From NCBI GenBank assembly GCA_964276515.1, contig OZ193909.1, forward strand, positions 20,956,001 to 21,020,000: a DNA stretch of 64,000 nucleotides, given 5' to 3'. The notes under the pieces are model-generated. The model saw only the letters and a list, made by a program, of their open reading frames with translations. It did no database searches and was not told where the DNA came from. The position numbers and the translations under genes were made by a program. This document shows, piece after piece, positions 1-64,000 of the stretch (position 1 is the first letter of the stretch; each line of letters opens with the position of its first letter). The DNA is from Gordius albopunctatus (lineage: Eukaryota).

Positions 1-385
1 TGATTGCCAATCATATTCATAATCACCGTCCCTATTTATTATTTGGCTCTCTTGAATTGCACTGTTAAACTTTTCTTCCAAAACATTTGGATTAATCTTT
101 TGATTGATATTATCATTTACTGTAACAATATCGATCTCGCTTTAGAGAGATATAATAATGCGTTATTAAATACTTACGTATCATTCAATTTATATATTTT
201 TGTAAAACTATCCAAGAATAAAAATTGTGTTGGAATTGAAATATAATTTCCGGGAATATACGTTTTATCCTCAAGCACATATGAATGATCATCAAAAATT
301 ATATTTTTTCGCGATGATACATCTAAAAGTATTCCTACGGTTTTTATTAATTCTTGGGTAAATTCCATGAAGGAGTCAATATGGT
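1..385 (-). CDS. Partial multi-exon gene of unknown function, running off the window start
   Basis: ORF 174-368 continues in frame after a GTAAGT..AG 38-nt intron (177-140) into an open exon reaching position 1; no recognisable domain. Confidence 0.4.
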
Positions 386-1189
386 ACTATAGTTAAAACA
401 ATTATTTAATTAGTCGATCTCATTCATGATTGGTCTAGACTCAATAAATTTTCTTAGTGAAAGAGTTAGTGAGACAAAAATTAAAGAAAAGCTTAATCAA
501 GCTTACGAAGTCTCCTTACTCTCATGATCTAATTTGCTGATGTATATGTTGCAATAATTATCATTCTTAATTTTATATTACCATGGAACACCTTTGCTGT
601 TAAAGGTCTGAACTTTGTACTTTATACTCCAAGTGATATAAAATGGGGTAGAAAGATATATCCAGGCGCTCACTCAAATTTTTTCAAGGGGGGGGGGGCT
701 TTCAAATTTTTGTTTTTATTTTTTTTAAATCATAAGAGGGATGAGAGGGGTCAGGCCGGCCACTGTCGTAAAATAATATTTTCTAGCAAACAAACGGGTT
801 ACCATATATGCTCTAAAATTTGAGGACTTAATTATAATACAACCATAAATAGCAATTTAAATTGGGGTCATCATGACCCCTTTAATATTTATTAATCGTT
901 TTAGCATTTGACCTGATCAATTAGTTATTATATTAGCCACTTAGCAGCCAGGACTTATTTTATTTTGATAATTAATAAGTTATATCGTTCTAAATTCCAT
1001 TTTTAGGATAATTATATATGTGTAGCCAGAGGAAGGCAGGAAGGGCGGCAGTAGCGTACGAAAGGGCCCCCCCCTTGGACAAAAAAATTCAATTTTTTTT
1101 CAAATTATACGGAAAAATTCAATGATATTAATAGGAGCCTTGTTAGTGTAGGCATATAAAAAATAATTAATAATCTTAATTAATTTAAG

Positions 1190-2450
1190 CACAAATATTC
1201 CCATTTAATAAAAACATAAAATTCAAGTTAGAACTTTTTGGATCCTGCATTTTTAATCTTTTGTCTTATACTTTATAAAAAAATTTATGTGATTAATTTA
1301 ACTTGCAGTAATCTTTAGGGCAAATAGTCCTGGTAATATTTTTGTTTAAATCTATTTTATGTAAATTTTTTATATCCCAAATTTTAACCTTATACACAGG
1401 CCGGATCCGAGCCCGACTTTTTTGAAATGTAAATTAAAAAAATATATTTAGAATAGCCATCCCCACCTTTCATTTAACCTAAAAACATTTTATCTCCTCT
1501 GTCGAGATTATAAAGTAAGTAAGTAAGTAAGTAAGTTTGCCGCGAAGACGCCCAAGAGCTTAGTTAGTGCAATCTAAGGTTGAGCCCCTTCTAACGCTAA
1601 ATGGCGCATCAGGCCACGTTAGTGATAACGTGTGAAAGGATTATTACACAAATCTTAATCTAGCATTATGTGACAAAATGCGATATTTTAACTAGCGATA
1701 CAAGTAACATTCACCCCTCTTTTTATTTTTTTAACGCCTTGAGAAAAACGAGGTTTTTATCTTAAGATCTCCAATAGGCAGTTCAGAATCCCTAAAAAGT
1801 TATCTCGACAATCTCCTTAAAAATTTAAAATGTAAACACTGAAATTTTTAAGCTTATGCCCGCCCATCACGCATTTTACATAGTGAAAAACTACTTTAAT
1901 ATAGACAAAATATTATTTTTCTTCCGATCCTTTGCACACACATATTTTACATAATTTCAAAACCCACAAAAATCTGTCCTTGAATTTACCCTCAACTTAT
2001 CATTCGATACTAACACCTGGCTACAAGCCACATTACCAACAAAATCTGGGTGTCTGGGAATTCGTTCACCAAGCTCCTTATCATTGGCCTCATTTATATC
2101 CTCCCACTTATCCTAAAAATATATCGTTCCTAAACTATTCTCATACTCCCTCGATGAAACATTTATACAGGCCCTCTCCCTTTGGAATTTAAATGTTCTA
2201 TCAGAAAGCTCACCACCACAAGCACTAAATCAAAATTATGTTTGTGTAACATTTTATTTAATTCATTGAGGAAACTATTATTAAGACTTCGGTGGAAAGG
2301 TATGGATAGATAATGGTTTATTTTAGATTTCGTTATTGTGGAAAGATTCGGTTCGGTACTGATATTAATTTGTTTTTAATGTTTGTCAGCAGGTCAAGTT
2401 GTGTTATCTTGTCAACTTCAACAATCCTATCACATTCTTAAGAGCAATGA
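1190..2450 (+). repeat. Local duplicated segment (second copy ~8979-9972) containing a decayed CRE-clade RT fragment
   Basis: Near-identical sequence from cacaaatattccc to ttaagagcaatga at both loci; internal translation (LMPAHHAFYIVKNYF, WLQATLPTKSGCLGIRSP) matches the CRE element at ~51.8-52.1 kb. Confidence 0.85.
1516..1634 (-). mobile_element. Short retroposon 3' fragment with (CTTA)n tail
   Basis: Absent from the paralogous segment at ~9300; tandem TAAG tail; flanked by AAAG on both sides. Confidence 0.6.
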
Positions 2451-3380
2451 GATATTGCTCTTTTAATCGTTGGCCAACCTTTGTCTATAAATCTTTTTAA
2501 AATTCTTAGACTCGGATCATTTTGTGATTCCCTTTAAGAGTTTCTTCTGTGAGATGTAGATCTTGCAAATTAAGGAGACGAATATGATTAGTTGAATTAC
2601 TTTGATAAAAGTTGACCTTATCCGCATAAGTCACCGGCACTGGTAAGCGTGATAATGCCTCAGCACATATATTCTCTTTGCCAGGAATGTATTCAATATA
2701 ATAGTCATAAGCGGACATCTTCCATGCCCACCTAACTAGCCAATTATTGCTTACCTTAGGTAAATCTCGTGTGGCTCCAAATATTCTTTCAAGAGGTTTG
2801 TGTTCGGTCCTTATGACAAATCTACGGCCTAGTACGTATGTATGAAAGTTTTCTATACCAAAAACCAAGGCCTTGGCTTCTCTGTCAATCGGTGCATATT
2901 GTTTCTCTCCATCAATTAGTGTTTTTGACGCATATGCGATACGTCTTTTACTATTTTCTATTAAATGAAAAAGTACAGCTTGTAGTAAGGTACTAAGGTC
3001 GACTGTTCTGATAGCAAAGCTTTGACCCTCTGAAAAACTGACTCCTCCGTTTGAGAACAAACCCATTTGGCTTTGACGCTCGTCAATTCGTGTAATGAAG
3101 CCATTATACCATGTAAATGTCGAATAAATTTCTCCTGGTAGTTGATTAAGCCTAAAACGGTCGCAATTCCTTTACATTTTTTGGAGATGGGCTCTATTTA
3201 ATAGCTCGTACTTTATCAGTAGAAGGGTGAATACCATTACTATCAAACTATGCATCAGAAAAGTAATAGATTCTTTCGAAAATTCGACTTTAGAGAATTG
3301 CGCCTTCATACCCACCGATTGCAATTTATTTAGCACTTTTCTTACATTGTATACATGATCCTGGTAGTTTTTGCCGGTTC
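2445..3380 (-). mobile_element. Decayed Gypsy/Ty3 pol fragment (RT end and RNase H)
   Basis: IAYASKTL..EKQY..IDREA.A..FG...FHTY..GRRF...TEHKPL and NICAEALSRLP motifs; upstream frameshifts. Confidence 0.9.
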
Positions 3381-3808
3381 ATTTTTAAACATACTTCAAA
3401 ATCTAATTTCTATTTATTATGTTTATCAAATTTTATTATTATTAAAATTTTCAATATAATTAAATCCATATTAATATTTGTTCATTAATTATTCATAGAA
3501 TAATTCCTAGATTTTTTATAATTTAATAAGGGGATCGTAAAAAATTAACAAAATAGGTATATTTAGTTATATAAAATTAACTTTGAATAAAGTTTCAAAT
3601 CTCATAAATGGTTTTATGCAGCTATATAAATAAATGATTGATTTAGTATTGACATAAAATGTTTAAAAAGTCACAGAATATATTAGAACTTTTTTAAGAA
3701 GTGTGTAGGCTGGGCCCGTTTGCAAAGTATCAGAGGGGCGAACTCGGGCTTATAATTTCATTTTAAAGTTTTAGAGGCGGGACAATTTTTGGCCCTTATG
3801 GGCAAATT

Positions 3809-5232
3809 TAGTGTTGCGATCTCGTCTCGGTCTCGAAAGAAAAATCTCGTCTCGGGTTAGAAAAATCTCGATCTCGTCTTGACTCGACAAGAATTCTCGT
3901 CTCGTCTCGACTTTTAAAAATAATTATATCAAATATTTTTTTCTGACTCTCATAAATTATAATTATATAAGATATAGATGGGTCATAATGGAACAAAATA
4001 TTTATCTCAAACCCCAAGACACAAGCTAGATGGGTATCTTAAGGTAGGAAACATTATTAGATGTGTTATATACTACTTGCCTCGAAGGTATAAAGTTGCT
4101 AAACAATAACTTTTATTTCCTGGCTAAGCTCAATAAAAGGATAAAGTTAAATAATATCATAATATTTTAACATCATGAATTTATTGAGATCTTATTTAAT
4201 AACGTTAAAATAATGACAAAAATGAGAGAGTAAACTTTTGAAGATATCATCTTATATATAAAAATGAAACTATGTGTGTGTGTGTGTATATATATGCCGC
4301 CCAATTTTGGAAAACTACCAGACCCATTTGGCTCAAAATTTTACAGTTTATTTCTGACACTCCGGAGCAGGTTTTAAGATTTTTTCGAGCCAAATAGGTC
4401 CTGTAGTTTTCGAGTATTCGTACGCGTTGCACTGTATACGGGAATAGAACAATAGAAGTAGAACATATAGACATCAAACTTTATTTTTACTTCAATAACC
4501 GCTTTATCATCACATATGCCCTAAAATTCCAACATAATTTAATACACCCGGGAAAATGGCAAAACAACTTTTGTCGGGTTCATCTAGTTATTTATAACAA
4601 GTAATTATCTGAACATTGTAAATACAATAAAATAGGCATTTTTGTCGGAAGAACATAAAAGTTTTAAGATCTTACTTTAATTGCACACATATAACTTAAA
4701 ATATAAAATTTTCTTTAAAGCACAATTTACACTTCCCATTTTATTAGATTCATCCTTGGATACTGTGAAATGTTAGAGCAGCTTACTCTTTTTTGTGTTG
4801 GATCATGAACTTGTTGCGCATAAACTCATTATAGGTCTAAATAATTTTATATTATATAAGCTATACAAATAAGTAACAAATACTAAATTAATACTCAAAT
4901 ATCCTAAGAGCACTAACACTATGTTGTCTATTAAGATTATATTACAAATTTGAAATTTGCGCGAAGCGGATAATTAGGTGCGCAAGTAATGTACTATCAA
5001 AAGTTTCAAAATAATATTAATTTGCATTTAATACCCTAAATTTAAATCCCATAAAATAAAAATTCTTAATTAGCTAAATTATAAGACTTAATAGATAAAA
5101 ATTAAAGTCGAGATCTCGCCGATAAAATCTCGTCTCGATCTCGACTCAATTTTTCAAAATCTCGTCACATCTCGTCGCGAAAAACCGAGACGAGACGAGA
5201 CCGAGATTTTTCTCGGTTTTTCCGCATCACTA
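3809..5232. mobile_element. Non-autonomous hAT-type element
   Basis: Termini TAGTGTTGCG / CGCATCACTA; perfect 8-bp TSD GGCAAATT (3801-3808, 5233-5240); clustered subterminal TCTCG/CGAGA motifs. Confidence 0.85.
4250..4587 (+). mobile_element. Non-autonomous Helitron without cargo, nested in the hAT element
   Basis: 5' TC, 3' CTAG, inserted between A and T without TSD; (GT)n near the 5' end; subterminal hairpin; a second copy at 26882-30514. Confidence 0.8.
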
Positions 5233-5922
5233 GGCAAATTATGCCTAAAAGACCCGGTGTTTAGTTTAAACAATGGCCCTAATTAGAACAAACAGACAAA
5301 TTGGAAGGAGCTATTTGCAATTTGCGTCGCTGAAGATATTATTAATGCACTTTTTACTAAAAACCAATCATATATACTGGAAAAAATAACCCCCGTTGGG
5401 AGCTTCGCCCCAGTCCCCCTTTGGGGGCTTCGCCCCAGACCCCCATCTCCTAGGCCCGTTAAATTTTTGTTTAATAGTATTATCTAACAAATTTGTTTGG
5501 AAACCCCCCTTGAGCCATCCTGGCTTCGCCTATGTGTCGAATTGTTTTTCAACTTTTTTCCCCTCTAACAGAGTATAATTTATTTGAACTATATTTAAAT
5601 TTTTTTATAATAAATTGAGGATATTGACTTTTGTACTGGTTGAGATGTTGCTGCGTAGAACGTAAAGATCTGCCAGATATTATTTCAAAATGTTCAAAAA
5701 AAACTTCTATTGAGAATAATTGTGCTTACCATTTAATAAAAACGAAAATAGCCTTTAGCGGTTAAAATGAAACCAAGTGGCGATTTATTTGCAAACAAAG
5801 ATATCATAGTACCGAACATTTGTTGAACGGAAAATGGTAAATATAAGGAACGCATTTTTGTAGATGTTTGCGCTTACTCAAATAAATGGTAAGTCTAGCC
5901 ATTGCTTAATACTTACATACAC

Positions 5923-7265
5923 ATGCAAAAACTTACGGAAGATAATTGGAAAGACGAATTAGAAAAACATCCATTCTTTAGAACTAAACCTTTAAAAGAA
6001 GATGAAAAACTTCCTGAACTATTTGAGGCTTTACAAGTTAGATTATAGACACGGTTATTCAATATTTAAAGGCTATAAAATATGAGGATGAAGAGGCAAC
6101 TTTAGTTGAAAGAGCCTTAGCTTATAAAGAAGATGGCAATTATCATTTCAAGAACAAAAATTATGATGCATCCATTAAAGCCTTTACAAAAGGTATTGAC
6201 CTAAAGTGTGATGACGATAAAATTACTTCTGTGCTATATTCAAATCGTGCCACTGCTCATTATAATCTAAGTGATATTAACATTTTACATATTTTATAAA
6301 TCAATATCTAGAAAATTTTAGATCCTGCCTTCTTGATTCAAAATCAGCATTAAATAAAGATCCTGCAAATTTCAAGGCCATCACAAAATGTGTTTTAGCC
6401 TGTCTCGAACTAAAATATTATGAAGAAGCCAAACTGTAATCAATGTTATATAATTTAACTCATTTATTCAAGCTTTTGCAGTAAAGGACTTAATTCAAGT
6501 AATATTCAGGATAAAGAGTTTTATGAATCAAAGCTTATTATTATTGAGGATAAATTATTAAAAATAAAAGAAATGAATGAAGTTAAAGAGAAGGAAAGAC
6601 GTAATAGAATATTTCTTAAAAAAAGCTTGCAATCTGCTTTTAAACAAAGAAACATAAAGTTAATGATGGGTGAGCTGAATGAGTCCTATTTAGATATAGA
6701 AGATGAAATAAATAAAGATAATGCTCTTTGGGATGCATTTATTAAAGCAGAAAATCCTTTTATGGCATCACCTCTGTCTATTTTAAATAATATCTCTCTT
6801 GAAACTATGCATGCTCACAAGGAAAAACAAAGTTACCTTTATTTAGAAGATAACTTAAACGCACACACTAATCATCAAGGCATTTTACATTGGGCTGTTT
6901 TATTTATGTATCCACAACATCAGCAAACAGATCTTATATCTGATTTTAGTGAAGAAGAAACTTTTGAAAGTCATATTAAACAAATGTTCCCTGAACAACA
7001 TGATTTGAATATGAATAGCCATCCTGATTGGAATTTAGAGAAGCAATATAATTTTAACTCAATAAATATATACTGGGAAGATAAATATAATAAAAAGTTG
7101 GTTAAAATTGATAAGCATAAAACATTACAGAATGCACTTTATCCTAATACACCTAACAAGCCTTCAATTTTTATTCAAGTCCCAATGTTAACCTTTATCA
7201 TTTTATTACGTGATTCAACATTTACAACTACCTATCTTAAAAAATATGATATCTTTAATAAATAG
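5923..7265 (+). CDS. TTC4: Tetratricopeptide repeat protein 4 (Cns1/Dpit47-like co-chaperone), at least 4 exons
   Basis: Spliced translation WKDELEKHPFF..EALQAIKYE..ALAYKEDGNYHFK..LYSNRATAHYNLKNFRSCL; C-terminal LHWAVLFMYP..QTDLISDFSE; GT-AG introns 6037-6071, 6271-6311, 6436-6472; start codon uncertain. Confidence 0.85.
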
Positions 7266-8523
7266 CATATTATTGCCTAATCTTATAAAAGTGATTATCT
7301 TGAAAGGAAAAAAATTCCTAAATTATTTTTAATGTCTTTGACAAATAATGAATATTTCATTTAAATAAGATATAAAATGATGACTCACATATAAAAATTA
7401 CTAATTTAGCAATATGTGATCTTTGGTTTTCAATATATTAGTATCCATGACCCTCAGACATAGTTATACAAAAAAAGAATAAAAATTTACCTGACTAAAA
7501 GTTTTATTTTTAGACTACTCATTAAAGTATAATTTTGTTGGAGTCAGCGGCATAGTCATACTTTTCTCAAGGGAGGAGGTGCAATATAACAAGGAGATAG
7601 GAGAAAATCCGGCTCGTTTAGCCTAAGGGCCGTGTCAGCCACTTGTTCAATACGTTTTTTGGGGGGGGGGGCCTAACAAACCCCGAGCAATTGGGGCCTT
7701 TTAAGGTTTTTTAATTAATGTTTTATATTGTTTTTTTTGTATTAATTGCTATGAAATTTGTGGGTTATTTTGTCACCTTTAAATTTGATTTTATATTAAT
7801 TGTGTTTCTTATCTAAAAAACGAGAATTAAATTTTATAAATTTTCGAAAATATAACCAAATTAGTGCTAAAAATTTAAAAAATGATCATTTCGGGCCAGG
7901 AAGTTTGGACAGCTTAAATAATTCAGACATGGCCCGGCAGATGAGCGAGCAATTTAGTTATAAGATCGGACCGGGTTTAGGCATAAAATTTTAATAAATT
8001 TGACCTTTAAAAAGATATAAAATTGTATAAAAATATAAAAAAGAGTCATTAAGATAAGTTTATTTTTTGCCCCAACGACTTTCCATCTACAATTCGCGTT
8101 AGGTGGAAAAATTTTCAACGAATTTTTTACAACCCTAGTTCTAACACGTTTGGTAAACATTCAGTAGCCTAGTTACTAAAACAAAGACTTGTTATTCTTA
8201 TTATATTAGCCAAACAACACCAATAAAATCGGGCGCGAATTCTGCGCCAATTTCGGAATATCGTCTCGATATTTCTATACTAGAATAATTTATTAAGATT
8301 ATCTTATGTAGTATCTTGTTTAATATATTTTATGCTTGATTTCCTCTAATCGGATCCTATTCCAATTTGTTTTGAAGATGCCCGATAATAAATTTATTTT
8401 TTTTGTGGTTAAAATGTTTATTTTCATGAAACAAAATTACATAAATTCATCTTTCCTATGAGTTTAGTTTTTTATTTATATCATCGTCACCTTTAGGTTT
8501 TGCTACGTTTAAAGGTTGAAATC

Positions 8524-8675
8524 CATGGGCGACCAGGGGAAGGCATGTGCCCCCCTATAAATCCAAAAATTCTTTAAAATTATGGCGAAATTTTCAAAAT
8601 ATGATCTTTTTGGCCCTTCCTAAATCATTATTGCCCCCCCCCCCCCATTTAATTCCAGTTTTGGCCACGCCCGTG
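8524..8675. mobile_element. hAT-type MITE, CATGGGCG family
   Basis: CATGGGCG..CGCCCGTG termini, degenerate 8-bp TSD, body shared with copies at 11644, 32652, 33986 and 36812. Confidence 0.65.
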
Positions 8676-9269
8676 TCGATATCAATTAAGATTACCAAAT
8701 TGATTCATTCGAAAAGGCTAATAAAATAACAGTTAAAACCTTACTAAATTTATACCAAATATTGTTCCTAATGAAACAGCTCTAATTTACAAATATTGGC
8801 CTGCAGTAATAACATATATAACTTTTGTAAAGAATAAGTAAATTAAATTAATTATTATGGATATATGTACAGTAAATTTTAATATCTGGTCCTAACGATG
8901 GATAAAAAAATCTTTCCCAAAATTATTTTTAATTAACTATACATTTAAAAATATTAAAATTGAGATTTACCTCCAACCACAAATATTCCCATTTAATAAA
9001 AAAGATAAAATTCCGGTTATAACTTTTTGGATCCCGTATTTTTAATCTTTGGTGTTATACTTTATAAAAAATTTTATGTGATTAATTTAACTTGCAGTAA
9101 TCTTTAGGGCAAATAGTCCTGGTAATATTTTTGTTTAAATCTATTTTATGTAATTTTTTTATATCCCAAATTTTAACCTTTATACTCAGGCCGGATCCGA
9201 GCCCGACTTTTTTGAAATGTAAAATTAAAAAAAATTATTTAGAATACCCACCCCCACCTTTCATTTAAC

Positions 9270-10900
9270 CTAAAAATATTTTTTCTCCTCTGTCGAGATT
9301 ATAAAGGATTATTACACAAATCCTAATCTAGCATTAAATGTTACAAAATGCGAAAATTTACTAGCGATATTTAAAATGTAAAAATGAAATTTTTAAGCTT
9401 ATGCCCGCCCATCACGCATTTTACATAGTGAAAAACTACTTTAATATAGGCAAAATATTATTTTGCTTCCGATCCTTTGCACACACATATTTTACATAAT
9501 TTCCAAACCCACATAAAATCTGTCATCGAATCCACCCTCGACTTATCAAGCCACATTACCAAAAAAATCAGGGGGTCTGGGAATTCGTTCACCAAGCTCC
9601 TTATCATTGGCCTCATTTATATCCTCCCACTTATCCTAAAAATATATCGTTGCTAAACTATTCTCATACTCCCTCGATGAAACATTTATACAGGCCCTCT
9701 CCCTTTGGAATTTAAATGTTCTATCAGAAAGCTCACCACCACAAGCACTAAATCAAAATTATGTTTGTGTAACATTTTATTTAATTCATTGAGGAAACTA
9801 TTATTAAGACTTCGGTGGAAAGGTATGGATAGATAATGGTTTATTTTAGATTTCGTTATTGTGGAAAGATTCGGTTCGGTACTGATATTAATTTGTTTTT
9901 AATGTTTGTCAACAGGTCAAGTTGTGTTATCTTGTCAACTTCAACAATCCTATCACATTCTTAAGAGCAATGAAACTAATCCGATACTCCCTCGATGAAA
10001 CATTTACACAGGATGTTCTAACAGAAAGGTCACCACCACAAACACCGAATCAAAAGGATTGGGGGATGCATGTTTGGTTTCGCGCTCCTTTGCTTATCTC
10101 CTTCCGAGCTACCACACCAAACAACATTACAACCTAAGATCTTTGGCGTTTGATAAATCTGGACATGGATGGCTAGAGACTTTTCCTAGCAAGCTCTCCA
10201 ATAGGATGTTAGAGGATTGCGAGCTATCCTACGATATAGCACTACGCCTTGGACTAAAATACACCAAGGCATATGCCTGTAAAAATTGCAATCTGCCAGT
10301 GGGTGAAGAAGCACGCCACCCGTTACACTGCACACTAAATAAATTTAGACACTTGCGACACTCTAAAATTAATTCCATTATCCAGTCAGTCATTAGAAAG
10401 GCCCAAATTCCATCCATACTTGAACCTTCAGATCCTGCCCTTGAAGGTCGAATGCGTCCTGACGGTTCCTCGCTAGTCCCATGGGAAAATGGTCTCCTTT
10501 TAAAGTGGGATTTTACATGCATAGACCTATTTGCCCCCTCTAATCTCAATTATGACCCCATGGCCCTCGTTGAAGAACGCAAGCTTCAAATATACAAGGC
10601 CCTTTTGGACTCTAGTAACTTTATCCCAATGGTTTCCTCCTGTTCAGGATCCTATGGAAAAATGGCTTTGGCTTTATCCAAAGAAATAGGCAGGCGATCC
10701 CCTCCCTCCAAATATTCCCCGCATTTTTATTGAAACAATAAATAGCTATCTTACAGGCAAAATTTAATTTCAAATCTTTTTTGGATTCCTGGCCTCTTCT
10801 AAATGAGGAAGATGAAGACATATTACTCATATGATGTTTTTTTGAATATAATTGTTATATAATTGTATCGTTTAATATTATGTTTAGATATATATGAATA
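9270..10900 (+). mobile_element. Decayed, rearranged CRE-clade non-LTR retrotransposon (RT end, CCHC finger, restriction-like endonuclease)
   Basis: ORF 10059-10733 has CKNC..HPLHC, RHSKIN, RMRPDG..WDFTC and is paralogous to ORFs at 19606 and 55990. Confidence 0.85.
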
Positions 10901-11294
10901 AACTAGCTTTATCTCTTAAAAAATAGCCTACTCAACAAAAGAATTAGTGAAAAGTTTAAAAAAATATTTTAGCTAGATTTTGCCTCGGGTTCGGGCCTCG
11001 GGCGGCTGGTACAGAGCTCTATCTATACCCTCTTTACGTACTAACTTCACCAAACGCTAATGGACCATTCATAAAAAGGGTGTAATGAAGCGATGTTAAC
11101 CATATAGATGTATATCTGAAAGAATAAATTTTATTGCATTATCATAAGCAGCGTTATAAACATAAAAATTATCAAAATTGACATTCAATAAATTTGTTAA
11201 CGAATTGACATCTAAGCTCTATAAACAATTTAATGCGTGCGTAAAAATTAGCATAACAGGCGACGGGGTTTATAATAATTAAAGTTAAAACTAT

Positions 11295-12455
11295 TTAATA
11301 ACGCCCGCCCCCTCGTCCTCTACCCCCATGGCTGCCACCCCCATAGCTGCCACCTCCATATCTGCCGAAACCTCTTTGATTTCGCCCACCATATCCGTAA
11401 CCTCTGCCCCAACGTTGCCCATCACTGTTTCTTTTTATTCTACTCGGAGAATTCGCCAGGCTAAGGTCTATATCTTGATTCTTAGCCGCGCCCAGGTTGA
11501 GTTGATGAACCATCAGGCATACCTTTAAATGGTAGTTAAATTAAATTTCATAACAAAGTTAATAATAACAATTTGTTAGATTTTTAGTGGTGAACTATGG
11601 TTTAATCAAGTTTTAAAATTTATGCTAAAAATTTGTTATTAGCCATGGGCGTAGCCGGGGGGGGGGGGTGCAAAGAGGGACTGCTGCCCCCCTCAATTCA
11701 AATTTTTTTGAAATTTATTACATTTAGAGCTAAAATATTAATAAATGTTCATTTTGGCCCTCCCTAAATTATTATTGCCCCCTCTAATTCCAATGCTGGC
11801 TCCATGCTATTAGCTGTTAAAGTTACTTTCGAAAAGAGGTAGACACTAGTGTGACGTATAAAAAGTTAATCAAACTAAAATTCACCATTTTTGAAAAATA
11901 AAGTAGAAATATTTAATTTTTTACGATTTTATTTAATATTTACTAACATTCATAATAATAATTGGATTGTAAATAATATTAGAATAATATCTTTAGTTAA
12001 CAATTTTGAATTTTTTAAAGTTTGTATGTAAAGATCATATATGGTGTTTTTTCTTTTCAGCTATTTGTAAAATAGGATTTATTTTTAATTAAGGTATTAT
12101 TTAAGTAATTCTTTTTGATACATGTATTATATTGCAATAAATTATGTTATCAAAAATTTAAATGATATTATAAACTCCTCCGAATTAAAGGTGTATAGAA
12201 GATGCAGATAAAGTTCAAGTAAAGTAACAGACTAATGTTTAGTAAACCACTTTCACTTTACAACAATATTAGCAATACAAGAAAGAAGGTTGGGTAATAA
12301 AAATACTTCAACAAATCTACTCAAAAAATAAATGAATGATTTGTTAAGCTAGATAGATTTAAAAAATAAATTTCATAGCTTTAAGGAGAGGATAAATGAG
12401 AGATACAGGTTAAACTTACGACCGTTATGAAGATCAAAGCAGAGAAGTATTTCAT
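11295..12455 (-). CDS. Secreted Gly/Arg/Tyr-rich prepropeptide (87 aa, 2 exons), candidate antimicrobial peptide
   Basis: Exon 1 12455-12420 (MKYFSALIFITV|GTAAGT) splices in frame to exon 2 11522-11295 (AAAG|VCLMVHQLNLGAA..RIKR NSDGQRWGRGYGYGG..); upstream TATAAAA ~12530; AATAAA ~11133. Confidence 0.75.
11644..11806. mobile_element. hAT-type MITE, CATGGGCG family, inside the peptide gene intron
   Basis: CATGGGCGTAGCC..GGCTCCATG termini; TSD TTATTAGC/CTATTAGC. Confidence 0.75.
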
Positions 12456-13159
12456 TTTTGTCTTTAGAGGTGCTAATTAATTGCGACTAAATTCAAGTGT
12501 GTAAAATAAATAAACTTGCGACACTTATTTTATATTATTTAAACAACCTTGGTTATGATATTTTGATGATTGTCTAGAGGTCGATAAATTTTATGGTCAT
12601 TGATCATTGTTTCAAACCTAAAGATCAAAAGACGTAGCCTTTTAAAGGTTATTTCATTTAAGCCTATAAATACATTTTACACGATTTTTTAACTTATTAA
12701 TGATTTATAATGATTTTAAACTTTGTTCGATGGTGTATTTTCGGTGCATCAAAACGTTAACAAATTATAAAGCTCGAATTACTTTAAGGTAATATACTAT
12801 ATTTCTTTACACGCTTGTGTGAATCCTATTGTTCAAGGTGATCTTTAAATTAGATGAAAATGCATGTCAACTAATTATTTCCATTAAGAACCTTTAAATA
12901 TAAAGTGTTTAAAGGGTCAGGTCAACTTGTGTTTTATAATGAATGTTTGTTATTGAAGAATATAAATTGTTAACTTTATGAGAGAAAAATAGTTTTAAGA
13001 TTTCTTATAATTATCCACTTAACACAAACTGCAATACTAAAGGTTAATAATATTTAAAATTATATATTTCAATTTATGTTTCAATCAATTGGGATTGAGT
13101 TGCATATAATTAAGTCAAGGACGAGATATTTTCATAAACACTCCGGTAATTTTAAACTT

Positions 13160-13480
13160 AAGACAAGATAGACTTCTTCTGTTGAATCTTCAATTACAAA
13201 AAACAAAAGACTGCACGCACTAATAGAGATTTTGCATATATAGGGTAAGGTTGCGTGATAGTGGAGGTGATTTGAATAAGACCGTGCTTGGTGCAGTCTA
13301 TAACATTTAGAATTTGAATATGACCGTGCAAGGTGCAGTCTATAAAATCTCCTATTTATTCCATATCTTTCTGTAGGTTTCCGGATTCGTGTTGATCGCC
13401 GGACCGCTATTTCGGTTGAGGGTATAGGTGATTGCGGGGAGTCCATAAGCTGGGGTCCGTGCATGGTGCAGTCTATAACA
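13160..13480 (-). mobile_element. Internally deleted Gypsy remnant (LTR start, pol 3' end, LTR), related to 39555-42050
   Basis: SPIPSTEIAVRRSTRIRKPTERYGI matches the integrase tail at ~39.85 kb; repeated LTR-start motif TGTTATAGACTGCACC; lower boundary uncertain. Confidence 0.75.
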
Positions 13481-15830
13481 CCTTCCTGATGTCATGTATC
13501 GTATGCTAAAATGTTTCCCGTTATATCCCCACCACTTTGAATACCCCATTTTAAAACAAAAAGTGAATTAGTACCATTTTTATTTGTTACGTTTTAAAAG
13601 CATTATCATCCAAAAATTACTATATTTTCCTTATTTATGCTCTTTTCAAAATGGCGGGAAAATCGTTTAGCAGTCTATCTAGCTAGTCTATAGTCCACCC
13701 ATTTTCTCCGGAAACAAATTAAATTTTGGTTATATAATTTGTTGTAGGCTAGAAGTATAAGTGTTTTTCATTTTCTTAAGTGTTGTATTTCAATATCCTC
13801 GGATTTAAATTCGCTTGTTAAATTTAATGAATTAATTCTGCAAAAATTTTATCAAAGTTTTTTGTATAAAATTGTTTAATAGTAATACTGAAGGCAATAT
13901 ATCTTAGGTTAATAATAATCGATTGTAATATTCAAAAAAATTATAAACCGCTTAAAAGCAGGTCCCGTCTGGTCTATCTAGATTTATGGTGATTGTATGA
14001 TGCAATTTACAAATAGTAAATTTATAACACTTCTATGATATTGAAGTTTTTATATCACGAATTAAGTTGTCATTATAATTATTAAATTGTTTATACTGAA
14101 TAACTTGATATAAAGTTTAGCAATACAATTAGAGTTACGTAGCTGGCATGCTTGAAAAGTAGATTTTAGCAAATAATGACACTTTTTAAAATTATTTGGG
14201 AAAGCTATAATATTTATTTTTTATAAAATATTTTGCATTTTTATCAATCTTATGACACCTTTTCGATCATTTTTTGTTAAAGTTTTTGTTTAACTCTTAA
14301 ATTCCAAGGGAAGACCACAAAACAAATTTTTAAAAATGATTTGTTTAGCTCTAAAAATGACAATTGTCACAAAGAAAAGACCACAAAACAATTTTTTTAT
14401 TTTTAATTATTTATGAAACCTTCATTATGTTATCACTTATTTCCAACACCTTAATCAATTGATTTATAAATCAAGGGTTATCTCTTTTTTGCTTTATTGG
14501 AGGTCTGAATTTTATGCGATATTATGGTAATTGAAATGTGTGATTTTTTTTATATATTAATTGCTAACAATTAATATTTTGCCCAATTATGCTAAACCTT
14601 TTAATTTCTTATGTATATATACCTTTTTCCAGAATATTTGTCTTCACCAAAAAAACTCACCTTTTGTGAACAAAAATTGCTTTTTTACTAATAAAGTCAA
14701 GACTTGATTTTTGATGATTCACGTTATTTATTAGAATCCATATGCTAATAAAGAGGAAACCATTTAAACAGTTTGTGACAAAATCAGATAGAGCTCAATA
14801 TGGCTAAATAGTCTTAATCATGAATGGTCGCATTAATTTGTTCTTCGTAATAAGATTAAAACTTGCCACATCAATCAATTGATAATTTAATTATATCAAA
14901 TTGATGTGTTGTCCAGCCGGATAGCTAAGCTTCCCTTCATCCAATCTTTAAAAAGCTGTCCATCACTTTCAAACCATAAGGTCAAGCTCCCCCCCCCCTT
15001 CTCGCAGAAGTGCATGGCAAATTAAACTGCTTCTTTACAAAGTCGCTTTACCCAAAAAACCGAGCCCGGCTTTAGAATAAAAGGCTTGGATAAGTGGATA
15101 GACCTAGTTTATTATTATATCATATAAAAAACGTAGCGTAAACGCCCTAAAAATTACCGGACGTGTTGTACTATACTACATAAATTGAAGCTTTATTATC
15201 ATTCACTTTGCCCACGCGCTATAGCTTATAGCGCCTTACGTCACTGATATAACTCTAGTAGCGTATACAAGTGAGTGTGCGCTATAGTTCTGGGGCAGTG
15301 GCGTAGCTAGGGGAGGGCCAAGGCCCCCTTTAAAAGCAAAATCCTGGTCCTTTGGCCCTCCCCAAGGGAAAAATCCTGGCCACTTTGCTCACCCCCCAGA
15401 ATTTTCATATATCTTTTAATAAAGAGTTTGTTATTAGTTTTTAAATATTTAATTCTTCTAAATGAGCTAAGCAGCTTATTAATATAAAATTTGCGCTTTG
15501 TTATACGCCATGAACAAAGCACTTAAAACCTAGCTTATTTTTAAAGCCCTTAGCTCCTAACAAAAGCGTAAATCTAATATTTATGGTATATTCTTAGGGT
15601 TTGGGACAATAAATCCTTATTAAGGCAGTCGTAAATAAGTTTTACCATTGGTATGGTTTTACAAAAATTAAAAATTTTCTTGTCAATATATGGGTTCCAT
15701 TTTGGGCTCTAATCTATTATTAGTACAAACTCACCATACGTCCTAATCCTATAATGTTATGTAGCCTTAATATATTTAACTATATGCGTTATCCATTATA
15801 AGTTTTTATTTTAGTGCGGGTAATTTCGCT

Positions 15831-16319
15831 TAGAGACCTGCATGGCCTAGTTCAACAGTACCTAAAAACTCGACCCGCGTGCCGGGTTTTTGCTTAAAAA
15901 AGGGTCTGGACATATGCCTTGATATAGCCTAGAGGGCTTGCTCTTGGCATAAATATAAGTAAAGCCACACAAAATCATTTAGAATGTTTTGTGTGCCATT
16001 AAATATAATAAAAGGTGTGTTTTTATAACGTTTTCATTCACCATTATCTCAACGGGCAAAATTATAAGTGTTAATTAGAGACATACTCTACAATCATACC
16101 CTTTAAAAATCTATAAACACTAAATTATTTCAATCAAAAAATTACAATCGAATATGAATGGAGGCAAATACAATTTTTGTAAAAGGTTAAGGGTGGGCTC
16201 GGACATTGTATATAAGTCGGTCGGGTGTATCGTTTATTATTCATGGGCCCCGATCGGATTTTTAAATCTTTATAAAGTGGCAGGCTGATTGACCTTAAGA
16301 GGCCCGTTGCAGGTCTCTA
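15831..16319. mobile_element. hAT-type MITE, TAGAGACCTGCA family
   Basis: 12-bp TIR; TSD ATTTCGCT/ATTTCGCA; second copy ~21737-25117 interrupted by an RTE. Confidence 0.8.
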
Positions 16320-16600
16320 ATTTCGCATACTCACGTGTAAGTCGAAGATAAACGAAAGAGGGACGATGTAAGCTTTGCGAATTGATATGGACTTAATAGC
16401 GCATACAAAGGAAAGGGCTATGCTAGGAAGCGGGGAGGCACTAAACGCGGTAGTGCTAAGCGTTTCACAATCATAACTTTTGATAATAGACTTTAAAAAA
16501 CTATTTGCATATTTACCAGACCCACATTATCTCTTATATATAAATACATGGAATACATGTATTTAAGTAATTAGCTCAGATATATATATATATATATATA

Positions 16601-17764
16601 TTATAACAAATTTATTTTTGGATTTTTCAAATGTTCTTTATTAACATGCATCAATAGTATGTCAATAGCATAAGAAAGCACATTGGAATACCAAAAATTG
16701 TCATCATCCTTTAGCACTTTAAGCTCATATATATAAGGTAGATCACCTTGAGATCTACTTAAAAATCTATTATTAATCCATTTATTTTGTCTTTTGATAT
16801 ATTTTCTATTGGCATTAATTAAATTTTGTATACATAATTGTTGTAATTTGTGATTTTCTTCATTGTTTACGATAATTGGGCATAATTCTTTAAACCCAAT
16901 ATTTTGTATTAAACCATGTTTTTTCCCCTCAACCAAATTAATATCTTTATAAAAAGTTTTTAACTCCTCAATCATACCATTTTCCACCATCTTATACACC
17001 CTATTTTTGATTCTTTTTAATAATAAATCATCTGGACACGAGAGCCAAAGTATCAAAGCATTTTTAAAAAGCAAATTTCCACTTTTTCTATCATCACTTC
17101 CTTTTTGCCTTTTCAATATTGTGCTATGCTTTTGTCCTGTGATAACATAAATTTGTAAACTTCTTATTATCTTTCTCCTTTCATTGCAATTCAAGGTTGA
17201 TGCTCTTTCATGATCAAATTTATTTAATAGGTTGTATAGTGAATTTGTTGGAATATTATTTATATTGATTTCACCTAAATTTTCATATGGATCAAAGGGT
17301 TCTTCAGCCCCTTTAAAATATGTATCTAGTAATAACTTAAGATCGTGGTTAAAAATTGGGTCAATGTCCTTAGGTGATTTTAGTGGCTTTAAAGTAAAAT
17401 CCCACAAAAGGCTTTCAATATAATAATTTGTACCACCAACAATGAATGGTATAACATTCTTATTCAGCAAATTTTTAATAATTTGTGTTGCGTGTAATTT
17501 GTAATCAACCACTGTATAATGTTTTAAATTAGGATCTAATATATCAATCATATGATGCTTTACTAAAGATCTTTCTTCCAAAGACACCTTATTGGTAGTT
17601 ATATCTAAGCCTTTGTATAATTGCATAGAATCAGCATTAACTATTTCTCCTTTAAATTTTGTTGCTAATTCAATTGCTAACCTTGATTTTCCAATACCAG
17701 TTGGGCCAATAATAAAAACCATAATAGGTTCACGAAATATACTTTTTAAAAGATTTTGCCACAT
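16601..17764 (-). CDS. TRIT1: tRNA dimethylallyltransferase (IPP transferase), intronless, no visible C-terminal zinc finger
   Basis: GPTGIGKS P-loop, IVNADSMQLYKGLDITTNK, VGGTNYYIESLLW, RRKIIRSLQ, QNIGFKE, RKYIKRQNKWINNRF. Confidence 0.92.
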   Translation of the reverse strand: MWQNLLKSIFREPIMVFIIGPTGIGKSRLAIELATKFKGEIVNADSMQLYKGLDITTNKVSLEERSLVKHHMIDILDPNLKHYTVVDYKLHATQIIKNLLNKNVIPFIVGGTNYYIESLLWDFTLKPLKSPKDIDPIFNHDLKLLLDTYFKGAEEPFDPYENLGEININNIPTNSLYNLLNKFDHERASTLNCNERRKIIRSLQIYVITGQKHSTILKRQKGSDDRKSGNLLFKNALILWLSCPDDLLLKRIKNRVYKMVENGMIEELKTFYKDINLVEGKKHGLIQNIGFKELCPIIVNNEENHKLQQLCIQNLINANRKYIKRQNKWINNRFLSRSQGDLPYIYELKVLKDDDNFWYSNVLSYAIDILLMHVNKEHLKNPKINLL

Positions 17765-18130
17765 TAGTCATGATGATCCAAAAATGTTTAACTCGATAGA
17801 AACAAATAACAAGGGTCGTGATTCAGGATTAATCGCGTAGATAAGTTAGAGCGAGAAAATCTCTGGCCCCTTCGGCACCTCCAAGCAATTATTTAATATT
17901 CCTTAATCTAATTAATTCTAATTAATTTTTTTTTGGTTAAAAGTTTATTTTCACGAAACAAAGTTACATATTTATATATTTTAGCATATAACATACATAA
18001 TTATTTGGAAATAAACTTTGATTGATTAAAAAAAATAAGCGAAATAGAAAAATAAATAAAGGCATAAATTTTTTTATTTGGGACAAGTGACTTATTTATA
18101 TAAAATTTCCATTCTTTTATTTATGAACAA

Positions 18131-19385
18131 TTGTAGAGAAATAAGTTTCTACTCTAATATAACCCAAAAGGAATAAATTCTTTTATGTAACATATTGTGT
18201 TTATATACATCTAGTAAATTTACTTGTGTGAATAATAATGAGAGATTTAAATTATAATGAGTGGTCAAATAATAAGGTTAAGATTTATGAATAGTGAGAT
18301 TTGTGAGTGCTCGAATAGTAAAGGTTACGTTTTTTCCTATGTAACCGATGATCGAGTTGTTTATTCGAATTACCTAGGTAACCATATAATTCCCCTTTTT
18401 TTGCAAGGAGTGCTAAAAATGAAATTTAAGGGTTTGTGGTCAGTGTAATCGGTGTTTACGTTTAAAGAGCGTCCTTCGAGAACATGGCTGTAATGTTTTA
18501 CATAAGGTAAATGGCCAGTATTTCTCAGCTGAATTTGTTGTAGTGTGTTTGCGTTTGTGAAAGTTTATTTGAATCGAAAGCAAGTGGTATAATATCACCG
18601 TTTTATGTTTGCTGTAAGTTGGAAGCATCAGTAGTGAGTGACAGTTTGCTATTTTCGTCTAAATGATATAGACTAGCTGTTAACTTAGTTGGACAATGTT
18701 GTTTAGTGGCACTAGCGTTTGCTGGTGTGGTGACCGAGGTGTGAGTGATTATTGGATGTTGATCTATCCCATATATTAATAGATTTGTCGGAGCAGACAT
18801 ATCTATTTTGGAATCGCATTCTTCTCGCAGTTTAATCGATCACTAGTGGCTAGAACTTTGGTAGTGGTATTAGTAAGTGTTATTGCTTTTCCGAACGCTG
18901 TCCTTGCTCGTTGCAAGAGGCCATATGATGTTGATTATTTTGAGATGTGTTTTGCAGTTGGGCCCTTGGCCGGCCAGTGAACAATTGTACGTTCGGTAGA
19001 CGATGTTGTTGCTTGTTTAGTGTTGTAGTAGGGTAACATGGTTTTCTTCGTATTAACAATGAGGTAAGTAGATAGTTTGTATCTTTCACAGCAGTAGGAC
19101 CATTTGGATGCCGGATCTGAATTGTTTTATTTTAACTAAGAAACCCAAACAACATTACTAAAGGGACTGTTATTGTGGAGAAAATTTATGTCTCCCTGCA
19201 AGTCTGGTCAATGTAGACCTGGGTTATAAATTTATAGGGGGAGGAATAAACAAAATTTCGGCTCCCGCGAAACTTCGGGGTCACCATTTTGTAGTGATAT
19301 AAGTTTCCACTTTATTATAACCTAAAAAGAAAGTGATTCAAGTAAATGCTTTTAGTTAAAACGTCGTGTTTATATACAAATCTGG
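18131..19385 (-). mobile_element. Heavily deleted LTR (Gypsy-like) retrotransposon
   Basis: PBS-like TGGTGACCCCG (~19286-19276); polypurine tract AAAAAAGGGGAA ~18390; diverged LTR ends at 18131 and 19289; LSLTTDAS RNase H remnant. Confidence 0.65.
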
Positions 19386-19386
19386 C

Positions 19387-20947
19387 TTTTTTTAGAATTG
19401 ACATGCTTTATTAAATAAAAAGTATTAAATATTGAGCGGAATTGTTAAAAAGATACAAGAACAAAAATATTTATAAAAAAATCTTTAAAACACATTATCC
19501 GTATCTTCATCTTTGAGAATGGGCATTGAATCCATCAAAGAATAAAAATTAGATTTAGCGATCGCGATGACAATTGATTGTCGTAGTAAAAAACTATTTG
19601 ATATTTTATAAGGGGCGAGCGTTTATTGAGTTCTTTAAAAAAATTAATGCGCTCTTCCCAAACGTCCCTGAGCACGATGAGACGATAGGAATAAAAATCG
19701 AAATTTGGGATAAGGCTGAATATTTTAAGGATTTCTGATGCTCTGCTGATCCTAGGGGGTCGTTGTGAGTATCGTTGGAGGGGGCAAATAGGTCAATACA
19801 GGTGTAGTCCCATTTTAGGAAAAGGCATTTGTCCCATGGAATAAGTGACGAACCGTCCGGACGCATCCACCCTTCGAGAGAGGGATCTGAAAGTTCAAGG
19901 ATTGAAGGAACTTTTGCCCGTTTGAGGGCAGCTTGAAGCAGTGTATTTATTTTTTGGTGCCTACCATACCGGCTTTTGTTAAATTTACAATGCAGAGGGT
20001 GACGTGCTTCCTCATCTACAAGTGAATTACAAAGCCGGCAGGGGTATGGGGACGTGTATTTACAGCCCAAGCGGAGGGCTATATTGTAGGAAAGGGTAGG
20101 ATTCTCCAAAAACATACCCAAAAACTTACTAAGGTAAGCTTCAAGCCATTCATGACCGGATTGGTCGAAAGCCAATGACCTAAGATTGCAATGCTATTTG
20201 GCGTCGCATGTCGAGAGAATGTAAGCAACGGACCACGACACCAAACTTGCATCCAAATCTTTTTGAGCGTATGATTGTGGTATATTACCTCCTACATTGA
20301 CGTTCTCATTCCATAAGGATAGGGTTTGATTTATGGAGGGATTAAGTGGGAATGGGACAAGGTCGTTAGTATGATGTTTAAAAGATAGAGAGGAAGAAAT
20401 AAAAGCGACTAGGGAAATCGCAGATGGTGAGCGAATATCTAGACCACCGGACTTTGTGGGAAGCGTGGCTTGAAGCCAAGTATGGGTGTTAAAATAAATA
20501 TTTAAAATTGATTCAAGAGTGGATTTAAAAAAATTTTCATAGTCGGGTAAAACTTCTTTAAATAAAAAAGCTTGTGTGGAGCGGAAGCAGAATAAAATTT
20601 TGCTAATGTTTTAATAATTTTTTATAATGAAAAAGGAATGATGAGAGGGCATAGATTTAAAAATGTCTAATTTGGTTTTTTAAAAAAGAGAGGTTTTTGT
20701 CTAAAATTTTTTTAAGGCATTCAGGGCCCTCTATAGGTGCGCTTAAAACATACATATTGTCTTTTTTAATTTTGACAAAGTCAAAAAACTTTGGGTGAAT
20801 GGTATTCAAGTCAGAATATATTTCACTCTTAGAGCCGTTTAAACATAAGTTTAAAGTGGGGAAGAAAGCTTGTATTACTTCTAGTGCTTGGACTAGGTTG
20901 TCAGGGGTGCCAACAAGAGTGGCGTCATCTAGATACCAGACATTAAG
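19387..20947 (-). mobile_element. 5'-truncated CRE-clade non-LTR retrotransposon
   Basis: NVWYLDD, CRLC..HPLHC, MRPDG; 3' UTR and A tail match 56700-56797; gives the empty site for the 52338 insertion. Confidence 0.92.
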
Positions 20948-21443
20948 CGTATGGACTCCAGTGTTAATGGCAAAGCCCTTTGTAGTCCCCACCGATGTTC
21001 TAACGTACGTTCTATTTCCCTTTTACATATCTTTTATTGCTCTGACGTATACTTCTGGCACATTGTTTTCTTTAAGACATTTCCAAACTAAATTACGAGG
21101 AACTTTATCGAACGCTTTTTCTAGATCGATGAAACACATGTGCGAATCCTCTTCCCTTTCTTTAAACCGTTCCGTTAATCTTCTAACACTGTTTAGGGCG
21201 TCTGCTGTAGACCTCTCCGGCATAAATCTGAATTGGTTATCTCGAATTTGAACCAAACTCGGAAGCCGTTTTTCGATCACTTTTTCCCACACCTTGAAAT
21301 GTGACTCATAAGCTTTATCCCTCTGTAATTATTACAATCCTGAATGTTCCCTTTCATCTTGTATATCGGGATCATGTAGCTATCCCTCCACTCGTTAGGC
21401 ATTTTACCTGTTTTCAAGATATTGTTGAAAAGGTTGGCGAGGT
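20948..21443 (-). mobile_element. RTE LINE RT fragment joined to the CRE copy
   Basis: NQFRFMPERST.DA, HMCFIDLEKAFDKVPR. Confidence 0.85.
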
Positions 21444-21483
21444 TTTATGTAATCTTAATATATTCTTTTTAATTACATAGTTT

Positions 21484-21661
21484 CATGGGGATAGCCAGGT
21501 TTTGGATTATGGGGGGGGGGGCAAAACGTTTAGAAGTTTAATCAGGGGGGGGGGCCAAAACCTAAATTTTTTTTTATTTTTAAGGGTTTTTGCATTGGAA
21601 AAAAACTATATCGTCATTTAGGGTAGGGGGCGCCCCTGCCTCCCTCCTGGCTACGCCCATG
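21484..21661. mobile_element. hAT-type MITE, CATGGG family
   Basis: CATGGGGATAGCCAGG..CCTGGCTACGCCCATG; perfect 8-bp TSD CATAGTTT. Confidence 0.85.
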
Positions 21662-21823
21662 CATAGTTTTGTTATTATTTAACTATGTGCATTTTTTATT
21701 ATGAATAACATATTTTTTATTGCGGATAATTTTGCCTAGAGACCTGCAGGGCTACTTTAATTGGATAATTATAAATATATACATGATTATTATTAACATC
21801 TAATATACATAGTGTTTATTCAA

Positions 21824-24800
21824 CACTACCTACGACGGTCCCAAATCCGTGTGCAAAAAGTGGAGGGTTGGCGTCATGTCGGAAACCGGCTATAAAAATC
21901 AACTCCAAAATTTATGATAGTTTCAAACGAGATTTTACAAGAAAAGGCTAGGGCGTCCTCCACAAACGACGCGCACTGCATACCCCGCCCGTGCAATGTA
22001 AAAAATACACTAGGGTTACTGCCTAACTCACAACGAAGGCGGTTAAGGGAACTAGTTGTGGAAAGAATGCGAATTACGTGCTGGAATGTGGGAACGTTGA
22101 CGGGGAAGAGCATCGAGGTCGCACAGATGCTAAAAAGAAGAAAGGTACACATCGCCTGCCTACAAGAGACGAGGTGGAATGGAACGAAAGCTCAGGAATT
22201 AGTAGAAGGATACAAGCTTTTCTACAGTGGGTCATCAAATCGTAGAAACGGGGTCGGTATCGTTCTAAGTGAATCGTTCAAGGACAAGGTGGTGGAAGTA
22301 AAGCGTTGTTCCGACAGGCTAATGTGGGTGAAGATTGCAGATCAAGGGGGCCTCCTAACCGTTATGTGCGCGTATGCCCCCCAAATTGGATGTTTGGAAT
22401 CAGAGAAAGACATATTCTTCGATTCATTGGAAAAGGAAATACAAGGAATAGGACAGGAAGAAAGGCTACTTATTGGGGCAGATTTCAACGCTCACGTTGG
22501 GAAAGATCGCCTCGGGTATGAACGCAATCATGGAGGCTATGGGCATGGTCTGAAGAACAAAGAAGGGGAAAAACTTCTCCAAGTATCTCAAGCATATGAC
22601 ATGGCGATCGTTAACACCTATTTTCAAAAGCGCGAAGATCATATTGTGACCTATAGAAGTGGGAAGCATTTTAGTCAAATCGACTATTTGCTTATACGGC
22701 GAAAGGACTTATGGAGTATCAAGGATTGCAAAGTGATACCGGGAGAAGAAATCGCCAGGCAACATCGTCGCCTTGTTATGGATCTTGACAGAAGAGTATT
22801 TCCCGAAGGAAGAAAGTTCTATGAATCTCGAATTCGATACGAAAGGCTAAAGGATACGTCGACGAACAAAGAATACCATCAAAAAGCCTGCTCACTCTTG
22901 GGTGCAAGGAAGTTGCAAAGGGACGTAGACGACGATTGGGAGACGCTATCTAAGGACATTAAGGAAACAGCGATTCGTGTTCTAGGAAAGACCAAAGGAG
23001 GCAAAGCTATGAATAGGGAACTATGGTGGTGGGATCAATCGGTTAAAGATTTCATCGAAAGAAAGAAAAATCTATATAGACGGTGGCATAAATCAAAAAA
23101 GTCGGAGGATTATCAAGAGTACAGGAACGCAAAGAGGGCCGCAAAAAAGGCCATTGCAAAAGCGAAGAATGCCGCGTATATCGAGATGGCAAACAAACTG
23201 GATCATAAAGGGGGCGATAGGCTTATGTACAAATTGGCCAAGATAAGGGAGAAGAAAAGTCGCGATGTCGGAGTTCTTAAAATAGTCAAAAGCGAGAAGG
23301 GTCAAACCTTATTCAAGCCGAAAGAGGTGATGGAAAGGTTGAAAGGATATTTTAAGAAACTTATGAATATTGCAAACGACAAGGATTCCCTTCCCGAAAT
23401 TGAGCCAAATATAAATATAGTCGAACTCTTTCAGAAGGATGAAGTTAGAACACAAATGAACAAGATGCAAAAAGGAAAAGCAAATGGTCCAGATGGAATA
23501 CCTATGGAAGCATTGCACGGATGTCGTGAAGAAGGAGTCACCACCATGACGAACCTCCTTAACAAGATATTGGTAGAAGAGCGAATCCCTAATCAATGGA
23601 GAGCAAGCACGATCATACCATTATTTAAAGGCAAAGGAGACCCTCGGGACTGCGGCAATTACAGAGGTATCAAGCTAACTTGCCACTCCTTGAAACTTTT
23701 GGAAAGGATCTTAGTAACAAGGCTGAAAAGCGAGGTGGAAATATCGGCTAATCAATTCGGATTCGTGGCCGGCAAATCCACAATCGACCCAATCTTCGCC
23801 CTGAGACAAATGATGGATAAGTATGATGAAAAGAGGAAAGACCTACATATGGTTTTTATCGACTTGGAGAAAGCTTATGACACGGTCCCCCGCGACTTAA
23901 TATGGTGGTGCCTGAGAACACAAAATATCCCTGACGCATATATACGGCTTATGAAAAATATTTATGAAGCTTTAAACTCTTGCGTTAGGACGACAGTTGG
24001 AGACTCTAAACCTTTTCGGGTTAATATTGGATTACATCAAGGCTCTGCTTTAAGTCCCTTTTTATTTAATATAATTATAGACACGATAACGAGGGACTTT
24101 CAAAAGCCATCGCCATGGTGTATGCTATATGCCGATGATATAGTACTATGCAAGGAAACAAGGGAGAAGGTATTCGAAGAAGCAGAAAAGTGGTCAAAGC
24201 GCTTAGCTGGATATGGTTTAAAGGTCAACGATCGAAAAACGGTATACATGGAAATGAACGGTACAAGCACCCCATCGCTGGATGACCACCTAAAGTACCC
24301 AAAAGTAGACAGGTTTACTTACCTCGGCTCTATGCTACATCAAGAGGGAGGGTGCGCAACTGAAATCAATGCCCGGATTCAAAAAGGATGGCTTAAATGG
24401 CGAAGTATATCCGGTGTAATGTGCGACAAGAAAATGCCAATATGGTTGAAGAGCAAAGCTTAAAAATCCATCGTAAGACCGGTGTTACTCTATGGAAGTG
24501 AAACATGGGCAGTAAACATCACGGAAGGAAAGCTATTACAAGCCACGGAGATGAGAGTTATACGGTGGAGCTTGGGGTATACTAAGCTCGACCATACGAC
24601 CAATGACTTTCTCATGACAAAAATGGGTATTCAACCTATGGCGGACATGATTAACGAAAATCGGCTAAGGTGGTATGGGCATATACTAAGAAGGGACCCG
24701 GATGACGTAAATCGAATCGTGCTAGACATTAAAATACCGGGGAAGAGAGGAAGAGGACGACCCCGTGTCACGTGGAAAAGGCAAGTCGATAAAGTTATGG

Positions 24801-24909
24801 AAACTAAAGAGATTAGTCAAGACATGGCACTAACCCGGTCAAGATGGAAGAGACTCATCAAAACAAACCCCACCAATGTGGGACCAAATAACTGATAAAG
24901 AAGAAGAAG
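21824..24909 (+). mobile_element. Full-length RTE-clade LINE (APE + RT) with one premature stop at 24461-24463
   Basis: WNVGTL, LQETRW, GADFNAHVG, QIDY, HQGSALSP, YADD; (AAG)n tail; 19-bp TSD ATACATAGTGTTTATTCAA (21805-21823, 24910-24928). Confidence 0.97.
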
Positions 24910-25910
24910 ATACATAGTGTTTATTCAATAAAAATATCGTACATTAAAAGATGCAAAATAAAAGTTTTTAAATACTGTTCCGGCATCTAACTTTGTAAAA
25001 ATAACCAGTGGGTCGGGTATAACATTGATTATTTTGACGGGCCTGGACCCGGTCCATGGTATATATAATTGTAACTGACGAGCTGAATGACCTAAAGAGG
25101 CTCGTTGCAGGTCTCTATATTCGCATACTGATGTGTAAGTTGAAGGTAAACGAAGGAGGGAAGATTAAAAATTTGGAAACATAAAGTACCACCTCAAGTT
25201 AACATTAAAAAAGAAAATACTCAATTGCTGACAATAAAGTTTGACAAATGGCTATGAAATTTGAAATCGCCATTGACCCCTCACCGCTCAGGTTACGCCA
25301 CTGGACCGAATATCCACTATACATAATGCCTTGTCCACCCATAATTAAATCTATATGCTGACCCTAACTAAAAACGTACAAAATAATTAGTAGATCCTGC
25401 GAAGGGCATGTAATAGGAAATTTGTAATGTCCCTGAAAGTTAAATTTGTACATTAGAATGGAAATTTACTAAGCAGTATTCTATAATTTGTATTTTAATT
25501 TGTCTTAATTGTTATAGAAATATATTTTAGATTTTACAGTTTAACATATATTTTTAAAATATATAGTATCAATTTTTTTAAATTTAATCAGTTGTAAAAA
25601 TTGTAATTTTCTCATTATGCATAATAGTGAGAATAATAAACTCTATAAGACATTAAGTTTTTTATCTAATTGAAATGTGAATTATTTTAAAATTGGTTTA
25701 TAGTAATTATCAATAAATGAGAATGAGACATTTTCTTCATCATTGGACACTTAATAGACGCTTTAAATTAAAGCATATATGATTAAGCAATTAAAAAGAA
25801 AGCAAACCAATTTGGCTTCAGCCATCTAGAATAGAAACTCCTTATTGCTAAAATTAATAATCTCTTTCCGCCATGTGTAAATAAAAGTATACTTTTTAAT
25901 TAAAAAAAAA

Positions 25911-26110
25911 TTCCAATAGCTGTTTGTCACACTAGGTGGTCAGCTTCTTTAGATATTTGGATTAGGGGTAATGCTCGGCTATTCCGGCCTAAAAACCGTG
26001 GTGACAATGTTATTTTTAATCTTTTTTGAAATAAGTGCCAGAGGCGGGATTGAACCTGCGAGCTCTTGCTTCAAAGACTAAACCTCTACCCACTAGGCCA
26101 CCACGCCCCC
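25911..26110 (-). mobile_element. tRNA-derived SINE with RTE-like 3' end
   Basis: Head with A box (TGGCCTAGTGG) and B box (GGTTCAATCCC); tail GAAGCTGACCACCTAGTGTGACAAACAGCTA similar to the RTE end at ~37955-37990. Confidence 0.75.
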
Positions 26111-26338
26111 ATACTTTATAATTTTTAAAATATTGTAAAATGACACAAATATTTGCAAGCATCATTAATAAATGGTGACATGCCAACGGATGCTGAAAAT
26201 CCAGTAAAATTTTCAGTCTCGAAAACTTGAGCCAATATCGAACTTAGAATTTTAGTCTCAGGACAAATGATAAGAGATTTCATCAGTTAAATTAATCTGG
26301 GCTTAGTAATTTTTATTAAATGCTATTATTTTACCAAA

Positions 26339-26548
26339 GGGGCGTGTGGTAGTTGGTATAGGCTTTGCCTTTGAACAAGAGCTTGCAGGTTTAAATCCCG
26401 CTTTCATCACTTTTTTTAAAAAATATGTAGAATATATCACATCGTCAACACGACTGTCAGGCTTGGATAACCGAGCGTCACCCCTCATCCAAATGTCTAA
26501 AGAAGCTGACCACCTTAGTGTGGAAAACAGCTATTGCTATTTTTTTTA
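26339..26548 (+). mobile_element. Second, more diverged copy of the same SINE, head-to-head with the first
   Basis: Colinear similarity to the reverse complement of 25911-26110. Confidence 0.7.
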
Positions 26549-27248
26549 TAATTCTATTACCGAGTTAATACTGTTAAGTAGCTGAACGTTATTGTATTTT
26601 TAATAGAAATATGTTCCAAACGTGACTGGAGATACGTTTCGTTTTTTAGATTTGACGTTTGTTATTTCTGATCAATTAATTAATTTAATCTTATTTAATA
26701 CAGCAAAGGAATATAACAAGAAAAAAGGTATATATTGTTATATATAATAACGGCACGCCTGCATCTATAGGTTACAATGTGTTGGACTTGCAAATATAGA
26801 GATGCATAGAAAAAGTAATATCAAAAGGTGACATACGTCACTACAGGTACTTTTCTTCTAAAACATTTATGTAAAACAGAATCTTATATATAAAAATGAA
26901 ACTAGTGTGTATGCCGCCACCAATTTTGGAAAACTACCAGACCGATTTGGCTCAAAATATCACACTTTATTCCTGACACTCCGGAGCATTTATTAAGATT
27001 TGTTCGAGCCAAATAGGTCAAGTAGTTTTCAAGTTAGTTTGTTTAAGACAGCAAATCTGTCTTCGGATTCCCCCGGTTACGCAATTGTTTCGCCGGGGGC
27101 GTTTATTTGTTTTAATAACCCAATATACTACAACTACTACATATGTTAAATCAAAAAGCGTTGTAAAGACGACGAAAATTTAGGGAAAGACAGCGATATG
27201 AACAAAAGAGGGCAGGTATGCGTTAACACGTGAGGCGTAAAAAAGAGC

Positions 27249-27299
27249 GAATGAATATGGCGAGGTGCGTGGTGCTTTTATAGGTGCGTGTCACGTGTT
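27249..27299 (-). promoter_or_regulatory. Candidate Pol II core promoter (E-box, TATAAAA, TCATTC initiator)
   Basis: CACGTG; TATAAAA at 27282-27276; A of TCATTC at 27252, 30 nt from the TATA start. Confidence 0.5.
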
Positions 27300-27452
27300 C
27301 CATGGGATTTCGGTTCCGTTTTCCTCGGTTGTATCGCTGGGATTTTCGTCGTCCCAAAACCCCAGGTCGATCTCTTCTAAGTCGGGAAGCGTTGTTCCTT
27401 GTGGGGCTATGTTCGTTAATTGGTTTGGGACCGAGTATCTTTCGGGGGGCAT
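27291..27452 (-). CDS. Small acidic ORF (53 aa) directly after the pol stop codon
   Basis: TGA-ATG juxtaposition; MPPERYSVPNQLTNIAPQGTTLPDLEEIDLGFWDDENPSDTTEENGTEIPWNT. Confidence 0.4.
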   Translation of the reverse strand: MPPERYSVPNQLTNIAPQGTTLPDLEEIDLGFWDDENPSDTTEENGTEIPWNT

Positions 27453-29800
27453 TCAAGTGCGGGATGGTAGGTCCACTGGGTTGCTATCTGTTGCCACCCA
27501 TCGTAGGTTAAAGTGAAGTCGGATCAAGTGCGATAGGTCGTATGCTGCGACGAATTCGCTATGATATTCTTGATTGTCGGTGAGTTGGACCCGCCTTTTA
27601 GGAGAACGAAGTACGCGGTGCTCGAGTTTGTAAACACTTTTGGGAACCGGTACGCGTTGTTTATGGCATTTAGGTACTCATATATGGCGGCGAGGGTCTC
27701 GGTGGCCGTTATATGGTTGTCGTGAGGCCATGTTATCCCTATAGCGTCGGCGGCGTCCAGGAAGGTGATTGAGAAGTTGACGTCGTTCCATGAGATGCCG
27801 ATGTGCGATTCGGAGGCATCGGCGTAAATGACGGTGTCGTGCTCGTGATACAGTGGAACGATTTGTGGTAATAACGTCATACATCCTAGGAGTTTGGCTT
27901 GGGCCTCCTTCCTGTTGTGGGTAGACCCGCGTTTTGCTGCTATTGCGTAGAAAACGCTGAAAAGCCTGGGCATGCCGGTTAGATTGTAAAAGAAGTAGTT
28001 TAACACCCCCAATGCCTCCAAGAGTGAATTGTCTTCGGGGGGTTCCGAAGTGGCTGCGTAGAGGTGCAGGATGTCAGCAGAATATTTTAGGCGCTCCTGC
28101 ATTTCGGGCGAGCCTTTGATGGAGTGTGTCTCGAAGTCCAATATGAGCCCCAGGTACTCGAGTTTCGTCTCTGGACGCCAAGATGTCTTGTTGGTGTTTA
28201 TCGTGAGGCCACAGTCGGTGACTAGTGCTGCAATGTTACCTAGGTTCTTTGATACATCGTCGTCGTCCTTGGCGAAGATGAGAATGTCGTCAAGGTACAC
28301 GTTATAATTGCACTTTTGTACTGATTTTTTTGACCAGATCGGCCACGATGGTCTGCAGGACATAGGGTGAAAAGGAGGCACCCATTGGTAAGACGTTATA
28401 ATGGAACAGTTTGTCTCGCCACTTGTAGCCGCAATACTTTCTTGCGTTCTTATGTAGTGGTATGCTAAAAACGCAGCTTTAAGATCGATCTTGGCTGCGT
28501 AGTTAGCCCTTGCTAACTTCTTGGCAGTAAGGGGAATAGTAGCTAGCTTTACGGGCAGATGCTTGAAATTCTTTGAAGCATCTGATAAATTCGTAATTAC
28601 TCTAGGGTCCCCGTTACGCTTAGCGATGAACAATGTTGCCGATGTGATGGCGAGCGCTTGCGTCTCGGAAACAACTCCGGATTCCTTCATCATGGTAAAT
28701 AAGCTCGGGCTTCCTTTTGAGATTCTTTTACGGTGGCCTGGCCGGAACAGGCCGTCGTTGCGCTGTATTTTTGGTAAGTCCAGCGGGGGTTTGAAGCCTT
28801 CAAACGCCACTTTCATCGTGAAAGGGGACATCAACGGGTGTGGCTTTAGCCGCGTTGTTTTGATGCCCAAAGCCCCTGTGGGCCTAATGTTTGAACCCGG
28901 TTTTCCCCATTGGAAGATAGTCTTATGCCTATCCACAAGGGTCACTCGTGTGCCAACGTCGGTGGGTAGTTTCGGGTATTCCCGAGGCGGTAAAGGTGGG
29001 GGTTGCGCTGGCCCGTTGTCATCGTCGTCCGGTTGCGCGGGTGAAAAGATCTGGCGGCGGGTCTCCCGTAGAAAATTTTTAATTTGTTGCCACCACCTGG
29101 GAGAGCCCTGATCTTTATCACCATTGGGAGTCGGTAAACCCGAGGGCTCGTACTCCCACAGTTTGACGGTTTCTTTTATAAGTTTACGAACGCGTGGCAG
29201 GGCCGCGTTCTTTTGGAAGTCTCGGCCCGGCTTCTTGCCTCGGCCCCTGCCAGCTGCTGGAAAAAACGACTTTTTGGGAGATTTAGACGTGGCTATATCT
29301 ACGTTGCTGAAACCCATATCCGTGAGCCATGTAGTATCGTGCTTGGCTGCTGTGGCCAAATTGTATTTGATGGCTAGGCATAGCGTTTTAAGTTGCTTAT
29401 CGTGTGTGACGAGACTTTCATAGGCGAGGTTGGGAGGCACACTTTTGACATCTCGATGGCGTATTTTCCCTCGTGTCTATCGCGTTTTTGAACGCGCTGG
29501 TCTGGGTCCCTTAGGAGCTCCTCTAGACCTTGGGTGTGTTTTCGTATGTCGTCACAAATGGCAGCTGGAGTTTTAGGAGGTTCGGGCGCTGGTACGATTT
29601 GAACCGTTGAGGGCATAGTCATTGGGGCCATAAAAGGCGGTGGCCCCGGTTCTGAGAGCCTGTTAGTTAATGACGACATTGAGCTCTCCAGCATCGCTCT
29701 AAATGAGTCGATTTGCCGTTGATTCGCTCTGTTTTGTTCCCTCTGAAGTTCAAATAATTGAGCTACTAGGTCCGTCGAGCCCGCACCGGGAACCCCTGAT
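27453..29800 (-). mobile_element. DIRS/Ngaro-related retroelement with hepadnavirus-like motifs, copy 1: gag-like ORF + RT + RNase H, frameshifted
   Basis: KIDLKAAF, (shifted frame) LPMGASFSPY, VYLDD, GLTINTNK, EYLG, IYADAS, HITATETLAA, (shifted frame) WVATDSNPVDLPSR*; no recombinase or integrase seen. Confidence 0.85.
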
Positions 29801-30514
29801 TTGAATATACAGTTCTTTAGTAAAAAAGTGTATCACTTATAGTATTTTCTAAAACGTAATGCGTGTACGTAGTGTAGTGTGATAAATGTAGGCATGTGCT
29901 GCGGAAAATGGAAACTTTTTACGATTTGAAGCATTAAATCAAAGTCATTTTTTGCTTATTTTTCACGTCAATTATTATTATAGGACGGTCGTGTCCCCTC
30001 CTGCGTGGCTAAATAAATTAAAAAATCTCATTTTATCATTTTTGCGCGTTAAATAAGGAGAAAAATGAAAATACTTTTAACAAAGTACCAATAAATGTTG
30101 ATATATCTGAGTTCTTCGGACGTTATTAAGTTCAGAATTAAAAGTTTTATTCAGAAACAAATAATTATAATTATGATATTGTTTCTTAATTACAAAAAAT
30201 TGCTTGAAGGGCCAGGGGGCCAAAGATTTTTTTCTTGGGGGGGGGGGGGGGCAGGTTTTCTCTCTTGGGTGGGGTTGGGCCTTGGATCTCTTTAACTATT
30301 TGTTTAAAAAATTTTGCATAATAAACACTTACCAATTATATTTGATATATTCTTAATCTATTATACGGAAATAGAACAATAGAAGTAGAACATATAGTCA
30401 TCAAACTTTATTTTTACTTCAATAACCGCTTTATATTTATATATGCCCTAAAATTCCAACATAATTTAATACACCCGGGTAAATGGCAAAACAACGTTTT
30501 CCGGGTTCATCTAG

Positions 30515-30743
30515 CATGGGCGTACGCAGGTTTTTAATTAGGGGGGGGGCAGAATTTAAAAAAAAATTTGATTAATCAAAGATTTTCCTGAGAGCAAAAA
30601 AAAGTCTCGACATCCAAAATTTTGGCATAGGGAGGGGCAGTGGCTAATTAGCGAGGGGCAAAACATAATTTTTTTTTAATTTTTAAGGGTTTTTGTATTG
30701 AAAAAATGTTTTATTTTAAAATCCCCCCCTGCGTACGCCCATG
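30515..30743. mobile_element. hAT-type MITE inserted at the Helitron 3' terminus
   Basis: 16-bp TIR CATGGGCGTACGCAGG; perfect 8-bp TSD TCATCTAG. Confidence 0.9.
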
Positions 30744-32651
30744 TCATCTAGTATTAGATATAATATAGTCCGAAATTTGGGATGTATTCACACAACTTTT
30801 TAGGTCAATAATCATGTCTACCTCTTCGCGAGCCTTTTGATGAATCGGTGATGGCTTAGGTTTGGAACCTTTAAGATTGCTTGAGGTTGGAGAGGTTGTG
30901 TATGAAAGGAACGAATCAAAAGATTTAGAGGTGATATTTTCAAGGAAATTAAATGGATATTACCCCATGTCACAACAAGCCTCTTTTGACCTTCTCGGGA
31001 TTTTTCGTGTTTGAAACAAATTTAATTTATTATAACGTTGTTGTTACATCTAATGCAATGCACCAGCCCAAAGACTTTCTAGTCTAGAGATTTAAAAGCC
31101 TGTATGTTTGATAAACATTTTCAACTCGATATTCTATAAAAGGAAAATAGTCATCTTTTCTCGGTTTCACATATATTTGTAACAATATTTGACTGAGGGA
31201 ATAAACCTAGGAAGATATAAAACTATACATAATTGCTATTGAAACTTTATAAAATAATTAAAGTAGTTATTTTTTTTAAATTAAGATTATTATTATATAT
31301 TTAAAATGGAATTGACTGAATGGTATCTAAAATACACCTATCATTGGTTGAACTGACCTATTAATATTAATTATGTTATAATTTATACAGACTTCAAAAG
31401 CATATTTTGCCTAAATGTTACGATATGAACATAGGTTGGCTCATAAAATTAAAATTAAATATTGGGCTAGGGCTGCGCTTGGGCCGGTTACAAGCAACTT
31501 TGCAAAAATATAATTATAATTTTGCATTAACCGAGACCATCATTTAAATAACTTAGCTTTTTTTTCAAATGTGGGACAATACATTTCGATTTCTTTCCAG
31601 TCGACTCTCCCGGGGATTGTATGGCGCTAAACCTATTTACTTTAAATTTTATCCAAATTAAAAACTTTTTTTTGTAAATAATATTTTATATTGTCATTCC
31701 GATCAGAGGTCAGATTTGTTAGGAATTTTATGCCCGAACCCGGCCCGGTTCCATTTTTTAACTTCATTGCCCGCCCGAGCCCGTCCGAACCTTCTAGGTG
31801 CCAGCCCGGGCCCGCCCGAAATATTAAATTTACCTATTAGGCCCTAAATTTTGCGATCTCAAATTCTTTCAACCAAAATTAAAAAATAAGCATTAAATTA
31901 ATGGCATATTTAATAAAACAAGTCCATGAAAATATTTATGTAACAATTTTTTAATTAACTTTAAAGTTTACATATTTAATAAATAATATTAGAATAAACA
32001 AAATTATACTCCCCTTTTGAGTTCACCCCTTTGCCCTACCCATAAATAAACTTCTTAATGAATAAAATTAGTTCAATTAGTCAATCTGTGCTCTGTTAAA
32101 ACTTACTTTTTTGATAAAAAGACAATAATTTATCAATAGAATTTAAATGCAATTTATGGATAATTTTTTGAACTTAAAGCCAAAAAGAAAGGTATAAAAA
32201 TTTTTTATCATGAAAATAAGTAGTAACTTAGCGAAAGCGACGAATGATAAGGGAATAATAAAGGTTAATTGGAGAAACTTTGTGATGGCGAAATCAAGTT
32301 TCTTAACTTTTTTAGCATTTTAATATGCAATAAAATAAAAAGTAACAAAATAATACACTATTTAAAAAATCTTATTAAGCCCGAATTGCCCGAATCCTAT
32401 CTTCGAGCCGCCCGCCCGGGCCCGCCAGAAAATAAAAATTTAAGACAGTTTCCCGGCCCAGGCAATCTGGTCTTTGATTCCGATCGATTGTATTCGTCGC
32501 TCAAAATGTGACGCACACATTCAAAAAACTTACTAGCCGTTTAATTACAGTATAAAACAACCAGACCCCTGGGGAGATCGGTAGAAAATTGTCAAAAATA
32601 ATTTTTATAACCATAAGCCTAATTATAAGCTCAAATTATATACCCACCTAG

Positions 32652-32815
32652 CATGGGCGTAGCCAAGGGGGGGGGGCAGCAGGGAGAAGCGGTTGCCCCC
32701 CTCTAAATCCAAAAAATAGTTTAAAATTATTAAAATTATTGCTAAAAAATGATCATTTTGCCCCTCCCTAAACCTTTATTGCCTCCATCTAATTCCAATG
32801 CTGGCTATGCCCATG
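32652..32815. mobile_element. MITE, CATGGGCG family
   Basis: CATGGGCGTAGCCA..TGGCTATGCCCATG; TSD not clear. Confidence 0.7.
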
Positions 32816-33254
32816 GGTGTATACCCTAGCCAGAAGAATTAGCATTCTTAGCTAGGATATAAAAGTGTAAAAAAATTAAGAATGAATAATATTTATGGGG
32901 TTTCAGAAACCTCACGAAAGTTTAAATTTAATATCACTTAGACAGTTTTAGATTTAGAAACTTTCGTTTTTTCAGTGTTTTAATAAATTTATCAAAAGCT
33001 ATATATCCTGAAAATTTCATGTGTTTTGTTCCAAAAATTTTGGATTTATAAGCGTTTAGGGTTCCTTACACCCCACAAGGTAAGTTAAGAAGGTTTTTTT
33101 TTATTATTTTCAAGAAAATTTTTTTAAAATATTTATTTAAGCAGGTATATAACGAAATGATTATTGTTTCTATATTTTTTTATTTAAATAGTTATTTTAA
33201 CTTTTTTGGGGCTACTTTGTAATTTTCGTAATAAGGTGTTGATTGCTTCTATCA

Positions 33255-33410
33255 GACCTTTAGGCAATATATTTCAAACAAGCCTAACAGATATGCCTTA
33301 AAATTTATTCTCCTGTGGTTCCAAAAATTTTTTATACATTTAACTTCGAATTATATGCTATGCAGGCATTCAGCCAGAGGGTCCTTTTAAAGTTAGTAAA
33401 AAGCCTAATA
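33255..33410 (+). mobile_element. piggyBac transposase remnant
   Basis: Frameshifted FRQYISNKPNRYALK..FNFELY..QPEGPFKVS resembles a conserved block of piggyBac transposases. Confidence 0.6.
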
Positions 33411-33985
33411 AAATGACCATTTTTTAAATACTTCTATTTTTTCTGTATAATAATTTTATTCAAAATGGATGCTTTTTATATTTTTAAACCATTTGCCTTT
33501 CAAGATATTTATTACCTGTATGATGTATCTGACAAAAATAAAAAATAGCATTTTGGTTTTTATAAATATCTTTGGGTTTAAGAATTTGCATGAAATTATT
33601 AAATTACTACTTATAATCAATTATTTTTTACAATAAACTATAAGTGGCATTAATAAACTTATATTTAAACTTTTAGAAGTGTACCTATATTAATGGTAAT
33701 ATTATGATCATTATAAGAATGGGGTTTGATATATTCCATAAGTCTGCCCAGGATTGAGATTTTCATAAGTACTCTCGAGGTAAATGACATAATCCGACGG
33801 TTTTATTTTGATGGATTCATAAAAAATGCGGTTGCCATATTCCATATCGATTGATTATTCAATTAAAGATTAGGCGGGTAAGTGGCTTAGAGGCCAATGC
33901 ATATTATCAGTTGAAGATGAGCTCATTGATTGGATCGTTTGACGATATCCATAAAATGCAATTTTAGGGTATTAAGATGCCCTTC

Positions 33986-34146
33986 CATGGGCTTTGCTAA
34001 AGGGGGGAAAGGAGGGGCGGCTTCCCCCCTCTAAATTCAAAGTTTGTTGAGATTTATTAAAATTATGGCTAAAATTTAAAAAAAATCCTTTTGCCCCTCC
34101 CTAAATCATTATTGCCCCTCTCTAATTCCAATGCTGGCCGCCCATG
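33986..34146. mobile_element. MITE, CATGGGC family
   Basis: CATGGGC..GCCCATG termini and shared body. Confidence 0.65.
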
Positions 34147-35121
34147 CAATAGACCCTATCAACATTTTCATTCCTTAAATCTCTTTTTATTTCAACTTGA
34201 AAATAGCGTGGGTGTTATTAGAGTTTGGTGAAAAATCTCTTCTTTTAATTATTCTCCCTTTAACAATTGATCGCTTTTTTCAGTCTGAACTTGGTAAATA
34301 TACATCGGTCGGATAGCTGGAAAGTATAAATACGTATTGAATGTGTAGCCAAATAAACATAAACTTGCAATTTTATTGAATCAACATATCTTAACCTCGC
34401 CCCTCACTTCTCTAAACTATATTAATTTGATTAAATCTGAATTTCATATAACTGTTAAACTTTAAACAGCCTACAATTTACAAAAACTCTGCATGCATAT
34501 TTAGATTAAAACCTTGAAATTAATATGGTTAATTTCGATTAATCAATTTAAAGATGAATTCTTTGGTTACAACTGATTAAACTTGTGTTTTAGTGTCTTT
34601 GCCAACCCTAGAATTATAAAACTGTATGAGTATTGTTTTTGTTTTGCACAGTCATGCAAAATAAATACTAAAAAATGACTAATTTTCATACATTATATGG
34701 GTTTGCGTTAAATTCTATTATATTGTGTTGGCATGAATTTAAACATATATTTAATATATATAATTATTATAATTTATATTTTCCATTATTTTATTTATTT
34801 ACGATTTTGTATCTAGTTTGGAAATGTGTTATTTATTATGTCCATTAGTGATTATGGGTCCGAATCATTATATGTATCAAATAATTTTTTGGTATGCTGA
34901 TTACCATATTTCCATAATTTAAAAAATTTAAGTTATAAACATGAATTATAACATACATAATACCAATTATATAGTATAGCGAATAGGCACTTTCTTTAAA
35001 CAGGGTTGTGCCTATTAATTTTTGTTTTAAATTTACTATAAAACTCACAAAAATAAACTAATATACATATCAGCATATATAAAATCAAATGTGTCATAAA
35101 TGATTGGTGCAAATTACAGGA

Positions 35122-36459
35122 TTATCCACTTTGTCTAACAGGATCAATAGACTTATGAAACTTTGTCACTTTGGCCAAGCATCGTTTAATTTGATATAAC
35201 TTTCTTGCAATTAATGGCATACAAGAATTTCGGTATGGTTCATTAAAAGCCAAGTTGATGTAGAAGGAGGAGCTCACGTATATAAATTGTAGCATGGTTA
35301 AGGATATGTATATAGGAGCTAACGTAGACCTTGAGTACCTTTCACGTAATATTTTTTGTACCATTAGGGCCAAATTTAGAGGTAACATGAGAAAGACAAA
35401 TTCCCAAGTTAGAATTAGCAATGTTCTCCAATGTTGTTTGTTCTCCAGGGCTCTTGATGTAGATAATCTGCGCGCCTGATAAGTAGTATGTTGTTCCAAA
35501 CTTACTCCTCGCACTAAGTTTTCACAATCTATAACGCTTGGGGTAACTTCTTTGACAACACCCTTATTTTTAGGATGCAGCATTATACTAATACTCTTTC
35601 TGCTAGTTACATTTATTTTAGATATTAGCCTCTTTTTATGACTGAAAAATGATTTTGTTTTGACAATAATAAGGATGGTGAAGGGCAAAATGTTTACTAA
35701 CAATTCTCTACATATTTGGTAAGCGTTCCATATTGTTCCAATGTTACAATCATTACTGTAAAACATATTAGGCCACTCATAGTTGTAAAGATAAAATTTT
35801 CTACATTTTGAAGTAACAATAGTAATGTTTAAAGATTTATTATTTTCGCCGTGTCTTATAAAACATTCGTCGCTGCATATTAATATTCTTTTAACTTCAT
35901 ACGAAAAATAAGTAGGGAGGTACCAGATTATACAGTATATAAAAGCAAATGACAACACCTTATATACTCTCGACATTGTTACCCAAGATTTGTATTTAAA
36001 CGGATATTTCAAGGCTATAAGTTGATTGGTAAAAAGAATTAAAAATAACCAAAAACTAAAAGATATCAATGGTTTTATAATTGGATAATTGTAGTTTGCG
36101 ATGTAGGTTGCCCAGGCTTTACTATTCCACACGTGATTTTTCAAACCATCTCCGTACACTTTTAACAAAGGATCCACTATGAAGAATAAGGAATTCACAA
36201 AATTCACAATATAAAATAGGGTTAGGAGAAACTGATTAACAAAATTGCGTTTGGTTGTAGTTGTGGGCATATCTTCGCTCGATTTTTTGGCTACATAGAC
36301 TCCTAATATATTCCCGGTTACTCCACTGGCAAGTAAAACAACGCTGATTATTTGATTAAAAGTATTTAATGGAGTATTGTGGTATATGTCAAACTGTTTA
36401 AACGAAAAACAACGTTCTTCCATTGAATTGTTATTTTGGCACCAAATTTTGTCACCCAT
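35122..36459 (-). CDS. Divergent rhodopsin-family (class A) 7TM GPCR, intronless
   Basis: About seven hydrophobic segments; TM1 GVTGN; TM3 end NQLIALKYPFKY (DRY position); TM6 FLMLP; TM7 SFYINLAFNEPYR. Confidence 0.8.
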   Translation of the reverse strand: MGDKIWCQNNNSMEERCFSFKQFDIYHNTPLNTFNQIISVVLLASGVTGNILGVYVAKKSSEDMPTTTTKRNFVNQFLLTLFYIVNFVNSLFFIVDPLLKVYGDGLKNHVWNSKAWATYIANYNYPIIKPLISFSFWLFLILFTNQLIALKYPFKYKSWVTMSRVYKVLSFAFIYCIIWYLPTYFSYEVKRILICSDECFIRHGENNKSLNITIVTSKCRKFYLYNYEWPNMFYSNDCNIGTIWNAYQICRELLVNILPFTILIIVKTKSFFSHKKRLISKINVTSRKSISIMLHPKNKGVVKEVTPSVIDCENLVRGVSLEQHTTYQARRLSTSRALENKQHWRTLLILTWEFVFLMLPLNLALMVQKILRERYSRSTLAPIYISLTMLQFIYVSSSFYINLAFNEPYRNSCMPLIARKLYQIKRCLAKVTKFHKSIDPVRQSG

Positions 36460-36811
36460 TTCATGCTATACAATTAAAACATTTCAAAGTTTTTGTAGGA
36501 TAATTTTCTATGTCAAATGGCTTTTTAAATAATTCGTTAAATTAATGGAATTTTGAATGTAAATCAAGTTAAATACAAGTTTTAAGAAATCGCGCCAACC
36601 TTTGAATATAATTGTATTAACCAATAAGTTGGGAATGAAAAATTATTCAACGTATACGTAGGTAGATGAAACCCTATAGGGCTATGACATAATTAATTAG
36701 CATTCAATGATCAAAATAGTATTTTATTCAGCCAAAAAATTTATCGATAATTGAGAGGTAGAATATGATAAGATGACGCAGATTACATACTTAAAAAATA
36801 TTGACTATAAG

Positions 36812-36977
36812 TACAGGCGTAGCCAATGCGTGGCAGGGAGGGGCGGTTGCCCCCATTTAAATCCAAAAATTATTCAAGCTGTAATATAATTATGACTAAA
36901 ATTACTAAATATTATAATTTTGCCCCTCCCTAAATCATTATTGCACTTCTCTAAATTCACTCCTAGCTATGTCCATG
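36812..36977. mobile_element. Degenerate MITE, CATGGGCG family
   Basis: Shared body; TSD ACTATAAG/ACTTTAAG. Confidence 0.65.
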
Positions 36978-37944
36978 ACTTTAAGCCTATTTTTAATTTT
37001 TAATACAAAGTAGGGACAGAAATAATTGTTAGAAATATCCTTATATATCATCATAATGATCCAATGCCATTTTGTCGAAATGCAACCAAAGATAATTTAT
37101 TGTGATTTTTTGCTTAGATATGAACGACTAAAGTGCTTTAATATGAATAAAATGAGTTTATTTGTATAAAGATATATATAAAAAAATAATTAGCTAAAAT
37201 TAAATGAGATGTTATGTAAATTTAAAGTGATGAGAATGCATATAGTAGTTATTGTTTCTCTTTTTAAATAACCATTTATCGATTAAAAAACATGTAATTT
37301 ACGAAGTTTTGGTTGTATTCAACTAACGTTAATAGTTAATATCACTTTTATCAGAACACTCGTCTCGTGCGTCATAAATGAACACTCGACAAATATTTAT
37401 ATTAAGGGGGGGGGCGGATTGGGCTTTGGAAATGTTTTAGCGGTATTAAAGAATTTATATTTGAAGGATAAAATGTTGTTTTATATTTAAAGGGGGGGGG
37501 GGTGGACTGTTTATCAGGAGAGGAGCTGGACAAAGCAAATTGTTTAGGGGATATTGCAATTTTTGTGTAGCAGCCCTCCGTGGCTGTTACCTTCTCTCCC
37601 CCCTCTTGCACTGGCAATCACAAGTGCCGTCCAAGGTCCTTATATTATAAACTCTTTAGATCTTTTGTTGTAGTTCCTTGGCGGAAATCTTCCAAGGCTG
37701 TTTGGGCTCCCTCTAGGCCTGCCTTCCTCACCCTCTTCACTATAATTATTAATTTTAGGCCTTGTCTGATATTCTCCTTGCCCCCATCTAGGGCAATTCC
37801 TTCTTATAGGCCCCATCTTACCTCACAAATAGAATTTTTGTTAATTTTCAGAGAGAATATACTTTACTTATTTTTTAATAACCACAATAATCCTAAAAAC
37901 TAATATTAAAATAATCAAAATTATATTATTTCATTTTTATTTTT

Positions 37945-40900
37945 ATTTTTTTCCATAGCTGTTTGTCACATTTAGTAGTCAGCTACTTCAAGTAGGTTCT
38001 CCATGTATTCCTGCACTTACACCAGCTTCGCTTTAGCTCGAACCTTCTCAAGTCCATATCTATTTTATGTTCCCATGTCAGTTTAGACTTCCCTCTCTTT
38101 CGCTTACCTTCGACTTGCACTTTCTTGATACGATTTGCCAAGTGACTTTCCTCCCGTCTCTCCAAATGGCCATACCATCTCAATCTTCTTACCACCAACT
38201 TTCTCTGAATTGGAACTACATTTAGTTTATCCCTTATGTCTTGATTCCTTATATGGTCTTTTTGCTTATTACCAAGATCCATCTTAACATTCGCATCTCC
38301 ATTGTAGCCAAGCTTTGCTCCTCTTTTGCCCTAATTGCCCAAGTTTCTGCTCCATACAATACAGTGGGTACAATAACGGTGTGTTATATAACCGTCCTTT
38401 CAATTTGAGTGGTATGTGCTTGTCACATAGGACACCACTCAACTCCCTGAATTTTAGCCAGCCTGCGTTTATTCTTGCCTTAATTTCGTTTTCCACACCT
38501 CCATCACATTTTACCCTAGAACCAAGATATTTGGATTCTTTCCTGCTGCTTAAATACCAGTCATCGATTTGCAGGTGTGTTTCTTTGTATTCATTCCCCG
38601 ACTCCAAGCATATATATTCAGTTTTATCTCGGTTGACCCTAAGGTCTTTGCATTTTCGTTCCATCCACACTTTTACCTGCTCTGCTAATTCCACGTTTGA
38701 GCCTGCGCACAGGACGATATCATCCGCAAAGAGCATTGCCCAAGGTGATTCGCGTTTCAGGTCCTTCGTTATCGAATCCATTATTGTTATGAAGAGCAAT
38801 AGACTTAGGGCCGGTCCTTGATGCAGACATTTATACTGAATCCCTTTGATGTACCACTGGATGTCAGAACTTTGGTTTTTGCGTTTCTATAAATATCCTT
38901 TATTAACATTATATAAGCGTCGGGTACACCATTGGAACTCAGGCTCAACTGCCTTGGCACTTTATCGAAAGCTTTCTTAAGATCGATGAAACACATATAA
39001 AAATCCTTTTGTTTTTCCTTATATAATTCCATACGTCTCCTAAGACCATGTATTGCATCTGAAGTCGACTTTCCAGGCATGAACCCAAATTGTCGTTCAT
39101 CTATTGGTATTATTTTTCGGAGTCTAGCTTTTATAACCTTTTCCCACACCTTCATTACGTGACTCGTTAACTTTATCCCTCGATAGTTGTTGCATTCTTG
39201 TACATCTCCCTTCAATTTACAGATAGGTCCACTCATCAGGCATCATACCACTTGCAAGTATTTTGTTAAACAGCTTTGCAAGTAGATGTAAACTTAAGGG
39301 TCCTGGCATTTTAAAAGCTTCCATAGGTATATTATCAGGTCCCACCGCTCTACCCATGGTCATCTTCTTAAGCACCTGGTCAACCTTTTCCTCTGTCACT
39401 TCTAACTCTGGGTTATATTCATAGGCCTTGCTTCGCAGTGGTCCGAAAACACATTTTCACTGTTTAATAATTCTTTACAGTATTCTTCTCAACGATCTAT
39501 GATTTGATGGTCCTGAGTTAGATTGATGCTTTCCTTGCTAGATTTCACGTTTACTGATGAGACTTAATCTATTTATTTTGGAATTTTAACTACCAAACAC
39601 GTAAAAGTCTAAATAAGTAATAGAGATTTTGTATATATAGAGTCGGATCGCGTGATGGTAGGGTGATCGCGTGATGGTGGGGTGATTGCGTGATAGTGAC
39701 TTGATAATGAATATCGTTTTAATAAACATAATTTGAATAAACGCGCATGGTGCAGTATACAGACGCGCATGGTGCAGTTGCAGTATACAACATCTCCTAC
39801 CCCCTTAAGTTATTCCGTATCTTTCTATAGGTTTTCGGATTCGTGTAGATCGCCGGACCGTTATTTCGGGTGAGGGTATAGGTGAATGAGGGGAGTCCGT
39901 ACGAGGGGGTAGAGTTGAGGGCGGGGGTGGAATGGAAACTAGCATATTATCGCTAGCTTCATCATGTGGTAGGTTAGGCTGTTGCGGGATGGTGGCGTCA
40001 AGTAAATCACTGGGTTCATATTGTGGTAGATCACCCGGTATTGCGTGTGAAATGTCAGCCCATCGATCCTCATCGTTTAGCGTAGTTGCGTCATCTAAAG
40101 ATTTTCTAATATGATCACCATGTCTCTTGCATAATGCTCCATTATCCATTTCTACCATGTACGATACAGGGCCTAAGATATTTACTATTTTTCCCGTTGC
40201 CCATAATTTATCATTAGTTGTGAAAGTTCTAACCCACACTCTATCTCCAATTATAAATTTCAGTTTGATGGGTGCCAACTCGTCTTTGTCAAGACCAGTT
40301 ACATGTGGTTTGAGTAAATTTAATGGACCAATTGGTTGTATTTTGATTAATAGATTGGCTGGAGTTAATCCAGTTGTTGGGTGAATGGTATTCCTATAAG
40401 AAAACAGAAAGTTATATAATTTATCGTTTTTAAAATTTTTAGTTTTGTTCAAGAACTCCTTAAATGTTCGAACAAAACGTTCAGCTTCTCCGTTGGATCG
40501 AGGATGATACGGGCTGGGATATGCGTTACGAATTTTATTTGTTTTGCAGTATGTTTTAAATTCGGTGCTTGTAAATTGTAGCCAGGGTGCTAGGTACTCC
40601 GAACATTAAGAAAATAGCTTCGAGAGCGTTAATAGTGCTTGATGTTGTTATCGTTGTCATAGGGATCACCTCGGGCCATCTACTGTAGGCGTCAATTACA
40701 ATTAGGTAATAATACCCATTAATTGGTCCGCAAAAATCAGCATGTAACCTAGACCATGGTTTTCCTGGGTTTTCCCATTTTTGCGTTGCTAATTCGGTTG
40801 TGCCAGTAAACCATTGTTGACAATCCGCACAGTTTTGAACATAAACTTCTATATCTTTATCAATACCTGGATACCAGAGATGTTGACGAGCCAAAATTTT

Positions 40901-43215
40901 TGAGCGACTCATGCCTGGGTGTCCTAAGTGGATTAGTTTCAAAATGGTTTGCCTTAATCCTTGAGGAATAATAATTCTGTATCCCCAAAATATGCAGCCT
41001 TTTAAGGTGGTGAGTTCTCTTTGTCGTTGTTGGTAAACTACTAGATCTGGAGTAACTTTCTTTGGCCAGCCATGGAGTACATAGTTATAGACTTGTCCCA
41101 GGATAGGATCTTTACGAGTATGACGATCTATGTCGGCGGATGTAATGGGGAAAAGTTGGAATGGTTCTTCATAAATGGTGTGTATATCATCTTCTTCTCC
41201 TTGTTCTAGTGTTTCTTCAGACTGTATCGGAAGCCTGGATAACATATCAGCTTGTGTATTTTCCTTGCCAATTTTGTATTTTATGGTATAATGATAAGGT
41301 ATTGTTAACAAGGTCCATTTCTGAAGTCTTGCTGACATACCTTGTGATATATTTTTATTTGGGTTGAATATTGATATTAATGGTTTGTGATCTCTAAGTA
41401 AGGTAAAATTGAGGCCATATAAATATTCCTTAAATTTATTAAAAGCATAAATGATGGCTAAAGCTTCTTTTTCAATTTGGCTATAATTTCTTTCAGCAGC
41501 GTTAAGGGTGCGGGACGCAAAAGCAATAGGGTGCTGATAACCTTTAATTTCGTGGGAAAGTACTGCACCGAGTCCCTCAGATGAAGCATCCGTTGAGAGT
41601 ATTAGCGGTAACTCGGGGTCAAAATATTTTAATATCGGGGCCTTGATAATGGCTTTTTTAATGTCATTGAATGCATTTGTACAGTCTATGGACAAATTCC
41701 AAGCTACTGTTTTCCTTAGCAGTTTATAAAGAGGTTGTGCTAAAGAAGAGAAATTTTTTATGAGTTTCGCGTAGTATGTTGCTATACCTAAAAAAGATTG
41801 TAATTCTTTTATTTTAGTTGGGGCTGGTGCTGCTAAAATTGCTTTAGTATTCTTGTCAGTGGTAAAAATTCCGTCTTTATTAATGGTATGTCCTAAATAT
41901 TCCACTTTTTTTCCCAAAAATTTACACTTGCCTAATTTTAGTTTTAGGCCTGTTTTTTCCAATTCTTTAAAAACCTTTTCCAATTTTTGATTATGGTCCT
42001 CTACTGTCTTACCAGCTATGATAAGCATGGTGCAGTTGCAGTATACAACATTTACCACATTCTTTGAGTTCCTTGCTCTAGTCTTTGCGATTTTGTAGAT
42101 CATTCTTTCCCCTTCTTTTCTGGTTAACTTAGCATTCAAATTTTCGTAGACCCCTGTTTTAGCATTGACTACACAACGTTTTGCCTCGTTTTTAGCTTTC
42201 GCATATGCAAATCGTGTTTCTTCATTTCTCTTGCCTGACCATAATTTGTAAAGCTTTCTTTTCAACTTGACCAGTCGTTGCACGTCTTCGTTCCACTACC
42301 ATGTCTCCTTATCTTTTTGTACACCTGGTCTACCTTCTCCTAGAACACATCTCGTTACTGATCTTACCGTGTTAGCTATGTTATTCCACATATCGTTACC
42401 ATTCTGCTGATCATCTATTTGCAGCCTTTCAACTATTTTGTCATTGTAAATATCTTTCAATTTTGGTAGTCGGAACCATTTGATTTTCCCATTTAATCTC
42501 TTCGGCTTTTGTGTTTTAGCTTTGGAGATAGTATAGTCCATCACAACAAGTCTATGCTGGGTTACAATAGCTTCACCTGGTATCACCTTACAATCTCGTA
42601 CATTCTATAATTTCTTTCTTGATATTAGGAGGAAGTAAATCTGCGAAGATTGATTTCCACTTTTGTATGTTATTAGGTGATTTACAATCTTTTTGGAGAA
42701 GGTATTTGTGATGGCCAAATCAAATGCTATGGCTATTTTCAATATTTTGTCGCCTTCATCGTTTCTCGCTTCCTATCCATTTCCACCATGGTACCGTTCA
42801 AATCCTTCTCTTGTTTTGCCTACGTGACCATTTATATCCGCTCCAATTATAACTATCTCAGCTCTGGGTATCATTCGCAGCGTTTCGTCTAATTCTTCCC
42901 GAAAGTCCACCTTTTCTTCATCTGTGCATCCTGTTTGCTGAGCATATCCCTAACTACATTAATCATTTGACCTTCTATGCATAGTTTTAACATCATGGGT
43001 CGCCCACTTTTTCTTTGTACCTCAATGACTTTATCTTGCACGCCATTTTTATTCGTTTCTAGGCCATTGAAGTAAAGTTTATAGCCTTCACCTATCATCC
43101 TTGCTTTTGCGCCTTTCCATCTTGTTTCCTGTATACACGCTATATCGACCCGTCGCTTGCTGAGGGTGTCAGCAACTTCTCGGCATTTTGCAGTCATTGT
43201 TCCAACATTTATTAC
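37945..43215 (-). mobile_element. Decayed near-full-length RTE LINE split by a Gypsy insertion
   Basis: IQETRWKG, NYRGIKL, FIDLKKAFDKVPR, LFADD, RLRWYGH across frameshifted ORFs. Confidence 0.92.
39555..42050 (-). mobile_element. Internally deleted Gypsy LTR retrotransposon (RT end, RNase H, integrase, PPT, 238-bp 3' LTR)
   Basis: 5-bp TSD TTTAC (39550-39554, 42051-42055); TG..CA LTR 39792-39555; PPT AAGGGGGTAGGAGA; ~26-bp 5' LTR stub; TDAS, HLGHPG..CADC, LHADFCGP. Confidence 0.93.
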
Positions 43216-44582
43216 GAACTTTCATAGTATAAATTTTGGTTTATATGGAATGAGGGAGTATTGATATCCCGGCCTTCCAAGTCTGACGGAACTATGTTAG
43301 ATTTTGGCGCTTGACTACCTACTATTCTTTATGATGCCGTCATTTTGGTGAATTAAACTTTTCTTTAGACCACTCGTATTGATAGGCTTAATCTAGCACT
43401 TCCATTTCACCAGTACTCCCTCAAAAAGCCCATAAATTTTAGCCTGACCCTTCACCAAGAACCTTGCCAATAGGGTGACCACACCAGTAACAAACACAAA
43501 AATTGTGTTTGGCTACAAAAGGTATAGCTTCTTGGATCACGAAAGTGCACAAGCTCAACCACCACTACAAGGTATTTCTGGCTCGGTTGAGAATTTATAT
43601 TATTTTATATATAATTAAAAAAAAATTCTATATGTATATTTTGGGGTGAGGGTCTAAACATTATCCTTAAATTATATTAAAATTTAGCTGATACAAAAAG
43701 GAATTACTAGAATACTAGAATATATAAAAATATTCAAAATTTAATATTAAAATATATTAAGATGATGATAATAAGATTTTATAAACATAACTCTAATTAT
43801 TTTAAAAGAAAGAAAAAATAAACTGTTAAAGCTATAAAAAAAGAAACATATATGTAGAAATGTTTATAATTAATAAATGACTTACGATTCGATCGATAAT
43901 TTCAACGGTGTGCGTTGTATTCTGTTTCGTTCAAGTTCTGGGCGTTCGGGTTTTGTTTTCACTTTGTTTTTTCTGACACATGTTGTTTGATGTATTCGAT
44001 TTTTTGAACGGAGTGTGGTTTCCTTCCCCCCTCCGCGCTTAATTATTATTTATTCTCTACGTGGTGTGTTATTCCTCCCCCCGTATATTATTTATCCATC
44101 ACACAAGCGCTACGTGAATTTTGTTAAATTTTACCTTTTCTCCTATTTATTGCTGATCAACGATTTTTATTGCTTTTTGAGTTATTTATAGTTGAGAATG
44201 TCGTTAAGACAGGAAAAACACTGGCATAAATGTTTGTTGAATATTCCAAAATAAACCTTTAAACCTAAATATGTCTCACTCGAGAATAATATCGTCGAGA
44301 CGAGACCTTAATAATCGGACTTGAGACGAGATGAGTTGCTTTTGAGACCGCTGATGTATAAATTTTACCAAAAAATAATATGACAATTAATACATTTTGT
44401 ATTCAAGTTTAGGACATTCTATCTGCTTATAATAATATCATATGAATTCTCCCTTTTTGGGAATCATGAGTAGGCTTCTCCAAACCTTGATGGCACAATT
44501 TTAATTTTAATGAATTTAGTGTGTTGTTACAAGTTGACATTATTTATTCAAATAAATTTAGTTACCTTTTTTAAATTAATAA

Positions 44583-45780
44583 ATGAAGGTTGTAGTTGTT
44601 GGTGGAAATGGCTTTCTTGGAACTCATTTAGTTAATTATTGCATTAATGAAGGCTATGAAACTGTTATTTTTGATCTAAATATTGATAAATCAACAAGCA
44701 ATTCACAAGCAACATTTTTTAAAGGATCCATAACTAATTATGATGTACTTTAATCTACCTTAACAAATCATTTACTTTAGGATATTATAAATTGTTTGCA
44801 AGGTGTTGAAGCTGTCTTTAATTGTGCATCACCACCTGAATTTTCGATTGATAATAAAATTTACACTGATGTGAATATAGTAGGTACAAAAAATTTAATA
44901 AAGGCTTGCAAAGTCCAAAAGGTCAAGGTATAAGAAACAAATTTTATTTAATTTTTAGCGTCTTATATTAACTAGTAGTGCTAGTGTGGTATATGAACGT
45001 CAAGATATATATAATGGTGATGAAAATATGCCTTATGCCAAGCATCATGTGACACACTATATCAAAACTAAGATTGAACAAGAAAAGGTATACATTAACA
45101 AAATTTTGCCAACAAGTAAAGATGGTTCTAAATAGCAATGACATTGAAAATGATTTTTGTACACTTGCGATTAGGCCTCATGGAATATTTGGCCCTGGTG
45201 ATAAATTGCTAGTTCCGCAAACTTTGAAGGCTGCAAAAGAAAGCAAACTTAATTATATTATTGGGTAATATTTTAAATATTGCATTTATATTTTAATTAC
45301 TGTAGTAATGGCACTAACATTGTAGATTTTACTTATGTTGAAAATATTGCCTATGCTATGGTATTGGCATCTAAGAGGCTTGCAGAAGATACAAAAGTTG
45401 CTGGTCAAGTATATAATAACATTTTTAGACATAAATTTATAATCTTGTAGGTTTTTAACATAACAAATAATGAACCTGTTTATTTTTGGACTTTTATAGG
45501 CAATATAGCTGAGGTATTTGGCTATAAGGCACCCAAAAAGCATCTCCCATATTATCCAATCTATTATTTAGCTTGTATATTTGAATTTATTTCATGGCTA
45601 CTAAAACCTATCAAAACATTGAATTTTACATTCTCACCACAAAAAGTTGCATTATGTGGTACACATCACTTTTTCAGTTGTCAAAAGGCTATCAATTTAT
45701 TGAAATATAAACCTTTATTTGACATGAAAACTGGGTTTGAAAAAATGTGTGATCAGTTTAAAAAGCAGCAACATAATTGA
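44583..45780 (+). CDS. NSDHL: Sterol-4-alpha-carboxylate 3-dehydrogenase (NSDHL/ERG26-like), 6 exons
   Basis: GGNGFLG, LTSSASVV, YIKTK, IRPHGIFGPGD, GNGTNIVDFTYVEN, GTHHFFSC; introns 44745-44780, 44928-44958, 45088-45121, 45265-45305, 45409-45450. Confidence 0.88.
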
Positions 45781-46441
45781 TTGTCTTTAATACAAGCTCA
45801 AACCATCCCTAGCCAAATTTTTGAGCTTTTATAGTTTTTTTAAATGATCATGATTATTTAATACAGTTGGACATCCATTATTACGTTTTTTGTATACTTT
45901 ATTCAACAATGTTTCATTTTTTTACAAGATTTTAATTGATTAAATATGTGTTATTTTAAATAAAGGTTTAATAGTCCCACATATATGACAATAGTAATTT
46001 AGGTTGTTATACCCTAAATGCCTAATGAATGATAGATTATTTGATATAATTAAGTGAAATAAGTAAATTTTAGTTTATTCTAATGCAAAAGCACGCCACT
46101 TTTTAACACTGTATATTTGGTTTTCCATAATGTAGGCTGTGTCTTTTTACTTGTTGCTGCTGGGTAAAGGATACCCTCCAAGAAATGTCTATATTTTTTT
46201 ATTGAACTATAATTCATCCTTATTAAGTATTTGTCCCTCAGTGGTGGGGTTTGTTTTTAAGGTTTCTTTCATCTGAAATCTTGCAATATTATGATTTTGG
46301 AGTTGGTTTGCTAACCCTCCACTTTTTGCACACATTCAAGTTAAATTAAATATCAATTGCAATTCGGAATTATAACTAGGAAACCAAAATTTATTTTAAA
46401 TCCTCTAGAACGCAAATTAACATTCAAAAAAGAAAAAAATG

Positions 46442-46515
46442 AGGCACCACCGAGATTCGAACTCGGGATCTCCTGTTTACTAGACAGGCGCTTTAACCAA
46501 CTAAGCCATGGCGCC
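46442..46515 (-). tRNA. tRNA-Thr(AGT)
   Basis: GGCGCCATGGCTTAGTTGGTTAAAGCGCCTGTCTAGTAAACAGGAGATCCCGAGTTCGAATCTCGGTGGTGCCT folds as a cloverleaf; downstream T7 Pol III terminator. Confidence 0.95.
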
Positions 46516-46934
46516 TTTAATAAGTTCTTAATAATTATTATTTATAAATTTAGCTTAGGTTATATGCTTATAACAATTCAAAGTGATTATCATGGATTAA
46601 TTGTGAATATAATTCGTCATATAAAATCGATTGAATTGATGAAATAGGTAGAGGGAAATGGCAGTCGATATTTTGAGCAAATAGCTCATCATCGGGAAAA
46701 AAGTGGAGATGAAATGATAATATAATGAATTGAGTTAATGGGTAAGATAAGCAAGACGTTTAGATAAAACAATACAAAATAATCATGTAAAAACAAATCC
46801 ATCCCTACAATCGCGATTGTTAATTTCTCGCCATGAACATCTCCATTTAATGTTTCCCGTTGATGGGCAATATTAGCTAGAAATATCGCGTGCCATCAAC
46901 TATTTTATCAATACAACTCCGCAACGTATTATAT

Positions 46935-47300
46935 TCTTCTTTATCAGTTATTTGGTCCCGCATAGGTGGGGTTTGTTTTGATAAGTTTCTTCCATCTTTA
47001 CCGGGTGAGTTCCATATCTTGACTTATCTCTTTAGTTTTCATAACTTTATCGACTTACCCTTTCCACGTGACACGGGGTCGTCCTCTGCCCCGGTACCTC
47101 CATATCCAGTACTTTTCGATTTACGTCATCCGTGTCCCTTCTTAGTATATGCACATACCGCCTTACTCGATTTTCGTTAATCATGTCCGCCATAGATTGA
47201 ATACCCATTTTTGTCATGAGAAAGTCATTCGTCATATGGTCGAGCTTAGTGTACCCCAAACTCCACCGTATCGTTCTCATCTCTGTGTCTTGTAATATTG
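46935..47300 (-). mobile_element. RTE LINE 3' fragment, same family as 21824-24909
   Basis: TEMRTIRWSLGYTKLDHMTNDFLM and matching 3' end. Confidence 0.88.
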
Positions 47301-47714
47301 CTTCTAATAAATCCGCTATCTGTGCGAGTTTCTGCTCGGGCAATCTGCTCAGTGCTTAAACAGATTTTGCTACTTCGACTCGCCGCTCGAACATTTTTAT
47401 ATGCTAGTGTTCTGCCTAGTGTATTAAAAAACAAGAGATTGTGCTAACGCGCATATTAAGCAACTCAGTGTACATGCTCGAGCAAAACACATAGTGAGCG
47501 TTACTCACGCGAACAATTTAACAACTCTAGGCCTATCATCAACATGATCGCATATTCACAATCTTCTATAATTTGATTCTGATAATTGAATTTCTTTGAA
47601 TTAAATCATTATTAAGGGTAATAAGGTTTATTTTTATGAAAATGCTAACGCTTAGGTGCAGAAATGGAACAAACGCTCAGCAAGTTTAAATACAATAAAC
47701 ACTCTATTAGGACT

Positions 47715-49227
47715 TTTAGCATTTAAAGGACTACCTTTCGGTCTCAGGCTTAGTGCACCCGTGTTTTAGAAGACCACGACGTCGGTATTCCAAGGCCTGT
47801 CTCGTGTTTTTTGGTAATTAGATGACATTCTGGCCATGCTGGAACGAATTAAATAACGAGGTTTACGAATCATTGGCAAATGCACCATTTGTGTTACGAA
47901 AGTGAAATAATTGAGTCATGAATTGCGTAACGGATAATTCGTCCATTGCAGAGTAAGCTCGATGATATACTAAGAATGCGACCACCCCTAAACAAGAAAG
48001 AGATGTTATTCTTTTTCGGGTCGGAAAATTACTACAACGAGTTTATGCCAAACTTGTTGACGATGGAAAAAGTTAGATTTGTGTGGCGGATCAAAGGAAA
48101 GGAGGCCTTCAAAGCGTTAAAGAAGATTCTAAAGGAAGGACCTGTTCTAACATGCCTTTAATCCGATCCACCATTAGCGGTAGATGCGTTTCAAGGCGTG
48201 GTTGGAGTGTTACTGCATGTTATTGGTCAGGAGGAGCGCCAAATTCTATACTTTTTGCGCATATTCTTCAAAGCAGAACTCAATTATTTTGTAATTGAAA
48301 GGGACACATTGGCGGTAATAGAGAATTTAACGCGTTGCCGTGAATATTTAATTGGTTACAGTTACGATATCTATACCGATCACAAACCGCTTGTATCGAT
48401 TTTGCAAAGGACAACCGGGATCTATTCTTAAGCCTGAACCTGCAAAACGATTATTAGCTTTAGGAAATTTCAACGCAACGTTAAAATACCGAAAGGGTAA
48501 GTCAAATCGCTTGCCGGACACATTATCGATATTAGGAGACGGTAGCCTAATTCACTACGAGTTAGGGCTTGTCTTAATATCGGATTTTGCTGAGCAGCCA
48601 AAATCGTCGTACGGGTTATAACATAGCCGTGTCTTAACTTCGAATTCACAGCAGATTTACAATTCAGACGCAAAATATAACAACGATTTTGTAAGATGCA
48701 AAAATTTTCCTAAGCCTAAACGTTGTATGTTTTTAATTTTTTAAGGTATCAGCAAAGTTTAGATTTAATCTGAAGAAAGAGTTAAAATAAATAAAAAAAC
48801 GTTTTTAACTATCGAAAAATAAAATATTAATAATTACAACCGAGTTTGACCCATTAAATTGAATCGGATATTTGGACAAAGATAAATCCGCGCGATTCGA
48901 ATCTGAATCCGATATTAAGACAAGCCCTTAGAAGGTGAAAATTTTGCAGAAGTGAACATAATAACGCAAAATTGTGGAGATGTGGACCTAGCTAAATTAG
49001 TCAGAGAAAGTCCCGATTTAATTTTGGTGTTAAATTACTTAAAAACGGGCAAGAGTTTACTAGAGACGTTACCATCATCCTATCAGAGCCTAATGCATGA
49101 ATTAAGGGTCAACTATGCGTTATTTGGCAACGATAACATAGTAATTCCGTCGGTGTTACAACCTCAAGTACTAGAACTGCTACATGCAGGTCACTTGGGC
49201 ATAGCAAAGGTGAAGGGTCTATAGACA
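47715..49227 (+). mobile_element. Decayed Gypsy pol fragments; the integrase continues at 56798-57240
   Basis: LPFG, LDDIL, YTDHKPL, LHAGHLGIAKVKGL. Confidence 0.8.
48563..48929. mobile_element. MITE with ~23-bp TIR
   Basis: AGGGCTTGTCTTAATATCGGATT / AATCCGATATTAAGACAAGCCCT. Confidence 0.75.
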
Positions 49228-52200
49228 TCATTTTTTAACATCTGTGAACCCTAATTTACAATCTTGAAAGTTACAAATTATCTTTAATTAAAAATTATCA
49301 ATAGCCCTTAATTTTTGGTATGGTGCAAGTTTGGATCTAAACCATATTCTTACAACTTTATATAACAATCCATAAATCCCTTAATATCTATCCAATGATT
49401 CCAAATTAAGACATACTACATTTGTCTCATAAAGATTTACACTTCAAATCATTTAACCAATCTATTCAATTCATTATAACCAATATAAAAAATTGTCATC
49501 AATCCACTTTATCCACTATGTCATCTATTCCTATTCACATTGCATCCAACACATGCAAGTGTCTATCCCCCAAAGTTTCAGCTCGACAACATTAAGAAGT
49601 CCAAACATTCAAACAACAATCAAGCAAATTACTGAGAAAGACTCACAACCACACCCATTATTTTCAACTTGATCCCTACTATTCAAAGCAAACATTCATT
49701 TACTCAGAAACTCTTTACAAAAAAACAAACAATTACCTCACCCAATCTTTCTCTCTAACATCATCACTACTATTCAAAGCAAACTGAACCCTCTACTTAA
49801 TAACCTAGAAACCACTTACAGTATTTCAATCATTTATACATTTCTTATCACTATTTTATTAACATCCATAGTTTATTTTTTTTGCACATATTTAGACCTA
49901 AAATTATATACCCAAAAATTAAAAATTATATACAATATCTTATCAGGCAACTTTTTAACAATTACAACTTACCTAACCAAGGTAACAATTTTTTTTTTAA
50001 AAAACAACTGCAATGCCACTTACTCTATCCTTAAGGTTGTCCTTTATCCTTCCACTCATAATTACTCAGAGTCTTACAATAAATCATCAGTTTTTACATG
50101 AATAAATTCTTTTCTTTGTTTGATAAAATTCATATACAACATATTAAATGGTCCTTTTAAAAGCCCTATGCCCCTTGTGTCATCGAAATATCTCATTTAA
50201 CAAAAAGAATTGTTTTTACAACATGGCCCTGTCACCAATAAATGCCCCTCCTCGGGGAAGCTCGCTCCCCCAAACACTACATGGCCACCATCAACCTTAA
50301 TATTGGAAGATAACATTATTCTCAGTCCCTCTGGTACTGATATTCCTAATCTAATACCTCATCAAACCTACTATACCACAAATGACATGACATGGAGTAC
50401 AGCCTTTTTATCTCAAACATTCCCACCAACCATATCCAGAATTCCAAGGGGGGCCCGGGCGTGCATGCAACAGTTTTTAATAAACTTACTTAACAATATT
50501 ATTTCCCTCCCTCAGAACCTTTCCTATTGGGAGAAACTATTTAAATTCTCTTTTTACATTTTATCCATTCCTCAAGACAAAGAAGCAAATATCACTCATA
50601 ATATTAAACAATCAGTTTTAAAGTTCGACAGTCAAAACAGCCCTCCAGCATATAAAATTGAGAGAAAGGAATCCCACATATTAACTCCCAAACAAAAAGC
50701 GAATATGATCTCTAGAAAAATCCACACTTTCAACATAAAAGGTGCAATCAGATTTCTTGAAGAAGACAATTCATTTCTGAGTCCTTCACAAAAATCATAC
50801 GAATAAATGGTTCTCAAACACCCCCAGAGTCTATCGTCTACTTACCTATCGCCCTCGCAACCTTCAGATATTGCTTTTAAGTCACCAGAAATTCGAGATG
50901 CCATCTTATCCTTTCCCATGGATTCTGCAGGTGGTCTCGACGGCATAAAACCAATTTTTTTAAAAGATCTTATAACAATTGATAATAATAACTCCTCCAT
51001 CTTATTAGACTTACTCACCAAATTTTGTAACCTTTTAGTCAATGGGAGTATACCTAAAGAAATAACGCCCATAGTCTTTGGAGCTAAGCTTTTAGCTATT
51101 AGGAAGGCCGACAATTCAGCCAGGCCTATCGCTATCGGCGGTGTTTTTCGAAGAATTTTTTCTAAATTAATTTGCTCGGCGATCAAACCAATATTGACCC
51201 CAACTTTAATTCCGCATCAACTAGGCTTTGGGGTCAAAGGAGGGTGCGAGATAGCTACCCATGCCGCACGCTTAGCCCTGGAACACCTCCCACCGGGTGA
51301 CTCCTTTATAAAACTGGATTTTAAAAATGCTTTCAACAGCATTCGCCGCACTGCTTTCATTAATGAATTTATCAAACTGTTTCCCCACTACACCAACTAC
51401 ATCATTTTAAGTTAGGATGCCCTTCGATTTTGAAATTTGGAGAATTCTTCATCGAATCCGCAGAAGGGATCCAACAAGGCGATCCTCTAGGCCCCCTTTA
51501 TTCTGCTTGGCCATAAATCACCTAATTAACGAAATTAACAAACACTGTAAAATTACTCTTAATGTCTGGTATCTTGATGACGCCACTCTTGTTGGGACCC
51601 CTGACAACCTAGCCCAAGCACTAGTTGTAATACATGCTTTTTTCCCCACTCTAAACTTATGTTAACGCCTCTAAAAGTGAAATATATTCTGACTTGGATA
51701 ATATTCACCCAAAGTTTTTTGACTTTGCCAAAATTAAAAAAGACAATTTGTATGTTTTAGGCACACCTATCGGGGGACCCCAGTGCCTTAAAAAATTTTA
51801 GACAAAAATCTCTCTTCTTTAAAAACCAAATTAGACATTTTTAAATCTATGCCATCTCATCATTCTTTTTATATTATAAAAAATTATTACAACATTAGCA
51901 AAATTTTATTCTGCTTCCGCTCTACGCAAGCTTTTTTATTTAATGAAGTTTTACACGACTATGAAAACTTTTTTAAATCCACTCTTGAATCAATTTTAAA
52001 TATTTCCTTTAACACCAATACTTGGCTTCAAGCCACACTTCCCACAAAATCCGGTGGCCTTGGTATTCGCTCACCATCTGCGATTTCCCTAGCCGCCTTT
52101 ATTTCTTCCTCTCTATCTTTTAAACATCATATTAACGACCTTGTCCCATTCCCACTTAATCCCTCCATAAATCAAGCCCTATCCTTATGGAATGAGAACG

Positions 52201-52799
52201 TCAATGTAGGAGCTAATATACCACAATCATACGCTCAAAAAGATTTGGATGCAAGCTTGGTGTCGCGGTCCGTTGCTTACCTTCTCTCGACATGCGACGC
52301 CAAACAGCATTGCAACCTTAGGTCATTGGCTTTCGACTAGTGTTGTAAAAACGGCTGGCTGGTTTTTCCCAGCGTATTGCTAAGCTTAGTTGTTGGCGTT
52401 TTTTTTCACCCAACCCTATCAGTGTTAGGTGAATTTTCTTGGGAGGGCTTTGGCGTTTTCATAAAAAACACCCAAAGCGTTTTGGGTGTTTTTTTGTGGG
52501 CCACCCTTGGCGTTTAGGTTTGGGTGTATTAAACACCTAAAGGGTTTGGGTGGATAATATATTTAACCTTTTGGTTTGGTATTGGTCGTTTTGGGTTGGG
52601 CATGCAAATATATCAATTTGTTTGTATTGTTCGTCATATTTGCTGTATTTAGATTTAGTTAATGAACTTTTAATTTAAGAAAATAAAAATAGATGTATCA
52701 TGACGTCACTGATTGGAAACTTTTCCCATTGTGACGTCATAGTGAAAAGTATTATAATCTAATCTCTAGTAAATTATAGTTAATTATATTTTTGTGAAG

Positions 52800-53492
52800 T
52801 TTTGCCCCCCCCCTATTTTTTACCCTCTTTCTGATGTGGGGGAAAGGGGGGGGGGATGGTGGGTATTTTGCCCCCCCCCCTTTTATTTTTTACCCTCTTT
52901 CTGATGCAAGGGAAGGGGGGGGGGCATGGTGGGTATTTTGCCCCCCCCCCTAATTTTTTACCCTCTTTCTGATGCGGGGGAAAGGGGGGGGGCATGGTGG
53001 GTATTTTGCCCCCCCCCCCTAATTCTTTACCCTCTTTCTGATTCCGGGGTGAGGTGGGAGGGGTTGATTCGCCCCTTTTCTTATTTTTTATCCTATTTCT
53101 CAGCCGGGGGGGGGGGCCGGAAAGCTCTTTCTAACCCTTTCAAAATATTTTTTTGAATTTTCCCGGTCACAGTGGTGACAAATGTCTTGGAAACTTTTCC
53201 CATTGTGACGTCATAGTGAAAAGTATTATAATCTAATCTCTAGTAAATTATAGTTAATTATATTTTTGTGAAGTTTTGCCCCCCCCTTTATTTTTTACCC
53301 TCTTTCTGATGCAGGGGAAGGGGGGGCATGGTGGGTGTTTTGCCCCCCCCCCCTATTTTTTACCCTCTTTCTGATGCGGGAGAAGGGGGGGGTGGTGGGT
53401 GTTTTGCCCCCCCCCCTATTTTTTACCCTCTTTCTGATGTGGGGGAAAGGGGGGGGGGGGATGGTGGGTATTTTGCCCCCCCCCTTTATTTT
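52800..53492. repeat. ~65-bp G-tract/C-tract minisatellite in the element arms (inverted array at ~55400-55575)
   Basis: Unit TTTTGCCCCCCCC..TTTTACCCTCTTTCTGATGCGGGGGAAGGGGGGG.CATGGTGGGT repeated in two blocks. Confidence 0.9.
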
Positions 53493-53493
53493 T

Positions 53494-55310
53494 ATGTTGT
53501 AATGGAGTTTGAGGAGGTGAGATACGTCGTATGTGGCTACGAAGTTTGCAATGATCGATTCCAGGATAGGTGAGTTTGACCCTCCTTTGAGTAGGACGAA
53601 ATAGGCTGTGGTGGAGTCGGTGACGACCTTTGGGTAGTTTGCCCCATTGTGGATTGCGTGGAGGTAGGCATAGATTGCGGCAATCGTCTCTGTGGCGGTA
53701 ATGTGTCCTTCGTTTACCCATTCCAGCCCTATTGCTCGTGCTGCGTCCTTGAAAGTGATGGAGAAGTTTTGCCCTTCCCATGAGATGCCTATGTGTTCGT
53801 CGGAGGCATCGGCGTATATTGTGGTGTCGTGTTCCCTGTGTAGGAGTATAATTTGTTTGAGGATCTCTAAACATCCCTGTAGTTTAGCTTGGGCTGCTGG
53901 CCTGTCATGGCTCGTGACGTTGTTGTTTGCGGCCATCGCGTAGAAAGTGCTGAACAACCTCGGCATTCCTGTGAGGTTGTAGTAAAAATAATTGAGCACT
54001 CCTAAGGCTTCCATCAGCGTGTAGTCTGTTATCGGCGTTGGTGTTGATAAGAAGAGGTGAAGTATGTCCGCTGCATACTTCAATCGTGTTTGAGTGCTGG
54101 TGGATACTTTAATCGAATGCGTGCGAAAGTCGAGTATCAGTCCCAGGTATTCGATGGTGTTTGATGCCCATACTGATGATTTACTGGTGTTTATGGTAAG
54201 GCCCCAGTCTTTGGCCATTTCTGCGATGTTTCCCAGGTCTTCTGTGACGTGGTCTTCGTCCGCGAAGATTAAGATATCATCGAGGTATACGTTGTAGTTG
54301 CAGTGTTTTACTGCCTTTTTAACCAGATCTGCGACTATTGTTTGGAGTACAAAGGGCGAGAAGGAGGCCCCCATAGGTAGGACTTCGTAATGGTATAGTT
54401 TGTCTCGCCACTTGTAGCCGCAGTATCGTTTGGCCTTCTTGTGTAAGGGTATGCTAAAGAACGCGGCTTTCAAATCTATTTTAGCCGCGTAATTGGCTTT
54501 TGCCAACTTTTTTGCTGTGAGGGGGATGGTAGCCAACTTGACTGGTAGATGCTTAAAATTCTTTGAAGCCTCTGACAGATCAGTGATAACGCGGGCATCC
54601 CCATTTTGTTTAGCTATGAAGAAGGTTGCGGAGGTGATGGCGAGCGATTGAGTCTCGGATACAACCCCCGCTTCTTTCATAGTGGTGAAGTAAGCTGGAC
54701 TTCCCTTTGAGATACCTTTACGCCTTTCTGGTCTGAATAGAACGTTGTTCCTCCTAATCTTAGGGAGGTCAAGTGGCGGTTTGAAACCTTCAAACGCTAC
54801 TTTCAGCGTGAAGGGCGACATTAGAGGATATGGCTTTAGCCTTGAGGTCTTAATGTCGAGAGGCCCTTTGGGCTTGTTTGCTACGCTTTGTTTGCCCCAT
54901 AGGAAGATGGCTTTGTGCCTATCCACAAGGTCCGGGATATGTCCCGAACCGGTGTCCCCGCCGAGGGATTCGTCATCGGGGTTAGTGCGATCGCTAACGT
55001 CGGTGGGTATCTTTGGATACTCTCGTGGCGGTAATGGAGGGGGCTGCGCTGGACCATCGGAGTTGTCTTCATCTGCCGGATGCGCTGGGGAAAAGATCTG
55101 GCGGCGGGTCTCCTTTAAAAAGTTTTTGATTTGTTGCCACCACCTAGGAGAGCCCGAGTCTTTATCCCCGTTGAGAGTCGGTTTGCCCGAGGGCCCGTAC
55201 TCCCACCGGCTGACGGTGTTGCGTATTAGCTTACGAACGCGGGGCAGGGGCCGCGTTCTTCGGCAAGTGTCGGCTCGGCTTTTTGCCTCTGCCCCTGCCA
55301 GCTCCTGGAA
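53494..55310 (-). mobile_element. DIRS/Ngaro-related RT-RNase H, copy 2: uninterrupted frame, truncated at both ends
   Basis: KQNGDARVITDL, KIDLKAAFFSIPL, LPMGASFSPFVLQ, VYLDD, EYLG, IYADAS, HITATE, VVTDST; homologous to copy 1. Confidence 0.9.
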
Positions 55311-56797
55311 AAAGAAAGGTTTAAAAAGAGCTTTCCGCCCCCCCCGGGTGAGAAATAGGGTAAAAAATAATAAGAGGGGCAAATCACCCCCTCCCCCCTC
55401 ACCCCGGAATCAGAAAGAGGGTAAAAAATTAGGGGGGGGGGCAAAATACCCACCATGCCCCCCCTTTCCCCGCATCAGAAAGAGGGTAAAAAATAGGGGG
55501 GGTCAAAACACCCACCATGCCCCCCCTTCCCCTGCATCAGAAAGAGGGTAAAAAATAAAGGGGGGGGGGCAAAACTTCACAAAAATATAATTAACTATAA
55601 TTTACTAGAGATTAGATTATGATACTTTTCACTATGACGTCACAATGCGAAAAGTTTCCAATCAGTGACGTCATGATACATCTATTTTTATTTTCTTAAA
55701 TTAAAAGTTCATTAACTAAATCTAAATAATACAAACAAATTGATATATTTGCATGCCCAACCCAAAACGACCAAGACCAAACCAAAAGGTTAAATATATT
55801 ATCCACCCAAACCCTTTAGGTGTTTAATACACCCAAACCTAAACGCCAAGGGTGGCCCACAAAAAAACACCCAAAACGCTTTGGGTGTTTTTTACGAAAA
55901 CGCCAAAGCCCTCCCAAGAAAATTCACCTAACACTGATAGGGTTGGGTGAAAAAAAACGCCAACGCTTGCAGGCGACCAATAGAAACCCTTGGTTTTTTA
56001 CAACACTACTTTCGACCAATCCGGACATGAATGGCTTGAAGCTTACCCTAGTAAGTTTTCGGGTATGTTTTTGGAGAATCCTACCCTCTCCTACAATATA
56101 GCCCTCCGCTTGGGCTGTAAATACACGTCCTCATACCCCTGCCGGCTTTGTAATTCACTTGTAGATGAGGAAGCACGTCACCCTCTGCATTGTAAATTCA
56201 ACAAAAGCCGGTATGGTAGGCACCAAAAAATAAATACACTACTTCAAGCTGCCCTCAAACGGGCAAAAGTCCCTTCGATCCTTGAACCTTCAGATCCCTC
56301 TCTCGAAGGGCGGATGGGCCCGGACGGTTCGTCCCTTATCCCATGGGACAAAGGCCTTTTCTTAAAATGGGACTACACCTGTATAGACCTTTTTGCCCCC
56401 TCCAACGATACTCACGACCCCCTTGGATCGGCAGAGCATCGGAAATCCTTAAAATATTCAGCTTTATCCCAAACCTCGATTTTTATTCCTATCGTCTCAT
56501 CGTGCTCAGGGACATTTGGGAAGAGCGCTTTAATTTTTTTTAAAGAACTCAATAAACGCTCGCCCCCTTGTAAAATATCGAATAGTTTTTTACTACGACA
56601 ATCAATTGCCATCGCGATCGCTAAATCTAATTTTTATTCTTTGATGGATTCAATGCCCATTCTCAAAGATGAAGAAACGGATATTGAGTTTTAATCATTT
56701 TTTTTTATATAAATGTTTTCGTTCTTGTATCTTTTTATTAATTCCACTCAATATTTAATACTTTTTATTTAATAAAGCATGTCAATTTAAAAAAAAA

Positions 56798-57240
56798 AGA
56801 CACATCTGGTGGCCCAAAATATCCCGAGATATTAGCTTGTTCGTTCGTAGTGCGATGAGTGCAGTGTGGAAAACTAGCAAAAACGCCAAGACAAGACACG
56901 ACAAGGGGGATAAGTGGCCAATAAATAAAAAAAGTTAGGGAAAGGTTACACCTAGACTTTTTCGATTTTGAAGGAAAAAGATATATTATCCTCGTAGATG
57001 CCAACTTTAGCTGCGTAGAATTTAAACAGGGTTTTCTTTAAAAATTATAGGTGAAAATGGTCTCCTAATACAATTGTATCGGACACACAGCTTTTGCCGA
57101 CGCCGAGTTAAAGAGTTTTGTAGTAAATGGAGAATTCAGCATTTACTAACCCCTCCGTACCAACGGGCACGAATGGGCTCACGGAAAGGCACGTGGCGGT
57201 GGTGAAACGATGGTTAAAGAACGCTAAGGTCGAAAAAATG
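56798..57240 (+). mobile_element. Gypsy integrase fragment continuing 48952-49227
   Basis: HIWWPKISRDI, RLHLDFF, ILVDA, NGLTERHV. Confidence 0.75.
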
Positions 57241-57974
57241 ATCCCTAGGAAAATGTATTTAAGGTGTTAAAATATAAAAATTGTAGGAAAATTAGAATTT
57301 TTATATTAATTGACATAAAATCTGTGCTAGTTAAAATTATGGATGATGGTTCCTATCATTTAGTACGGGAAGTTTTCGCCTTTCTTTTATTAATTGCTAT
57401 GCAATTTATGGGCTCATTTTTATTTGTTGGTCCGTCCGTCCTATCCAACTTGTAAATTTTCAAGAATTGACATGGAATTTATATGGGTTTTTAATGGCTA
57501 CGGATTTTCGCTTCTGTAAAAGAGTTTTATTTTGCTTTTGAAAATAGACTAGTTAATGACCGCTGAATGGCTCCACAAATTCCATTGTTTATGGGCCTGA
57601 CTGATTGCCTTAATATATAAATAACTTTTATTAATCTCTAGGTTGCTGCTTTATAACAGATGATCGCCGAACTGGTTAAATTATTCTCTGCAAATTGCTG
57701 ATGACCGTTGCTTACATCTAATTCGTCTGACCCGGACAGAGGCCAAACTCCTTGTTAATTGCTAGTTATTTTTGCTGCTTTATGATTTTTTTTGGCAACT
57801 TGACTAGGTTGAACTGATTTATAACGGATAATCGCAAAACGGATTTAATGATTCCCTCCAAATTAATGATGACCGTTGCTTACATCTAATTTATCTGACG
57901 CCGGCCTAAAGCCAAAATCCATTTTTATTTTTGTGGCTGGAGGTTAGGATATTTATGGTACGTTTACGCTACGT

Positions 57975-60420
57975 GAAGCCTGACGAGAATCTCATCATCG
58001 GAGCAGACTTTAATGGGCACGTTGGGAAAGAAAGGGGCGTGTACGAACAAAATCACGGCGGGCATGGCTATGGAGTGAAAAATAAAGAGGAAGAGAAGTT
58101 ACTACAGATGGCGCAAGCTTACGATATGGCCATTGTGAATACCTTCTTTCAGAAGCGTACCGAACATTTAGCGACGTACAGTAATGGAAATCACCTTACA
58201 CAGGTCGACTACATATTAGTGAAGCGCAAAAATTTGTGGCAAGTTAAAGATTGCAAGGTTATACCGGGGGAAGAAATCGCCAAACAACATCGGCCAGTTG
58301 TCCTCGATATAGCAAGAAAGATTTTTCCCGTAAGGAGAAAAGTCTACACACCAAGGACAAAGTACGAAAAGCTTAAGGATGATCATGCAAATGAAATGTT
58401 TCACACTCGAGCAACTCCGCTCTTGAAGGTTGCAGGCTTGGAGGGCGACATTAACAAAAGGTGGGGCACCGCTGCAAATGTTCTAAAGGAAACGGCCTTT
58501 CAAATATTGGGACGAACTAAGGGCGGCAGAGCTCACAAGCGTGAACTATGGTGGTGGAATGACTCGGTCAAAGAGGTTATAGAAGAAAAGAAGGCGTTTT
58601 ACCTACGATGGTACAAAACGAAGAAAGGAGAAGACTACGAGGCACATCGTGAAGCGAAACGCAAAGCTAAGATAGCGGTCGCGAAGAACGACGCTTACAC
58701 CGAGATGGCAAACAAGCTCGATACCAAGGGCGGCGACATAGTCATGTATAAACTCGCAAATATCAGGGAGAAAAAAGTCGAGATGTCGGGACACTTAAAG
58801 TCATTAAAAGCGAAGAGGGACGAACGTTGTGCAAACCGAAGGAAGTCATCAAAAGATGGAAAGATTATTTCCAAAATATGATGAACAAAACGAATGATAG
58901 AAGACCGCTAGAGAGGGTGGAACCGAACTCGAACTTGGTTTTACCATTTCAGGCTTATGAAATAGGAGCACAACTAACGAAGATGCGGAAAGGGAAAGCG
59001 CTAGGTCCCGATGATCTACCGATCGAAGCTTGGCTTGGGTGCAAAGGAGAAGGAATCGACATAATGACAGGCCTATTTAACGCTATGCTGTATGAGAGTC
59101 GTATCCCTGACCAATGGAGGGAAAGTACGATCATACCCATATACAAAGGTAAAGGAGACGCACAGGAATGTGGCAACTTTAGAGGTATCAAGTTGACCTG
59201 CCACTCACTAAAACTACTAGAAAGGGTGCTAGTGAAAAGGCTCAATGACGAAGTTTGTCTCTCGCCCAATCAGTTTGGATTTGTGGCCGGTAAATCAACA
59301 ATGGACCCAATCTTTGCGTTGAAGCAGACGATGGAAAAATATGGCGACATAAGAAAATTACACATGGTCTTCATCGATTTAGAAAAGGCCTACGATACGG
59401 TTCCGAGAGACTTAATATGGTGGTCCCTTAGAGCCAGAAATATACCCGAAGGATATGTTCGACTTATCAAGGAAATGTATAATGGCGCGGTTGCATCTGT
59501 TAGGACTACCGTAGGAGTAACGAAACCCTTCCGAATAATGATCGGACTACATCAAGGATCAGCGTTAAGCCCATTCTTGTTTAATCTAATTATGGATACA
59601 ATAACAAAGGATTTGCACAAGCCAGCCCCTTGGACTATGCTATATGCCGACGATATTGTCCTATGCGATGAAACAAGAGAAGTGGTTTTTCATCAGGCGA
59701 AAAAATGGTCAGAACGTTTCTCGGAATTCGGGTTAAAGGTCAGCGAGAAGAAAACGGTTTACATGCAAACGATGGGCGGTAGTCCGCAAATGCACAAAAT
59801 TGACGGTCCAAGGTACACGGAGGTTGATAAGTTCACATATCTTGGCTCGCTATTACATCAAGAGGGAGGATGTACCGCCGAAGTCCATTCTCGGATCAAG
59901 AAAGCATGGCTCAGGTGGCGCAGCATCTCCGGTGTCATGTGTGACAAAAAGATACCAATTTGGTTGAAAAGCAAGGCGTACAAAGCCATCGTGCGACCGG
60001 TCTTGCTTAACGGGAGCGAAACATGGGCTGTAACCACCGCGGAGGAGAAACTCTTGCAAGTCACGGAAATGAGAATGGTGCGATGGAGCTTAGGCTACAC
60101 CAAGCTGGATCGCATGACGAACGAATCCTTGATGACAAAGATGGGTATACAAGCGACGAAGGACTTCTTAAGAGAAAATCGACTGCGGTGGTACGGCCAT
60201 GTATTACGAAGAGACGAAGACGATGTCACACGCCGAACGCTGGAGATGGACGTGCCTGGAAGAAGAGGAAGGGGCAGACCACGTGCCACCTGGAAACGAC
60301 CGGTCGAAAAGGATATGGACGTCAAACAGATGGAAATTGGCATGGCATTCACACGACTCAGATGGAAGAGGCTGCTGAAAACGTACCCCACGTCTGTGGG
60401 ATTTTCAACACGATAAAGAA
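57975..60420 (+). mobile_element. 5'-truncated RTE LINE, sister subfamily of 21824-24909
   Basis: GADFNGHVG, QVDY, HQGSALSP, YADD, NRLRWYGH; frameshift near 58780. Confidence 0.95.
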
Positions 60421-61273
60421 CTTCAAATATATAAAAAATAAATTTTTGGCTGAAAATAAATAATTATCAACGCTGGTTGGCTAAATTTTCGACCTCGCCC
60501 GATATTCACTATTGTTAATGGGCCCCTTCCGGACCTCACTTGATTCTTAATTTCTTGCCTTCTTTGTGCATTTTTGTAAGTGTGGGCGCCTAACCTCCAG
60601 GCCTAAAATGTATATCTTTTTATGACTCACTACTTAGAGTTTGACCATTACCCCCTCCCCCCTCTTTGCCCCACCCCTTGTTGTCAATTTTGTCACTTTT
60701 GCCTCCCTTGCTCTCTTCTTTGACACCCCCCCCCTTGTTCTACTATTTGTCCCCCTTTTGACTTTCTCTGCCCCTTACCACCCCCCCCCCTTTAAATATA
60801 CATGTTCCCCGAAAAAAATAATTTGTCTTAAAATAAATGAGGACCGTTCTTAATTTTTTGTCCCCTTTTCTGTATGAATTTTCTTAGTGCAGGCGCTAAC
60901 ATTTAGCCCAGAAACTGTATATATTTCTTAGACGCCCTGCCTAGAGTTTGACCATTGCCCCCCCCCTTTATAGGCATTTAAAAATCTCATTAAAGCTTGT
61001 TATAATGCCCGCCCGAAAATTTAAATTTAGGATAGGGCCTAGCTTTTCTGATCTCTGCTGCAAATATAAACCACAAACACGATTTATGTGATATCGTTAT
61101 TTTTTTACTTTATTTAAAAATTTTATGCCTCAATGGCAAGATGTGCATATTTAATTGCAAAATCTTCCGTATTTTAAATGAATATTCTCTATATTGTTTA
61201 TAATTAGGCAAACATTTCACCTCACGACTGTCAAAAGGAGCAAAAATTCGAATTTATATTGCAGCTACAAGAT

Positions 61274-61462
61274 TAGTGTTTTAAAAAGGGCTGGTTTTTT
61301 TAGTCGACTAAACATAAAGAGACCAAAGATTTTTTGGTGTCTATTTTCATAGTCGATTACATGGCTTAGTCAAAATTTGAAAAAGAGACCATAGTCAATT
61401 GTTAGTCTTGCTTAAACCAAAGGTCGACCAAACAAAACTTACCAGCAGTTTTTACAACACTA
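61274..61462. mobile_element. hAT-type MITE with the same termini as the RT-carrying element
   Basis: TAGTGTTTTAAAAA..GTTTTTACAACACTA; perfect 8-bp TSD TACAAGAT. Confidence 0.85.
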
Positions 61463-61879
61463 TACAAGATACAAAGTTTGGGACTCTTTTATGATATGGA
61501 ATTCCTATGGCAATTCTGATATTATATGTTTGATATAAAAAAACTTTGAAGATAACATACCAAGCAAACGCAAACATTTTTGCTATTAAATTTTAATATT
61601 TATTGAATTCTTAAAGTAATGACCACATTTATACCCCGAAGCTTAATGTCCTTTTCTATAATTTAGACAAAACTATCCTCAAGTCTTTTAAATCCATTTA
61701 ATGTTAGCCAATCTTAATTTAATGTAATTGTTCACACAAAGCTCTTCATAAGGATGTATATAGTTAAAACTCTAGTTTACTTCAAATGTGTGAGATTAAA
61801 ACATAGGTGACATTGTTATAAGTAAGAAACAAGTTAGGAATTAATTTTTAAACGTATATAATTATCATTCATATGTTCA

Positions 61880-63965
<2,086 letters not shown>

Positions 63966-64000
63966 TTAATAAATAAAAATTAATCTGGAGATTATTTACC

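Follow-up and report, generated by a model that had tools for sequence, protein, structure and literature searches.

A decayed, 5′-truncated copy of a low-copy element carrying a reverse transcriptase (RT) as well as RNase H was found at positions 27035-29809 (minus strand) of the window, a 64,000-nt stretch of Gordius albopunctatus DNA. Judged from its RT and RNase H sequences, the element is placed on the hepadnavirus/HEART side rather than with ordinary DIRS elements, and the trees and motifs given below bear out the same affinity claimed in a preliminary description of this DNA. Our favoured reading, put forward tentatively, is that of a HEART-like lineage that encodes one long protein but no integrase of its own and that enters chromosomes by capture.

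This copy (copy 1) has a GC content of 49.5%, against 35.5% for the window, and starts with an N-terminal region, which is followed by RT and RNase H, then by an acidic tail and finally by 255 nt that hold two hairpins. The 5′-most open frame (29377..29809, minus strand; first Met at 29694) appears by eye coiled-coil-like and then Pro-rich. It was previously called gag-like; the open frame was confirmed, but it has no Pfam match, and its position suggests that it may have such a role. An N-terminal region in the RT frame (28838..29476, minus strand) precedes the RT with its pre-RT segment (28100..28837, minus strand). Ahead of the RT core lie KVAFEGFKPP (28784-28813, minus strand) and ESGVV (28670-28684, minus strand), and the resemblance of this pre-RT segment to DIRS elements was upheld. 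The RT motifs are LPMGASFSP (28365-28391, minus strand) and YLDD (28286-28297, minus strand), and copy 1 matched RVT_1 in Pfam. RNase H (27459..27830, minus strand) contains WVATDSNPVDLPSR (27459-27500, minus strand), followed by one residue and a stop codon; its final NPVDLPSR resembles hepadnaviral and HEART-like RNase H, and its third acidic position is not conserved. Behind the stop, an acidic segment of 53 codons (27294..27452, minus strand), containing no methylase and no recombinase, sits where two Gordionus proteins (P0001 and P0039) have their acidic C-termini. A YbjN match on copy 1 (E 1e-4) was taken as chance because it was absent from the second copy in the window (copy 2).

Of the unit of about 2.8 kb described earlier, the motifs, the RVT_1 match and a gap of about 424 nt between the end of RNase H and Helitron-like sequence were recovered; the motifs, however, are distributed over three frames, with frame changes near 29460, 28470, 28330 and 27555 in addition to the stop. 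Two compensating changes within the RT shift 28305-28478 into another frame, and the change near 27555 falls within RNase H. All four are spanned by gapless short-read contigs with 0-3 differences (X2 record 16, X1 records 6 and 2), so that the breaks are genomic and not assembly errors. In sibling contigs about 90% alike, three of the frame-change stretches each contained a gap of one base. The short-read contigs (the 16 listed of about 40,300 pieces) were from two runs of one study, possibly from the source sample.

The 3′ non-coding end (27035..27290, minus strand) contains AATAAA at 27102-27107 and hairpins at 27070-27099 and 27045-27063. Folding of the latter hairpin gave z -3.5 for a segment picked after the hairpin had been seen, and z +0.6 for the whole 271 nt. 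No Rfam match was obtained for this end, and a hammerhead-like reading of the hairpin was dropped because neither a CUGANGA core (by eye) nor an Rfam match was found. Over 27078-27448, copy 1 is matched by a sibling contig with about 84% likeness, and the short 3′ end is therefore not private to copy 1.

Copy 1 lies within a MITE, which its end features suggest to be Helitron-like. The 5′ part of the MITE (26881..27034, plus strand), with a TC start and a subterminal inverted repeat, stops at 27034, and its 3′ part (30362..30514, plus strand) carries a hairpin and a CTAG end; an uninterrupted copy is present at 4249-4587. Compared with that structure, about 19 nt were replaced by 3.3 kb, with no target-site duplication (TSD). 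On its 5′ side the element is cut by one or more very high-copy AT-rich repeats (29810..30361, starting TA/CAGT), presumably Tc1-like by resemblance, with a contig depth far above that of copy 1 and no second terminal repeat within the window. The reading frame of copy 1 is still open at 29809, where the high-copy repeat begins; this side is thus not a natural end, and the earlier view of a compact unit is not borne out there. At copy 1 we saw neither paired LTRs nor poly(A) nor a TSD, as had been stated before.

Copy 2 (53494..55313, minus strand) is truncated at both ends and shares 70.5% nucleotide identity with copy 1 over 1814 columns and 67% amino acid identity, with a single unbroken frame across RT and most of RNase H. 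Differences between the copies at first, second and third codon positions were 7/81, 9/81 and 29/81 in the N-terminal region, 26/193, 13/192 and 102/190 in RT, and 24/105, 17/105 and 57/104 in RNase H. Third positions hold most of the differences in every region, and purifying selection acted between copies 1 and 2, including that part of the N-terminal region which copy 2 overlaps; the region upstream of RT is accordingly coding and in the RT frame.

Copy 2 is carried as cargo by a foldback element of the hAT type (52338..56008) with TAG...CTA ends, long inverted arms (99% complementary over the outer 240 nt) and an 8-bp TSD, and it adjoins tandem sub-repeats of that element. The foldback element was inserted in a non-LTR element, of which an uninterrupted twin is present at 19387-20951 with the empty site near 20164. 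Both copies in the window (2/2) therefore lie inside non-autonomous DNA transposons, one a Helitron-like MITE and the other a hAT-type foldback, which fits the entry by capture proposed in the preliminary description. Two nested copies within a repeat-rich window can also arise by chance.

Under our favoured reading, an intact source would give one RNA and one long protein comprising the N-terminal domain, RT, RNase H and the acidic tail, and the RT would copy the RNA into extrachromosomal DNA; the 3′ hairpins might serve as a priming or packaging signal. Helitron and hAT-type elements, or repair events, would take up pieces of this extrachromosomal DNA or of chromosomal copies, and the captured pieces would then decay. 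Since the element likely has no integrase, its only ways into chromosomes would be as cargo that DNA transposons carry or via repair. An improbable alternative is an endonuclease-less chromosomal retroelement that propagates itself, its RT using the 3′ hairpins to prime at existing DNA breaks or on DNA-transposon intermediates that are single-stranded, with 5′ truncation at insertion. Such insertion would agree with the loss of the 5′ end from a copy whose 3′ end is present and also occurs in a sibling, and with the absence of a TSD. It would agree as well with purifying selection between the copies and with the several sibling subfamilies that the short-read contigs reveal in this genome, which could be a sign of self-mobility. 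Copy 2, however, lacks both ends, the 5′ break of copy 1 adjoins another repeat and not the Helitron, and target priming is not known from RNase H-bearing RTs of the LTR class.

An integrase or recombinase was looked for in and around both copies. None of 84 ORFs of at least 55 aa in 24.5-35 kb and 47.5-58 kb matched Phage_integrase, with which the DIRS protein P0109, used as a control, was detected (E 9e-9); two weak matches to Integrase_H2C2 (E 0.054 and 0.0097) were both outside the copies. Two single-sequence tyrosine recombinase queries against six frames of the window gave nothing under E 1, a weak test in that the controls matched one another no better than at E about 0.01. Among frames overlapping the 970 nt upstream of RT, none was recombinase-like. 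Inverted terminal repeats and an internal complementary region were not found in the 5′-truncated copy 1, nor was a long direct repeat or B1/B2 pair in 27035-27290, an end that may itself be short. A downstream recombinase of the DIRS, PAT or Ngaro type is unlikely on this sequence evidence, because none of the 84 ORFs matched and the sibling contig shares the short 3′ end. The element likely encodes no integrase, though both copies are 5′-truncated and the site of an upstream recombinase is missing. The earlier claim of a naturally integrase-less lineage is plausible, but it came from a copy without its 5′ end, and an upstream recombinase could still belong to the full-length element because that end is missing in both copies and VIPER/TATE elements carry their recombinase upstream of RT.

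This bears on a rather unlikely alternative, in which an animal carries a tyrosine-recombinase retrotransposon of the VIPER/TATE type: the roughly 830 codons would be its third ORF, and gag and recombinase would have been lost by 5′ truncation. In the portion of PMC6681497 consulted, VIPER/TATE elements have the order gag, recombinase and RT/RNase H, the third ORF reaching up to about 950 aa (T. cruzi, L. braziliensis), and hepadnaviruses are the group with which their RNase H clusters. The frame is open to the 5′ junction, copy 1 is cut at the very place where such a gene would lie, and the top feature matches in the ESM Atlas (below) were labelled Euglenozoa (three members). Against this alternative, the 255-nt 3′ end has no B1/B2 direct-repeat pair, though the end may be short, the 970 nt upstream of RT contain no overlapping recombinase-like frame, and the same portion of PMC6681497 records few VIPER/TATE matches outside kinetoplastids. 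If it were true, a VIPER-type element would exist far outside kinetoplastids, which is unreported in the literature searched.

The closest relatives of the element's protein were all from Gordionus, a nematomorph and the sole source of close relatives among the proteins searched. P0001 (Gordionus sp.) stood out among 37 matches (35%, E 2.6e-72; next 1.8e-17), and only three of 11,752 matches at E 0.001 or better reached 1e-30, all of them Gordionus. P0001, P0038 and P0039 reach the end of RNase H and then have a short or acidic tail, and a methylase is absent from all three, as it is from copy 1. After Gordionus, plain score ranks mostly DIRS-type and Gypsy RTs. No homolog of the N-terminal region (28838-29476) was found among proteins of 357-1138 aa, nor any core or capsid homology for it, and its AlphaFold model was unusable (pLDDT 35). 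Among the best 120 of 154 matches of a profile search there was neither a hepadnavirus nor a named HEART, and no relatives were found in viral contigs. Of 85 metagenome loci, 80 were kept; their motifs marked most of them as Gypsy-type, and two (L007 and L021) were short HEART-like fragments. The motifs of four genome-contig loci placed these outside the family, three pattern matches were set aside as not being RTs, and the Ngaro pattern search found none. In the ESM Atlas, the feature search with P0001 ranked unnamed clusters labelled Euglenozoa first (three members with phylum) and hepadnaviral P 15th, and the structure search ranked DIRS-type clusters first. The copy 2 model matched RT-RNase H proteins of all kinds among viral structures, the top match being unnamed, and gave no discrimination. 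Two unnamed HEART-like RTs match hepadnaviral PF00336 above the Pfam cut-off; the element family itself does not. Compared by eye, the family fits nackednavirus, hepadnavirus and HEART rows, and not DIRS, PAT and Ngaro rows, at RVI.D[FL]S and PMG...SP..LQ. Several unnamed RTs look by eye like the Ixodes HEART rows displayed in the part of PMC12691608 consulted, and the copy 2 stretch behind the RT PxG closely matches the nackednavirus rows displayed there.

Phylogenetic trees were constructed with copy 2 standing in for copy 1 throughout. Hepadnavirus records were fetched by motif, DIRS rows were labelled by the methylase motif and not by a verified recombinase, groups were named after the first FastTree run, and no row represented VIPER, TATE, PAT, named HEART, nackednavirus or PnNV. 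Seven rows without an RT slice and 16 others were left out of the RT tree, and three without an RNase H slice were left out of the RT+RNase H tree. The RT tree, of 57 rows, placed the family in a group of 24 rows (97/92) that also held hepadnaviruses, metagenomic RTs without a name and P0030, one Ngaro-like row on a long branch. In the RT+RNase H tree (46 rows), the family, seven hepadnaviruses and six unnamed RTs formed a group (95/92) that was unresolved inside. When hepadnaviruses and two long rows were removed, the family still grouped with three unnamed HEART-like RTs (96/85), which argues that its placement is not only due to hepadnaviral long-branch pull.

The trees also bear on whether the element arose by deletion from a standard DIRS, PAT or Ngaro element, with loss of the methylase, the recombinase and the terminal repeats downstream; the preliminary description named such an origin from DIRS/Ngaro as its refuting case. 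On RT+RNase H, a clade joining the family to 15 methylase-motif DIRS rows was rejected (p-AU 0.0017), but a clade with DIRS was not rejected on RT alone (p-AU 0.063). The RT-only result, the Ngaro-like row in the same RT group and the DIRS-like pre-RT segment and RNase H length favour a deletion derivative. The Gordionus relatives, however, likewise have no methylase and stop after a short tail, a sibling has the same short 3′ end, and the motifs are unlike those of the DIRS, PAT and Ngaro rows compared. We regard this origin as very unlikely; it is the relatives without methylase and the shared 3′ end that make it so.

No terminal-protein domain was recognized, in agreement with the preliminary description; an HMM from eight hepadnaviral P N-termini, which a divergent domain could escape, gave best E values of 0.34 (P0001) and 0.52 (copy 1), and PF00242 had no match in the element. 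Among the 15 of 155 short-read joints listed, there was no circular joint. These negative results, and that on core or capsid homology, gave no direct support to the episomal pararetrovirus-like agent suggested earlier. A bolder form of our favoured reading, which we consider doubtful, is that the element represents an undescribed lineage between DIRS-like transposons and hepadnaviruses, without integrase and terminal protein, whose home would be nematomorph-like worms, where it would exist as a naked virus or an episome and be fossilised only by DNA-transposon capture. If this were true, that lineage and the unnamed 2-10 kb metagenomic RTs would form a large pre-hepadnavirus grade.

HEART retroelements are reportedly the subject of work by Gong and Han in 2018. 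The literature searched, to which the original HEART paper did not belong, contained no report of such an element in Nematomorpha. The present family, which has several recent siblings in one animal genome, capture junctions that are clear and a defined 3′ end, would make the question of HEART movement testable from assemblies and reads. The portions consulted of PMC12440569 and PMC12691608 describe HEART mobilization as unresolved and HEART elements as a proposed source of hepadnaviruses, respectively. Like HEART elements as presented in parts of PMC12691608, PMC11551314 and PMC12440569, the element has an RT on the hepadnavirus side, similar motifs behind the RT PxG and genomic copies in an invertebrate. 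In contrast, the seven Ixodes tick HEART rows in the part of PMC12691608 consulted have PFG and W[SA][YH][IL]DN, where the element family has PMG and VYLDD. The comparison with HEART was made by eye, and the tree partners of the family are unnamed RTs and not named HEART rows.

VIPER/TATE elements, from the same portion of PMC6681497, are similar in having RT/RNase H as the last ORF, no methylase described and an RNase H near hepadnaviruses; what sets them apart is a tyrosine recombinase upstream and direct repeats of the split kind. Neither was seen in the element, whose 5′ part is missing. With DIRS1-like, PAT and Ngaro elements it shares an LTR-class RT followed by RNase H, a similar pre-RT segment and the absence of a protease, whereas no methylase, downstream recombinase, inverted terminal repeats with internal complementary region or split repeats were seen in its 5′-truncated copies. 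Kuafuortervirus/Troyka was rejected as an identity, as those have LTRs and integrase.

Blubervirales, used here for hepadnaviruses, nackednaviruses and proto-nackednaviruses, differ from the element in that no terminal protein, G[LVI]Y priming motif or core homolog was found in it, and in that it has YLDD and not YMDD and a longer RNase H; no DR1/DR2 or circular form was seen for its 5′-truncated copies. They share with it RLVVD-type and PMG...SPF motifs, an RNase H that closes with NPAD.PSR not far from the end of the protein and, probably, the lack of an integrase, and hepadnaviruses form with the element family the joint clade of the RT+RNase H tree.

The second copy of the RT-RNase H element lies within a foldback element (52338-56008), which has hAT-type ends and an 8-bp TSD and carries as cargo a 1.8-kb coding RT fragment flanked by long arms of tandem sub-repeats; its terminal 14-mer has one further match in the window, at 61462. 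One copy of an RT-bearing non-LTR element with a Cys/His-rich C-terminal segment is split by this foldback element, and copies of the non-LTR element were located at 19387-20951, 50201-52337 and 55984-56795. A near-intact non-LTR element encoding an endonuclease-RT (21896-24895; 855-aa frame, one stop and 143-aa frame) was also present, together with a relative at 57997-60401. At the 3′ end of the Helitron-like element, a MITE (30515-30743) with terminal inverted repeats of 16 nt and an 8-bp TSD was inserted.

Long host frames without interruption encode a tRNA isopentenyltransferase (16604-17767) and a TTC4/Cns1 wheel-domain protein (6459-7262). An intronless ORF of 447 aa (35122-36465) resembled a seven-helix receptor by eye, and a Pfam search at E 1 gave no match for it. 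A short repeat in two inverted copies (26037-26109 and 26339-26553), with tRNA-like stretches and SINE-like by eye, showed high contig depth among short-read contigs.

Among the proteins gathered, one RT-RNase H set lacking the methylase (P0048, P0049, P0050, P0112, P0156 and P0177) adjoined the hepadnavirus-side group with support of 96/95 in the RT+RNase H trees. Unnamed RT-RNase H proteins were also obtained from environmental contigs of 1.4-10 kb (P0129, P0096, P0130, P0128, P0114, P0091, P0190, P0060, P0061 and P0136, with the short metagenome fragments L007 and L021). The N-termini of this environmental set were Pro/acid-rich, the methylase was absent from it, and two members matched the hepadnaviral family PF00336 above the cut-off; the set may represent undescribed diversity of elements resembling HEART, the hepadnavirus-like retroelements.
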